DNA from: Phoronis australis
Taxonomy: Eukaryota > Animalia > Phoronida
Assembly: GCA_002633005.1 (NCBI GenBank)
Contig: NMRA01000515.1
Location: forward strand, 144,558-208,557
Length of the DNA stretch: 64,000 nt
Reading direction: 5' to 3'
The notes beneath the pieces were generated by a model. That model searched no databases. It was not told the origin of the DNA and was given only the letters and a program-made list of their open reading frames with translations. This document shows, in pieces, positions 1 to 64,000 of the stretch. The position numbers and the translations under genes are program-made. Within the stretch, counting starts at the first letter, position 1, and each line of letters starts with the position of its first letter.

Positions 1-75
1 TGGTTGTTCATCTGAGTTCTCCACAGGTCCTCCTCGTGGTGAATGGTAAGCAGGTGGACTACTGTTCGTCCTTAT
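1..75 (-). CDS. Probable coding exon of an unidentified gene running off the left edge (IRTNSSPPAYHSPRGGPVENSDEQP...)
   Basis: Minus-strand acceptor gctgtttcag at 76-85 followed by an open, low-complexity frame to the window edge. No recognisable domain. Confidence 0.35.
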   Translation of the reverse strand, partial: MRTNSSPPAYHSPRGGPVENSDEQP

Positions 76-1321
76 CTGAAACAGCAATTCACATGAAGTT
101 TTTCTTCCTGCAGACTATGCCATCAACAAGTTCAGTGTTTGTTGGGATTGGATGCTATTTATTGAAACTCAGCCATAAGGATAAAAATTGTCACCAGTGA
201 CAGAACAAACTGTCACTGGTAACAATTTGAATAGGTTTTACTTTCCCTGCCTGCCCAAATTAATGCTTCAGCAACATGTAGTGCTGATACTATCGCTTAT
301 AAAATCATCCTCACAATAAAAAAGTCTGCAGAGTGAGGGTTTTTATATTGTTTTGCACTAGCTGGTGGTCAAAGATGATGTAAGGCCTTTGCAGTGGAGA
401 CATGCTGTGGCATAACTAGGAAACTCGATTGGAGAGTTGAATGTGTACTGAAATGTAACTGAGCCAATGTGTACTGTGTGTTTAACACATTTTAAACTTT
501 TGAAATGGTCAAGGTAGCATCTGGTTTTAAATTGAACACAAATATTTTATTTGAATAGATTAAACATTTTTGCATGTTTTACCAAAGCAGGTTCTTTGTG
601 ATACAATCAAATTGAACTTTGTGAACAAAAACACACAACTAAAGGTTTACGGAGGGCATCAATGCTAAATGTTGGATTTTTGACTATATCGAAATTGTCT
701 GGGCCTTTGGTTTTTCATGTGCATTTTTCTAAAAAATAAAATTGTTGGTTTTTGTTTTTATGAAAAGATGTAATCAATTTTGATCTAAATCAGGTATTTA
801 TTTTTGATCCTATTTCTGAAAATCTTAATCTATATCGGGCAATACATAGCACACATGAATAGTAAAAATATCCTTGAAATTTAAATTAACGTAAACTGCA
901 AATCGGTCAATAATGACATCACTGTACTACGATATGCACCTTCATCATAACAAACAACAGAACATACAGCCATATTAGTTTTGACTCAGAATACTCTTAA
1001 ATCTTAGACAAAAAGCTCAAAGTGTTACATTAACTTTACAGAAACATATTATGATAAATGTAAAACCCAAAACAAATGACCACTAAATTTGGTTAACTTC
1101 GGAACACCACATGTCAGAAATGGACGACTGGATTCATAGGAAATTTTCATATGCTTCATGCACGGTTCTCCAAAAAGCAACAGGACTTGTTTTTAAATGT
1201 TTATTTTGGCATGAAGGATTAGTGCAAAACAGTATAAAAACCCTCACTCTGCAGACTTATGATTTTCACGGAGTTAAAATCTACAGTTTTGTAGATATTT
1301 GGCTAAATACACAGAGTTGTC

Positions 1322-1470
1322 AATATGGTCCTACATAAGGTCCTACATAAGGTCCTACATATGGTCCTACATATGGTCCTACATATGGTCCTACATAAGG
1401 TCCTACATATGGTCCTACATATGGTCCTTCATATGGTCCTACATATGGTCCCGCATATGGTCCTACATAA
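1322..1470. repeat. 12-bp minisatellite (ATATGGTCCTAC / ATAAGGTCCTAC), about 12 copies
   Basis: Directly visible tandem array; explains the SYIW and VLHM ORFs. Confidence 0.95.
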
Positions 1471-2050
1471 CCCCAGAGCTTTGCTATTAGAACTCTGGTA
1501 TCTTAGTCACTATGTTCAGTAAACTCATAGCATTACACGCAGATGTAAAGTTGATGTTGACAAACACCAGGTAGACCGCATGAACTTCAAATCTACTACA
1601 TTCATAAGTTCATAGTGATGGCAGTCACTATAAATCGGACACACTATTATCACCAATTTGAGTAAACGTGTCCATCAAAAGAACAAAAAAGTGAAAAAAA
1701 AACGATCAAATTTGTTAGGCAGCTCTTATCACTATCAGCTTATTTGTAAGGGTGTGAAATTGCATTATTCGCAGAAAAAAAAAACCCTTATGGTATGCTC
1801 AGGAATTTTGATTGTCCAGTTTATCTGGCTATTCAGAATGGTCCATTACTATGAAAATGGGTTACGGACAGCATTGCATTTTCGTTTGATGTCGAACATA
1901 CTGTACAAAGAAATGTTACACAATTTAAAAAGAGGCCTTTCTACTTACCTTACATAATGTACAACAAGATCAATTAACTTTTGATCACAACATTTAAAAT
2001 ACTATAAGAACGAATGTTCATATCACTGACTTCATTAGAATATACGTAAC

Positions 2051-2201
2051 GGAAAGTCACCTGTCAGAGTCATGGATGTTTTTGAAGCCACTAGCTTTTG
2101 GTTTCATCTCGAGGCCCGCCATTCCACCTGAAGAAGGTTTCAAGATGATACCGAGAGTTACTGGCTTCAAAAACTTTCACAACTTTGAAAGGTGACTTTC
2201 C
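2051..2201. mobile_element. Imperfect palindromic MITE-like element
   Basis: GGAAAGTCACCT...AGGTGACTTTCC termini and internal inverted TTTTTGAAGCCA / TGGCTTCAAAAA. Confidence 0.65.
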
Positions 2202-4284
2202 ATTACCCATTTAAAATACTCATTCTGTAATAAATTTTTCTATTAGCCAGATTTGAAAAAAACTAAATTATCCAAATCAACCCTGTAGTTAAAATTCCAA
2301 CCTTATGATCGTCAAGACTTTGAGCTTTTCCCATTCCACGTCTTTTTGGCACTGGAACAAAAAATTATTTAGTCCTTCAATGGAAGCAATATAACATTAA
2401 GTGAACAATGTATGACTTTAAGACTTAAGGCAGAAATTCCGTCTCCCTATTACTGAACAAAGTTTTTGCATTACTAATCATCAAAGTTTAGCAACATAAC
2501 CTTGACTGTTAACTAATAGTTTTGGATGTTTTCAGAGACTTTGACTTTGTTGAATTGAGATTTTCTTCCAAACATAGTGCCAAATAGTTGCGTGGAGTAT
2601 TTGAGCATTTGACAAAATGTTTGACACATGTTTGATGTCAGTTTTCAGACTTCAAATCCACGAATGCTGCCACTAGGAATATCGGACATAGTAAACAATT
2701 TGCCTCCATGTGACTAACAAACAGTACATTTACGGTATGTACTTTCAGTTGATGTTAACCAAAATCAGTAGGTAGTCTGCCTTTTCCAAAATGTTTTTTG
2801 TGCCTACCCCAACTGTTGCATTCGAGCTTCTCAATTCAAATGCCTAGTAAGATGTCATTGACTTTTAATTATTATATGTGACATACGGTACTCGAAGAAC
2901 CTGTTGATCAATAAGAGGTCTCTTATGAGTTTTATCTCTGGTGTTTTCTGCAATGGGCCCAACCATGAGACCTGCACACGTCTGATGCACTGCAAAAGAC
3001 CTGCACTCGTTTTCATGGTACCCGAAAAAAGGAGACCATCAGACAGTGTCATTTCTCATGCAACAGAATAACTATGTTTGGGGTATGGTGTTCCAATAGC
3101 TCTATGACTGTTGAGTTCATACCTTGAATGTAATTCGTCTTGAGTCACAAGTTGGGAAGCAGCATTGCATTACTGAGACTATTAAAACACCTAGCTGCTT
3201 GGACTGCATGATATGCACATCACTGCAAATGTACCAGTGCAACATTGCGCAATCCATCGTTATGTGATGAAGTGTAATTTGCTATTAGATTGATTTCCTT
3301 TTTCATGGTTTAAGTTAAACAATTAGGCGAAACACCAAAAGAAATTACGTACCGCCTCTAGCATGTCTTTCAAGGTCTTGAATGATATCAATTCGATCCA
3401 TTTGTTCCAGTATTAGGATGACCTCTGAAAATTGCCTTTTGGCAAAAGTCATCACCATATCTAAGACGATTGCTTTGGAAGGACTGTCACTTTTATCAAA
3501 CTGGAGCTAAAATGAGATAAATTGTAGAAACCTGTACTCTAACCTTTTAGTGGAAATGGTGAATAATTTATTCAACAAAACACTGCAGAATTTTTCTTCT
3601 CTTACACAATGTTGTTCTCTTTCAACAGTTATTAACCAAAAAGGAGTTTGGGTTCAGTTACTATTCAGAAGTTAAGCGACCACCTGTATCGGAGAACGGT
3701 GTCAGTTAACCATTGCAGCCCAAGTTAAACAGTATTGGATACACATATAACGTGCTTTGGTTACCTTTGAAAAACATTTTGAAGTGACTTTGCCGAGTAA
3801 CACATTAAACTGAACTTACAACATCATTTTGACTGTAATTTAGTTTACGAGCGAATGACAAGTGGTTTTTGCCTGGCAGAGTAGTTGGCCTTTCCAACCC
3901 CCTTATGAGATAGTCTCGCATGGTCTGGTCCATATCATACACCGTCTGCGGCCACATTGGATATGCTTCATAATTTGTGGGTCGTTGTTTCTGCGAAAAC
4001 AATCAACGTACTTACACTGAAACTGATAGAACCTCTGTCAGTGGAAATATTCCATAAGCTACCTTGAACTTGACCTGTTAGAAGTTGCAAATTTCCCAAG
4101 TTGACATTGACTGGGTTAAAGCATTGCAACAAAGCATCCTATGTTTCTGTTTTACTAGCAATGGTTCATTATTTTGCATTAAGTAAGAGGACTGGAAAAT
4201 ACAATGTACTATATGAATACAAGGTAGCCAATGTCCCGTGCTAAAATTTCTGTAGGGGGCAGCACACTGGAGCATTTACGGTAC

Positions 4285-6069
4285 CTACATGGAAGCGTGA
4301 AAATCAAGAATGAGTCAAAATTCAGGCAAATACAGTCTAATCTATGGGCCAGTTAGGAGGACCTATTAGTCACATTTACTGTTTTCTGCATTATAACATA
4401 TCACTTCATCTACTACCTCAGTTCCTAATGTTGCAATTATTGATTGGTCTAAACCCAAACCCAGCATATAAATCCACAGTAGTTTCATGCACAATATGCT
4501 TGATCCTGGCATTAACGTTGTTGTTTTGTCATTAGCTTTGATCGGCTGCTGTGCATTTTCGTGTTAAAATTTGAATGCAATGGGTTATGCAAAACAACTT
4601 TTTATGTTCCTGTTAGCTTGAGTTAAGCAGTCACAGAGCACCAGTCAACATTAATTTTTCAAATTAAATAGTCTGTTATCTCATATGCGTTGAATCAGTC
4701 GAGTGCAATACGGCAACGTAATAATGTTTTCCGTATTCACCTACCGCACTACTTCAACAGTGACCTCTGACATGGAAAGTTCAAAAGTTAGGTCAATGTC
4801 GACTCGACATCATTAGCCAGTCCGATCATCAAACTTTCCAAAAATAGTTTAAAGTAATACAATTGCAACAGTGTAAATAACACATGCAATCAGGTCCCAA
4901 ATGTAACATCTGGTACAAAACTGTTAATAATATGACACTTATGTCTCAGTTTTCGATTGTTAAATCTTATATCGTCTGCAACTCAGGTGCCGATTCCTTG
5001 GTAGGCCCCTAACTACAGTATCAAATATTGTTGTTATTTAACTATTATCAGGAAAGGTTACAAGTTCAATGCACAATTACCATTGTTTTCATCTNCTACA
5101 TGGAAGCGTGAAAATGAAGAATGAGTCAAAATTCAGGCAAATACAGTCTAATCTATGGGCCAGTTAGGACCTATTAGTCACATTTACTGTTTTCTGCATT
5201 ATAACATATCACTTCATCTACAGTCTAATCTATGGGCCAGTTAGGAGGACCTATTAGTCACATTTACTGTTTTCTGCATTATAACATATCACTTCATCTA
5301 CAGTCTAATCTATGGGCCAGTTAGGAGGACCTATTAGTCACATTTACTGTTTTCTGCATTATAACATATCACTTCATCTACTACCTCAGTTCCTAATGTT
5401 GCAATTATTGATTGGTCTAAACCCAAGCCAAGCATATAAATCCACAGTAGTTTCATGCACAATATGCTTGACCCTGGCATTAACGTGGTTGTTTTGGTCA
5501 TTGTCATTAGCTTTGATCGGCTGCTGTGCATTTTCGTGTTAAAATTTGAATGCAATGGGTTATCCAAAACAACTTTTTATGTTCCTGTTAGCTTGAGTTA
5601 AGCAGTCACAGAGCACCAGTCAACATTAATTTTTCAAATTAAATAGTCTGTTATCTCATATGCGTTGAATCAGTCGAGTGCAATACGGCAACGTAATAAT
5701 GTTTTCCGTATTCACCTACCGCACTACTTCAACAGTGACCTCTGACATGGAAAGTTCAAAAGTTAGGTCAATGTCGACTCGACATCATTAGCCAGTCCGA
5801 TCATCAAACTTTCCAAAAATAGTTTAAAGTAATACAATTGCAACAGTGTAAATAACACATGCAATCAGGTCCCAAATGTAACATCTGGTACAAAACTGTT
5901 AATAATATGACACTTATGTCTCAGTTTTCGATTGTTAAATCTTATATCGTCTGCAACTCAGGTGCCGATTCCTTGGTAGGCCCCTAACTACAGTATCAAA
6001 TATTGTTGTTATTTAACTATTATCAGGAAAGGTTACAAGTTCATTGCACAATTACCATTGTTTTCATCT
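4285..6069. repeat. Near-identical ~810-bp direct duplication (4285-5094 vs 5096-6069) split by one N; probable assembly or haplotype overlap
   Basis: Both copies begin ctacatggaagcgtg and end ttttcatct. N at 5095. The second copy has extra ~70-bp tandem units at about 5143-5380. Confidence 0.9.
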
Positions 6070-6259
6070 TTGATATCTCTTTTCAAGTAAGAAATCGTTA
6101 CATTTAAAACTGTTTCTTTTGCTAGAGAAAACTTGTAACCTAACGCGCAAGTATATACATATGGGATATGATTCACCACGTTAACAGTCTGGGTGAAGTA
6201 TTTAAAAAATCTGCCGAAAACGTGAAAGAAACTTAGGAAATCAAAGCGTGTGGGATAAA

Positions 6260-6404
6260 CACAAGAAGTACCTCGATTCGCATAGATGAATTAATATCCC
6301 ACTTGACATTATTCCACATATTGACCAAAGGTCAAGGTCGATACGCGGAATAATGTGAAGTGGGACGTTAGTTCATCTACGCCACTCTCGGTACATTTTG
6401 TGTA
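6260..6404. mobile_element. Imperfect palindromic MITE-like element
   Basis: Arms tagatgaattaatatcccacttgacattattcc / ggaataatgtgaagtgggacgttagttcatcta are reverse complements around a ttgacc...ggtcaa centre. Confidence 0.65.
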
Positions 6405-7035
6405 TTTATTTGAAATAAAAAATCACACTAAATTATTTTTAAGTTTATATTACAAAACAATGATTGCTTCACAACTCTTTAACAGACCTTAAAAAAAATT
6501 TACTCTCTGTTACTACCATGGTTTGAACACTTAACCATCAGCAAACAACATTTGGTAAAAAATTTTTGATTATTTACAGCAATGCAGTAAGACTTTGGAA
6601 AACAAAAATAATACAAATATTGTAATCTCCCCCAAAAACTGAAGAATTTTTACTGTTCAGTAATAACGTGAAATTGCTATGATAGTGACAGGGATTCAGG
6701 ATTCACTTTTGCAAAATTGCAGGTCGCCTAATATAACCTCAGATTTTGTTTGGTGACTGGTAACAATACCAGGCCACCATGCACTTATGTGAGTTCACAC
6801 TCAAAATACTATGCGAGGTAAACAGTAAAACAGACTTAGCTGGAAGCGATCAGCAAAAATTGAAATCAACCGTTAATGAGTCATGCACAGGTAAGACAAC
6901 CTGATATTGGGTGTATGCAGGGGAAACTGGTTGTTGCTGATCATGCAAGACACTCCTAATATTACATTAGACTTAAATGCAGGTCATGGGCCATTTGTTC
7001 CTGCGTTCACCACCTTTGACTTCAGGTATCTTGTT

Positions 7036-8918
7036 TCATTTTTGGCTCTTGTTCTCGTTTGTAGTGACCAGAACTTTTGCAACCTCCCCATTCTTTGTTT
7101 TGCAAATCTCACTTCCGATTTGGCAAATCAACACCAGCTAGATCCCAATATCATTTTTAAATGGCCACCCGTTATTTTTCAATTTCCAAATTTAAGAGCC
7201 CTGGGCATTAAGCAGTATGAATATGGTAAATAATCTACCTGTTGGGATTTTCCAGCAAAGACATGTTTGGTTTCCCTCTTAGTAGCTCTTCCGTTGTTAT
7301 CCTTGACATAGCACAGCCTGAAAAGGCAGTCTCCGGCAAACATAGCTCGATCTCTGAATTCTTTGAAGAATTCAACTCTGGCACATTTCGTGTAATAGCT
7401 TTCGTCCAACGTGGCATTGGCTTGCTCCAGTTTCTGTGTCTCGTGGTTGAGTTTTCCAAATTTAATTGCCAATGTTCCTGGCTCAGATAGTCCAGCCTGG
7501 AGCAGAAAAGAGCGGTGATCTTTAGGTAATCTCCAACAAAAGTGTTACAGAGTGTTCCAGTAAACATCAACCAAAATATACATGTGATCTTACAGCATTC
7601 TGATACCAAAATTCCAATTTTTCAAAATTAGCATACCCCCAGATACTGCTTTCTCATTGTATACAGGCTCCTCCTGTTCACTCAACCCTTGACTGAGCTA
7701 AGCGGAATAAAAGATATTTTAATACTTAACTGCCAGAAAGTAAAGCCATGAATTGAATCCAGTTGGGATTCTGGAGGTCAAACCACTTACCTACACTGTG
7801 TTCACATAAATTTTCCAGTAATTTTAATTTACAATTTTGAAATTCTGGATTCCAAAATATGGGAAGGCTGAGAAAGCAGTTTTAGAGGCGGCTCCACAAT
7901 AATGTTCCATAGTTTTAACAAAGTGATTTACCTGCAAATAAAATTCTCCCAGTTCCAATTTCTGAGTTGGGGGATTTAGTAGTATTAGCAAACAACCATC
8001 TTTAACTACTAAATTCTTGTCTATCTGCAAAAAACATGAACCATCTTAGAATAAATCAAAATCAACAATCTAGAAATTACACATGATAAATACCCAACAT
8101 TTCCAACACTTGACTAGTTATTGATCATCTGAATGTTGCAATCACAACTGTGGAAAGGCCTTTTCGTACCAACTTAACTCTGGTTACTGAGGAGTAAACT
8201 GTAATCGCCCAGTGTTATTTCAGTTGTTTGAGGACAAATTGAACATTTTTACAAATATTTCATGTAACATTGATCGAGAGAGACCCAGTTATTTTGTCTG
8301 ATGTATGCGCATGCAAAGTTTCAATTTGACTACTAGCCCGGAGGTTATCATCAAGATAGGTTCAACATTAGTTACATGAAAGTAATTGTATGTCATGATG
8401 ATACTGTTGATAAATTCAACAAAACTTACAAAAAACAACAACATAAAGTGTAAATAGCTGCTAGCCTGTTTAAGCTTTGAGACACAAAATGACTCATCCG
8501 CAAAACAGTTTACAAGATAAAACAACTTCTTCAAAAGTTCCAAATAAAAAATGCTAAAATTAATGTACAGCTGACCTATAAAATCATCCCAACCATGTAA
8601 CACTGAACAATTATGGCAGCAGTGAGTATACCACTTATGCAGTTGTTGGACTGATAAGATGGAGTGCAGCCAGTCTATGAAACAGTTCAAAGTTACTGCT
8701 TTATCACATTCTAACTGACACACAGTGGTGGCAATTTTTGAAAACCGAGACTCGCTTACCTTATTGAGTTTCTCCAGCAGTTTGGTAGTTTCCATAAGGT
8801 AGTTGATGTACAGCTTGTCGTTACCCTTGAATCGCTTCTTTTTTATTTCATGTAGGTCTGTTTTCAGGTGTGGAGCTTCATACCCAATTTTTTTCAAATG
8901 ATTGCAGAATTCATCCTC
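7036..8918 (-). CDS. 3' part of a spliced gene for an uncharacterised protein with a TRADD-N-like domain
   Basis: Phase-0 GT-AG exons 8918-8760 (EDEFCNHLKK...LLEKLNK), 8024-7932 (IDKNLVVKDGCLLILLNPPTQKLELGEFYLQ), 7496-7239 (AGLSEPG...ATLDESYYTKCAR...GKSQQ). Tentative last exon 7137-7036 has a weak acceptor; the alternative is read-through to the stop at 7179. Start codon not found. Confidence 0.6.
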
Positions 8919-10325
8919 CTAAAACAAAGTTATATGGATAACAGGAAGGAGAAAACAACAATACCTTCAGAAAAGGACACTTTGAACTTGAAACTTAGAT
9001 GTTGCTTTATTTATTGCTGTATAGTTATGTTAAGTTATTGTTATAAATAATCATGTAATGCACAGTAATGGTCTCCCAAATCCAAAAATATGGTTTTGAA
9101 AAATGCCAATTGCCCATGACTGCAATGCAAACGGTGAGCTTCTAGGCGTATTTATTATTACCATGAAAATGGCGGCCATTAGATGGCTCAGAATGTGTTG
9201 AATGCGTCCGAAAATGGAAAGGTTCTGTCGTCTCCCAAACAGAAAGCTATTTTGTTAAATTTCATGAAAATCTTGGGCTACGAAGACAACTTGCCATCTG
9301 TTGTTCAGTTAATAGGAAAGCTTCCAAAAGATGTTGCAAAGGGGCTTAGGAGATACAACCGAAGATGCATCAAACGTCGCTAGAGTAGGGTGGCACTGAA
9401 TCGTCAAAGCGATGAAAAAGTGCTAAATTTCATGAAAATTAATCAATTGAAAGAACTTTGAAAAGTACAGAGGCAACCATGAAAAACTAAAATTGCCAAG
9501 AGGCAGCACAGCGGTAGTCGATCAGTCTGAAATTGGTGGTCATCTGTCATCAGCTTCATAGGAACATATAAAATCCTGCATGTGTTTAGGATATACAACA
9601 GTGGATGCCCAGACAGAGATGACGGCAATATGCACACACTTATAAATATTTGAGCACATTAAAAAGGAGAAGTCTGCAGTAACAGCAATAGACCAGCCTT
9701 AGGCCACCAAAAACAACTAGTGAATCACCACTTTCTACTATATGATTGACCTCAAGCTTACACAGATGAGCAGTGATTTTCAGGCTGTAGAAAAAGCTAA
9801 CAATTTAGTAATACTTGATACCATGCCGCCAGGAGTCATCTTTAAAGTGCTATACACACGCTGACTTACCCTAGAACATGTTAATCCTGGAACAAGTTGT
9901 CGCTTGGTTTGAGTGCTGACTGGATGCTATTTAAACTTTGTCTAGCACAATTAACCCCACTATTGACAACTTACTTCACATTATCATGGTCGGGTAACTT
10001 GTTCTAGGGTATCTTAGCCACTTCTAATTCCTGTGTGGTTGCAAACCTGGGGCAAGGCAGAAATAATTATCAGGTACCGTTACATATAGACTGGTTTTCT
10101 TTAGCGCGCTGTCCTCGCATTAGGTGTTCATTGTCACGGACAGAGTGACAACTTCTGCCTTACCCTGGTTATTGGATATATGCGTGTGTGTGCGTGCGTG
10201 CGTGTGGACACTTCACTTGTTCAAGGGTAGGCTGTGTGTGGATGGGACTTTAGTAAGTACCAGTTCCATAGCAACAAGTTGTCAAAATAAACAGTTAGTT
10301 TTTGACAGTTGGCAGAAGTAGTCGC

Positions 10326-11480
10326 TTTATTATGCACCCACATATTTATATGTGGACGCATTATGCCGTCATCTCCGTCCGTCCGGGCGTCCGTCTGGCT
10401 TCCGGCGTCTGCTGCTCTATCTCCAAAACCCTTTGACATACGTTCATGAAATTTGGCACATATGTTCCACTCATGAATGGGACGGCATGAGCGAACTATC
10501 GGACGGATCAGACTACCGGTGTGCCCCCTAGTGGCAATTTTAGTTTTTTACGCTTACCTTTGTATCTTCAAATGTCCTGAACGGATTTTCGTGAAATTTG
10601 GTATGTAGGCACCTATTTGTGAGATAACGCTATCCTCCCGTCTTCAGATGAATTCAACATAGTTTGCGCCACCTAGTGGCCATTTTTAGTGTTTTCGAGT
10701 CTGTTTTTGTGCGTCCACCCCTCTATCAACCAAACCGCTCAAAGGATGATTGTTAAAATTGGCATGTATGTGCTTACTCTAAAGAAGACAGCTGACAATG
10801 ATTTTCAGACGATTTGGACTACTGTGGCGCCTCCTAGTGGCAGTTTTGTTTTTTTTGCGCCTATGGCTGTATCTCCTAAACCATTTGCAGGATCTTAACG
10901 AAATTTAATAAGTATATTTACACGATGTTAACAACAGACGATGACGACTTTTGGACCGATCCGCCTACCAGTGTGCCCCCTAGTGGCAATTTAATTTTTT
11001 TACGTTTACCTCTGTATCTTCACAAGTCCTTAACGGATTTTCATGAAATTTGGTATGTAGGCACCTATTAGCGCGGTGGTGCTATCCTCTTGTCTTCGGA
11101 TGGGTTCGATCTAGTTTGCGACACCCAGTGGCCATTTTTACTGTTTTTGAGTCTGTTTTTTGGCGTCCACCCCTCTATCAACCAAACCGCTCTAAGTATG
11201 ATTGTGAAAATTGGCATGTATGTTCTTACTATGAAGAGGACGGTTGACGCTGAATTTCCCATGACTTTGATTACTGTGGCGCCTCCTAGTGGCAGTTTTT
11301 TTTGCGCCCATGGCTGTATCTCCCAAACCGTTTGCAGGATCTTTACTAAATTTAGCAAGTGTATTTATGTGCTGTTGACAACGGACGATGACGACTTTAG
11401 GATGATTCTGACTACCGGTATGCCTCTAGTGGCAATTTAAGTATTTTACATTGACCTCTGTATTTTCACAGGTCTTCAGG
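10326..11480 (+). mobile_element. Helentron-associated (HINE/DINE-1-like) non-autonomous element with ~450-bp internal tandem units
   Basis: T-rich start, subterminal inverted repeat (tgcacccacat...atgtggacgca), CCGTCCGT microsatellite. Unit marker gtgcccccTAGTGGCAATTT recurs at about 10521, 10973 and 11420. Confidence 0.65.
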
Positions 11481-13599
11481 TGTATACTTTGTGTTACTTC
11501 GTGACTATGAAGGAAAAGTTCCAAGTAGAAATTTGTTTCTGGCATTCTAATGCTGTGCTAATCTCGTATGTTGATAAATTTGTTTTTTAATTCTATGTTT
11601 CTGTGGTGCTTTAAGCAACTGATGTATAGGATGTGCTTGTATTATGAAGATCACTCATATTTTGCCCCTAGCCTATTGAGGAGACAATGACCATGCCTTT
11701 CCATTTTGCAAAGTACAGCATACTACATATATGCCCTCTACTGGCCACTTTATGGTACCAATAAACAACCCTAGAAGGATACCGTATACGGTGCAATTGT
11801 GGGCGCATTTCAATGCTCCTCGTCGCTGTTGTATGTTGAGCAAACATCTTTCTGTCTCTGAAGTTGAGAAAAACCACAGCCAGCCAGTGTGTTATATGCA
11901 CTAATAATATGACTTCACTACAGGGGTTGGAAGCCAACTCTCACAATGCACTGCAAACACTGTTATTATTATGTAGGAAGACCCTACTGTAGTGTAGCGT
12001 TATAAGGATACACAGAACCTGAACTCTGACCACATTCACAAAATCTTACCATAGGCAATTTCTGAACACGTGACCAAAATTTTTGATCACTTGCTTTAAA
12101 AATTTTCTTTGGAAAGAGTGTCCGAGTTCAGGTTCTGTGGCAAGGTTTGTGTGTGTTCAAGAGTGTTCGTGGAGTTTGGCAAGGGTGCACGACCCTGGTA
12201 AGAGTTGGTTACCAATCCCTGAGTATTTTAAACTAAGACGTACAACATTTGAGACGTTAAGCATGTGCATGGAAGAGGCAAAACCAAGAGTTCAGCAGGA
12301 ATGCACAGTTTGCAGTGTTGTCATCCCAGTGGTGACTATGAGACACTACATGAAATTTAGTAATCCCAAGTTGCTTCAATATAATATGAAATTTACAACA
12401 TTTGAACCTAAAGGCATTAATCATGTAGACCAAATCTTGTAAATATACATAATAAACAGATCTATGTATTCTTTTTATTGACATGTTTTTAAACAATTAT
12501 GTTACCTAAACATAAAAAGCATTTTTTTTATAACAAAAGCCATTTTAGACCCATTTGAACTTGAATTTTGTCTCTGGAGACATGACAAAAGGCAATTTCT
12601 TTAGGAAAAAATGTATTGATACTACATTTCGCACCATTTCACTGGCTAAAACATACAAATCGAATGATGCCTTTTGCTATGAATTATAAAATGGTCGCAT
12701 GATATTCCTTGTCATTCCCATTACCAACTCAAGTCACAGTGCCATTTTGGAATTTGCAATTTCAATGTGAGTTTTTTTAAGACAATGATAATATCGATGT
12801 TCTAGTTTTGGTTTGTAACGGAAATGGAATCCTAATACGACAAAGAATACTATGAGACTGATTTTATGAGAGTAAAAAGGCCTTACTTGATTTTTGTAAG
12901 CCTGAGGGTGAAATGCAACTTTAACTGACTAATTTCAAAATTATCATCACCAGCAAATTAAGGCCTTATTCTATTGGTTTAAAGGGCAGAAATTTGAAAT
13001 GTTTATTTGGACAAGAAACAAAATGTCAACAACTAAAGCTTACTCCCCTCGTTACAACTGCTGTTTCCTCTTTTATTTTCTTTAGTTTCAGCCAACAACA
13101 ATTTTCAAATCCAGATATCAAATGAATCTCGCCATATATAAGCATTCATGCAGACTTTTGTCATCAGGACTCCTGTACAAATTATCTACCATGCTGAATA
13201 TATTAACCAAGACGAACAAGTCTATTCTCATTGATAGAATTACTGGTCTGCAAGTGAATTAAATTTACATCCTTTTCATTACTTTTTGTAGTATTTTTTC
13301 GCACTTTAACCCAATGTTTCACAAGCAATTTAATTCTATAAGCCAAACAATAGTTGCTACTTGCTAGACCCGAGTTTGGTGACTAAAATTCAAATAACAA
13401 GTCTCAATTTTGGGTAGATTGTACATCAAAATGAATCAATTTACATTAAGTGAAGAGTAACGGTAGATAAACTGATTTCATTAAAATTTGGGTACCAACA
13501 TCCAAATAATCTATACCTAGTGCCCTAAAGGGAAGTTATGAGGAGACACAGAATTTTAAATAATGGTGGCTTCTATTTGCGTATTCACTGATATTACTT

Positions 13600-16121
13600 A
13601 CCATAGCTATAGTGTGTAATGTAATAAATGCATAATCTGTATACTATATTTTGATATTCATCAGGCAACGCATATCAAACCAGGCTTGGATCCAGATGTC
13701 AGTGTAGGGGATCCAGACCCCTACTATTCAATCACTTTCACTTCGTTGGAAAAGAGAAGTCACAGTCACTCTATTTGTCCGACACCCCTGGACAAAATCC
13801 TGAATTCAAAAGCTGTTGGCTTACAGGAGGTCTATGACATCCCTGGGTACTACATATGGAAGAGGTCTCCGAGAAGTACTGGACCTGCAGCTTGCCAATG
13901 AATGGGTGTCTTATCTGACGAAATTTATCCATACCCATGAAATGGAGTCTTTCTGACATAATTCCCTACACAAGTATGGATTTCCAATTTCATTTCCAGC
14001 AAAAGGGTTCAATTTGAAAGTTGGATAGTCAGAAACCATTACTTTTTCTAGCAACACCAGATACCAAATAAATCTAGTTCATTGATGAGCATTCCTGTGC
14101 TCTTTAAAGTCTGGCATCAGGAAAGATTTACTAAAACCATTAACGGAAAGCAGAGAACCGGACACATCTACTTTGGCTAATTTTTATTGTATTTCTTCCC
14201 ATAAAAATGATCCTAGCAATTTCAAAAGCCAACAGTTTGAAAAATCACCTTTTAAGTACATCAATATCAATTTATTTTAGTATTTTTTTGCTGTAAAGCT
14301 ATCACTAATGTGGTAATGATCTACTTCAATTGAACAGCAGGATCTTGGATTACGGTACAAAATCCATAAAAAACAGACTCTTACAAAAACGGGAAGTGCA
14401 CAAATCTCTAATGCAGGCTAAACAGGTTAAAAATAAAAATCAGTTGGTAAAGTAGGTAACACGTAGCCCCTCAGTTGATTGGTTACTGGGGCTATACAGG
14501 ACTCCCCATACGTCTCTGTGACAATTTCATCTTGTGTATTTTAAACGGGCGGGAGCTAGGCCAAATCCGTTTGACAAAAATAGATTTTACAGACATAAAA
14601 TTGTTTTAAAGAAGCGCTTACTTTCTTCAGCCATTGTTTCTGGTTCTCTTCATATGAACAATGCATCTACGAGAATTAACAAAGCTTTGGCAAAGAACTC
14701 CAACTCCATTTTTGATCACGGTTAACTTTTTTTAACTGTATACGATAATCACAAAGTATTTCAATTTGCTTCACAGGATTTAAGCCATAAAAAGTGCACC
14801 CCATGTGCTGGTGGCTGACGTACACTTGCAAAAAGTGGCATCTGAAGATGTCCACATGGATTTGTGTCCCTTTCACTTTTTGTTTGTGAACTGGCATGAT
14901 TTCACGAAACTTACTCAAAATGGCACCCTGTGAAGGTAAGCTCAAGTGAACCTCGACAGATTTTCATGTATAATGTTCAAATTATGTTGAATAAATTGTC
15001 TCCAATCATGTTATGTGTTAATTATAACTCACTGCGTATATATGCGTTTTTCATTCCTGTCCATATGTTCTCTGTAGCATTTTGAAATGTATATAACTTT
15101 TAGGCACATCTTTCAGGAACATAACCTTACCAAAGGGTGACTTCTTCATGGAAGATCCCAACAAATGGGCTCCTTTTTCCAAGTCCACCCTTAAACTGGG
15201 TGCTTTATGCTAATTTTCTAGTGGCATTAGTCACTTACAGGGGTCCTGAATTTTGTGAACTAGTTTGATGCCTATTGCTCAGAGCACAAAACTGGTTCTC
15301 AGAATGCAAGACCCTTTGATGTGACCATCACCTTTCCAGCTGCACAAACCCCGCTTCCCATCAAAATAGTTCAATAGCCTACTACAGCACTGAAAAAGTG
15401 GGGCTGTAGGCCCCCCCCCCTCCTCCCCCCATGTGCTGCACCGCCCATGTATAATTAGTATGGCCCCAAAGGGAGTCTGTTGTGTATTGACAGCACTGCA
15501 GGTGGTTTTCATTACAGTCCCTTCTCGTATAATTAGTTCTCCAAATGAATACCCATATGTATTTTATATTTTACTTCTCATCTCTATTGTTAATTGTTTT
15601 ACTCCTTCTACGAACACAACAGAGGCATCCGCATCGTCTAAACTTCACAGTCAGAAAATACATTTCATGACAAAACCTGCGTTCAAAGTATGCACAGGCA
15701 AATAATGGTCACTGAATTCTAGTAAACACCCTTCGATCGAAGTTACGGCCAAGGCAAATGACGCACTTTTAGTTTTACTAGATCATTCTAAGCCTAAGCC
15801 CTAAGAAAACTTCTGAATTGCTAATTAATAACTCAATCGGCCAAGCCACGTAAGACGCGTGAGTGAAGTTCTCTAGTTTTAGGTTTCGTCTCAAATTCCT
15901 ATATACCTTCTTCATAACTTACTCAGAATGCGCAACTGAAAAAGCACAAGCATGGCCAGAACTAGGTGAGAAGCACAGCGTGAGAGATGCCGCTGCCATG
16001 ATTGCTGGGAACAGAAGCAGGTAGATTCGCACCCTGAAGAGTCGCTACTCACTGTTTCTTGAATTAGTAACTTGTTTGGAGCTCGGCGTCTCATTCCTAC
16101 CTTTTCCATTGCCACGTCCAT
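13600..16121 (-). pseudogene. Decayed exon series, possibly a GT31 (beta-1,3-galactosyltransferase-like) pseudogene or non-coding 5' exons
   Basis: Exon-like blocks with AG/GT ends (~16121-15907, 15389-15239, ~14735-14622, 13965-13602), each interrupted by stops in the frames I read. The last block gives RLHFMG..RQIRHPFIGKLQV, PYVVPRDVIDLL and D*IVGVWI..FD across different frames. The first block has a hydrophobic type-II-anchor-like stretch. Confidence 0.3.
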
Positions 16122-16154
16122 CTTAATAAAGACAACTAAACCAATGCTGCTAGT

Positions 16155-16400
16155 GGGAATTTCCCAATCGCGATTTTCCCGTCTCTATTCAATGACGTCC
16201 GGTCTCTCTCTCTTCAAATGACCTATTATTTTGTTCGATCAGCAAGTCACGTGCTCGGGCCGGAAAACTCAAGTTGGGGGAAAACCATCGTCATCGTATA
16301 ACACCTGGCTTTGTATATTTATCACGGTTATTGCGCGGGTTTGACTCATTAGATTTCAAAGAATTCCCTTAATAACTCGTGAGCTATGTTTTCACTTCTT
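16155..16400. promoter_or_regulatory. Putative, possibly bidirectional promoter with NF-kB/Rel, CRE-like, E-box, AP-1 and IRF-like sites
   Basis: GGGAATTTCCC 16155-16165; TGACGT ~16193; CACGTG ~16248; GGGAAAACCA 16278-16287; TGACTCA 16342-16348; TTTCACTT ~16390. CpG-richer stretch between divergent exon series. Confidence 0.55.
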
Positions 16401-16873
16401 TGCGATGTGTTTACTCAGAACTTGCACTTTGACCTCGTTTACTTCCTTGTAGTTGTATATCACATGTCGAGGATATCGGCCGGGGCTTACGGGACCGATT
16501 GCTGTACAGTCGAAGCTGTGCGCAAGAAGACGATAGCCGTGCTTTTTATAATATAACTCTTGAGTTAAAGGTTGAATTATTTAAAACAATCATCGATGAC
16601 TAAGGAGTGTCTATTATACCATAAACCCAGTACATTCTCACTGTCTATGATCCAGTTGTTTTAAAAACATGCTAAGGGACCGTCAAATACACCCTGCAGT
16701 GCAGGATGTGCCGTTGCCGTTGCAGGCTGCACCCAAATAAACCGCAACGTCACCATTCGTTGTTGCTTTTGGGTGTGTCTGATTACTTCTGCACTGAGTC
16801 AGACTTGTTAGTCGGATCTCTGCTGTGGCTATCAAGTAATAAAATACTGAATGGTTTCAGTTTCAGTTTGGCT

Positions 16874-19800
16874 ATGATGACTTCAACAGAACAGGTTCAG
16901 CTGGCTGCTTCCTTGGATCTTCTGCGAGCAGAGACTACCAATCGACACCTATGCTTGTTCCTTGGCGAGCAGCTGTCAGCAACACCACAGAAAGATTTGA
17001 AAGGACTCATAGATCTTCTTAGAACCACGCCAACCACGGTATGATTAGTGGAAACTGTTTCATTTTCAGATTGATTTAATAGTTCTTGGCCAAGGTATTA
17101 TTAAAATCTGCTAGTTCCAATTTGTTGGCTTATAATCTTCTTATTTGAAGCATCACCTAGAAAGAAGCTAAATGTTTTTCACAATTAGAATATGATTATG
17201 TAAAATGGAAACCCTATACTAGTCTGTGGCATGATCTTATTGTGGAACAACATTGTTAATAGATCCAACAAGACCTTCTGTTAGAATTGATGTGTACCAC
17301 AAGACCTTCAATGCTGTTGAAAAAGTTATTCTAATGCACTAAAAAACTTTAGCATGCATGTGGCCGACATATCACATACAGAAACTGTGGTATGCTGTAG
17401 TATTCAGAGAGTAATGCTGAGACCTAAAATAGAGAAAAACAAGTTAATAGCATACAATTTATCTGATTTTATGATTGAAATATTTGAAATTAAATTGTCT
17501 GAAATATTTCTAATTGTCATAACTCTAGAATTTTTCTTGTAGAAATTTTTATACAGAATTCTGAAGATTTTCCCTATTATATAGGATAGTATAGGAGTAA
17601 ATCCTATTAATGTAGGTATCTTATAGGAAAAAGTCCTGTAGAATTTTCTACAGGATCTCCTGCTGAAGGTCCATACTATGTTAAGTTCTGCACACAATGA
17701 GCAGGCTAACTGGCTGCAAACTGCATGGTACAAATTAGTCTGTATGTGAATGTCGGGTAAATGCAGCCTGTGTCAGAGAAATGACATTGGTTTATTTGAA
17801 ATTCATTTTTGCACAGAAAAATAGATTAAAGTCAATTGTCATTGCTATATCCAGTTGCCCATCATATTCATAATGTGGGTGCTAATTGTTGTCATCTCTG
17901 TGTGAATGTCATACTTTATTCTTGTATTATAGTTCATTATAAAATTATTGAAAATTGTATTTTGTGCTATGCTTCCATTGGCATTACAGGAGTTGGTTGA
18001 TTTCATTGATCACCTAGAGGCTGAGAGTGGAGAGAGTGCTTATCACATACACCATGTTCTACGAAGCATTGGTTGCTTCCCTGTGATTCTGACTGTTTGT
18101 GTAGACCAGTTTATTGAACATTATCTCATCAGAGACAAGCATAAGGTGGACAAAATCAGACTGGATTATCTCACAGTGAGTATAGTAGATACAAATAACA
18201 CATGGTGGTAGGTTGTGTGTGCAAGACCTGCATGGTTGTTTGTTTATCAGAAACGAAACGAAACAGAAACTTGTAACTGTCATTTCCTACAATACAGGTG
18301 TCATTTGGAATTGAATTTGAACTCTGCTTAATAAATGTCTCATTTCCACATATTATCCACTGTTTTGGCTACAGTCAGTAATTTATCATGTTTATCTATG
18401 TTTATGAAATGTCAAACTTGATTTACAATGAAGTGTCTAACGTCAGCTGATTACACAGAGTGCAGTTTGTGTTGTTTTCCATGTGTTGTGTGCTACCCAG
18501 TCATTGGTGTTGCTTTTGATCTATGCAACCTTCTAACTCACCTGTTTTGACTGCACTGTTTTTAATTGCCCTAAGGGTAATTATATTTCCTCTCACCACC
18601 TAAAATGTAGAATATAAACCAGACCCACTTGGACAACCACAAAAATATGTCTCAAACCTTTTCATTTCACTGCCACCAACACTCATATGTTCAGAGCAGT
18701 TGCAAACATTTATGGTTACAGGAGAATGCCAGTACTGCTATGCATAGGGTGCATCACATTGACTTCAAATTTAAAAATAAGAAATTAGGTGTACCTTTGA
18801 ATAATAAAGAAAAGTCCTCCAAGTTGTGTAGCAGTTATTTTCAATTCACAAAAACAAATAAATACCGTATTCGCCCTAATAAGTGCCCAGGACGCTTAGA
18901 AAAATTCGCTTCAGGAAGGGGCCGCTTATTATAGCCCAAAAGTGGTTGAAACCTAGTCTCTAAAACGGGTGAAATAGTAAGCTAAACTTCATCAAATTTA
19001 TGCTCTGTGACGCATCTGTAACCTATGAAAAGTTTCTACAAAATTGCAGAGTGCATTTTTATCAAACTTTGTTGTTAAATTATGAGCATTTTTCAGAAAT
19101 CCAGTGAAACTCGCCGACTGATGCATCGCTGCCTCGTGATCGCCGATAGGTCAACTTGAATTCTGGAGTAAAAATATAGTTTCAACTCCACAAATTACCT
19201 GAAGTCCTCCTTAAGTTTTCAAAATAGCATCCCTAAGTTTTTTAATTTCCTGTGCAGTCAGGATTAACTGCAAATTAAGTCCAAATCTGTGCTAGATCGT
19301 ACCCTGCGACACAAGAAAAATCTCTGGACAAACACACATGTTGTGTGAGTGAGCGAGCGTGTACGTGTCATCAGAGTTCATTTGCCAGAGTAAACGCGAA
19401 CGATCTAGGTGTGCATTGTAACTCAGGAAATTAACACATGCGGTAAAGCAGAACGTGTTTTGTTTAGCACTTGTTGATCTCATCTGCTAAAAAATGTTCG
19501 AGAATTGTCTCGGTAAGGCCGATGTCATTGAGTCACCGGGTGACTGGATGCGTGACGGTCTAATAGTTATTTTTCGGGAGATTCGGGGGGTGTAAGGGTG
19601 TGGAAGTGTTCACTCTCAGTGGGTCATTTTGACTTTAAAAACACCAATTACGACTAATTTAATAATTCCCCCTTAAAAATAACGGAAACGTTTTTTACGA
19701 TATTAGAAACTTTCGGAAATAAGTGCCAGAATTTATTTCTTACTGATGCTATGCTACCCGTTTCATGAATAGATAGTTCCTGACAGGTACTTGAATGTAG

Positions 19801-22800
19801 CGCGCGCTTCCTCGACACGTGCTTTTAACTGAACAATGATCAAGTTTTTATTAGTCTTCAATTCGTGGTTTTCACATGTAGGAAGAAATTGGGATTCCTG
19901 TTGAGGGAGATCTGTACAGGAAAGATACAATACAATTCCCTTAACAAGTATGCTGCGCTTGTTCAGGCCATACCATAATAGGACACGTCTCCCGCAAAAT
20001 CAGCAAAACTTGCGTTCTTTTTGAAGCACAGCTAAATACCAACATAGCAGCGAGGCTTGTGGACTACAAATTCCACACACAACGGTTTTTTCAGGACTGT
20101 CTGATCTTATTGATAAATTGAAGACGTTACTGTAGAATTTTAGAACTGTATATAGGTAAGGCATTTTCGCATGTACATGGCATTCATAGACTGGGCACTT
20201 ATTTTAGCAAAGTCTGAAAACGGGTGGCAGCGCTTTGTCACGTTTTTCCCGGTGTGTGGGTGGGCGCAGGTTGTTACAGACCGGTGCTAATAGCTTTCGG
20301 TGCGAAGATTGACTGAAGACTGGTTCGAGTTAATCCTTTATTAATCCCAACCATATGTTCACAAGCCTACTCAAACCAAAACGTCCGACGTAATGTCTGT
20401 TTATGCTCCAGCCAGTGCTGCGAAGCCTTGACTTGTGTTGAACTTCTGAGATACTTCCAGCAACTGTTACACTCGTTGATTCAATAACCTGCTGTCTCTA
20501 TAGCTGGCTCTCTATTGACTATCGCTGTAACTGCTGATTCTCTTCACTGCAACTCAACTGTAATCTCCTGATTAACTTTCTTGAACTGACTTGATCTCCC
20601 GACTTGATCTTCTTGGACTCAACTGACTTAATCTCACTAACACAAACCCGTGCTTGTGTATTTATAGCCTAATTCATTGTTCTAGAACTTTTCATCAATT
20701 CAAGCACATACCAGAACTTTCTGGAACCTACCCAATCATTCTACAAACATGTACTAGTCTCTGGAATATTCCAGACTGCATTAATCACTGTCATGCTAGA
20801 GTCTTCTAGAAAGTTCCACACTATACTGCAGTAAACAAATTACATCATCACTACTATGACCTCAGTCTTCTAGAAAGTTCCACACTATTTTGTAGTAAAC
20901 AAATTACATCATCACTGTACTTAACTCAGGGGTCATGCCAATCAAACAGAATAACAAAACAATACAACTAAAAATACTGTCAGACTATATTCTGACACGC
21001 TTATTAGGGCGAATACCGTAAGCATCACATAAGTTGTAAATCAATCATTCATTTAAAACTGAATAGTTTTTAACCGTAACATGTTTCACATTGCTGTAAA
21101 CTAATATTTCATGTCAGAGCTTAGTGTGGAGACGTTTTTAGTTCACGTAGGAATTTCTTTGTCCAGCCTTTCGGTAACATTATGTGTGTTTCTCGAAAAG
21201 TAACTTATAGTGTAATTTTCTTGTGAATGTCAATATGCAATTTGATAACCATTATTACGTTTTGCACGAAGCACAGGGTAAGATCTAGTGAAACTTAATC
21301 GTATTGAGAGGGAGTTTGATTTTGTAATTCAAAACTCATGTTATTGAAGCATTAAACCTTCCTTTTTTGAGTTTAATGCAGTGGGGTGTTGTTTACCTTT
21401 TCAATAAATTCATCATGGCACCAAATCGCGCTATTGAGCGATAGGATATTCAGTGTCCAACATTTCAAATGATGTCCATGAATAAGGAAGTTATGTTTGG
21501 TCCCTTTCAGCTCAGCCGTCTTGCAGACCAGAATTAGAAATATGGGCTCTCAAAATTTTTGTGAGTTATTTGTAGAATGTTTCCTATCATGGCAAGGATT
21601 TTAAGGTCATAAGTCAATTTCACGATGGCTGTTTATGCATTATTTGAAGGGTATGGTGTACTAAATTAATGCATTGTTTTCAGGAGGAAGTCCAGTGTCA
21701 CAAGTCAGACAGAACATTGTTAATTAAATGCCTTGGCGATACTTCCTGCAATCCTGCTTTGAAACCTCAGGTACTGTTCTGACTTGAAATCATTGAATAA
21801 AATGTTTGTCATAGACTAAGAGGAGAAACATTTCTGCTGTTTGGGGACTTACCAACAAGCATTTGTTGATTAATGTGCAAAGTAATGTCTGTTGAGGTAA
21901 AAGCTCTTGAATTTATATTATTTTTTTGTAAAGGAAATGTAGCACTGAATAAAAGTTTCTAGATTTTTAGGTTCTGTGTCATAGTTGTTATGAGATAATG
22001 TTTTATAAATTGTGGGCATTCAATATTGTGTTAAAAGTGCTTGAAATGTGAAAAAATTGGCAAATGAAATTGATGACATTTTATCTCATAAAGTGTTCGT
22101 CAATACTTAGTCCTTAAACATAGCTGAACATTCACTGGAGGACTATTCACCTCTTGGTGAGAAAGATATAAACCAAAAGAAAGTAAAATTCTTGTTCAGT
22201 GTGTTATTGTTATTAAACCAAAGCAAATTACCTTGTCTGACTTACTTAAAAAAACCGCATACGGTCTTTAGTTACCAGTTATGTTGCCTCTTTTTATCTT
22301 CCTCTAACAACAACGAATCAAATCGCCATGTGTCATCTTCTAGTCTTAGTTTTTGACCTATTGACGTCATGTAGTGACCTGAATGCCAGCTAATTGGAAT
22401 ATTTAGCATGGCGTTTTAGACCCACTATGACGGCATGTCTATTCTAATTTCCGGGTCCAAATTGCATCGTCTCCTGCCATAACAAGTCATCACTAAACAT
22501 CTGAATAAGCCCAGTGAATGCTTCAGTTCACAAGTTCACCGGTAGATTAAAAAAATGTAAATGGCGGGGTGACAAGCGAAAAGCAAACAGTCAAATCTTT
22601 GAGTGAATAAGCTCTTTCAAAAGTCTTGATTTTCATGCAGTTGTATTCGCCGAGATCAGTTTTTTCATGCAATCACAATTTCGAAGTATGCAGGTTAATA
22701 TTTCATGTGCAATTCGAGTGTGATATTATGACTTGATTCCACACTTTCACTGTGTGGACTTCCAACCCGGTTTAAGAGTTATTTTGACTAATAAAATGTA

Positions 22801-25800
22801 TGAATATTATGGGATAGAGTACTGTAACTGTAATGTAAGCTTCTGATAATAATCAGTGACTTCATACTCAGCCATAAAATCTATTTAACCTTTAACCTTG
22901 CAGCATTAAAGATTATTTATTTTAGTGCTTTTGATGTTTTCATTTGTATCAGTTGTTTATTTATGTTGCAGTCCAGCTGTTTGGAGTTATACCAGTCTCT
23001 CTCAGAAAGTGACAGTGAAGTATCCAAAGTGATTGAAGACCTCTTTCAAAAATATACTGTTTTGTTTTTCGGCATCCAAAGAGATGATCCTGTCCAGGCC
23101 AAATTTCTTCAGAAGTTTGCTAAAACCAGCAAGGTAAGTAAAAGTTTTGATGGCTCCACTATGTGCTGTGTGCTGCATTTTTTCAATCTATTTATTGTTG
23201 TTATTTGGATATTTGGGAATTTTATGTTAATGTGGTCACAAAGCTATTTATCCTAACTGTGTTCATTTTAACTTAACTCTGGTATGAGTGGAACCTCGAT
23301 GTAAACTGTGAAGTTAATTGAACCATTCATACCTGCTTCAGTTAATGGCATTGATGTAAGTGGTAGGTGACACTGTTGCCTTTGAAGTAATCGCAAGGTG
23401 GCAATCACATAAGGTGACATTTGTGTTAGACTTGCGGGGTTTTCGTCCCTGGCCTGTGCACACTCAGATTTTTTAATGTGACAAATTGAGAACATTTACG
23501 TGTGATAACTTTCGTAAAACTTATTTTTAATTCAACTGGTTATTATTCGAGAAAAATAGTAGCAAATATTAATGATAAAACTCACCCTTAATTTTTGAGG
23601 ATAGTAGTGGCTGGCCCTCGGGATAACTGCAATGATACCGAAGTTGGCCGTTTATACCACACCGCAGTGACAACACTCAGCTGTTAAATCCACCTGTTTA
23701 CTGTAAAGTTATCTGGCACTGTTAACTGCAATCCAGGACTGAAGTTAATCGTTCATGCTGATTCCCAACGCCCCAAAACATTTATGAGTTGACATTAGTA
23801 TGACTGAGCCTTTTAAGATACACATTACAATGTATTAGATACAATCAAAACAAAAATTAAATCAATCTTCAATTTCAGAGTTCTGCATACACATAAGCAC
23901 AATGAGGAAATCAAGGGATTGATATTCAGAAACAGAAATAATGTTGCTTTTTATTTTTCATTTTCTAGAGACAGCACTTCCTGTTTGAGTGTGGCGAGAC
24001 GACAGACTGTGTGACAGATGGCTCCCTGACCGTCCTCCGTGCTAACACCAGTCCTGATGAGTTTGCCCAATATTTGTCCTCAGGTCAAGTTGTGGAGTAT
24101 TCATTAGAAGAACTTAAGGGCAAGGTGCTGTCTACACATTTGTTTTTAAGCCTTGGAAGTTTTCTATTACTCTGATTAATCTGTTATCTGTTGGCTTTTA
24201 ATTTTTCATTTTCTTTGCTACTAGATATTTAATTATTTTCACTTGATCACATATCTGTGTAGTTCTAAATTGTTTAAACTTTGGTATGAGATTGTGTTTT
24301 GGCAACTGGACATTGATGGAATTTGTACTTTAATCTTCAATTGCAATGCTATCTTGTTTTGTTGACCTTGCCATAAGAATGTCTTGTCATTGTGCGCATT
24401 TGCCTGTTTTAGGTGTTAGAAGTCTCCTTTTTGCCCACCCAGAGAGAACAGTATCTACTGCAGCAGCTGTATTTAGAGCAACAAAGTGTGGAAATTGGCA
24501 TTCAAACAGTCAAGATCACAAATGCTCTGTGTACTGATGAACTGTTGAACAAGGAATCCAGGCCTGCCATTCGGAAGATTTTTGAAAACGACCCATTTAG
24601 TATGTTATTTTTGAAATTTTTAGAATAATCTTCAGTTTATTTTTAACATCCATGTTTTAATCTAGTAAGGTAATTTTTGAGCATTCAGAATAACTTGACG
24701 CTAATTTTTCCAGGAGATCCCTATCATGGCATACATTGAAAATTGGATTTTACTTGCACATAGTCCATCGAACATGGTTCATGAAGGTGTCTTTGTCACA
24801 GGTGAATAATGAACAATGGTCAAGGGTACCGCAGTAGTTGCAGAAAATGCAGCATTCCTTTTTGTAATAACATGAGCTAGTGACCTTTGATAAATCAGAC
24901 CCCTGGTGCACTGAGTGGGTTGTTTGTTGTTCTGAGTTTCCACAAAACTGGGCTTACATCATGACAAAGGAACTTTGAGGCACATATTAGTTAAGGATCC
25001 AGAAGTTTAATGCTCAAACATAGGGCATCGGATTTAGTACTCACACTTCTGTGACGATTACAATCTATTTATTTCTTAGTCCTTCTCTCTTTTCCATGTA
25101 TTATAGATTTATAAAGACACTAGTCACTTACAGGGGTACTATTAGATTTATAAAGACACTAGTCACTTACAGGGGTACTATTAGATTTATAAAGACACTA
25201 GTCACTTACAGGGGTACTATTTAGATAAAACTAACTGTGGGACCACAGCAAGTGAGTAATATCATAAAAAGATGTCGATGAAGCTGTTAAATGTTGACAG
25301 TCAAATACATGAGCACATTCTTATAGATGATTACTTCATGGCAAACTAGTGTTAAAATCTCATTTACTTTGTGATAATTGTGAATGGTTTCACATAACCG
25401 CAGAAATATCAGCTTGTCATCTGTGTGCAATAACCCATTTGTAGTGGGCCGATGGGATGACAGTACAGTTGACAAGGTAATGACAGCTATGGTGAAGAGG
25501 AGGAATAATTTACTGAAGGTAAGTTGTTCTCAGTTTTTTTAGGTAAACATTTGTTAAATCATTGAATAAATTCAGTAAGCCAATAGAATTAACCAAGTAT
25601 GTTTACCGTATAGCTCATCTAGATCATAGCTTAGATTTGCGATAAAATGTGGTGCAGTCTGGTATTTAGATTAAATGTATAGTTAAGTCTTATCAGGTTA
25701 TTAGTCGTAAACTATCATGTCGAGTAAATCCTAATTGTTATGACAGTGCTATTACCAAAACAACCTTTGTCATCCCAAACCCCAAAGAAAATTAAAGCGA

Positions 25801-28800
25801 TAGATTGAAAGCTACTTTGCTGTTGTTAAGATGTATACACGTCTTGACTATTCATTTTAACCATAACTTTTCCTTATTTCATCCTGCAGTTCGTCTATAT
25901 TTTGTTTAAAAAATGCCCCCCCCCCCTATTTTCTCACAAAATTCTGAGGTCTTCAGTTAATGCATCATGGAAGTGAGACATGTCCTGAGCATTGCCAAGT
26001 CAGTCGAGTATCTCCATTGATGTGTGCCAAAAGCTCTAATGTTTTCTTGCGAATTTCAACGTCATAGTTTTAACTGGCGTTGGGATTTATTTTGAAGACG
26101 AATGCCAGTGGGAGATTGGGACAATACATCATGGGCTGGGGTGTCTGTGCACAGACTACCCACTGATCTAAGACTGCGTCGCCTGTGGGTAGACTGTCAA
26201 GTGCACGAGCAAGCACAATTAGGATGGTTGAACCATTTTTTCGTTTTTAAAGAAATTCTTCAATATCATCAGAAAGATAATGCATCCCGCACTACAAAAA
26301 TTAAAAAAAAATATCGAAATCAGGGGAAGCAGTACAAAGTTATAGCAAGTTTTGTGGAGAAATTTAGGTCACATTTTTTGGATCGGGTCAGCCATCTTGG
26401 AAGACAGTGGCATAAATTAAGAGTCTAAAACTGTTTATAAATGGTATTTCACTCGTTAAATATATTTTTGTGAGCACATGGACCCGTTTTACTCCTTCCC
26501 CCCCTCATTTCAGTCTATTCCATTATTCCTTGTGCAGGACTACACTTCGTTTTCCCAGCCTTCATATTGGTCTGTTGTTATCTCGTGTCTTGAGTTTGGT
26601 CAGCTCTTGGCTCTCATAGGCTGATGATTGTCACATGTCCTTAGGCATTTTCTTTGCTATGGCAACCTTGTTTTCAGTTCACATTTGTTCAAGCCACATT
26701 GTCGTACGTTCCAAAACTTATTAATTTTTCCCACCCTCTACCACCCTGTTTTTGTTCTTTCGTACTTCCACGTGGCTGGCACTTTTTTATTGCCCATCTT
26801 ACCAGAGATTATCATTTTTTTATTTTTATTATCTGTATTCACTATATTTACTTGAAATTCTCTTCGTCATAATAAATGACCTTATATTGCCTACCTCGGT
26901 CTCCTTGTCATCTCTGGTAACGAGCTTTGCATGTATCATTTATCCATTATTCGGGACATATGTTGATCATAAATTATTTTTACCAACGTTTTACAGTGAA
27001 AGTTAGTGAGACGTATCTTTATCTGCTATTGCATGTCATTTAACAGTTTTCACCAGAATTTAGTCACGGGTCGAGTGAAAACTTGCAAAAATTTACTCGT
27101 CGCTTGAAGACTCATTGCTATAATTCTCGTATTCCACGTTGGTTCCTAGCCTTGTGTGACTGAGTATACCAAGCCTGTCTCACTTCCGTGTCGTCATCAA
27201 TGATTACATAACACACAAGCCTGCATTCAGAATTGACTCACCTGAAGTGGGATGACATCATTAACTCCTGGGCTTCTCTAATTAACTGCATCATGCGGAC
27301 ATTAACTGCTTTGTGTAATGTGTTCATATAGTGCTATCTTTTTGTTGGAAGGAGTTGTTATAAGTGCTATTCAGAACGAAATCAATATAGATCAGTCATA
27401 GAGGTAGTAAAACTTATTGCACCACATTGCGTTCAACTATTACACAAATTCTATTCAAAATTCAGAATGATGTTTGTTTCCATTTTTTGTTACATTTCAG
27501 GTATCCTCTACTGGCACTGCTAAAGTCACTGCAGTGTTCAGTTTTCAAGCTTTCCTTACAGAGATCAGTTCTTCAAAATTAACGGAAGAAACTAGAAAAA
27601 TGGCTCTGCGCAAATACACTATGGTCATACTCCACAGTTGTAGTGAACTGCACAGTAGTTACAACCTGTGGCTGAGAGCAATACCTCCCGAGGAGGATGC
27701 AGCTTCTATATTGGATGAGAAGTTTGGAATATTTCGTTTGAAAGGTAGGAAAGTGATAATAGATTATGTCATGCTTGTATTTATCTTTTGGTTATGATAT
27801 TAACTGCTTGTAGAAATATGGTCATGTTGACATAGATTTTTTGACTCCCCCTAGTGTCGAATTTGTTTTTCGCCCGTGCTTGAAGTCTATCTTCAATAGC
27901 AACACAGTGTAAATTTGGTTCCTACAGTATGTTAAGAGCATCGCTCTGAGCCAACTAGTGCCATAAATTGCCAAATGTAACAAAGTGTTAGGCGTATTAG
28001 CTTGCTTTTGTTTACGTCACCGCGAGAATCACCTTTTAATTCAAACAGCTGTGAATAACTCCCACATGCAATGGTGTTTTGTTCGGACCCTATTCAGTGC
28101 AACTGTTATCAGCCTTTTGTTGTTTGTGCTGGGATCTCGCGGTGACGCAACATGGCATGAAAAGGCAGTTTCACCTATCATTTGACGGGCTATATTTGCG
28201 TTTTCTTAAGGCTTTGCTAGGACTATCTGGTTAGCCCAATACATTTAAAATAACAAAATTCCGTTGAAGTTAGGCTTAAATGTCTATCAAGGTTGTTGAT
28301 GGATATTCTAGAAATTTGGTATGTATGTTTCAATGGAAATGGGTATGCCTGCCATAGATTTTGGGACAACTTCAACTACTGTGGAGTGTAGCATCCACTA
28401 GTTGACAATTTTGGTATTGTTTATGTGTGACATGTGGGTCTATATTTGCCAAGGTCCTTAACAGAAGTTCACAAAATTTGACAAACAAATTGTTATCAAA
28501 AAGGAGACAGCAGCATGTGCCTTGTTTCAGACATATCTGATGTATGCTGCAGCCTATAGTGACCTTTTTAATATTAATTATATGTTACATGATACAAACA
28601 CCTTGAAATGCATAATGCTTGCGGTGCAGTCATGGGTGCATTGGTCTTGTTTTCCAACCACTCAGAATTTTTGTTTATAACAATCATAAATTAAATACTA
28701 AGACACGTTTGAGGCAATCAAGTCTTTATTGTTATTTTCCAACCTTCAAAGCTTGAAAAAGTAACATTTTGATCAATAAGTATAATGCACATTTGTTTGT

Positions 28801-31800
28801 TTTAGTTTAATAAATTAAGTCTTATCATAGTTCCTTCTAAAAATACTCATTACATGTCCCAGTGCAATTACTTTACCTTCTGAATGCTCCTCCTAAGGTG
28901 GCCAAGATGAAGGGATTGCCTATGCTGAACCTGCCATAATTGGTAAAAAGTCATACACGTCTCACTTTTTGAGTATCAATGGTCCAGAGGTGTTGAGGAA
29001 ACGACGAATCATTGAGAGGAGTTTGACCCAAGCTTGGGACCATGAGAGAACTGTGTTTGAGTTGACTGTTGCTGTATTAAGGGAAAACAAGCTGATTAAT
29101 GCACTGTCGGTAAGTAGGAGCTGGCAGGGCTGGATTATGATAGGAGTCTCTGGCGGTTCTGAACCCTCCTGCTGAGTTGCTTTTGTTTTTCTGTATGGGA
29201 AGAATATGATGTACTTGTGTTTGTCCATTGTCAATTAACCCTCCTCTACTTAATGTCAACACTGCTACAACCAAGTCATGTTTACCATTGTGTATTGTGA
29301 CGTGATCCTGATGTGCGAAAGTTGCCATATTGTATAATGTGTTATTCTTGTCAATGAATTTATGACCAAAAATTATCAAAAGAAGGAACAATTAAGGATT
29401 ACTGCTATTTTTAACTATTTGTTTTTAATGCTGAAATGCTGACCCCATTCCCTAGTTAATGTTTACTTATTTAATGGTTTGTGTGAGGTGTATGTATTAG
29501 AGGTGTTTGTATAAGGTGTATGTTGATATCTACATTTTACAGTTACTTGCAATGCCTTAAATTATGGAATAAAAAAGTCAAGGTTCACACAGTAAGGCAT
29601 ACAACATTTTGAAAGTTTGTGTTTTTGTAGACGCGTGATCGCCAGTGCCTTGAGTCACTGCAGAGTGTTCAAGTTCTGTCAGAGATGAACTTGATAACTG
29701 GGAGTTTTGAGAGGATCAGTGAAGGTAGTTTTGGAGAAGTATTCAAGGCCAAGTGGAGCAAAAATGGTGTCATCAAGAATGTTGCTGTGAAAATCTTGAA
29801 AAACATCAGCTCAGTTGTTGACCTTGACAACTACCGCAGGGAATATGAAAGTATGAGGTGAGCTTGAAGTCCTGTAAAAATTGTTGCTGCAGTTGCCAAT
29901 ATCCTGAGGTCTTCTAGCTATAACCTCACTCCATGATCTCAAAACTTGCAATAAGATCAAAACCCTTTCTGCTCAGCAACTTCTAGTGTTATGACCTCTA
30001 TACCCAATACGACACATCATTCTTAGACAAAACATTTCATATTTCAATCGCAGTAGGTTCACGACTGTCCAGCAGTCACACCTAGACCGACACATTGCTC
30101 AAGTTGATTGTCTCGCAATGATATCACGGGATGATTCAGGATTGTCTATTATAGAATGAGTTGCAGTCTCTTACTAGCCTGATCTTAAAGATATTAGTCT
30201 TTCAGGTTTACAATAATGATTGTTTAACCTTTAACTAGAGTCATGTGATATTAATTAGATGTAGACTTGTTGCTGCTATTTGCTCTGACCCACAAAACGT
30301 TGCTTCCTTCATGATTCTCATGTAAACAATATATTGTTCAAAACTGTTCACCCTATATCTGAAGCATCAACAGATAACATAACAAGTAGTACATAACAAT
30401 TGTTTCATAGTGTGAGATCCATACAGCTCTTCACAGTTGAGCATGTTGCATGCGTTTTACTTTCACCCCTAAGTCATCTTCAAAGTTTTCAAAATTCATT
30501 TTAGTAAAGCCAAGCATCCGAATATTGTGGAAGTGTACGAGCCTTACAGAAAGAGCAACCAACTGGGATTGATCATGGAGTTCATGGAGGGAGGTAGTAT
30601 TCGAGACGTGATCAATAAGAACCCTGGCGTGGGTCTGTCCAGAGAGTTCACCTACCGATGTGCACACCAGGTGGCGTTAGCTCTAGCATTTCTTCATCAG
30701 CAGCAAATTTGGCACAGAGACATCAAGGTGGACAACATATTCGTAAGTGGATCGGTTCTGTTGTGGAGGCTGGTTAAGGTTACCATACTAGCACGGAAAA
30801 GTGTATGTAGGAAATTTCAAATACTTTGGCTGTTTTTAAGGGCCATATTACTAGATGATGGTCGTTTCATGCCAATTTTAGCACCCATCATTGCAGTATG
30901 CTTTGCTTCACATTAATCTCCATTTCAAATACCATCTTTAATACATGACATTAACCAGCAATACCTTACTTTTGTCTTCAGTCAAACACACGATATGAGT
31001 GATCTGAGTGGTTAATCATTTTGATTTTTGTAAAGTGTTCTTCAATTTAACACACAGCGTGTCAGATGAATGGAATTTTATTTTGTCAAGTTTATCAACA
31101 AACACCTGAAGTGTTTTTCTTCAATTTATTGTGCTTTGTTGTGTATAGCTATCATAAAACAAAATGAAAAATTGCAGTTTTGACAACTATTTCTGGGAAA
31201 TTGAGAGGTTACTGTTACAATACTATTTCCTCGTCTATAATTGATTTGATAATGGCAGTATGTATGACACACACCTAATGCCTTGACATAACATGAGTAG
31301 ACGCTCGAAAGTACAAGTGGAAAAAGCAAAATACAAATAGAAGTCGTATGGGTGCTGGATGTTCAGTTTGCATTTTTTCATCGCCTCTTTTTTGCAGCCC
31401 AAATTCAGAAATATGAGGGGACATTTTTGTCTGTGTTGAACGCTGTTCTAATGTGTTAAAATTTAAATACATTTTATGTTCATATTAGATTTTCTCCTGC
31501 TTTGCAGCTTTCAGGGGACCATCAGACTGTGAAGATCGGTGACTTTGGTCTGGCAAAGCTGAAGGCCAACACACGTAACACCAACACACAGGACGTGGGC
31601 TCCTATCGTTATATGGCACCAGAGGTCGCTAGTGGCACAGCTATGGGCAAATATTCTGCTAAAGCTGACGTATACAGCTATGGTAAATTGTGAAACAATG
31701 ATTCATTTAATAAATGAATCTGGTTGTTTCTGGTGTAAGTTTTGATAGCTATCAAATCTTTATTTTGGTCTGCTAAGTCAGCTAAAACAGAGATTCAAGT

Positions 31801-34800
31801 TAGGCCATTAACTCTCATAATATTCCTTAGTATGATAGGATTTTATTTCTATTATCAACAAGAATATCGAGACCATCAGCGACTTAAGAAAACTCATCAG
31901 AGTTTATTGTGGAAGGCCAACCCTAAAGCTGGGAATTTGAGAATTGCGCACATTGACTGTGGGTTAAGCTGCCGGCTCCTTTGGGAACAATTCAATCATT
32001 GGTAAATGTAGCAATCTTGCAAAATGCCCCAGGATGCTGAATATCATTATAGCAAAATCAAAAGTTTACACAAAAGGCATACAGGTAAAATTTGTTTGCT
32101 TTTCCTGGCTTCTTTTGTTATTGGTAGTTTCTGCGACATTACAAATGTTGGTAGAAAACAAAAATGTTGGTGATCTTTATTCATTAACTTTACTTGTGCA
32201 CTCAAAGTTGTTTGTTTATTTTCTGTCATAAATATGTTGAGTTCTTCAAATGAAGTCTAGTTCTCAACTTGTTCCATACTCAGATTAGAACTACATTGGG
32301 AACAATTGACAGTTTGTTATTGCTTGTGGTCATACTTGGCAAATAAAATGACCCACTGGAGACCATAAACCATTCCTTATTTAGTTAGGGACAATTTGAG
32401 ACTAATTTTATAGTTGTAAGTGACATTTGCTCAGCCAGACAAAGGGGGTCTAACAGTCATGGAAGGGGGTTGGAATGAATGACTACTTGGCGCACTTTGC
32501 AAAATTGAAATGGGTTTCGACTGTGGTAGGGCTTTTTTGCTATTGCCCCCCTCCATTGTACCCCCTGTGGCTACATCAATGGTAAATGATCTAAATCAAA
32601 AGTTGAGATTTGAAATTGGCGTATACCTGTAATCTTGTTGTTTCTTATTATCGTTGATCAGTTTCTGTTTATAAAATTACATGAAATGCAGTTTCCAGTA
32701 TACCTGAAAATCAGGTTTTATGTCTTTCGTGTCGAGGAACATTGAGATAGACTGGACCCCAAGTTTCAAAAACAATGGTCACTATAACCGTAGTGCCTGT
32801 CGTTAACTGTTGTTTATGCCCATGAGGAATGAATAAACCTCTCATTAATCATAGACCCTCCACTAGTTGCTATTTCCAATGTGAATGTATTCATTTTGTG
32901 ACATCATAGGTGGTGCAGTGAGTGAAATGAACAAAACTTTTTTAGTAACTTGTTCAATGTGTCAAATTGGAATTTCTCTGGAGGTTCTTACATTTTTGAC
33001 AGTAAACTAATGAATCACCTTTGGATTTTAAGAAAAAAATTACAGCTATAATGTTGGAAAATGTGCAGCTATCACTGTCTATAAGTCATATCAGGAGACA
33101 TGAGTCGTGATGCAGTTTTCAAAATGACCCTTTGCTATGTTTTCCAGGTTTGATGTTGGCTGAGATTATGATGGGTAACCTTGTATTTAGTAACATTCCC
33201 ATCCACCAGGAGGTCTACAAACTCAAAGTATCTGCTGACTTGCCAGTCCTGTTGCCAGTATGTAACTCTTTCATTGATATTGACTTCTCAGTGACTGTTT
33301 CTGGTTTTGTAGTGTGACCTTCTCAGTAAAGGACTGCTTTCTAGCATTGTCTTCAAAATAAATCTGCACTATTGCACATTTGCATTATGGTTGTATGGGG
33401 GGGACGGCAGATGAAATAAAAATTTATGGGTGGTTGTCTTCTGAAAGAAATTTAAATTATAGGTGGTCTTTCTTGAAAGAAGTAAAATATTGTTGGTTGG
33501 TGTTTTTCGTCCTGTAAATGTTGGTAGGTGGGTATTTTTGGCCAAGCACCGACCTCCGACCTTAATACCTCTGAAAAAACTCCAAAACTCACCACAAATT
33601 CACTTGACAGATATCCAAAAACAGCAGAAACAAGCCAAGGTGCTACTGTAGTTTACACTGCAATATCAGAGATGTGTTAAATGATTCTTGGCAATATGTA
33701 CACTGTGCCATTACTCAAGTCATGGGCAACTTAATTACAGGCAATGTTGTACAGTCATTTTAGAGTGAAAATTACTGACACCAAGACTAAATTGGTGTTA
33801 ACACATTCAAAAAAATTCTCTCTGATGAATTTTTTAATAAAAAGTATGTGGAGTCAGATAGACAAGCTCCAATATTCACTTGGCAAACCAGTCTAAAAGC
33901 ATTCGTGGAATCACTTTGAGATTCGTAGATTCATGAAATTGAAAAAATCTTATTGAAATTACAGACGCCTGGTAGACAGAGACACCTGGTGGCTGCCTAA
34001 TGTATTGTTCACAGTTGTCTTTAAAAAGCAAGTTTCTGGTAACTGACATGAGTTGTGATCTCACATAGCATTTTTTGCACAATTTAAAAAATATTGGTGG
34101 TTGCATTTCAACTTAATTAAAAATTATGGGTAGTGGTTAAAGAAATAAAAGAAAAATATGGGGAGTTGATAAAAAATGAATGTGCTTTCCCCACCCCCGT
34201 CTCCCATATGTTTTGTACTGGAACAGCCCTTATTATAAACTTCAGTTGTCAATATTTAAAGAATGACAAGAACTTTAAAATAGCATAACCGTATAAGTTA
34301 CAATCGTATGAACAATGTGACATCATTGGTTCTTTGCAGGAGCATAGTGAAGAGCATTATGGTGCCCTGATGTGTAACATTGTGAAATATTGTGTGCAGC
34401 GTAACCCTCAGTTCAGACTCGCCATACAGCAAGTTTTGAACATGTTAGACAAAGGTCAAGATGAGGTCACCGCACGCTACACGCCCTCCACTGGGCTCTA
34501 TCTGCTATGTCTAGGTACTGGTAAAGGAGCCACAGGTATGGAGAGGTTCTGAAATGAGTTAGTTGATTAAGATTGGTTGAAAAAATGTTGACTATTATGA
34601 AAACGTTGATTCATACTTACAAAATATGGGTATCAGCTAGACTTTGGAGGACTATAAACCTGAAACAATACTGGTGTGGGCAGAGTTTTAATTGATACAT
34701 TCTGTTACATAGTATTGTGCAATAGATTGACATTATTTATTTTTTATTATTATTACTCCAGAATGTGAAATTAATTGTTAACTTACTAAGTATAGCAATA

Positions 34801-37800
34801 TTTCTGTTGCTCTTGAGGAATGCGTCTGGAACCATGCCGTTATTTATTCATCTTAATTCTGTTTTCTGTTTAGCTGTGATTCACAATGAACCTAGTTCAT
34901 CCTTTGTCATACTGAACAACGGGCATCCACTGCTTCTGGTTGACATGGGACTGGGTGTTTTATACTCCTACAGAAATTTTCTGGGTGAGTAGGTGACTTT
35001 CTTTGCGCTCAAGTGAATGTTTTCCCAGTATGTGAAGCTGTCGTAACTTGATAGATGTTTTGACTTATCCAGCTACTCCAGAAGTAGAGAGTTTAACTTT
35101 GGCGTACCTTTGTTAAATTTGTTCATAGTCATTCAAAATAGCTTGATATAGCTGTTTGTTGTTCATCATGTGGTGTAAATGAACATCATGGCAACAAGGA
35201 GTTTGTGATAGATGTGTTACTTTATTTTTACAAAATTTAAATTCGGTAAGGCATTTAAGTTGGTATTACAGAATACACAAGTTTCTTTGTCAAAGTTGTT
35301 GGACTCCAGTGTGGTCAATATAACAGTTAAAATTCAAATCATCATCTTTGACCGTGGTACATGGCCAAAGTCTGCGCAGTCTTTGACAATGATTGTGGAA
35401 AAATTTAATAGGTCTATCTAGAAAATTTTTGTTTATTGCCAATGCCTTCAGGATGATTATGGAAAAAGTTAAAAAAATTACGAATTGCGACTTGTAAAAT
35501 CTTATCTTGTTTCAATTGTAAAAAATTCAAAAACAACAAAAAATTGTGAAAACATGGGTTCAACAGTTTCATTGTTTGTTTGTTCTGATGCATTTATTCA
35601 GGTGACACACTGCCAAAGAACATCTTCTTAACTCATAACCACTCTGACCACACTGGGGATCTGCCTGTCTTCTTTGGTGTCCTGGCTCCTAAGCTGTTGG
35701 AGCTACCCAAGAAAGCATTGAATATTATTGCTGCACCTGAAGTAATGACTCGCGTGAAGAACTACAGGATGCATGAAATTGTCTCCCATGTCACTACTCT
35801 AGCCAATCAGCATTCAGTTGTAAGTACCGTAATATAAGATGGCAATGAAAAACTGATCGGTTTTCAGCTGTTATTTTAAAATTTAGAAAACAACTCTTTC
35901 AAGTACTGGTTGTAATTGATTAGAGTTAATTGGTATTTATTTGTTTGGTATTGATAACACAAATTTGATTGTCATGTATTAATATTGTGTTGTGTTGTAT
36001 CAATACATACTCACATAAAGTTGTGCCATCATAGGATCCTTTAGCCAACTGGGTAAGCACAAAGCCAGACTTTTCCCAGTACACCTACTTGGATGAAAAG
36101 AAAGAATTTGCAATAAAGACACTTCAAAGTCAACACTCAGAGACTTGTTTTGGTGAGCTATTAAATTGCTCATTTTGTTCTCTTAATTGTGTGTACAGCT
36201 CAGGATTTGGTCAGGGGTAGTCTGTTATACCCTATGTCGGCTCCAGCAGTCATTGTAGTTTCATGGCTTTGAGTCCCTTTGTAAGAAGACAAATGAACAA
36301 TAGAAGATGTTTAATGATGTCCTACTATTTGACATTCTTTGCTATCATTAGATAGGTTAGACTGAATAATCAAACTAGAACTAGCTTAATATTTACTGTG
36401 AGTCTCAAAGTGAGTTGGTCAACTTTCACGTCAGGGAGACCACATGATCATTTGCCATATCCTTATTTCCTTGCTGCAATCTGATCTGTTTTTCACACAT
36501 TTGAAAACTTCTGTGTTAGTTACTTTTGTGAAAAGGTTAAATTACGTATTACTGTCATTGAATTTTGATACAACAGTCCTTCAAAGTAATGTTTATGTTT
36601 TTTATGCGCAAATAAGTTGGTGCAATAATTGAGAGCTGAGAACGCACTCATTATTGTGAAAAACATTAGCAATGAACACCACCTGCCTAAACATTATGAA
36701 AAGTGGTTAGTAAGTGTTACCTCACATCACACAGTTTTCCCAATTTCCAGGCTTTGTTTTGTACCACAATGAACATCCTGTCCTTGGCTACTCAGCTGAC
36801 TCAGGATTCAACAGTCACTTGTATGAGACTGTTTATCAAGCTGACCTGGTGATAGTTGATGCTCGTCTGTCCTCTTCTTATGAACATGCCAGTGTAAGTG
36901 TCAGCAGTTTTACACTACCCACAATGCACTGAATTTGTATTCTTTGGTAATATTCATCATGTCAACTTAAGTCAACTGGTCTGTTGTATTGCAGCCATTG
37001 ATTGGATTACTGACAGTTTTTATATATCACAATACTGTCTTGATTGTAGATGATGAGAATAGTAGTTTTGCACTGCATAAACAATGCATTTTACAGACTG
37101 GTATCATGATTGACTGTTCCTAATACTAACTGTAATTTTGTGAAATCAAGCTGTTGTTTGTTATATTTTATGGAATTTTAATAGCACAAGAAATCACCAT
37201 TCTAAGGTTTTGTGTAGTAATACTAAATTGTAGCAAATCAACTGCCATAATACTAAATTGTAGCAAATCAACTGCCATAATACTAAATTGTAGCAAATCA
37301 ACTGCTATAATACTAAATTGTAGCAAATCAACTGCCATAATACTAAATTGTAGCAAATCAACTGCCATAANATGCACTGAATTTGTATTCTTTGGTAATA
37401 TTCATCATGTCAACTTAAGTCAACTGGTCTGTTGTATTGCAGCCATTGATTGGATTACTGACAGTTGTCTATTTTTTATATATCACAAAACTGTCTTGAT
37501 TGCAGATGATGAGAATAGTAGTTTTGCACTGCATAAACAATGCATTTTACAGACTGGTATCATGATTGACAGTTCCTAATACTAACTGTAATTTTGTGAA
37601 ATCAAGCTGTTGTTTGTTATATTTTATGGAATTTTAAGAAATCACCATTCTAAGGTTTTGTGTAGTAATACTAAATTGTAGCAAATCAACTGCCATAATA
37701 CTAAATTGTAGCAAATCAACTGCCATAAATGAGGTAGACACATCTTACCACTTCATTTTCCAAATTTCAATCACAACAACAAACATTAATATTTGTAAGT

Positions 37801-38993
37801 GAGTAGCACAATCATTCACTCTCTCATGTGGCAGGCAAATTGTGGAACTGATTTTAAAGTGATATTTAATTTTAGTCAAAACTTAGTGTTCATACCAACT
37901 TAAAATGAACATTAATCATGATTGTTTTTGGCTTTTGAATATTGATTTCTTTTCCTCTAATCATGGTGGTAAAACTGCTTTTTGATAAACTATTTTGCTT
38001 TTTTCAGTTTGTCGAGGTACAAAAGTTCAGCCAGGTTAAACAGGTGAGAAGATTGAAAATCCCAGTCCCCACGTCAAAAAAAAAAAAAAAATATTCAAAG
38101 TAAAAAGTTTTCATGGCATTCATTTTGAAAATCTTATTGTTTACAGTCATTTTAGTGCTTCAAACCAAACACACCAGAATACACACACATAATAAATCTA
38201 TGAGCTTACAGATGGGAGGTTCTTTATAGAATTCATAATAGCGTTGTCATGGCAACAATTCCTATATGTCTACCAAGCATCTGCTGAAGCAGCTGAAAAC
38301 TCATCTTCCATCACAAAAGCAGATTTTGATTTAGACCACTTACCTTGAATTGGTCTCAAATTGTCATGTAGTCAAATTGGAGATCATGTCAAAGCTTCAA
38401 AGATCGTCAGACCAGACTCTTTAAGTTGAATTGTCACGGCATGTCATTTTATGCACTGCCCATTGTCTCGCAGAATAACTGTCAGTTCTTTGCAAATTCT
38501 GAAATCTTTTCTCGTTTGAATAAGAAACTAGTTGTGACCAATGTAAAAGTTGTCATCCTGAACGGCACATGGGTTTATAGCTGTTTTAATGCTTACTTTA
38601 TGAAATGATTATTTTTGTGCAACTTTGCAGTTTGAATACATTTTTTTAACTTGTATTTAGCAATTAGTAGCTATCTCACTACCACCAAGTAAAGGAAAGT
38701 TTCCTTAGAAAGTGGTAACAAATGCATTCTTTGACTTACGCTGATGTAAATTGCATAACCGTTTCATGTTTTAGCATTTCATTTCCTTTTTTCTGCTATG
38801 AAATGTTGTTGTTGGTTTCTAGCACAAGAACGTGTACGTGATTGGATATGGTACTGAAAGTGAAGCGCCTTCTTCAGCCGACTATCCAGAACTGAATGTC
38901 TTAGAGACTGGGTCCTTCTATGCACTTGACACTAAACCTCACCATCCTTTGGACACCTCTGATCAATACCCATCACTAGAGAGGGCAGTGTGA
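16874..38993 (+). CDS. 20-exon gene, 1071 aa: SIR2-like + DUF5753-like + TKL-type Ser/Thr protein kinase + RNase Z-like metallo-beta-lactamase
   Basis: Exons 16874-17038, 17990-18175, 21684-21770, 22972-23133, 23969-24124, 24413-24599, 25445-25518, 27501-27744, 28898-29109, 29631-29857, 30505-30742, 31508-31682, 33148-33257, 34340-34535, 34874-34984, 35602-35819, 36035-36152, 36751-36893, 38008-38043, 38823-38993. All introns GT-AG, phases compatible, 3216 nt from ATG to TGA with no internal stop. Confidence 0.88.
17530..17660. repeat. Short imperfect palindrome (MITE-like) in intron 1
   Basis: tcttgtagaaattttt...aattttctacagga termini with internal cctat/atagg inversions. Confidence 0.5.
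20236..20997 (-). mobile_element. Solo LTR (762 bp) with 5-bp TSD, inserted into the right TIR of the DNA element
   Basis: TGTCA...TGACA termini; TSD CGCTT at 20231-20235 and 20998-21002. Minus-strand TATAAATA (20659-20666) and AATAAA (~20337-20342). Confidence 0.85.
20679..20881 (-). promoter_or_regulatory. Cluster of heat-shock elements upstream of the LTR TATA box
   Basis: Perfect 3-unit HSEs aGAActTTCtgGAAc (20713-20727) and cTTCtaGAAagTTCc (20803-20817, 20867-20881). Partial HSEs at 20679 and ~20763. Confidence 0.7.
25104..25224. repeat. 39-bp tandem repeat x3 in intron 6
   Basis: Unit tagatttataaagacactagtcacttacaggggtactat starts at 25104, 25143 and 25182. Confidence 0.95.
26102..26200 (+). 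mobile_element. Degenerate THAP-domain remnant (DNA transposon relic) in intron 7
   Basis: VGDWDNTSWAGVSVHRLPTDLRLRRLWV resembles THAP CxVxGCxNT...GVSxHxFPxDxxxRxxW with the cysteines lost. Confidence 0.5.
26560..26975 (+). repeat. Dispersed repeat; inverted copy at ~51230-51660
   Basis: aaatgacctta...cctacctcggtctcctt...catatgttgatc at 26874-26968 matches the reverse complement of ~51490-51590. Confidence 0.65.
27838..28652 (+). mobile_element. Older HINE-like element of the same general type as 10326-11480
   Basis: Shares aaatttggtatgtatgtt and ttcacaaaatttgac motifs, and has a 3' end gggtgcattggtcttgtt. Confidence 0.4.
29700..34450 (+). other. Protein kinase domain (TKL-like Ser/Thr), all catalytic motifs present, exons 10-14
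   Basis: ISEGSFGEVF, VAVK, RREYESM (alphaC Glu), HPNIV, IMEFMEGG, HRDIKVDN, KIGDFG, GSYRYMAPE, ADVYSYG, CVQRNPQFR. Confidence 0.95.
34495..38993 (+). other. RNase Z/BN-like metallo-beta-lactamase domain, exons 14-20
   Basis: LLCLGTG, PSSSF, LLVDMG, FLTHNHSDHTGDL (HxHxDH), QHSETCFG, GYSADSG, VIVDAR, YEHAS, VYVIGYG. Confidence 0.9.
36923..37730. repeat. ~450-bp duplication across an N at 37371, containing a 30-bp tandem repeat (about 5 vs 2 copies)
   Basis: Unit taatactaaattgtagcaaatcaactgcca; the second copy restarts atgcactgaatttg at 37372. Explains the ILNCSKSTA ORF. Confidence 0.85.
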
Positions 38994-39069
38994 GATGTGT
39001 GTGGGCACTTAGCAGGAATACTTATTGACTGTTGATATTAAACCTACTGGTTGAACTGTTTGCGTTCAA

Positions 39070-40394
39070 GGCCCTGTTTCATGAAAACTTGACTCAATCT
39101 TAAGACTGAAAACCAAAATTTGTCAAAGTTAAGACAGAAATTCCGGCTACGTTAAGACCAAAGATGAAAATTCAGAAAAGACCGTTTCATGAACAGGAAG
39201 TTGGATTTCGGGTCTTTGGTCTTAACTTAGACAGAAATTAAGTCTGTTTTTGACATACCTCCTTTTCACCACCTGTTGTGAATTCACGAAACTAAGCGAG
39301 GCGGTGTGTGATATACAGTTTCAAGAATAATCTTGTTCTTGAAACTCTTAATGGAGATTTGTTACATTGAATCATAGACTATACCATATGGACTGCCAAT
39401 TCCGTGTACTATCAATGGACGAAATTTGTGCTCTTCCGTATAACATTGCGTCATTATTCACTTGTGACACCTGGCCCAATGATTTGGCATTATTTCTGGC
39501 AAGTATGTTGTCTGCTAATCTTGGTCAGCTGTTGTGTGGTCCGGTGGTAGCAGCATTGCTAAAAGTACTCATGATACCAACAGTTCTACCATTTTAAGAT
39601 TTTGAACAGCATTTCAATGCCGAAATAATTATTTTGTTTTTGTTGTACTGGACAGTCACAATACACTAGCCGGAAAATGTACCAGATAATTGCGGAGAGT
39701 GGCACTGTTTCTTGGATATTAAGGAAGAAAATGTCAGAGTTGCGAATCTGTTGTCTATAATCTATGGTTGAATGGGTGGCTTTCAAATAGCAATGTGGTT
39801 ACTGGTCACATGGGACTGGATACCAGTGGCCTATAGAGGACGAGGAGCTACTTTGTAACTTTTGTTTAAAACACATCTGATCACATACATTGTAAAGGGT
39901 CTTTTCACGAAGGCGAACCGTTCCCCTATGCCACTCGCTGTGAAGACAAAGTAACTCCTGGAACAGCTAGGTGGTGATATGAGTCACTGGTCCCATGTGA
40001 TCAGCCCCCATTGCTTCTTGAAAGCTTCCCATTGATATCTCGTTTGCTTGAGAACTCAATGGTGTGGCTTGAAAATATTATTTCACGTGCTGGTAAGTTG
40101 CACTGCATTGTCTCTGTAGCCTTTGCTGGTTCTTGAATTGGAAGCAGACAATCTTCAATTTGACATTGTGTAAGGACATTGGATTCTGAATCAGAATACA
40201 TTATGAAGAGTCATAAATTTTGGTGGTTGAGATAATCTTAATCCCAACACCACGTAGTAGGATAACTTTCAGTCTTACCTTAGAGCAATTTTGGTGTTAC
40301 GAAATTTCATGAAATGGTGCTAAAACATTTTGGTCTTAAGTTAGCTTGGTTTCTGTCTAAGTTAAGACAGAAAAAGTTTCATTAAACGGGCCCC
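39070..40394. mobile_element. Decayed PIF/Harbinger-like DNA transposon just 3' of the kinase-MBL stop codon
   Basis: Imperfect TIRs GGCCCTGTTTCATGAAA... / ...TTTCATTAAACGGGCCC, subterminal TTAAGAC/GTCTTAA repeats, and a fragmented internal ORF (QFRVLS...WP.D...LM.P...FN) weakly like HARBI1. Confidence 0.55.
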
Positions 40395-43300
40395 ATCACT
40401 AACAATGTATGATATTGAAACATGAATCTTCATTGTAAAGTTTGTTTGTGCAATGTAACTTCGAGAGTAGTTGGTTGTGGGCAATAAACCAGAAATAAAT
40501 CGCAGATTAATTATCACACTGTTTGTTAATTTACCTCAATTGCATCTTCTGTTCTTCAAATTTGTTTGGGAATTTAAGGGAATCAGTAACCATTGCCAAC
40601 TTAATTTGTGTATATTAGTAAACGTAAAAAAATGAAAAGAACAAGAATGTTTTTACATCTGGCAGCACTCTGGGTTGAAAGTGTGAAAGTGCATGACATC
40701 ATCTTCTTGTTGACACTGGCTGCCCCACAAGTGTCATCAGAATAAACTGCTAAACAGGATGACCAATGTACAATAAAGTGGTGTGTGTTCCGGATTGAAA
40801 AACTCACAAGCTTTAAAAGGACAACACTGAACTGGAAAATATGTGACTTTCACTTGTCAGGAGGGGCAAGGTGGATGAAGGCAGGCAGAGGTTAACCATT
40901 TTTTCTGGTCACCAGTTATCTGTTTGGTAGACGCTATACACAAATACTAGTGAAACATGCACTTCATTGAATTCCCCAACTGGTAACTGCGAATGCCTAA
41001 TGGTAGGGGTTACGGTAGACACTTGCCACATTTTCTGGACAGGCTACTTTTGTTTGGGGATTAGGAGACAGATATGTTGTCTCTGGTAACTGCAGCCTAC
41101 TCCTGTCAACATTCTTCACCAATTTAGATACTGCAGTCTATAAGAACTGAATGCGCCATTTAAAATTGAACTATTTCTTTTTTCACACTGAAAATCTGTT
41201 AACTTTAACAGAGAAAAAGTTGTGCACTGCAACAATGAGTGTTCAATTTATTTAAACACTGATACGACTTCGGTAAAATCGCCGTAACAAATCCGAACGA
41301 AATGACTGTGATTAGCAGACGACGAACTTGCCGCACTTAAAATTTGCTGTATTTGCAGGTGTCGCTGGTGAATAGGGAGATGTTAAGAAAAAGACGCTAC
41401 GGTCTCTGGCCCGGTATTGGAATCCTGCCCAAATCGGCATATTCCGATTTGGCCGTTCCCGTATCGGAATTCCAATTGGAATATATTTCACGATTGAATT
41501 TAAAATGATAAATTGAATACAAAACTTTATAATTCAGTATTTTTTCATGCAATCGAGGCTTCGTTTTAATAATACAGACTCACAACGTCGTGTTGCTATT
41601 TTAATATTTTATGAATCTTCAATCTTTGTGCAAGGTTTACCTCATAGACATCTTCACGATGTCTATGGTTTGCCTAGTTTATATTCAACATACATGTTGT
41701 TACGTTTCCATTCTTGCACCAAATTAATCAGCTTATTGTCGCCGGTTGATCATTCCAATACAGGACACTCGAGAGCGGTCGGATCCGGAATCGCAAAGGC
41801 ACTTTCCGCGGCTTCTAAAACACACGAATGCAAACTTCCTAAACTGCGAAAATTTTTGTATCAAGCAAACTGCACTTTGTAATAAACATTTTGAAATTGC
41901 CTGATAACAGTTCGGATAAAGCGTTTTTTTTTTTCGACATTGTGTAGGCGGTCTCTGCTACCTGTCCAGGGATTCCCATACGGGCCCGTATCAGAATGTG
42001 TGCTAATTAATTGAATAAAAAGTTTTAAAGGTAACAATTTTCATCAACTTGTATTTTAATCTATATGAAATGACCAACTAATGTGATTCCTCGAACTTCC
42101 ACGTATTTTTCACTAAAGTAAACCATTCAGCATGCATTTTGTGACCTTGAACGTCATTTGAATTTATTCATGCTGTCTTAATTTCTTGTTATCAACACTT
42201 AAAAGGTATTACAATGACCTGGACACCACTCAGTTGTGAGAAGTGGAGAACTGTAACAGTATGTGTCACAAAAATGTGAACAATGACGGAAGATACACAC
42301 CTAGTATCGTACTGCGTGTATTAAGTAAGACACCGTCTCATAATGTGCACCCTCATGAAAATGGCAGCAATCTGACGCAGCAGGCCGTCCCAATCAAAGG
42401 AATGTTTTCATTTGGTCAGTCTATTACTCCTCGGAAGGGGTCATGGCACTTTTCAATAAACTCTGATCACAAGGCACTTACAAACCGTAATTATTTAAAG
42501 TATAACTGAAATAATTATCAAGTTACAACTGTTGAAGAAGAAATTTTACAACTTCAACCGAGGCATTGAAGAGCAACAGGCTAACTAATAACCACGTCAT
42601 AGATATCCAGATCAATGTGCCCGTCTTTTGGAAATATTGAATACCGAAAGAGTGTTCTCAATTGGAATCGTGCCACATGTGATCCTGCGGTGAAGAGACC
42701 AGAGAGATCTTCATGGGAACTGCATGAATAGAGTACTTTCAAAAACTGAACCGCATGGGGTTTACGACGAAGTTATTCAGACAGGTGGTTCGTCAGCCTT
42801 GATTCGTGGACAGAGATTTGCCTTAGGGGTCATGGTTTCTCAAACGGATAGGGTGGTGTTTTTTTTCCTGTCCGTCAACATTTAACGTCATTTCTTTCGA
42901 TTTAGTACAACTCGTGCTGCTTTCCACTATCAGGCTCTACCCGCCCGTCTACGCCGTGATTAAAGCGAACCCCACCGGCCGTAAAGTGAGAATATCCATA
43001 TTGGCGAAAATGATATGCAAAGAGTTGGAGTAAATCTGTCTAAACAGTAGAGCAAATTCGCACATCTGTATGTGCGAGTTTTCTATTTCACCTGCTAAAA
43101 CGACCCCTAAAATAAAAATTGACACCAACGAGACGCGCGTGTACAACTTGGAAAGTAAACTATTGAAGATACTGCATTTGACACGCGCCCTGTGTTGGTC
43201 ACATCACGTGAAGACATGCAACTTGTTACTGTGACACAAAAGACTTTTTTCTGTGTAATTTACAAAAAAACAAGTTTTACATCATGTAAAATTTGAGCAT

Positions 43301-44672
43301 TTGTTCTCTTTTTACCTAAACAACATTCAAGTATGAATGGACTCACTGGAGACAGCCCGAAAGTTATTATCTCTACGGCGAATGATGTTACAGTTGTGTC
43401 TCCAATGAGTTGCCAGCAGTCACTGGTACGGTGCGCGGCTTTAGACGCTCTGCGGCTGGGTTCAAGATCTTTTATAGGCCTAACTATCCCCAATTCCCGT
43501 ACCAGGGTGAATTTCAAAAATATGTTGACTGCATTTGTCTAAGCTTACAGTCAGTAGTTTTTCATATGGAATACATTACACAACACGTGTCTGATCGAGT
43601 CTGCACAGTCATTTGTCTTCAAAAAATTATCATTAGCTGCTTACTGGTTAATACATCAAAATGTGTGCAAGTGTCGGGATGTTGCGATGTTGCATTTTGA
43701 AGGTACATGTACCAAGTTTTCAAAATAAGAGAGACATCCACAGAACTCTTCCTGGTAACATTATACTTGGATAAACTTTTTGCCGAAATTATTTGGCAGT
43801 TTAGTCGAACTTTTGTGGGACTTGAAAGTGACATTGCGCCTAACAACGAATTGCTTTTTGTGAATGGACTTTCATAGTAAAATGTGATTTCGACTACTTA
43901 AATGGAGCAACAACTGTCGAGTTTGTGCAGAGATTTAGCAAGAATTGAAATGGATTCTTGTCGAAAAGAATATTTATTTAGTGGCGGTGTTGTGCGCCAA
44001 AACCCAAATTGTGACGTTGTTTAGTTTAATTTGAAAAGTACTGTATGCTAGTCTTTGTACCTTTGTATGAGTTGTAATTTCTTGGTATGCTTGAGAACAT
44101 AAAAATAGACATGTCCATGCAGTTGTTGTTTTTACAGCAATATCTTTACAAACTGTAAACCATTTGCGTCCTAAGGACCGTAAGGTCCACCTCCATAAAC
44201 GTAAAAAACACGAGTTCTTTTGTGTGACTAGTGTTCTCAAAAAGGAGCTCATAACTCGAGGATTACACTGTTTTGTACGAAACTGAAGTCCACGTAAAAA
44301 GCCAAACATTTTACAAAAGTCCTGAACACGTCAAATCAAAAATTTCTTTCAGCATTACTTAAACTTGAAATTATATAAAAAAAGATCGCTAATGAGTTCA
44401 AGTAGTCTCAACAACAGAAACAGTTGCTTTTACAATGTAATCTACCTCACAAAATAGTTGTTGTAAAATAAAAAGGCAAGACAGCTATTCCAAGTTTAAG
44501 GAGACCACGCCCTGCTTAACCAGGGAATGCTTGCTTCCGAACAAGTTTTTGTAAAGGGAAAATAAATTATTCCAAGGAATTGGGTAAAAAGTAATCGCTA
44601 ATTTGTTCAGTGTAATCTCATGATGAGAAAATTGTGTATACAATGTTTTTTATTCTGTCAGAATGTTGACTT

Positions 44673-44818
44673 NNNNNNNNNNNNNNNNNNNNNNNNNNNN
44701 NNNNNNNNNNNNNNNNNNNNNNNNNNNNNNNNNNNNNNNNNNNNNNNNNNNNNNNNNNNNNNNNNNNNNNNNNNNNNNNNNNNNNNNNNNNNNNNNNNNN
44801 NNNNNNNNNNNNNNNNNN
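44673..44818. other. Assembly gap (run of N)
   Basis: Visible N run. Confidence 1.
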
Positions 44819-45049
44819 CGCCACATATTTTTTGTAAAGTGAAAAAAGGATTATTCCAAGTTAAGGCATGGGGCGTGGTCTGCTTAAACTTGGAAATGGA
44901 TAGAAAACAATCACGAAATGTGGTCAGAAAGAGTATCAAGAATAGAAACAAATCCCTATAGAGTGTACTGTAACACTTTGCAGAATGTTATGTTAACTGT
45001 TGTTCTTATATGTCTGTATTTTTGACAGGAGATATGAGGTCATATTCCC

Positions 45050-45290
45050 TGGCGCGTGCTGTTGCCAGTTGCACACTTGGGGAAACTGAACGAAGGAGTG
45101 CCCGAGAAAGTTCAATTATGGGAGTATTTGCTCAAGTTGGAAGGAATTAAAGACATACATGGCCTCCTAAAGAGTCTCTCCGATGCGCAAAAGGTACATA
45201 CATCAAGGTGACTTAATGGTTTAATCAGTGTGATGCATAATTTGCCGAAAAACTTCCGGCGTATGAAGGCCCTATAGGAGCTTGACCGTC
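45050..45290. repeat. Dispersed repeat with a related copy at ~57490-57730
   Basis: ttatgggagtatttgctcaagttggaaggaa matches the reverse complement of ~57494-57523; ttaatcagtgtgatgcataatttgccgaaaa matches ~57668-57700 directly. Confidence 0.65.
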
Positions 45291-45922
45291 TCGACTGCTA
45301 AATCAGTGGAACCGTCTGTTCTCGTGCCGCCTGTAGTACACCAGGCTGTAGGTTCTCTTATATTTGGCCTTGAAAGACGTGCGAAAAACGGTTTAATAGC
45401 ATTTTTCACGCATTAAATAAAAATCAACAGAAAATATTTAAATGTGTCCATTTTCGCCGCAAGCAATAGTTGCACAACATTACATAATCTGGGCTGATAG
45501 TCGATCAGTGAGATGTTGGCCGTGGTCTAAATTTACCACCTGAAAGTTTTACCTGGCTTGCTCGAGATTTCAGGTGTGATTTTTGCCTGAGAGTCTTTCA
45601 GGCATGTGCCGATATAAAATTTAGTTACGTTCAGTGATAGCGGCGTGTAAAAAATTTCCCGACCAGTATACGTGGTCTGTCTGTGCCGACATGGCGTAAT
45701 ACGGTCATAGTTCGGTATCTTTAGGGCTCCTCGTGTTTTCTGTCCAGACACTTTCAATTCATAAATCTACCCGTAACACATCCATGAAAGGATCGAGACT
45801 CGGCGGATGTCTGTATACAGAGGACATTCCAGCAAAAAGTGTATTTCATTCTCTATCTTTCTCATGTTACAGCACTGACATACTCTGTCCTTCGACCTGG
45901 CAATCCCCCGCACAGTCTCATA

Positions 45923-46095
45923 CCCTTACAAAAATGAACTTAAGTTTTCATTCCCGAAAACTTAAGTTTTTGGCGAAAACTTAAGTATTTTGGAACAAGT
46001 TTTTTGGAACGAACTTAAGTTTTTCCTCTAAAACTTAAGTTATTTTCCAAAAACTTAAGTTTTCAGCGAAAAACTTAAGTTCATTTTTGTAAGGG
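45923..46095. mobile_element. Palindromic MITE with TA flanks and AAAACTTAAGTTTT subrepeats
   Basis: TA-CCCTTACAAAAATGAACTTAAG ... CTTAAGTTCATTTTTGTAAGGG-TA, perfect TIR. Confidence 0.85.
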
Positions 46096-47295
46096 TATAT
46101 TATTGAAAACTGTGCACACCTGAAGCGAGCAAGCACTCGACTATGATGAAGTCCTAGACAAGTGACCTGACGTCACGAATAATAACTGACCCTACATGGT
46201 AAGTAATTACGACAGTGATTTTCCTCAATTATGAAAGGATATTCTAAGTCTGTTATTTGATCGGACACTAACCGTGACCATAGTATCTGTGTTTCACAAA
46301 GAGAGTGAACCTAAATGTCCAAATGGTCAATAAGTTTTTTTTTGCAAAAATAGGACGTGAGGGTAAATCTTAAAATTTGACTGAACGTTTGATGAATTGA
46401 GAAATTTGAAGTCAAATAGGACACTGCATGGAATCTTTCAGTTTATGCTGAAATCCTTAAGTGCCGGCGAATAACTGATAAGATGAGGATTTTTATCCTG
46501 GAATCAACCACTGTACTGAATACCAGGATCATGATTTCATGCTCTGGTGCCCAACACTCCACGCGGCTCGGAAATAATACACTTTCAGATAAAGAATGAA
46601 TGGGAAAGGGTAGATGACATGCAGCGCCACCTCTGAAGACTTTAGTTTTGTTTAATTTTGGGGTTGCTGATCCTTATGCTGTCATTTTTGCTTTGTAATA
46701 CCAAAAGTTAGGCAGCGTTTCCGATTACATAAAATCACAACATGGATTGAAAGGAGTCCACTGACTGATTTAATCTGATTTGAAGTTTGTAATGTTGCCT
46801 AACATCATTATGAGCAATGAGTGGGTCATCATTAGAGATTGTTCTGCTTTGTTCTTACACTTTATTAAAAATAAAATGTTTGATAATAAGAAATGAACAT
46901 AACAAAAATTCACAATTTATGGTACATCATCAGTCAACATTTTAACAAATGACTTGCAAAAAGTAAATATTAAATTCTAAGACAATACAAACTGACGAAA
47001 AAAAAAAATGATCTGGACAGATGCATGGCGCCCAAAAAGTTTTGAACAATAAAAATGACACATACTGTAGTTATAATATTTCATCTAAGTAGGCATGAAA
47101 GTTTTTTGTCACTGTTTGATGATGATGATTACAAAATGATGGAGATTAGACTGGTCCGCATCCATTCTTAGAGAAAGCCAAACTTTTGTTTCGTCTGGTT
47201 TCAAATTTAAGCCACTCACTTAAAAACCTGCTTGGCTACAATTGAGCACCACTGTAATGCACAGACAATACAATACACTACATGTTAATACATTG

Positions 47296-47940
47296 TTTAC
47301 TAGGCTGTACTTATGTGGAAATATCTTACATTCTGTTAGCTCTAAACCCTACAAAGTATATATTTTCTGAAAGGTGAATAAAGTTCCTTACAAAATTTAT
47401 TATTCTTACTTACTTGTCTGTATTTCTCACGAGATATGCGTTTCTTAGTAAAAATATTTTTTGACTTTGAACAGATTTTAAAAACATTGTTCCTCCAGTC
47501 ATTTTGGTCTTTTATCAACATGTTGATAACAACATTTTCGAGGAAGCCGTGTCTCAGATTTTTGAAATAGTTTCTAGTTTTTCGGAACAAAGCCTTCAAA
47601 AATCAAGAGTAGGTACATTTTTGCTCAAAATGCTCTAAAAAGTTGATAATAAAAATCTAACACCTAGTTAAAAAATCTGAGACACGGTTCCCTCGAAAAT
47701 AGCATTATCAACATGTTGACAAAAGACCAATATGATTGGAGGAACAATTTCTTTAAAATCTCTGTTCAAAGTCAAATAAAATTTGTTCACTAAAAATGTA
47801 TATCTCGTGCAAAATAAAGACAAGTAAATGAGAATGATAAATTTTGTTAGGAAATTTAGTCACCTTTCAGGAAATACATACATTGTAGGGGTTAGCTAAC
47901 AGAATTTAAGACATTTACACATGAGTACAACCTGGTAAAT
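47296..47940. mobile_element. ~640-bp foldback element with ~270-bp imperfect inverted arms
   Basis: e.g. ttttcgaggaagccgtgtctcagatttt vs aaaatctgagacacggttccctcgaaaa; ctgaaaggtga vs tcacctttcag; ttctgttagct vs agctaacagaa. Confidence 0.8.
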
Positions 47941-48913
47941 AAGGTTCACAGTTACTGTAAGTAGAAAACAGAGTATTTTCAACATATTCTACATTTAAAG
48001 ATTCAGTTCTAGAATAAGTCAAGCAAAAAAGCATACTAAGCTCAGATTAGGACTTTTAACCGATATTTAAGCCAACTTAACACTGACACAAAAGCAACAA
48101 TCTGAATACCTTAATTACCAATCCTTTTTAAAAATTTAATTCGAGTTCAATAACTTCTTGCAAAATATATCAAATCAGAAAGCATGTCTAACCCTTTGTG
48201 CGAGTTACACTGGATGACTATGAGAAAAAGCCGCAAGTCTTGAACCAGTGAATCTATTCCATGATACTGTGAGGACAAAGTTTTAGTTGAAAAATGTGTT
48301 CATCATTACGAGGAGGTACTTATTACCCAACAGCAGGTGACAAAACTTATTGTAGGTAAATTCACCAAAAGACGGTTTACTATCTTTTAAAAAAATCTTT
48401 GTTGATAACCCAAAAGTGCTACAGAGACATGACTTCAAACGTAAAGCTGATTTTCAGGAACTATTGTGAGAAAAGAATTGGGCTTCAGATACCAAGAGCT
48501 GTTTGTGCAGATCAACACTTGGGATGAAAAATTAATTTCCCAAAAAAATTCCAGAACATTTTGATAAAATCCTACTAAAATCACAAGGAAACCTGTCAGA
48601 AATCCTGAAAATATTATATAGATTAAACACAGACATTTTTGGCAATGTATCAACACACAAATCTCATAAAAACTATGCCTGGGTAAAAAGTGCGATTAAT
48701 TCACACATTCTGACAAACAAGATAGCAAAGTCAATCAATACAAAAATAATTTCAAATAGTAGTAGAAAACAAAACTCTAAATCTTCTGATCTCATTTTTT
48801 ACCCAAAACAGGGTTGTTATTATCCGTCACATCACCTGATACTGAATCCAACCCCATTTTGATAACATAGTAGCTCAAGGTAATCTGCCACCATTTATGA
48901 GTGAAAATCATGA

Positions 48914-50712
48914 AACACCACACAATCCTCGGTCCCATTCACCTCAGAACCTTCCAAAGTACAGTTAAGGTGCTAAGAGTAATGATATATCAGTCATGTT
49001 GCTCTCTTTTAACACCCTCTCGAGGGTTTCTGCATAAGCCTGCTCTCCTTCACGACTGGTCCATGATTTCAACACAGCAAACACCTGAAGCAAAGTTGGA
49101 ATGAATAATAAAAATGTCAGGTTCCATTGTCAAATCTATCCCATACACTAAAAACATAGTACAGGTTATTCCAGAAATGTTAACAAAATTATTCTAAAAT
49201 ATGACTGCTAGGATATGGCTTTACTGGGAACTAATTGTGTTCATGAGCTTCAGGAACAACAAAGTTTGTTTTGGATTCATTGGTACCACAGTTGACTCTC
49301 ATTGCAGAGAACGAACATTTTTCAGTTTTAGCATCAAAAGCAACCAGCTCCAGTGCTAATATCAAAGATTTTACAACAAAGATGATGTGCCACGGTGGAG
49401 AACTGAAGAACCGTTTCTATGTTTTCTACAATGAAAATTATATTTGATATGAAAATAATATGCAGTTATTGCACAGAAAGTGTTATTCTGTGGAGCATGC
49501 TAAGACTAAGAGAGTTACCAGTGCATAGTCTGCAAATTCCACTCATCATTTTGTTGCAGTCAACTCAGGTACTATTCAATTATTTCTGTGCCTTTTAAAA
49601 GAGACTTATAGATTACTAGTCAATAAAAAACAGCATTTAGTTCCTACTTAAAATTTTTTTAATATTCATAGTTCAGAGAATTTTTGTTACGTAGACACCA
49701 AACACCCAAACATCACTATTACTATTGTAACAGAACCAGAAGGTAAGCCAAAGAGCAAAACTCATTTTGAGACCTGTGCTCACCAACCACAAAAACATCC
49801 ACCCATATCAATNAACACCACACAATCCTCGGTCCCATTCACCTCAGAACCTTCCAAAGTACAGTTAAGGTGCTAAGAGTAATGATATATCAGTCATGTT
49901 GCTCTCTTTTAACACCCTCTCGAGGGTTTCTGCATAAGCCTGCTCTCCTTCACGACTGGTCCATGATTTCAACACAGCAAACACCTGAAGCAAAGTTGGA
50001 ATGAATAATAAAAATGTCAGGTTCCATTGTCAAATCTATCCCATACACTAAAAACATAGTACAGGTTATTCCAGAAATGTTAACAAAATTATTCTAAAAT
50101 ATGACTGCTAGGATATGGCTTTACTGGGAACTAATTGTGTTCATGAGCTTCAGGAACAACAAAGTTTGTTTTGGATTCATTGGTACCACAGTTGACTCTC
50201 ATTGCAGAGAACGAACATTTTTCAGTTTTAGCATCAAAAGCAACCAGCTCCAGTGCTAATATCAAAGATTTTACAACAAAGATGATGTGCCACGGTGGAG
50301 AACTGAAGAACCGTTTCTATGTTTTCTACAATGAAAATTATATTTGATATGAAAATAATATGCAGTTATTGCACAGAAAGTGTTATTCTGTGGAGCATGC
50401 TAAGACTAAGAGAGTTACCAGTGCATAGTCTGCAAATTCCACTCATCATTTTGTTGCAGTCAACTCAGGTACTATTCAATTATTTCTGTGCCTTTTAAAA
50501 GAGACTTATAGATTACTAGTCAATAAAAAACAGCATTTAGTTCCTACTTAAAATTTTTTTAATATTCATAGTTCAGAGAATTTTTGTTACGTAGACACCA
50601 AACACCCAAACATCACTATTACTATTGTAACAGAACCAGAAGGTAAGCCAAAGAGCAAAACTCATTTTGAGACCTGTGCTCACCAACCACAAAAACATCC
50701 ACCCATATCAAT
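48914..50712. repeat. Exact ~900-bp direct duplication across an N at 49813 (assembly overlap); duplicates the last exon of the EF-hand gene
   Basis: Lines 48961-49801 are identical to 49861-50701 at offset +900. Confidence 0.95.
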
Positions 50713-53700
50713 CCAGCCAGTGTGTTTTTGAAAAGCTGCACTAGAGCACACAAACAAGGGTAAACAAGGGTTGAAATGTCAAGATTTGCCAAGTGCGACG
50801 AGTAAAAAACAAATCCCACATCATTTTTGCTCACCTCAGGTGTATTTTCTTTCTTTTAAGTGGGCAACTAAAAACATACTGCATAACTAAATCAATATTA
50901 AAAAAAGACCAAAAACAATTACGATTTTGCATAAAATACAATTAAGCAAAAATTATGCTTAACTCCATAAGTTTCCTAAGTCCAAATTGAGCTGTTTAAG
51001 AAGTTTGAAACTCATTATATGGTTAAGAAAAATGAGACTCAACATATATTTTTGCTATGGTAATGACTCAACTGTATATTTATGCAACAACCAGGCTTTG
51101 CAGTTTGGCTTTTACAACTCAAACCAAAAAGACTAATAACTTAACATAACACGCAACAAAACTGCCATTCCCTATTGCCGAGAACATATTACCTGTTTTT
51201 CTTTGTCATTAGGATGCTGTCTCTCGAAATCTTCAATATCCTCATATGTAAATCCCAGTTCATTAGCCAGGAGATGCCAGTCGCGGCTGTGTGCCTTACC
51301 AGCTATCTTCAACAGGAGAGATTCTGGTGGCACTTGCTGGCCATAGACAGGCTGAAATGGAAATTGACATGTATCTCCTGTCGAATAATATTGACTTATT
51401 TTTTATTCTTACTTTTTCTTTTAATGTTTATTAATAAACATATAATTATAATAAGTGTTAAGCCCAGAAAGCATTATATGAGGGCGTATTGATTTACGAT
51501 CAACATATGCCCCCAAAAAAACATACATGCATGGCAAGCTCCTTACCACAGCTGATAAGGAGACCGAGGTAGGTGAAGTAAGGTCATTTGCTATCATGAT
51601 AAAATACAAGAACAAGGAATACGATAGCAAATACAATACAATCAGGAAAAATAACGACCTCTGGTAAAAAAATCAAAAAGCACCACAGACAGTTCAAGTA
51701 AAAACATGATAAAATTTGTATTAAGATTCTTACATTCAGTTATAATAATGTATATGGTTGTCAGTAGTGACAAACATTGATGAATGTTAACCTTCCATTT
51801 TGTATACCAACATGCTAAATCTATTCATCTATCCAAATGGATAGAATGAAAGCTTCTTGTTCTAGATATAAGAACTGAAGACCATTGGGAAGGGCTTCAA
51901 TAATTTTGTGCACATGTATTGTGTTTAATTTTGAACTCTGAATTATTGTGCTCTTAATTCAAGTGGAAGAGTCTTATTTTGTTTTCTGGTTCACTACTTA
52001 CACAAGTATTTTTAGGTACAAACCTCTTTAATAGACACTTTTGCTTAACTTTTCAAGAGGCTTAAATGAATTTTTGATTTTCTTAGTTCTGGTGTTAATG
52101 CTGCATTTTATCAGTGGAATAACTCCATCATAGAGATCAATGACAACTACACCACAGAGATCAATGACAACTAGATCATAGAGATCAATGACAACTAGAT
52201 CAATCTAAACTTTAAAACAATGTAAAACAATTATATTTCCTGTATATTTTTGGAGTAAAATCTACATAATTAGCTACAACTGCTTGAAGGAGCTAGATTT
52301 CGACAAGCATTCATCATGTCCTTACATTTCATGTCTGAATGAGCAATGTTTTATGAATACAATGCCACTGTGTACCTAAAAATTTGCTTGAAATCGGGAG
52401 AATTTTCCATGAAATTTTCACACAGGTTGTTATGGTAGCTTCTCAATTATACTTCCAGTCTTTCCAAACAAAAACTCACAGAACGGATAACAACAATTAG
52501 AAAATGGCAATGCTAATTTCATGTCTAGAGTTAGCACTACTTACAGCCTGTGAATTAGCAGTGAAAGATCTGTGCGCCTCCTCATTAATGTGCTTTGGTA
52601 CAATGTTGAACGTCATAATATCCTCAAGTGTGCTGCCATCCAAGGTTTTCAGATAACCAATGAAATCCTCTTCATTTACTTCACCTAAAATAATGAAACA
52701 CTAAGCAGTAGCTACAAAAGCAACTCAGGTCATGTATGAACCCCTCTTCTGTTTACAATCCTTCATTTTGATTTATACCATTTACTGTTACCAATTGTTA
52801 GGAACTAGTTCTGTATTTAGATTAGAAGTGATTTCTATGCATAGGAAAAACACTGTAATACAGCTGGAGGTCATATTAGAAGCATAAAATGATTCACTGC
52901 ATCAAACTAACTGATGGACGCTGATCTCAAGAAATAAAAAAGTGTTGGTTCTTCCAAAAACCCGAAATTACTTTGCAATGAACAATTTTACTAAGATAAG
53001 TGGTCTAAACCAGTTTTTTTTCAGAAGCCGGGTTCATAACATCCTTGGTACAAAGGTGTGTAAACATTATGCAGCTGGCTAAATTTACAGATTTTATTTC
53101 TAATCTATGTACTTGAAAGTCGATTAGAAAATTGACTAATTACATGGCTGACTTTGTGTAAACTTAATCAGCACATTCCAGTAACAAAAACTAATGATCA
53201 AGGTTTGTTGAACACTGTTTTCCACATTTGAAGTGTTATGTAAACATTGTCCTTTTGTGTCATATTTAATTTAAGTAAATGGAATGTACAATTGAGACTA
53301 GGTACATGTATAAAGAAGATGAAATTTCTATAACGGTAAATCTGACCTACAAAAAAGACTAGTATAAAAAGTATTTTTAACTTGACAATACAACGTGACA
53401 TCTGTGGCATCCTGGCACTTTCTGTGCAAAGCTATTTGTTATTAAGTATAGTACATTATAAAGATAAGGCAAGTAGCTCTCCTACCTGTCTTGTGAGTAT
53501 CCATTTGCTCCATAAAGGCAGCAACAACTTGTTCGACTGCAGCCTGAAATTGATATGATCACATAGAAACATCATAATGTCTTGTTAAGTCGGTATTTCT
53601 ATTTATAGCAATGACAACAAGAGCAACATAAATAATTGATATGCTCCCAACATATGCATTGGGATTGCAATCCTGATGTATACTGAGATTGACCCAATGA

Positions 53701-56700
53701 AAATTGAAATTACCAAACAGTGGGATACATCCAATAATCAACAACAGCAATGCTTGAATGGATAGTANCACACACACACACACACACATACACACACACA
53801 CGCACGTACATATGGAGGTGCATAAAAGCAGAAACCAATTAGCTTTTAAAACCTACCTGGTTCAGTATTAAAGATGTATTTGCATGCTCTTAACTATGCT
53901 AAGGTATAGAAGGAACTACACAACAATGCTATGTTAACATAATCTAGGCTAAACAAAGTGAAGTTGTATTCACTGACTTATGTGAAAACAAAAAATTCTG
54001 CTAATAAGTGACTTTTGCTCTACTGACGTATCTCGCGGGCTCACATAGCTCAGCACCAACTCACAATACTTACTGGGCACGGTTGAGTGATTTGTAGTGG
54101 ATCATTTTCGCCACAAAACTAGTTCTTGAAAACATTTGGCGATTTTTCACCTACTTAATATTCACATCTTCGCTATATGCTGTGTTTCTAACAAATTTGA
54201 CCAAGCAACCACAAAGATAAGGAATTAGCATGCAAATTCCACTTGAAATAACATTATTAGACAACTTAGGCCTAACTAGATTACAAGTAATATTGAATAT
54301 AGTGAAAACCTGCTAACCAAACTGTCTTGATCATAGACATTCTTCAAAATGCGAGTCAGTATTTCTCTGTTAATGGGCTGGCCAGCATTCAATAGATGGA
54401 ATGTTGCTGCAAACAAGGCACAGAAGAATAAAGTTATAGAAAAAAAAACAAGCATTACCTGAAGCTAGGAAGTTTCTTTACTTTTCAGACAATGTTGACC
54501 TTTGGGTCATTATGCAAGGGGCAACAGTAACTGTTTGTTGGTGCAATGTGCAATGAAACATTTTTGACAATAACACCTGACTTACAGTACTACAACAATG
54601 TAAAAAGAAACAAAAAACAATGACAAAGGTAAAATGTAATATGTAACTTTTGAACATTCTAAACTTCTTTCGCACAACCTGTTCAGTTTGGGAAACTTTT
54701 GTCATAATTAAAGTGAATCACAATGATTCATTCAGTTTTTATTGTGTTCATTTAATGCCAATGAAATATTCTCATTCGTTTGAAGATCACTCACAATACT
54801 CCCAGTGTTTTTAAAAAAGACTAATTTTTGAGTCTATGAAATAATGGACTTTCTTTACAGTAACCATAGACTATCAAATTTCTTGTTTGCAATAGATACT
54901 GATACATATGAGGCAGAAAAGTTCTGAACTTAATGTTGTTACATTGGGACTGTTTACCTCTTAGTTTCTTTTCCAAGTTCACTTCTTCAGACCAACTCAT
55001 GCAGTTCAGAAACACCTCAAATGATATGGCACCATCATTATTTTTTAAACTTCTGAGTATCTACAAAAACCAATGAACACAGACCTTTGAAATGACAAAA
55101 CATAAAAAGGTGTGTAATTCAGATTTTAAATAATATACAAAGTAAGAGTTTCATTACAAAATAAATGACATGCTACAGGATGTTGCTAAAAACATCTTAC
55201 GTACACCAAACTACTATAGCTAAGTTAATATTAGTATAAAACTAAAATTGATTAATCCTACAGTCATTTACTAAACCCAAACAACTCTTACGTTTCTGAC
55301 AAATGCATCTTTATTCAAGCGTGGAGATTCAAGAGCTTCTTCAGTTAAAACACCATCATCAGTGGCACCCAGTTGTCGAAACCGAATCCAGAGTCGCTCA
55401 ACTTCAACAACAGCTACTAAAGAGTTAAAAAGAAGCACGTTTTAGACTGCATTTGTGTTATACTTAATATCTTGTTTTGTACCCTGTAAATGATTGTTGT
55501 TCTGGGTCTTCAGGGCTGGAAATTTACCACCATCAAATGTTTGTCAAAATCATGCTACAAGATTTCCTTTATGCCAGCATAAATAAGTTATGCAGTAAAT
55601 GGTGACATTGGCCAATGAGTTTTGTGATGTCAAGGAAAACTGAGATTTTGCACTATTGTAACACATTCTTAAATTTTGAACATATTCGTTCGACAAAAAT
55701 TTTTTCCCGGTTACAAAAGAATTTGTAAGAGGTCATTAGACATATAATTTTTTAATTGATCAAGATACAAATTTTAATGCTCTGCTGCCAGTTGAGCTTC
55801 ATTCATCAAGACAAAGATCATAAAATGATGATGCATTTTGGCACCTAAGTTGTTTAAATGAATCAAAACTATGTTCTATATAATAATATTAAGAAATAAG
55901 TACATAATACCATGTCCTTGTCACACTCTAAATGTTCTGTTTTTTGTCCAGTTTATAAGCGAAACATTACCTTCTGGTAAAAGGATACGAAACCCTGTTT
56001 TGAGGATTTCAACCAATCCTCCTCCTGTCACCTGCTAATGCATCAAGTTAAAGGCAGGAATCAAATAAAAACTCATATTCCCCAAGTCACAGACATAATG
56101 ATCATTGATGGTTGGTCCTTGCCCACAGTTAACATGTAATTCGCTAAAAGCGTAGGTCACACTTGCCCATTTAGCTGACTTTGAAAGGAATTTTCAATTT
56201 TCCTCTGAACTTTTGAGGGTTTTCAAATGTTACAGAGCATTTATTTGGTTTCACAGAACTAGATGGGACAGTCGTTTTTAGTATCTGTTAATAGGCCAAA
56301 ACTGGGTTTGGTATCCTTTTAGCAATTACTGAACTTGGCAGATTTAGAAATTTACAGACAACAGGACAATGTATTTTGTGTAGAGATGGGGTTAAATTTG
56401 TATTTTTAACAAAGAAAGACAAGCGCATAATGATAAAATGTAACTTTTTCACAAATGAATAATTGACAGAAGCTTAATACATTTATCATGCACCCAAATC
56501 ATGTCAAATTTACAATAATTTTTTGGTAATTTATTTTTATAAAGAAATTTCTAAAATGTATTCTTCATTGGGTTTTGTGTATTTTAGCCATTGTTTATAT
56601 TATCTATGTAGTGGGTAATCTGGGAACACAGCTATGATAAAATATAGTCATATTATTGTTGTATTGTGGAACCAGCAGTAAACACAAGGATGCCATGTAT

Positions 56701-57035
56701 CATTTTTGCCTATCATAACTGGCACATTATGTCTGAAAGTCTGTTAACTTTGCTGAAGACAATACTACAAATACAAAATACATATGATACCTTGAACATT
56801 TCAGAGGGTGATATGAAATTTGTCAGAACAATCATGTGCACCTGTATCATCGGTTGGAAGACAACTGAGAGCAAATATCATGAAAACGTGACCAATTGAA
56901 TACATTCTGGCAGAAATGAACCAACTTACAACCCGTTGCATCAGCATGAGCTGTTATCCAGTCTTGCTGCTGAGGGTTTGTCTCCTTAGCTACATAATCC
57001 TCCTCAGGCTCAAACTCACTAGCATACTGCCCCAT
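49865..57035 (-). CDS. N-myristoylated calcineurin-B/CHP-like EF-hand protein (~246 aa) with a C-terminal partial Death-like domain
   Basis: Exons 57035-56930 (MGQYAS..ADATG), 55416-55292 (VVEVERLWIRFRQLG..DDGVLT), 55060-54958 (DGAISFEVFL..EKKLR), 54406-54318 (ATFHLLN), 53543-53486 (MDTHKTG), 52684-52545 (EVNEEDFI), 49984-49865 (VFAVLKSWTSREGEQAYAETLERVLKESNMTDIS; copy at 49084-48965). All GT-AG and phase-compatible. Confidence 0.8.
52128..52203. repeat. Short tandem repeat (agagatcaatgacaacta core) x3
   Basis: Directly visible. Confidence 0.8.
53769..53805. repeat. (CA)n microsatellite
   Basis: Directly visible; N at 53768. Confidence 0.95.
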
Positions 57036-57779
57036 CAGTGTATGTTTTCACAAAGAGTTCCCAACTACACAGTATACGCCGGTCATTTGGTTAAGTACAT
57101 TGAACACCTTCAACAGAAACAGGAAATAATATCAAAATTTACATGCAAGCACATTTTAGTGACCAAGAGCTAACACAGAACAGGTGCCACAAAACCCTGA
57201 GACAGATTATTACATCAACATGAAGCGGTAAATAAAAATACAATAAATTATACGATTTAGGTTGGTCAAAGTTCTATTATACCAAAAACAAAAGACAATC
57301 TGCAGATGTATACAATGAATTACCAAATAACTAACAATATACTTAAATAATATCCTGTTTCTCAAGTTCAAATCAGCCATTTCCATGGTTGAGTGGAAAA
57401 TTCTCATCAAGACGACCACGGCCTTTCAATGACTTCAAAGAAAACGTGTGGTCCACATGAATGATTTTTTCTGTACGACCGGTCTAGGCGGTTTCCTTCC
57501 AACTTGAACAAATACTCCCATAATCAAACTTTTTTTCGTGCAGTCCTTCGTTCAGTTGCCCAAATCAATCACTGGCCATTTTTACATTCTCAGTACGCCA
57601 GGTGATATGACAATCCTCCGCTCGCCCAAAAGGTAATTATAAAGCAACGTACGTGACTTTGATGATTTAACCAGTGTGAGGCATTAAATTCGCCGAAAAG
57701 CTTCTGTTGTATGAAAAGCCTGTGGGACGGCCACCACCTCTACTGCTAGTTGAGACAGTGGCACTGTCTAAACCTGGGG

Positions 57780-57965
57780 GTTACTCATATTGACAAGATG
57801 TCCGCAGGCGTGTACCAAAAATTATAGGTAGGCGGTACTTTTCAATAAATTTTGCTGGGCCTGTGCGGGGTCCAATAGGCCCCTAAATTTCCTGGCTTCC
57901 ACAACAGGGGGTCTCTCAGCAATTTTTGGTACACGCCTTTGGGCACCTTGTCAATATCAGTGACC
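57780..57965. mobile_element. Palindromic MITE-like element (second copy ~59011-59190)
   Basis: atattgacaag...aggcgtgtaccaaaaatt vs aatttttggtacacgcct...cttgtcaatat. Confidence 0.7.
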
Positions 57966-58181
57966 TCTCCGTGGAAGCCTTCATGGAAGGCTTCCACTAA
58001 GGCTACAAGTATAATGAAAACTGATCTAAGATCCTCTTGTGCACTAACTTAACAATTGTCCACGTCTTTTGAAGACACTGGAACTATAAAAAAACAATCG
58101 AAGGGAACTGCACAACAAGAGACATGAAATGACCAGATGACACATTCAACAGTGTTCAAAGACAAAGTTACAATGTTCGCG

Positions 58182-58251
58182 CACAGACACCTTTAAGTAG
58201 CCCTCTACAATATAACATAATATTGTAGAGGGCTACTTAAAGGTGCCTGTG
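58182..58251. mobile_element. 70-bp hairpin MITE with 7-bp TSD (GTTCGCG), present in one haplotype only
   Basis: CACAGACACCTTTAAGTAGCCCTCTACAATAT..ATATTGTAGAGGGCTACTTAAAGGTGCCTGTG; TSD at 58175-58181 and 58252-58258; empty site at ~59394-59400. Confidence 0.9.
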
Positions 58252-59739
58252 GTTCGCGTTACCTATCGCCAGTCGAACTCTCCTAACAATAGAAACCAAA
58301 TAACTTGAATTCTCCCACAGAGGGCGATCAAAGAATATTTGTTTTGGTGTTTGGTTTGGAGGAGTTGATGAAGAGTTAATTAACGTTTTTTTCTTGTAAC
58401 CTTGTCTCGCTGAAGTGCGACACTCGTATAAGTCACATCCATAGACAAGTTCTCGTTGGCTAAAATGAGTCACTCACCAATACTCAATTCTGTATTTTTT
58501 ACACTGGTTACTGACTAACCCAATGTCAATGACTGAGAGTGACACTGACAGTGAAGCAAATTGATCACGGACAAGGACCGCGGCCAAGGGCAAAGCTATG
58601 GAAGAACAAGAGGTATAATTCAGTAATTGTCAGAATGATGCAACATGTGCAGCAGCAGGAATTGGCTAAAGCTGTATACTAAATATGCAGCTTTTTTGCG
58701 CTGATGCGGGTAAAAAACAGGCCAGATACTGATAAAATCTGACATAAAATAGTGTCATTAAAAACTAATCTGTTCCTTGCGTAAACTAAATTATTGAATG
58801 GTGTTGGAAAAAATGGCAATCTACTGTTATTCTGCTGCTAAAGGTAGAACGATCATCTGCGTCGGCTTTTAGCGCCATGACATTGCGTCACCTATTGTCC
58901 AGTTTCTTTTTTTGCTGATTCTTCAATCAACTGTTTGTTCTTTCATGAGGTTGCGTACACGTCATTACAAATTATCGGAACTGGTTNAGTGGCACTGTCT
59001 AAACCTGGGGGTTACTCATATTGACAAGATGTCCGCAGGCGTGTACCAAAAATTATAGGTAGGCGGTACTTTTCAATAAATTTTGCTGGGCCTGCGCGGG
59101 GTCCAATAGGCCCCTAAATTTCCTGGCTTCCACAACAGGGGGTCTCTCAGCAATTTTTGGTACACGCCTTTGGGCACCTTGTCAATATCAGACTCAGTGA
59201 CCTCTCCGTGGAAGCCTTCCTGGAAGGCTATAATGAAAACTGATCTAAGATCCTCTTGTGCAATAACTTAACAATTGTCCACGTCTTTTGCAGACACTGG
59301 AACTATAAAAAAACAATCGAAGGGAACTGCACAACAAGAGACAAGAAATGATCAGATGACACATTCAACAGTGTTCAAAGACAAAGTTACAATGTTCGCG
59401 TTACCTATCGCCAGTCGAACTCTCCTAACAATAGAAACCAAATAACTTGAGTTCTCCCACAGAGGGCAATCAAAGAATATTTGTTTTGGTGTTTGGTTTG
59501 GAGGAGTTGATGAAGAGTTAATTAACGTTTTTTTCTTGTAACCTTTTCTCGCTGAAGTGCGACACTCGTATAAGTCACATCCATAGACAAATTCTCGTTG
59601 GCTAAAATGAGTCACTCACCAATACTCAATTCTGTATTTTTTACACTGGTTAGTTACTGACTAACCCAATGTCAATGACTGAGTGAGTGACAGTGAAGCA
59701 AATTGATCACGGACAAGGACCGCGGCCAAGGGCAAAGCT

Positions 59740-62700
59740 ATGGAAGAACAAGAGGTATAATTCTGTAATTGTCAGATTGATGCAACATGTGCAGCAGCAG
59801 GAATTGGCTAAAGCTGTATACTAAATATGCAGCTTTTTGCGCTGATGCGGGTAAAAAACAGGCCAGATACTGATAAAATCTGACACAAAATAGTGTCATT
59901 AAAAACTAATCTTTTTCTTGCGTAAACTAAATTATTGAATGGTGTTGGAAAAAATGGCAATCTATTATTATTCTGCTGCTAAAGGTAGAACGATCATCTG
60001 CGTTGGCTTTTAGCGCCATGACATTGCGTCACCTATTGTCCAGTTTCTTTTTTTGCTGATTCTTCAATCAACTGTTTGTTCTTTCATGAGGTTGCGTACA
60101 CGTCATTACAAATTATCGGAACTGGTTTAACTTCATGATAAGTTTTTAGAATTTTGATACCTGCAAACTGAATTTCTCAACAAATTTTATGCTGTTGCAA
60201 AGCTGTCATCTTCTCCCGAGAGGTGTCGCAAAATTTTAGGAAGTGGTACATGCGTGTGACATGACCGTACTGTTTTCAAAACAATGAAATGCTTGTCATC
60301 ATTACAAAATGTGAAGAATTACGCAAGAAAATAATGTTTATTAGATTGTTTTTCACTTAAACGGCAATATCGGCACGCTGAGTGTCGGTTAATTCACAGA
60401 TTTTGCATGCACCCCGTCTGGTCTTTAGCCCTACATGTTGATACAAGTTTCACGGCAAGGTGTCAAGCAGCAGTAGTACCCTGGCTGTGTGCAATTTTGA
60501 GGTCTGTCCCCGTTGAACACACAGTGGTATCTAGCTGTATTTTTATGATAGTCTTCATACAGCTGACTTGTTGGCTACAGCAGTAGCAACACTAAATTAC
60601 ATGCTTCTATAATTCAAGCACTATAGCTACTGCATCGGACAAAGTTTTTAAAAAAAATGTGGGCATTGTTAGAACTCGGTATTGAAAAATGAAAAAGGCA
60701 AATTTGACAATTATTTCAGCCTGAAATTGATGAGATTTTGACTTGGTAGTTACCCAGTCTTGAACCCGGGACCTCCTGTGCCAAAGTTAGTAGTCCTAAC
60801 CAGTTGGCCCAAGAGCAATTTTCCATTGGCAAGACATGCCTTTATGATACTGCACTTAGTAGATTTACCACGAGCATCCTTTATAAACTATGTGATGATG
60901 GAAATAATGCCAAATCTTACTCAATTGCTCATTTTTACCTTTTTGGTCACTTTTTTCTTTTTTGGTAAATATCTGCAGGAACGTACCAATTTGGCTCCGT
61001 TATTAGGTCACACTGTAAGGATAGTTTGTGCTCATAATCACAATACATTACGGCATTTTCCTGTTCAGTGACTTTACCAGACGTAGAGGGTTGTGAGCCT
61101 GTGATATCATATAGCATCTAGCTCCTTTGTTAACTGCCAAGCACAGTCTTTTGTCTGGTATGACAACAGGCGGGCCAATTATCTACCAGGCTTATTACAA
61201 ACCACCTGTGAACACATTCAAACCCAGAGTGAATTGGTATGTTCAGAAAGAATAGACTGTCGTAACTTCGGTTGTAGTCGCATCATTTTGGCAATTCAAA
61301 AACCAAACATGATCAGCATTTGACGAGGAATTCAGAAATGCTATTGGTTTATGTTCAAATATGTTATAACTTCACTTTTATTTTTAACAGCACAGCCCAG
61401 TCAGGCTAGATATGATTTTATTGGAGATTAGAGCAATTATCGAATAAAAGAGAGCTGGCTCTCCAACTATAAATGCCAGAATGGAGTTAATCAGTCGTGC
61501 AAGATATTGGCTTCAGGAGTCATCTTCCCAACTTGTTGTTGGGCTATAGAATCGAACAAGTTGGGATCAACGGGAAAACGCCGTAATGATTTTCATTGTA
61601 TGTAGGAAGTCTTGGGAAACTGCACATCCTATTTTGATTTTTCTCTTAGTATCAAGTGTCAGGAATGGTGACAGTGACTGACCCAAAGTCAAAGCGGGCA
61701 CAGCGTGTTCAGTTGATACTGATGCCAGAATCACTCCTGATACAAGCTCCGTTCAAGCAGGTAAATGAACACACCTGAGAGGTCTGCGTTTTGCATTTAT
61801 CATACTAACACTTTTTCGCAATACATACACACATGATGTAAAAACCTTAAAGTTATGTGAATCTCCATTTTTGGCTAACTTCTCAGAGATGGCTGATTGA
61901 ATTCCTGTGCAACTTCTAAATGTACCGTACTTTGTGGATTACTCTCCGTGCTATTAGGAATTGTTTTGAAAGTGTTACACTTGGCATGAATGCTATCAGA
62001 AATACTTTCTGAGTTTTTATGAAAAGAATCAATGTTTCATAATATAAAAATGAAATGATAGTTTAAAAAATTGAAACAGCGTTTTTGAGATTTTATCTTG
62101 AACATTTGGTCATGATATTGATGCCATTGCTTTGCTTTGAAAGTACTTTTCTTTTTTAACTAATTTTTTATGAAAAGGTAATGGCCACGTGACCCATTAA
62201 CAACAAATTGGAATAAAGTAAAAGTCACATTCTGCAGGCTTTCCTGTTTTTGAAAATGTGACGTTTACCTGGTTAAAGAAATTTCTAGGTATTTGAAAAA
62301 ATGCCCAGAGTGGTCACTAAGGTCACCTATTATTTTGAGATTTGATTTTTCTGTCTTTATCAGTGGATCATATATACTATCTAGCATAATATTTTATTAA
62401 TAGGAATTGTTAAATGCATATTTCTAAGAATACAATTGTTTGTGTATCAAAGTATTTCGATGCATAAGTTTCATACTTTGTGTACTTTAGGTTTCAACTT
62501 CTGAAGTTGACTGGGTGAACGTGTTCAGAGTACCTTTGGTATGTGCTTATCTTACTCAGTATGACAATGGAGCTGAGCTGCCTTGGTGAGTATAGAATAG
62601 CGTATTCTACAAGGCTATACTTTGTTTTGTTCATAAAATAGCACAATCTCTTAAACAGTATGCACCAATATCAAAGCCACATTTTCATGTCCTTCACTAA

Positions 62701-63491
62701 TTTCATACTTGCAGTGTGTTTTTCACAAATGCACGACTACAATTTTTGCATTAAATCCCATGCTTTAAGCTTTTGCATGATGTTAAATTTTTGTTCGGAT
62801 AAATTGTTGAAAAAAATCAGTATAAATCTCATCTCTTTGGTTGTGTTCCTTCAAGGCAGTGCGGAGTGTCAGGGACATAACATAGTGGGGTTAGAAGAGG
62901 TGGAAATTGGTGAAGGGAAGGGGGGGNGAACTTGCCTATATCCCCAAATAGTTTACCTTCTTGTAGACTTGTTCTTTGCTTTGTGTCTACCAATATGTGG
63001 TATGCTAGTGAGTGGACTTAATGCTTATGTTTTTAACATGTGTTGTGTGTTGTTGAAGGTCAAGTAAATTTGAAGTGATTTCTGCGACGGGTACAAGGTC
63101 TGGCCACATTCAGTGCAATGACAGTGCTACAATGGTGTCTTGGATAGAGAGCATAACACGCAATATAAAGGAGGCTAATAAACATTTTGTAAGTGAACTC
63201 CTTATTTTGCAAGGAGATTTTAGTAGTTTTTTTTATTTCTTGGTTTATAAATTGGGCTTCACAGGGGTACTCAAGTACTACAGTATGGTATGTATCAATA
63301 GTAGGAAAATACCAGTGAAATACCTATAGCAAAAGTACCAGACAGGTTTTCTTATCATCTCTTAGCCAATTCAGCTACTTGAAATATGCTCAATATTTAC
63401 TTCATCAGTTTTAATATGCTCCACTTATCGACAACAAACACCATCTCTCACGTCGAATATGGGTTGGGTGAAACTACAAAGCAGTTATTAA
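59740..63491 (+). CDS. Gamma-syntrophin-like gene (PH domain without PDZ); 3' part disrupted or beyond the window
   Basis: Exons 59740-59754 (MEEQE; allelic copy 58598-58612), 61650-61760 (YQVSGMVTV..RVQLILMPESLLIQ), 62491-62585 (WVNVFRVPLVCAYLTQY), 63059-63188 (FEVISATGTRSGHIQC..WIESITRNI). Then an MGWV motif at ~63458 followed by TAA at 63489. Motif order matches gamma-syntrophin PH1. Confidence 0.7.
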
Positions 63492-63832
63492 TAAGTGGCT
63501 GACAGATCATCCGCTTACAGGTACACATGAAGACAAGATACTGTTCCTTTAGTGTATGACTCTTATACTTAAGGGAAGGTTGCGGTCGAAGCTTGCTGTC
63601 AATGTTTGCTTTTGACATCTTAAAATAGCAATGTGAAATGTTAAAGTTTTGTTTATTGATAAATTATTGTTGGAAACCATATCTATAATGAAATATTGAT
63701 ATCGTATCAATCATTGAGTCATAGTGTGCAGTCCTATTTTGTAAATTAGTTCAAGATGGGTATGTCTGTGATGTTTCTCAGTCTTATTTTTGACAGCTCT
63801 GTGAGCTTGGTCAATGGTAAGTTTGATGGCAA

Positions 63833-64000
63833 ATAATGTGATCAGAGTAATGTGATCAGAATAATGTGATCAGAGTAATGTGATCAGAATAATGTGATCA
63901 GAGTAATGTGATCAGAATAATGTGATCAGAGTAATGTGATCAGAATAATGTGATCAGAGTAATGTGATCAGAATAATGTGATCAGAGTAATGTGATCAGA
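63833..64000. repeat. 14-bp minisatellite TAATGTGATCAGA(G/A) arranged as a strict 28-bp dimer
   Basis: Alternating G/A monomers to the window edge. Confidence 0.95.

Follow-up and report, generated by a model that had tools for sequence, protein, structure and literature searches.

A gene of the phoronid Phoronis australis encodes an expressed protein that joins a SIR2-like domain, a DUF5753-like domain (called X here), a protein kinase and an MBL-fold hydrolase, and its SIR2-X and MBL parts correspond to a rare bacterial cassette. We favor, with a probability of roughly 45%, the reading that this family protein is an immune or stress kinase that responds to a ligand and carries its own phosphodiesterase, which is predicted to erase a small nucleotide signal. 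What is new here is that the SIR2 plus DUF5753-like half matches an entire bacterial protein, encoded beside the same MBL subfamily. Two adjacent bacterial genes, joined by a kinase, would have stayed together as one animal protein for over 600 million years. Most immune links known between bacteria and animals (cGAS, STING, gasdermin, viperin, TIR, FAM118) concern single domains.

Gene Structure and Transcripts

Positions refer to the window, the whole 64,000-nucleotide stretch of P. australis DNA that was analyzed. Spliced in silico, 20 GT-AG exons between 16874 and 38993 give one open reading frame of 1071 aa plus stop (3216 nt). An earlier note, made from the sequence alone, had proposed this single in-phase frame, and our junction check bears it out: all 19 coding introns are backed by stranded RNA-seq reads in each of three raw-read runs, with the RNA corresponding to the + strand. 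The runs come from one study, and about 18-19% of the reads of each were examined. The weakest joints, 21770>22972 and 34984>35602, had 2 reads in one run and 6-19 in the others. Joint 29858>30506 was recorded one base off the exon 10/11 boundary with the same intron length (647 nt), which we read as an allele at 30505. The features are as follows; coding exons were placed by RNA joints.

16482..16570, + strand: 5' non-coding exon, start approximate, at least 89 nt (joint 16570>16861 in one contig and one read)
16874..38993, + strand: coding span, 20 exons, 1071 aa (RNA joints and spliced ORF)
16874..17038, + strand: coding exon 1
17990..18175, + strand: exon 2
21684..21770, + strand: exon 3
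22972..23133, + strand: exon 4
23969..24124, + strand: exon 5
24413..24599, + strand: exon 6
25445..25518, + strand: exon 7
27501..27744, + strand: exon 8
28898..29109, + strand: exon 9
29631..29857, + strand: exon 10
30505..30742, + strand: exon 11 (HRD)
31508..31682, + strand: exon 12 (DFG, APE)
33148..33257, + strand: exon 13
34340..34535, + strand: exon 14, kinase end and MBL start
34874..34984, + strand: exon 15
35602..35819, + strand: exon 16 (HxHxDH)
36035..36152, + strand: exon 17
36751..36893, + strand: exon 18
38008..38043, + strand: exon 19
38823..38993, + strand: exon 20, coding part with stop
38994..40500, + strand: probable 3' UTR, end approximate (depth, contig end, AATAAA)
16901..24103, + strand: SIR2-like (SIRim-type) domain, aa 10-245, exons 1-5 (Pfam, homologue alignment)
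24116..29106, + strand: middle domain X, aa 250-490, exons 5-9 (homology to the C-terminal half of bacterial SIR2-X proteins)
29700..34456, + strand: protein kinase, aa 515-780, exons 10-14 (Pfam, motif alignment)
34493..38927, + strand: MBL-fold hydrolase, aa 793-1050, exons 14-20 (profile, alignment, fold)

An in-frame stop lies upstream of the start ATG. At the other end, stranded depth reaches the 40222-40668 bin, a contig ends at 40499, and AATAAA occurs at 40483 and 40494. The junction of kinase and MBL falls inside exon 14, just as had been claimed, and a 2063-nt transcript contig from a second study covers exon 10 to the 3' UTR. The whole mRNA was not found on a single molecule among the RNA reads and contigs examined; since collinear full-length homologues occur in five phyla, two separate genes are very unlikely. 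Expression was steady across the three runs, and 11 of the 15 coding variants listed from the read tables are silent. An exon-like frame at 24714-24801 and an acceptor at 25404 were considered and are absent among the RNA joints listed. When exons were searched one by one against Pfam, the kinase was strong, Lactamase_B reached E=2e-4 and SIR2_2 E=0.01 (exon 4 alone).

An Animal Family from Sponge to Acorn Worm

Homologues that align collinearly over about 1050 aa, with 35-39% identity, come from a sponge, corals, myriapods, an acorn worm and a brittle star. Scoring of 7999 candidates yielded 18 proteins (495-2000 aa, E<=1e-15). Kinase and MBL occur together in 14 of these, with SIR2_2 also listed in 10 of the 14; four are amphioxus proteins with SIR2 and MBL only. 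As X and kinase are missing from the amphioxus form, the kinase is dispensable there for the role of the SIR2+MBL pair. Identity across phyla is 26-47%, and conservation is slow and even over all four domains. Stand-alone MBLs exist in bacteria, a bdelloid rotifer and Symbiodinium. In both trees, which were built without outgroup, a single branch sets the animal rows apart (100/100; 97/94). Left out of the MBL tree were 38 ids of near-duplicates or isoforms, both copies of locus L001 and fragments of less than 185 profile columns. Word-based searches with exons 8 and 16 singly gave no match, these queries being too short to mean absence. No homologue bears a name reflecting characterization. 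A literature search turned up no paper with this architecture or the bacterial cassette, in agreement with the earlier note, which knew of no such protein; comparative-genomics surveys by Burroughs and Aravind might list it, and the SIRim supplementary table might include these proteins unnamed.

The SIR2-X and MBL Parts Are Neighbors in Bacteria

The N-terminal half of the animal protein (SIR2 plus X) matches an entire bacterial protein of 540 aa, whose gene adjoins one of the same MBL subfamily in 11 loci. Ten of these linked loci were found through the MBL. SIR2-X is adjacent in six of the eight genome loci of this MBL subfamily, with a ThsA_Macro gene in four of the six, and the pair is also linked in four metagenome loci; one further locus, found by SIR2-X alone, also holds the MBL. 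In 22 of the 28 metagenome MBL loci there is no SIR2-X in the available DNA (many are short or apparently eukaryotic), and therefore the MBL also occurs alone. Most bacterial loci have no kinase. Kinases adjoining the MBL in loci L088 and L004 share 25-31% identity with the animal kinases, no nearer than generic kinases, and were therefore not called orthologues.

Searches of relatives found the cassette in 0 of 300, 0 of 300 and 1 of 200, a very patchy occurrence in bacteria. Its flanks are mostly housekeeping genes rather than defence islands, and one of four 20-kb regions has conflict-type neighbors (AAA_21 with DUF4276, two DUF488). Neither the MBL nor X has a match among the PADLOC models. 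The membrane-Macro (TM-ThsA_Macro) gene, present in 4 of the 11 loci (PF20016, E 1e-20 to 1e-37), stands beside a gene of NAD-processing type, as in type II Thoeris (TM-Macro ThsA with TIR ThsB; bioRxiv 10.1101/2024.01.03.573942). In contrast to Thoeris, the neighbors are SIR2-X and MBL and not a TIR protein, and the animal protein has no Macro domain; no ThsB-like TIR gene was found among the neighboring genes scanned. The bacterial SIR2 half has FAM118B and ThsA as its nearest solved structures. GAG/GSG and the Asn are retained, and at the His site four of nine proteins have His and five of nine Asn.

The earlier note had called the protein a candidate immune effector and inferred an independently built switch. 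The independent origin is not supported, since SIR2-X and MBL are already neighbors in bacteria and the fusion is common to sponge, corals and bilaterians. The putative immune role gains support from the bacterial SIR2 and Macro context.

The Four Domains

The SIR2_2 cut-off of Pfam was passed by 8 of the 10 homologues scanned, and the Phoronis gene-model protein aligns with SIR2_2-bearing homologues over aa 2-240, so that the SIR2-like call stands. According to two reports (bioRxiv 10.1101/2024.09.18.613514; PMC12700824), the catalytic residues are His (ThsA H152, FAM118B H206) and Asn (ThsA N112, FAM118B N163). The His is gone in all 17 animal rows, where Leu, Phe or Tyr is found, and the Asn is kept in 16 of 16 homologues; the Phoronis protein has Gly-Glu at the GAG site, Cys92 at the Asn site and Leu134 at the His site. 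Since the catalytic His is missing in every animal SIR2, the domain is probably a non-catalytic sensor. As in SIRim proteins (human FAM118B/SIRanc and FAM118A, bacterial ThsA), a bacterial defence-type SIR2 of the SIR2_2 kind is found in animals. The present family differs from these in the missing His and in the fusion to X, kinase and MBL. NLR-like and Macro fusions are named for SIRim proteins in the accessible text of the same two reports, and the words kinase and lactamase are absent from the main text of the first.

Domain X is an alpha/beta domain (structure model pLDDT 91.9). A profile of animal X gave 28-91 bits on the C-terminal half of nine of nine bacterial SIR2 proteins, seven of them at E<1e-5 (Z=5.8e9); the highest control scores were 6.7 bits for 1800 shuffles and 14 bits for other ORFs in a set of 6350. 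Pfam PF19054 (DUF5753) matched one of the nine bacterial X domains over its cut-off (24.9 vs 23.4) and another at E=4e-4, with nothing in the remaining seven and no match in any of 10 animal proteins scanned. The DUF5753-like call probably holds, supported through the bacterial homologues only. X remotely resembles the XRE-DUF5753 regulators of actinomycetes (PMC10364602), whereas the Phoronis protein has neither HTH nor a DUF397 partner and joins X to SIR2. PLD-type catalysis by X was considered and rejected, with HxKxxxxD (HKD motif) in 0 of 17 rows. Searches with X against plasmids and phages gave no match, and an ESM Atlas search with the middle domain no usable one.

All kinase motifs (VAxK, alphaC Glu, HRD, DFG, APE) are intact in the Phoronis protein, including K545, E562, D639 of HRD and D658 of DFG, and the domain is predicted to be active, as had been suggested. 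HRD is found in 15 of the 16 homologues listed or is absent only with the whole kinase; Amphiura has HGD. The kinase scores alike against Nek7, MLK, CDK and BRAF.

For the C-terminal domain, the earlier note had proposed an RNase Z-like MBL. The MBL call stands: the HxHxDH, His and Asp ligands are present (H855, H857, D859, H860, H950, D972 and H1001), and all 16 homologues tabulated retain six metal ligands plus the His that follows. At motif V, Gly replaces the His for the second zinc in all 16 animal rows (Gly1023 in Phoronis) and in two of nine parsed bacterial MBLs. With this zinc ligand lost from every animal copy, the enzyme may be weak or dead. With tRNase Z (ELAC1/2, B. subtilis RNase Z, E. 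coli ZipD) the domain shares the fold, an LGTG start and HxHxDH, but it lacks the motif-V His and the tRNA-binding flexible arm, which speaks against an RNase Z-like nuclease. All 14 animal rows parsed have a His-to-Asp spacing of 22 aa, vs 71 in B. subtilis RNase Z (H140-D211 in 1Y44, read off alignments). No beta-CASP domain was found in the MBL part.

Against PDB, the MBL profile matched 7T28 and 1ZKP best across the whole domain and RNase Z over the N-terminal half only; for this half of one member, RNase Z was the best match. The model of the Glandiceps homologue gave Z 26.4 for 1ZKP (rmsd 2.5 over 239), 25.9 for Apyc1 7U2R (rmsd 2.5 over 236) and 25.8 for ZipD. ZipD and ELAC1 lie near the values of phosphodiesterases, so fold scores fail to tell these from RNase Z. 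In a wide fold search with the full-length model, only kinase and MBL rows were among the matches listed. The domain resembles the Apyc1/YhfI class II cyclic-nucleotide phosphodiesterases (PMC9117128; 7T28, 7U2R; 1ZKP) in its arm-less form (spacing 22 vs 24), in its C-terminal motifs (HAS and (H/G)YG are common to the MBL and 7T28) and in its best sequence and fold matches, the latter tied with ZipD. It differs in being host-encoded and fused, in the lost motif-V His, in a Pro aligned with a Glu of 7T28 after HxHxDH, by our inference the catalytic E74 of Apyc1 (PMC9117128), and in scoring below the Pfam cut-off (PF23023, best 13 bits vs 50, listed in 1 of 10 proteins). The Apyc1 family also appears, without scores, in precomputed domain lists of homologues. 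An ESM Atlas search with the amphioxus protein returned only bacterial clusters labelled MBL/Apyc1 (0.75-0.76), which we take as a lead only. The alignments point to a small-molecule phosphodiesterase of Apyc1/YhfI type as the predicted activity. Of the RNA or cyclic-nucleotide hydrolysis in the earlier note, the RNA part is not supported, and cleavage of a cyclic phosphodiester would fit the arm-less MBL better.

Proposed Mechanism and Alternatives

An early animal, or an earlier eukaryote, would have acquired the cassette from bacteria. The cassette would then have been fused, with the kinase inserted between X and MBL, and the SIR2 fold would have lost its NADase catalysis. SIR2 and X may bind ligands of NAD/ADP-ribose type or cyclic nucleotides and oligomerize like SIRim proteins, which would gather the kinase domains and switch on the kinase as the output. 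The MBL, with six of the seven usual metal ligands, would hydrolyze a cyclic phosphodiester (a cNMP or a cyclic ADP-ribose derivative) and so set signal duration rather than destroy RNA. For the cassette in bacteria, the prediction is that SIR2 produces an ADPR-derived signal, that the membrane-Macro protein, if present, acts as executor, and that the MBL removes the signal. Doubtful, in our view, is the more far-reaching version that an antiviral signaling cassette (SIR2-DUF5753-like maker, MBL eraser and, optionally, a Thoeris-type membrane-Macro killer) entered animals as a whole before sponges and bilaterians split, was fused and rewired to a kinase, and still serves sponges, corals, myriapods and ambulacrarians as an innate-immune receptor of nucleotide signals. 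If true, a multi-gene bacterial defence module was retained in animals, which would point to an animal immune second messenger not yet described.

Cassette and fusion might instead track NAD breakdown products or cyclic phosphates, or dispose of them, in ordinary metabolism or stress, with the kinase reporting on them. The housekeeping flanks at most bacterial loci, the stand-alone MBLs, the slow and even conservation and the steady expression fit such a non-immune sensor. We nevertheless regard it as rather unlikely, given the Thoeris-type Macro partner at four loci, the extreme patchiness of the cassette and a SIR2 of the ThsA/FAM118 type, which is tied to defence in bioRxiv 10.1101/2024.09.18.613514. 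Should the immune reading fail, the family would still be one of ancient nucleotide-sensing kinases, so far unannotated and probably of bacterial origin.

RNase L and IRE1 have a sensor-kinase-hydrolase order with a KEN nuclease, and MBL nucleases without an arm exist. A corresponding switch, with an MBL that cuts tRNA or other RNA once licensed by the kinase and so shuts down the cell, would share this domain order and could draw on the RNase Z match in one member and on the fold scores of ZipD and ELAC1. It seems improbable in view of the 22-aa spacing, the missing motif-V His and beta-CASP domain, and the SIR2+MBL pairs of amphioxus and most bacterial loci, which have no kinase. Compared with RNase L and IRE1, the C-terminal domain is an MBL and not KEN, and the sensor is unrelated. 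We see just as little chance that SIR2, X and MBL are ligand-binding or scaffold modules around an active kinase, the MBL giving a dimer, or conversely that SIR2 processes NAD independently of His. In favor are the loss of the SIR2 His and the motif-V His in all animal rows, the five of nine bacterial SIR2 domains without His and the Asn kept in 16 of 16 homologues. However, conservation of the other MBL ligands would be unusual for a dead enzyme, Gly at motif V also occurs in bacterial MBLs, and the Phoronis SIR2 lacks the Asn too.

The preferred reading, a ligand-gated kinase with its own signal eraser, would describe an unstudied kinase family of corals and other invertebrates, and work on the bacterial cassette could lead to the ligand of this family. 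One cassette locus (L006) belongs to a cultured bacterium, Poseidonocella sedimentorum, and represents a candidate new anti-phage system.

The window gene is transcribed and under constraint

The earlier note had joined 20 GT-AG exons between 16874 and 38993 into a single 1071-aa frame, and this model is borne out by splicing and RNA reads. All 19 coding joints were recovered on the plus strand in stranded reads from three runs of one study, and a 2063-nt transcript contig from a second study spans exons 10-20. One joint appears one base off in the RNA reads with the intron length unchanged, which we read as an allele. A 5' non-coding exon ends at 16570, and RNA depth extends past the stop codon to about 40500. 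Among the coding variants listed in the read tables 11 of 15 are silent. The window, with a GC content of 37%, is AT-rich animal DNA. We conclude that this is a genuine, transcribed gene that is held under constraint.

Near-identical tandem duplicates flank single Ns at about 36920-37730, 4290-6070, 48860-50690 and 57760-60130 (judged by eye). They are probably uncollapsed haplotypes or scaffolding artefacts, and the one in intron 18 touches no exon. Intronic repeats at about 18900-21000, 26400-27000 and 27900-28280 are covered by reads from both strands, with many loose ends, and are likely transposon-derived elements.

An animal protein family with members in several phyla

A HMMER search with the exon that carries the HxHxDH motif returned 37 proteins, including a 544-aa amphioxus protein that matches the SIR2 and MBL ends of the model without the middle. 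Scoring 7999 candidates with an MBL-subfamily profile yielded 18 long proteins, four of which are amphioxus SIR2+MBL forms. Carriers include the sponge Corticium, the corals Porites, Acropora and Montipora, the myriapods Chamberlinius and Strigamia, the acorn worm Glandiceps, the brittle star Amphiura and three further records; vertebrate, insect, nematode and mollusc proteins are not among the 18, a search too weak to establish absence. Full-length homologues share 35-39% identity with the window model across about 1050 aa (SIR2 26-31%, middle domain 36-46%, kinase 35-45%, MBL 39-47%), and their database names are 'uncharacterized' or automatic.

Several records depart from this layout. The Acropora millepora form (P0051/P0103) has two kinase domains, and that of Acropora muricata (P0052/P0076) has an N-terminus longer by 480-590 residues. 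The Strigamia record P0057 is merged with RPA1, probably because of a faulty gene model. Sponge-like full-length copies (P0059, P0090-P0099) come from JGI contigs of about 10 kb and are apparently intron-free. The MBL subfamily also occurs as a stand-alone protein in a bdelloid rotifer and in Symbiodinium.

Some bacteria encode SIR2-X and MBL as neighboring genes

An MBL-motif scan of one genome per species gave 69 loci, eight of them in the animal-type MBL subfamily. In six of these eight the next gene encodes a SIR2 protein of 533-549 aa, and in four of those six a membrane-anchored ThsA_Macro gene adjoins the pair. The C-terminal half of these SIR2 proteins corresponds to the animal middle domain, here called X: scored with a profile of the animal domain, 9/9 reach 28-91 bits, with controls at or below 6.7 bits on 1800 shuffles and at or below 14 bits on unrelated ORFs. 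Bacterial and animal X share the signature R..Y..Q...E and T...TN. X was modeled with a confident alpha/beta fold (pLDDT 92) and lacks an HKD motif. The DUF5753-like label that X had received gains indirect support, through one bacterial X domain that passes the DUF5753 cut-off and one other that comes near.

Of 28 loci from a metagenome scan, two repeat L001, one of the eight subfamily loci, and four are further SIR2-X + MBL pairs, two of them cut by contig ends; in the other 22 no SIR2-X was found within the sequence available per locus. When relatives of three carriers were searched for SIR2-X only, it was present in 0/300, 0/300 and 1/200, and this sole new locus again has an adjacent MBL gene. 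The distinct SIR2-X + MBL loci thus number 11, ten of which were discovered via the MBL.

Tandem pairs of subfamily MBL genes lie at L001:4797-6732, L082:227-1829 and L094:2-1417, one gene having a signal-peptide-like N-terminus. The genome of L001 encodes a second SIR2 (G003:C42:53770-54657; 1022-aa frame) with no X match. At two loci (L088:2845-6781 and L004:2635-6720) an operon-like run places FHA and Ser/Thr kinase genes immediately ahead of MBL and SIR2-X. We do not regard these upstream kinases as orthologues of the animal kinase; at 25-31% identity they are no closer to it than kinases in general. In a Chloroflexota locus without SIR2-X the gene just upstream of the MBL encodes a kinase-AAA-TPR protein.

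The nearest solved structures to the bacterial SIR2 are FAM118B and ThsA. It retains a GAG-type loop and the catalytic Asn; the catalytic-His position is His in 4/9 and Asn in 5/9, the Asn type occurring in all four Macro-linked proteins. In a SIR2-X tree of 22 rows a branch with full support separates the animals from the rest, and in an MBL tree of 63 rows the animal branch has support of 97/94, both trees being without outgroup. Since the genes are split and the SIR2 motifs intact in bacteria, and since bacteria-derived SIRim (immune-type SIR2) proteins in animals have been argued for in bioRxiv 10.1101/2024.09.18.613514, we infer from these sequences a transfer from bacteria to animals. 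As SIR2-X is the unit found in bacteria, loss of X and the kinase is the simplest account of the amphioxus form. We see the animal protein as a variation on the bacteria-derived SIRim theme; what sets it apart is that a two-gene module stayed together within it. Our literature searches turned up no publication describing either the protein or the cassette; two Burroughs-Aravind surveys or the supplement of the SIRim preprint may include such proteins.

Possible mode of action

Our preferred reading, at a probability of roughly 45%, is a kinase that is gated by a ligand and carries its own signal eraser. A probably non-catalytic SIR2 and the DUF5753-like module would bind a NAD- or cyclic-nucleotide-derived signal and then oligomerize, the kinase would be the output, and the MBL would hydrolyze a cyclic phosphodiester. 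The kinase had been called active and is indeed predicted to be so, with K545, E562, HRD, DFG and APE all intact in the window protein; as to subfamily, Nek7, MLK, CDK and BRAF give similar scores. The SIR2-like call likewise stands, as 8/10 homologues pass the SIR2_2 cut-off. Its GAG loop reads Gly-Glu, the catalytic His is replaced by Leu, Phe or Tyr in 17/17 animal rows, and the Asn is kept in 16/16 homologues and is Cys in the window protein. NADase activity of ThsA and FAM118 is described as requiring both His and Asn (bioRxiv 10.1101/2024.09.18.613514; PMC12700824). A lost His is compatible with a pseudo-enzyme scaffold or, with Asn kept in the homologues, with a SIR2 active by a His-independent route; we regard this pair of options as unlikely.

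The MBL retains six metal ligands and the following His. The earlier note had taken this domain as RNase Z-like, which we could not uphold. The third His and the Asp are 22 aa apart in the animal MBL, as compared to the 71 aa that alignments give for RNase Z of B. subtilis and the 24 aa for 7T28, so that the tRNA-binding arm is missing, and the motif-V His is Gly in 16/16 animal rows. The MBL profile matches 7T28 and 1ZKP over the whole domain and RNase Z over the first half only. The Glandiceps homologue, as modeled by AlphaFold (pLDDT 81, pTM 0.59), matches 1ZKP (Z 26.4), Apyc1 7U2R (Z 25.9) and ZipD (Z 25.8) about equally. Class II cNMP phosphodiesterases include Apyc1 and YhfI, as described in PMC9117128. 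Since the animal family does not reach the Pfam Apyc1 cut-off, we consider it a relative and not a member. A nuclease of the RNase L kind seems improbable to us. A metabolic sensor is a less likely alternative to the gated kinase. It would suit the flanks of the bacterial loci, which are mostly housekeeping genes (76/119 flanking ORFs scanned, NCBIfam). These flanks also speak against an immune role, as do two further results: PADLOC has no model covering MBL or X, and X had no match on the plasmids or phages searched. Conflict-type neighbors occur in only one of four 20-kb regions:

L104:1353-4997 (G002), an AAA_21 gene paired with DUF4276, plus two DUF488 genes, close to the cassette and in an insertion downstream of murC-murB

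In pattern, the cassette would resemble type II Thoeris, whose membrane-Macro effector is activated by an ADPR conjugate according to bioRxiv 10.1101/2024.01.03.573942; by analogy, SIR2-X would stand in place of the Thoeris TIR enzyme and the eraser would be an addition.

Other genes and open frames in the window

8289-8915, minus strand, 209-aa open frame, no Pfam match above cut-off
48968-57047, minus strand, multi-exon gene with a death domain at its end (51175-51402 matches Pfam Death with E=1.5e-5, and the second half of the domain lies at 48968-49129)

Judged by eye alone, the 5'-ward exons of the death-domain gene resemble EF-hands; Pfam gives no match there. This gene is convergent with the SIR2-kinase-MBL gene at a distance of about 9 kb.
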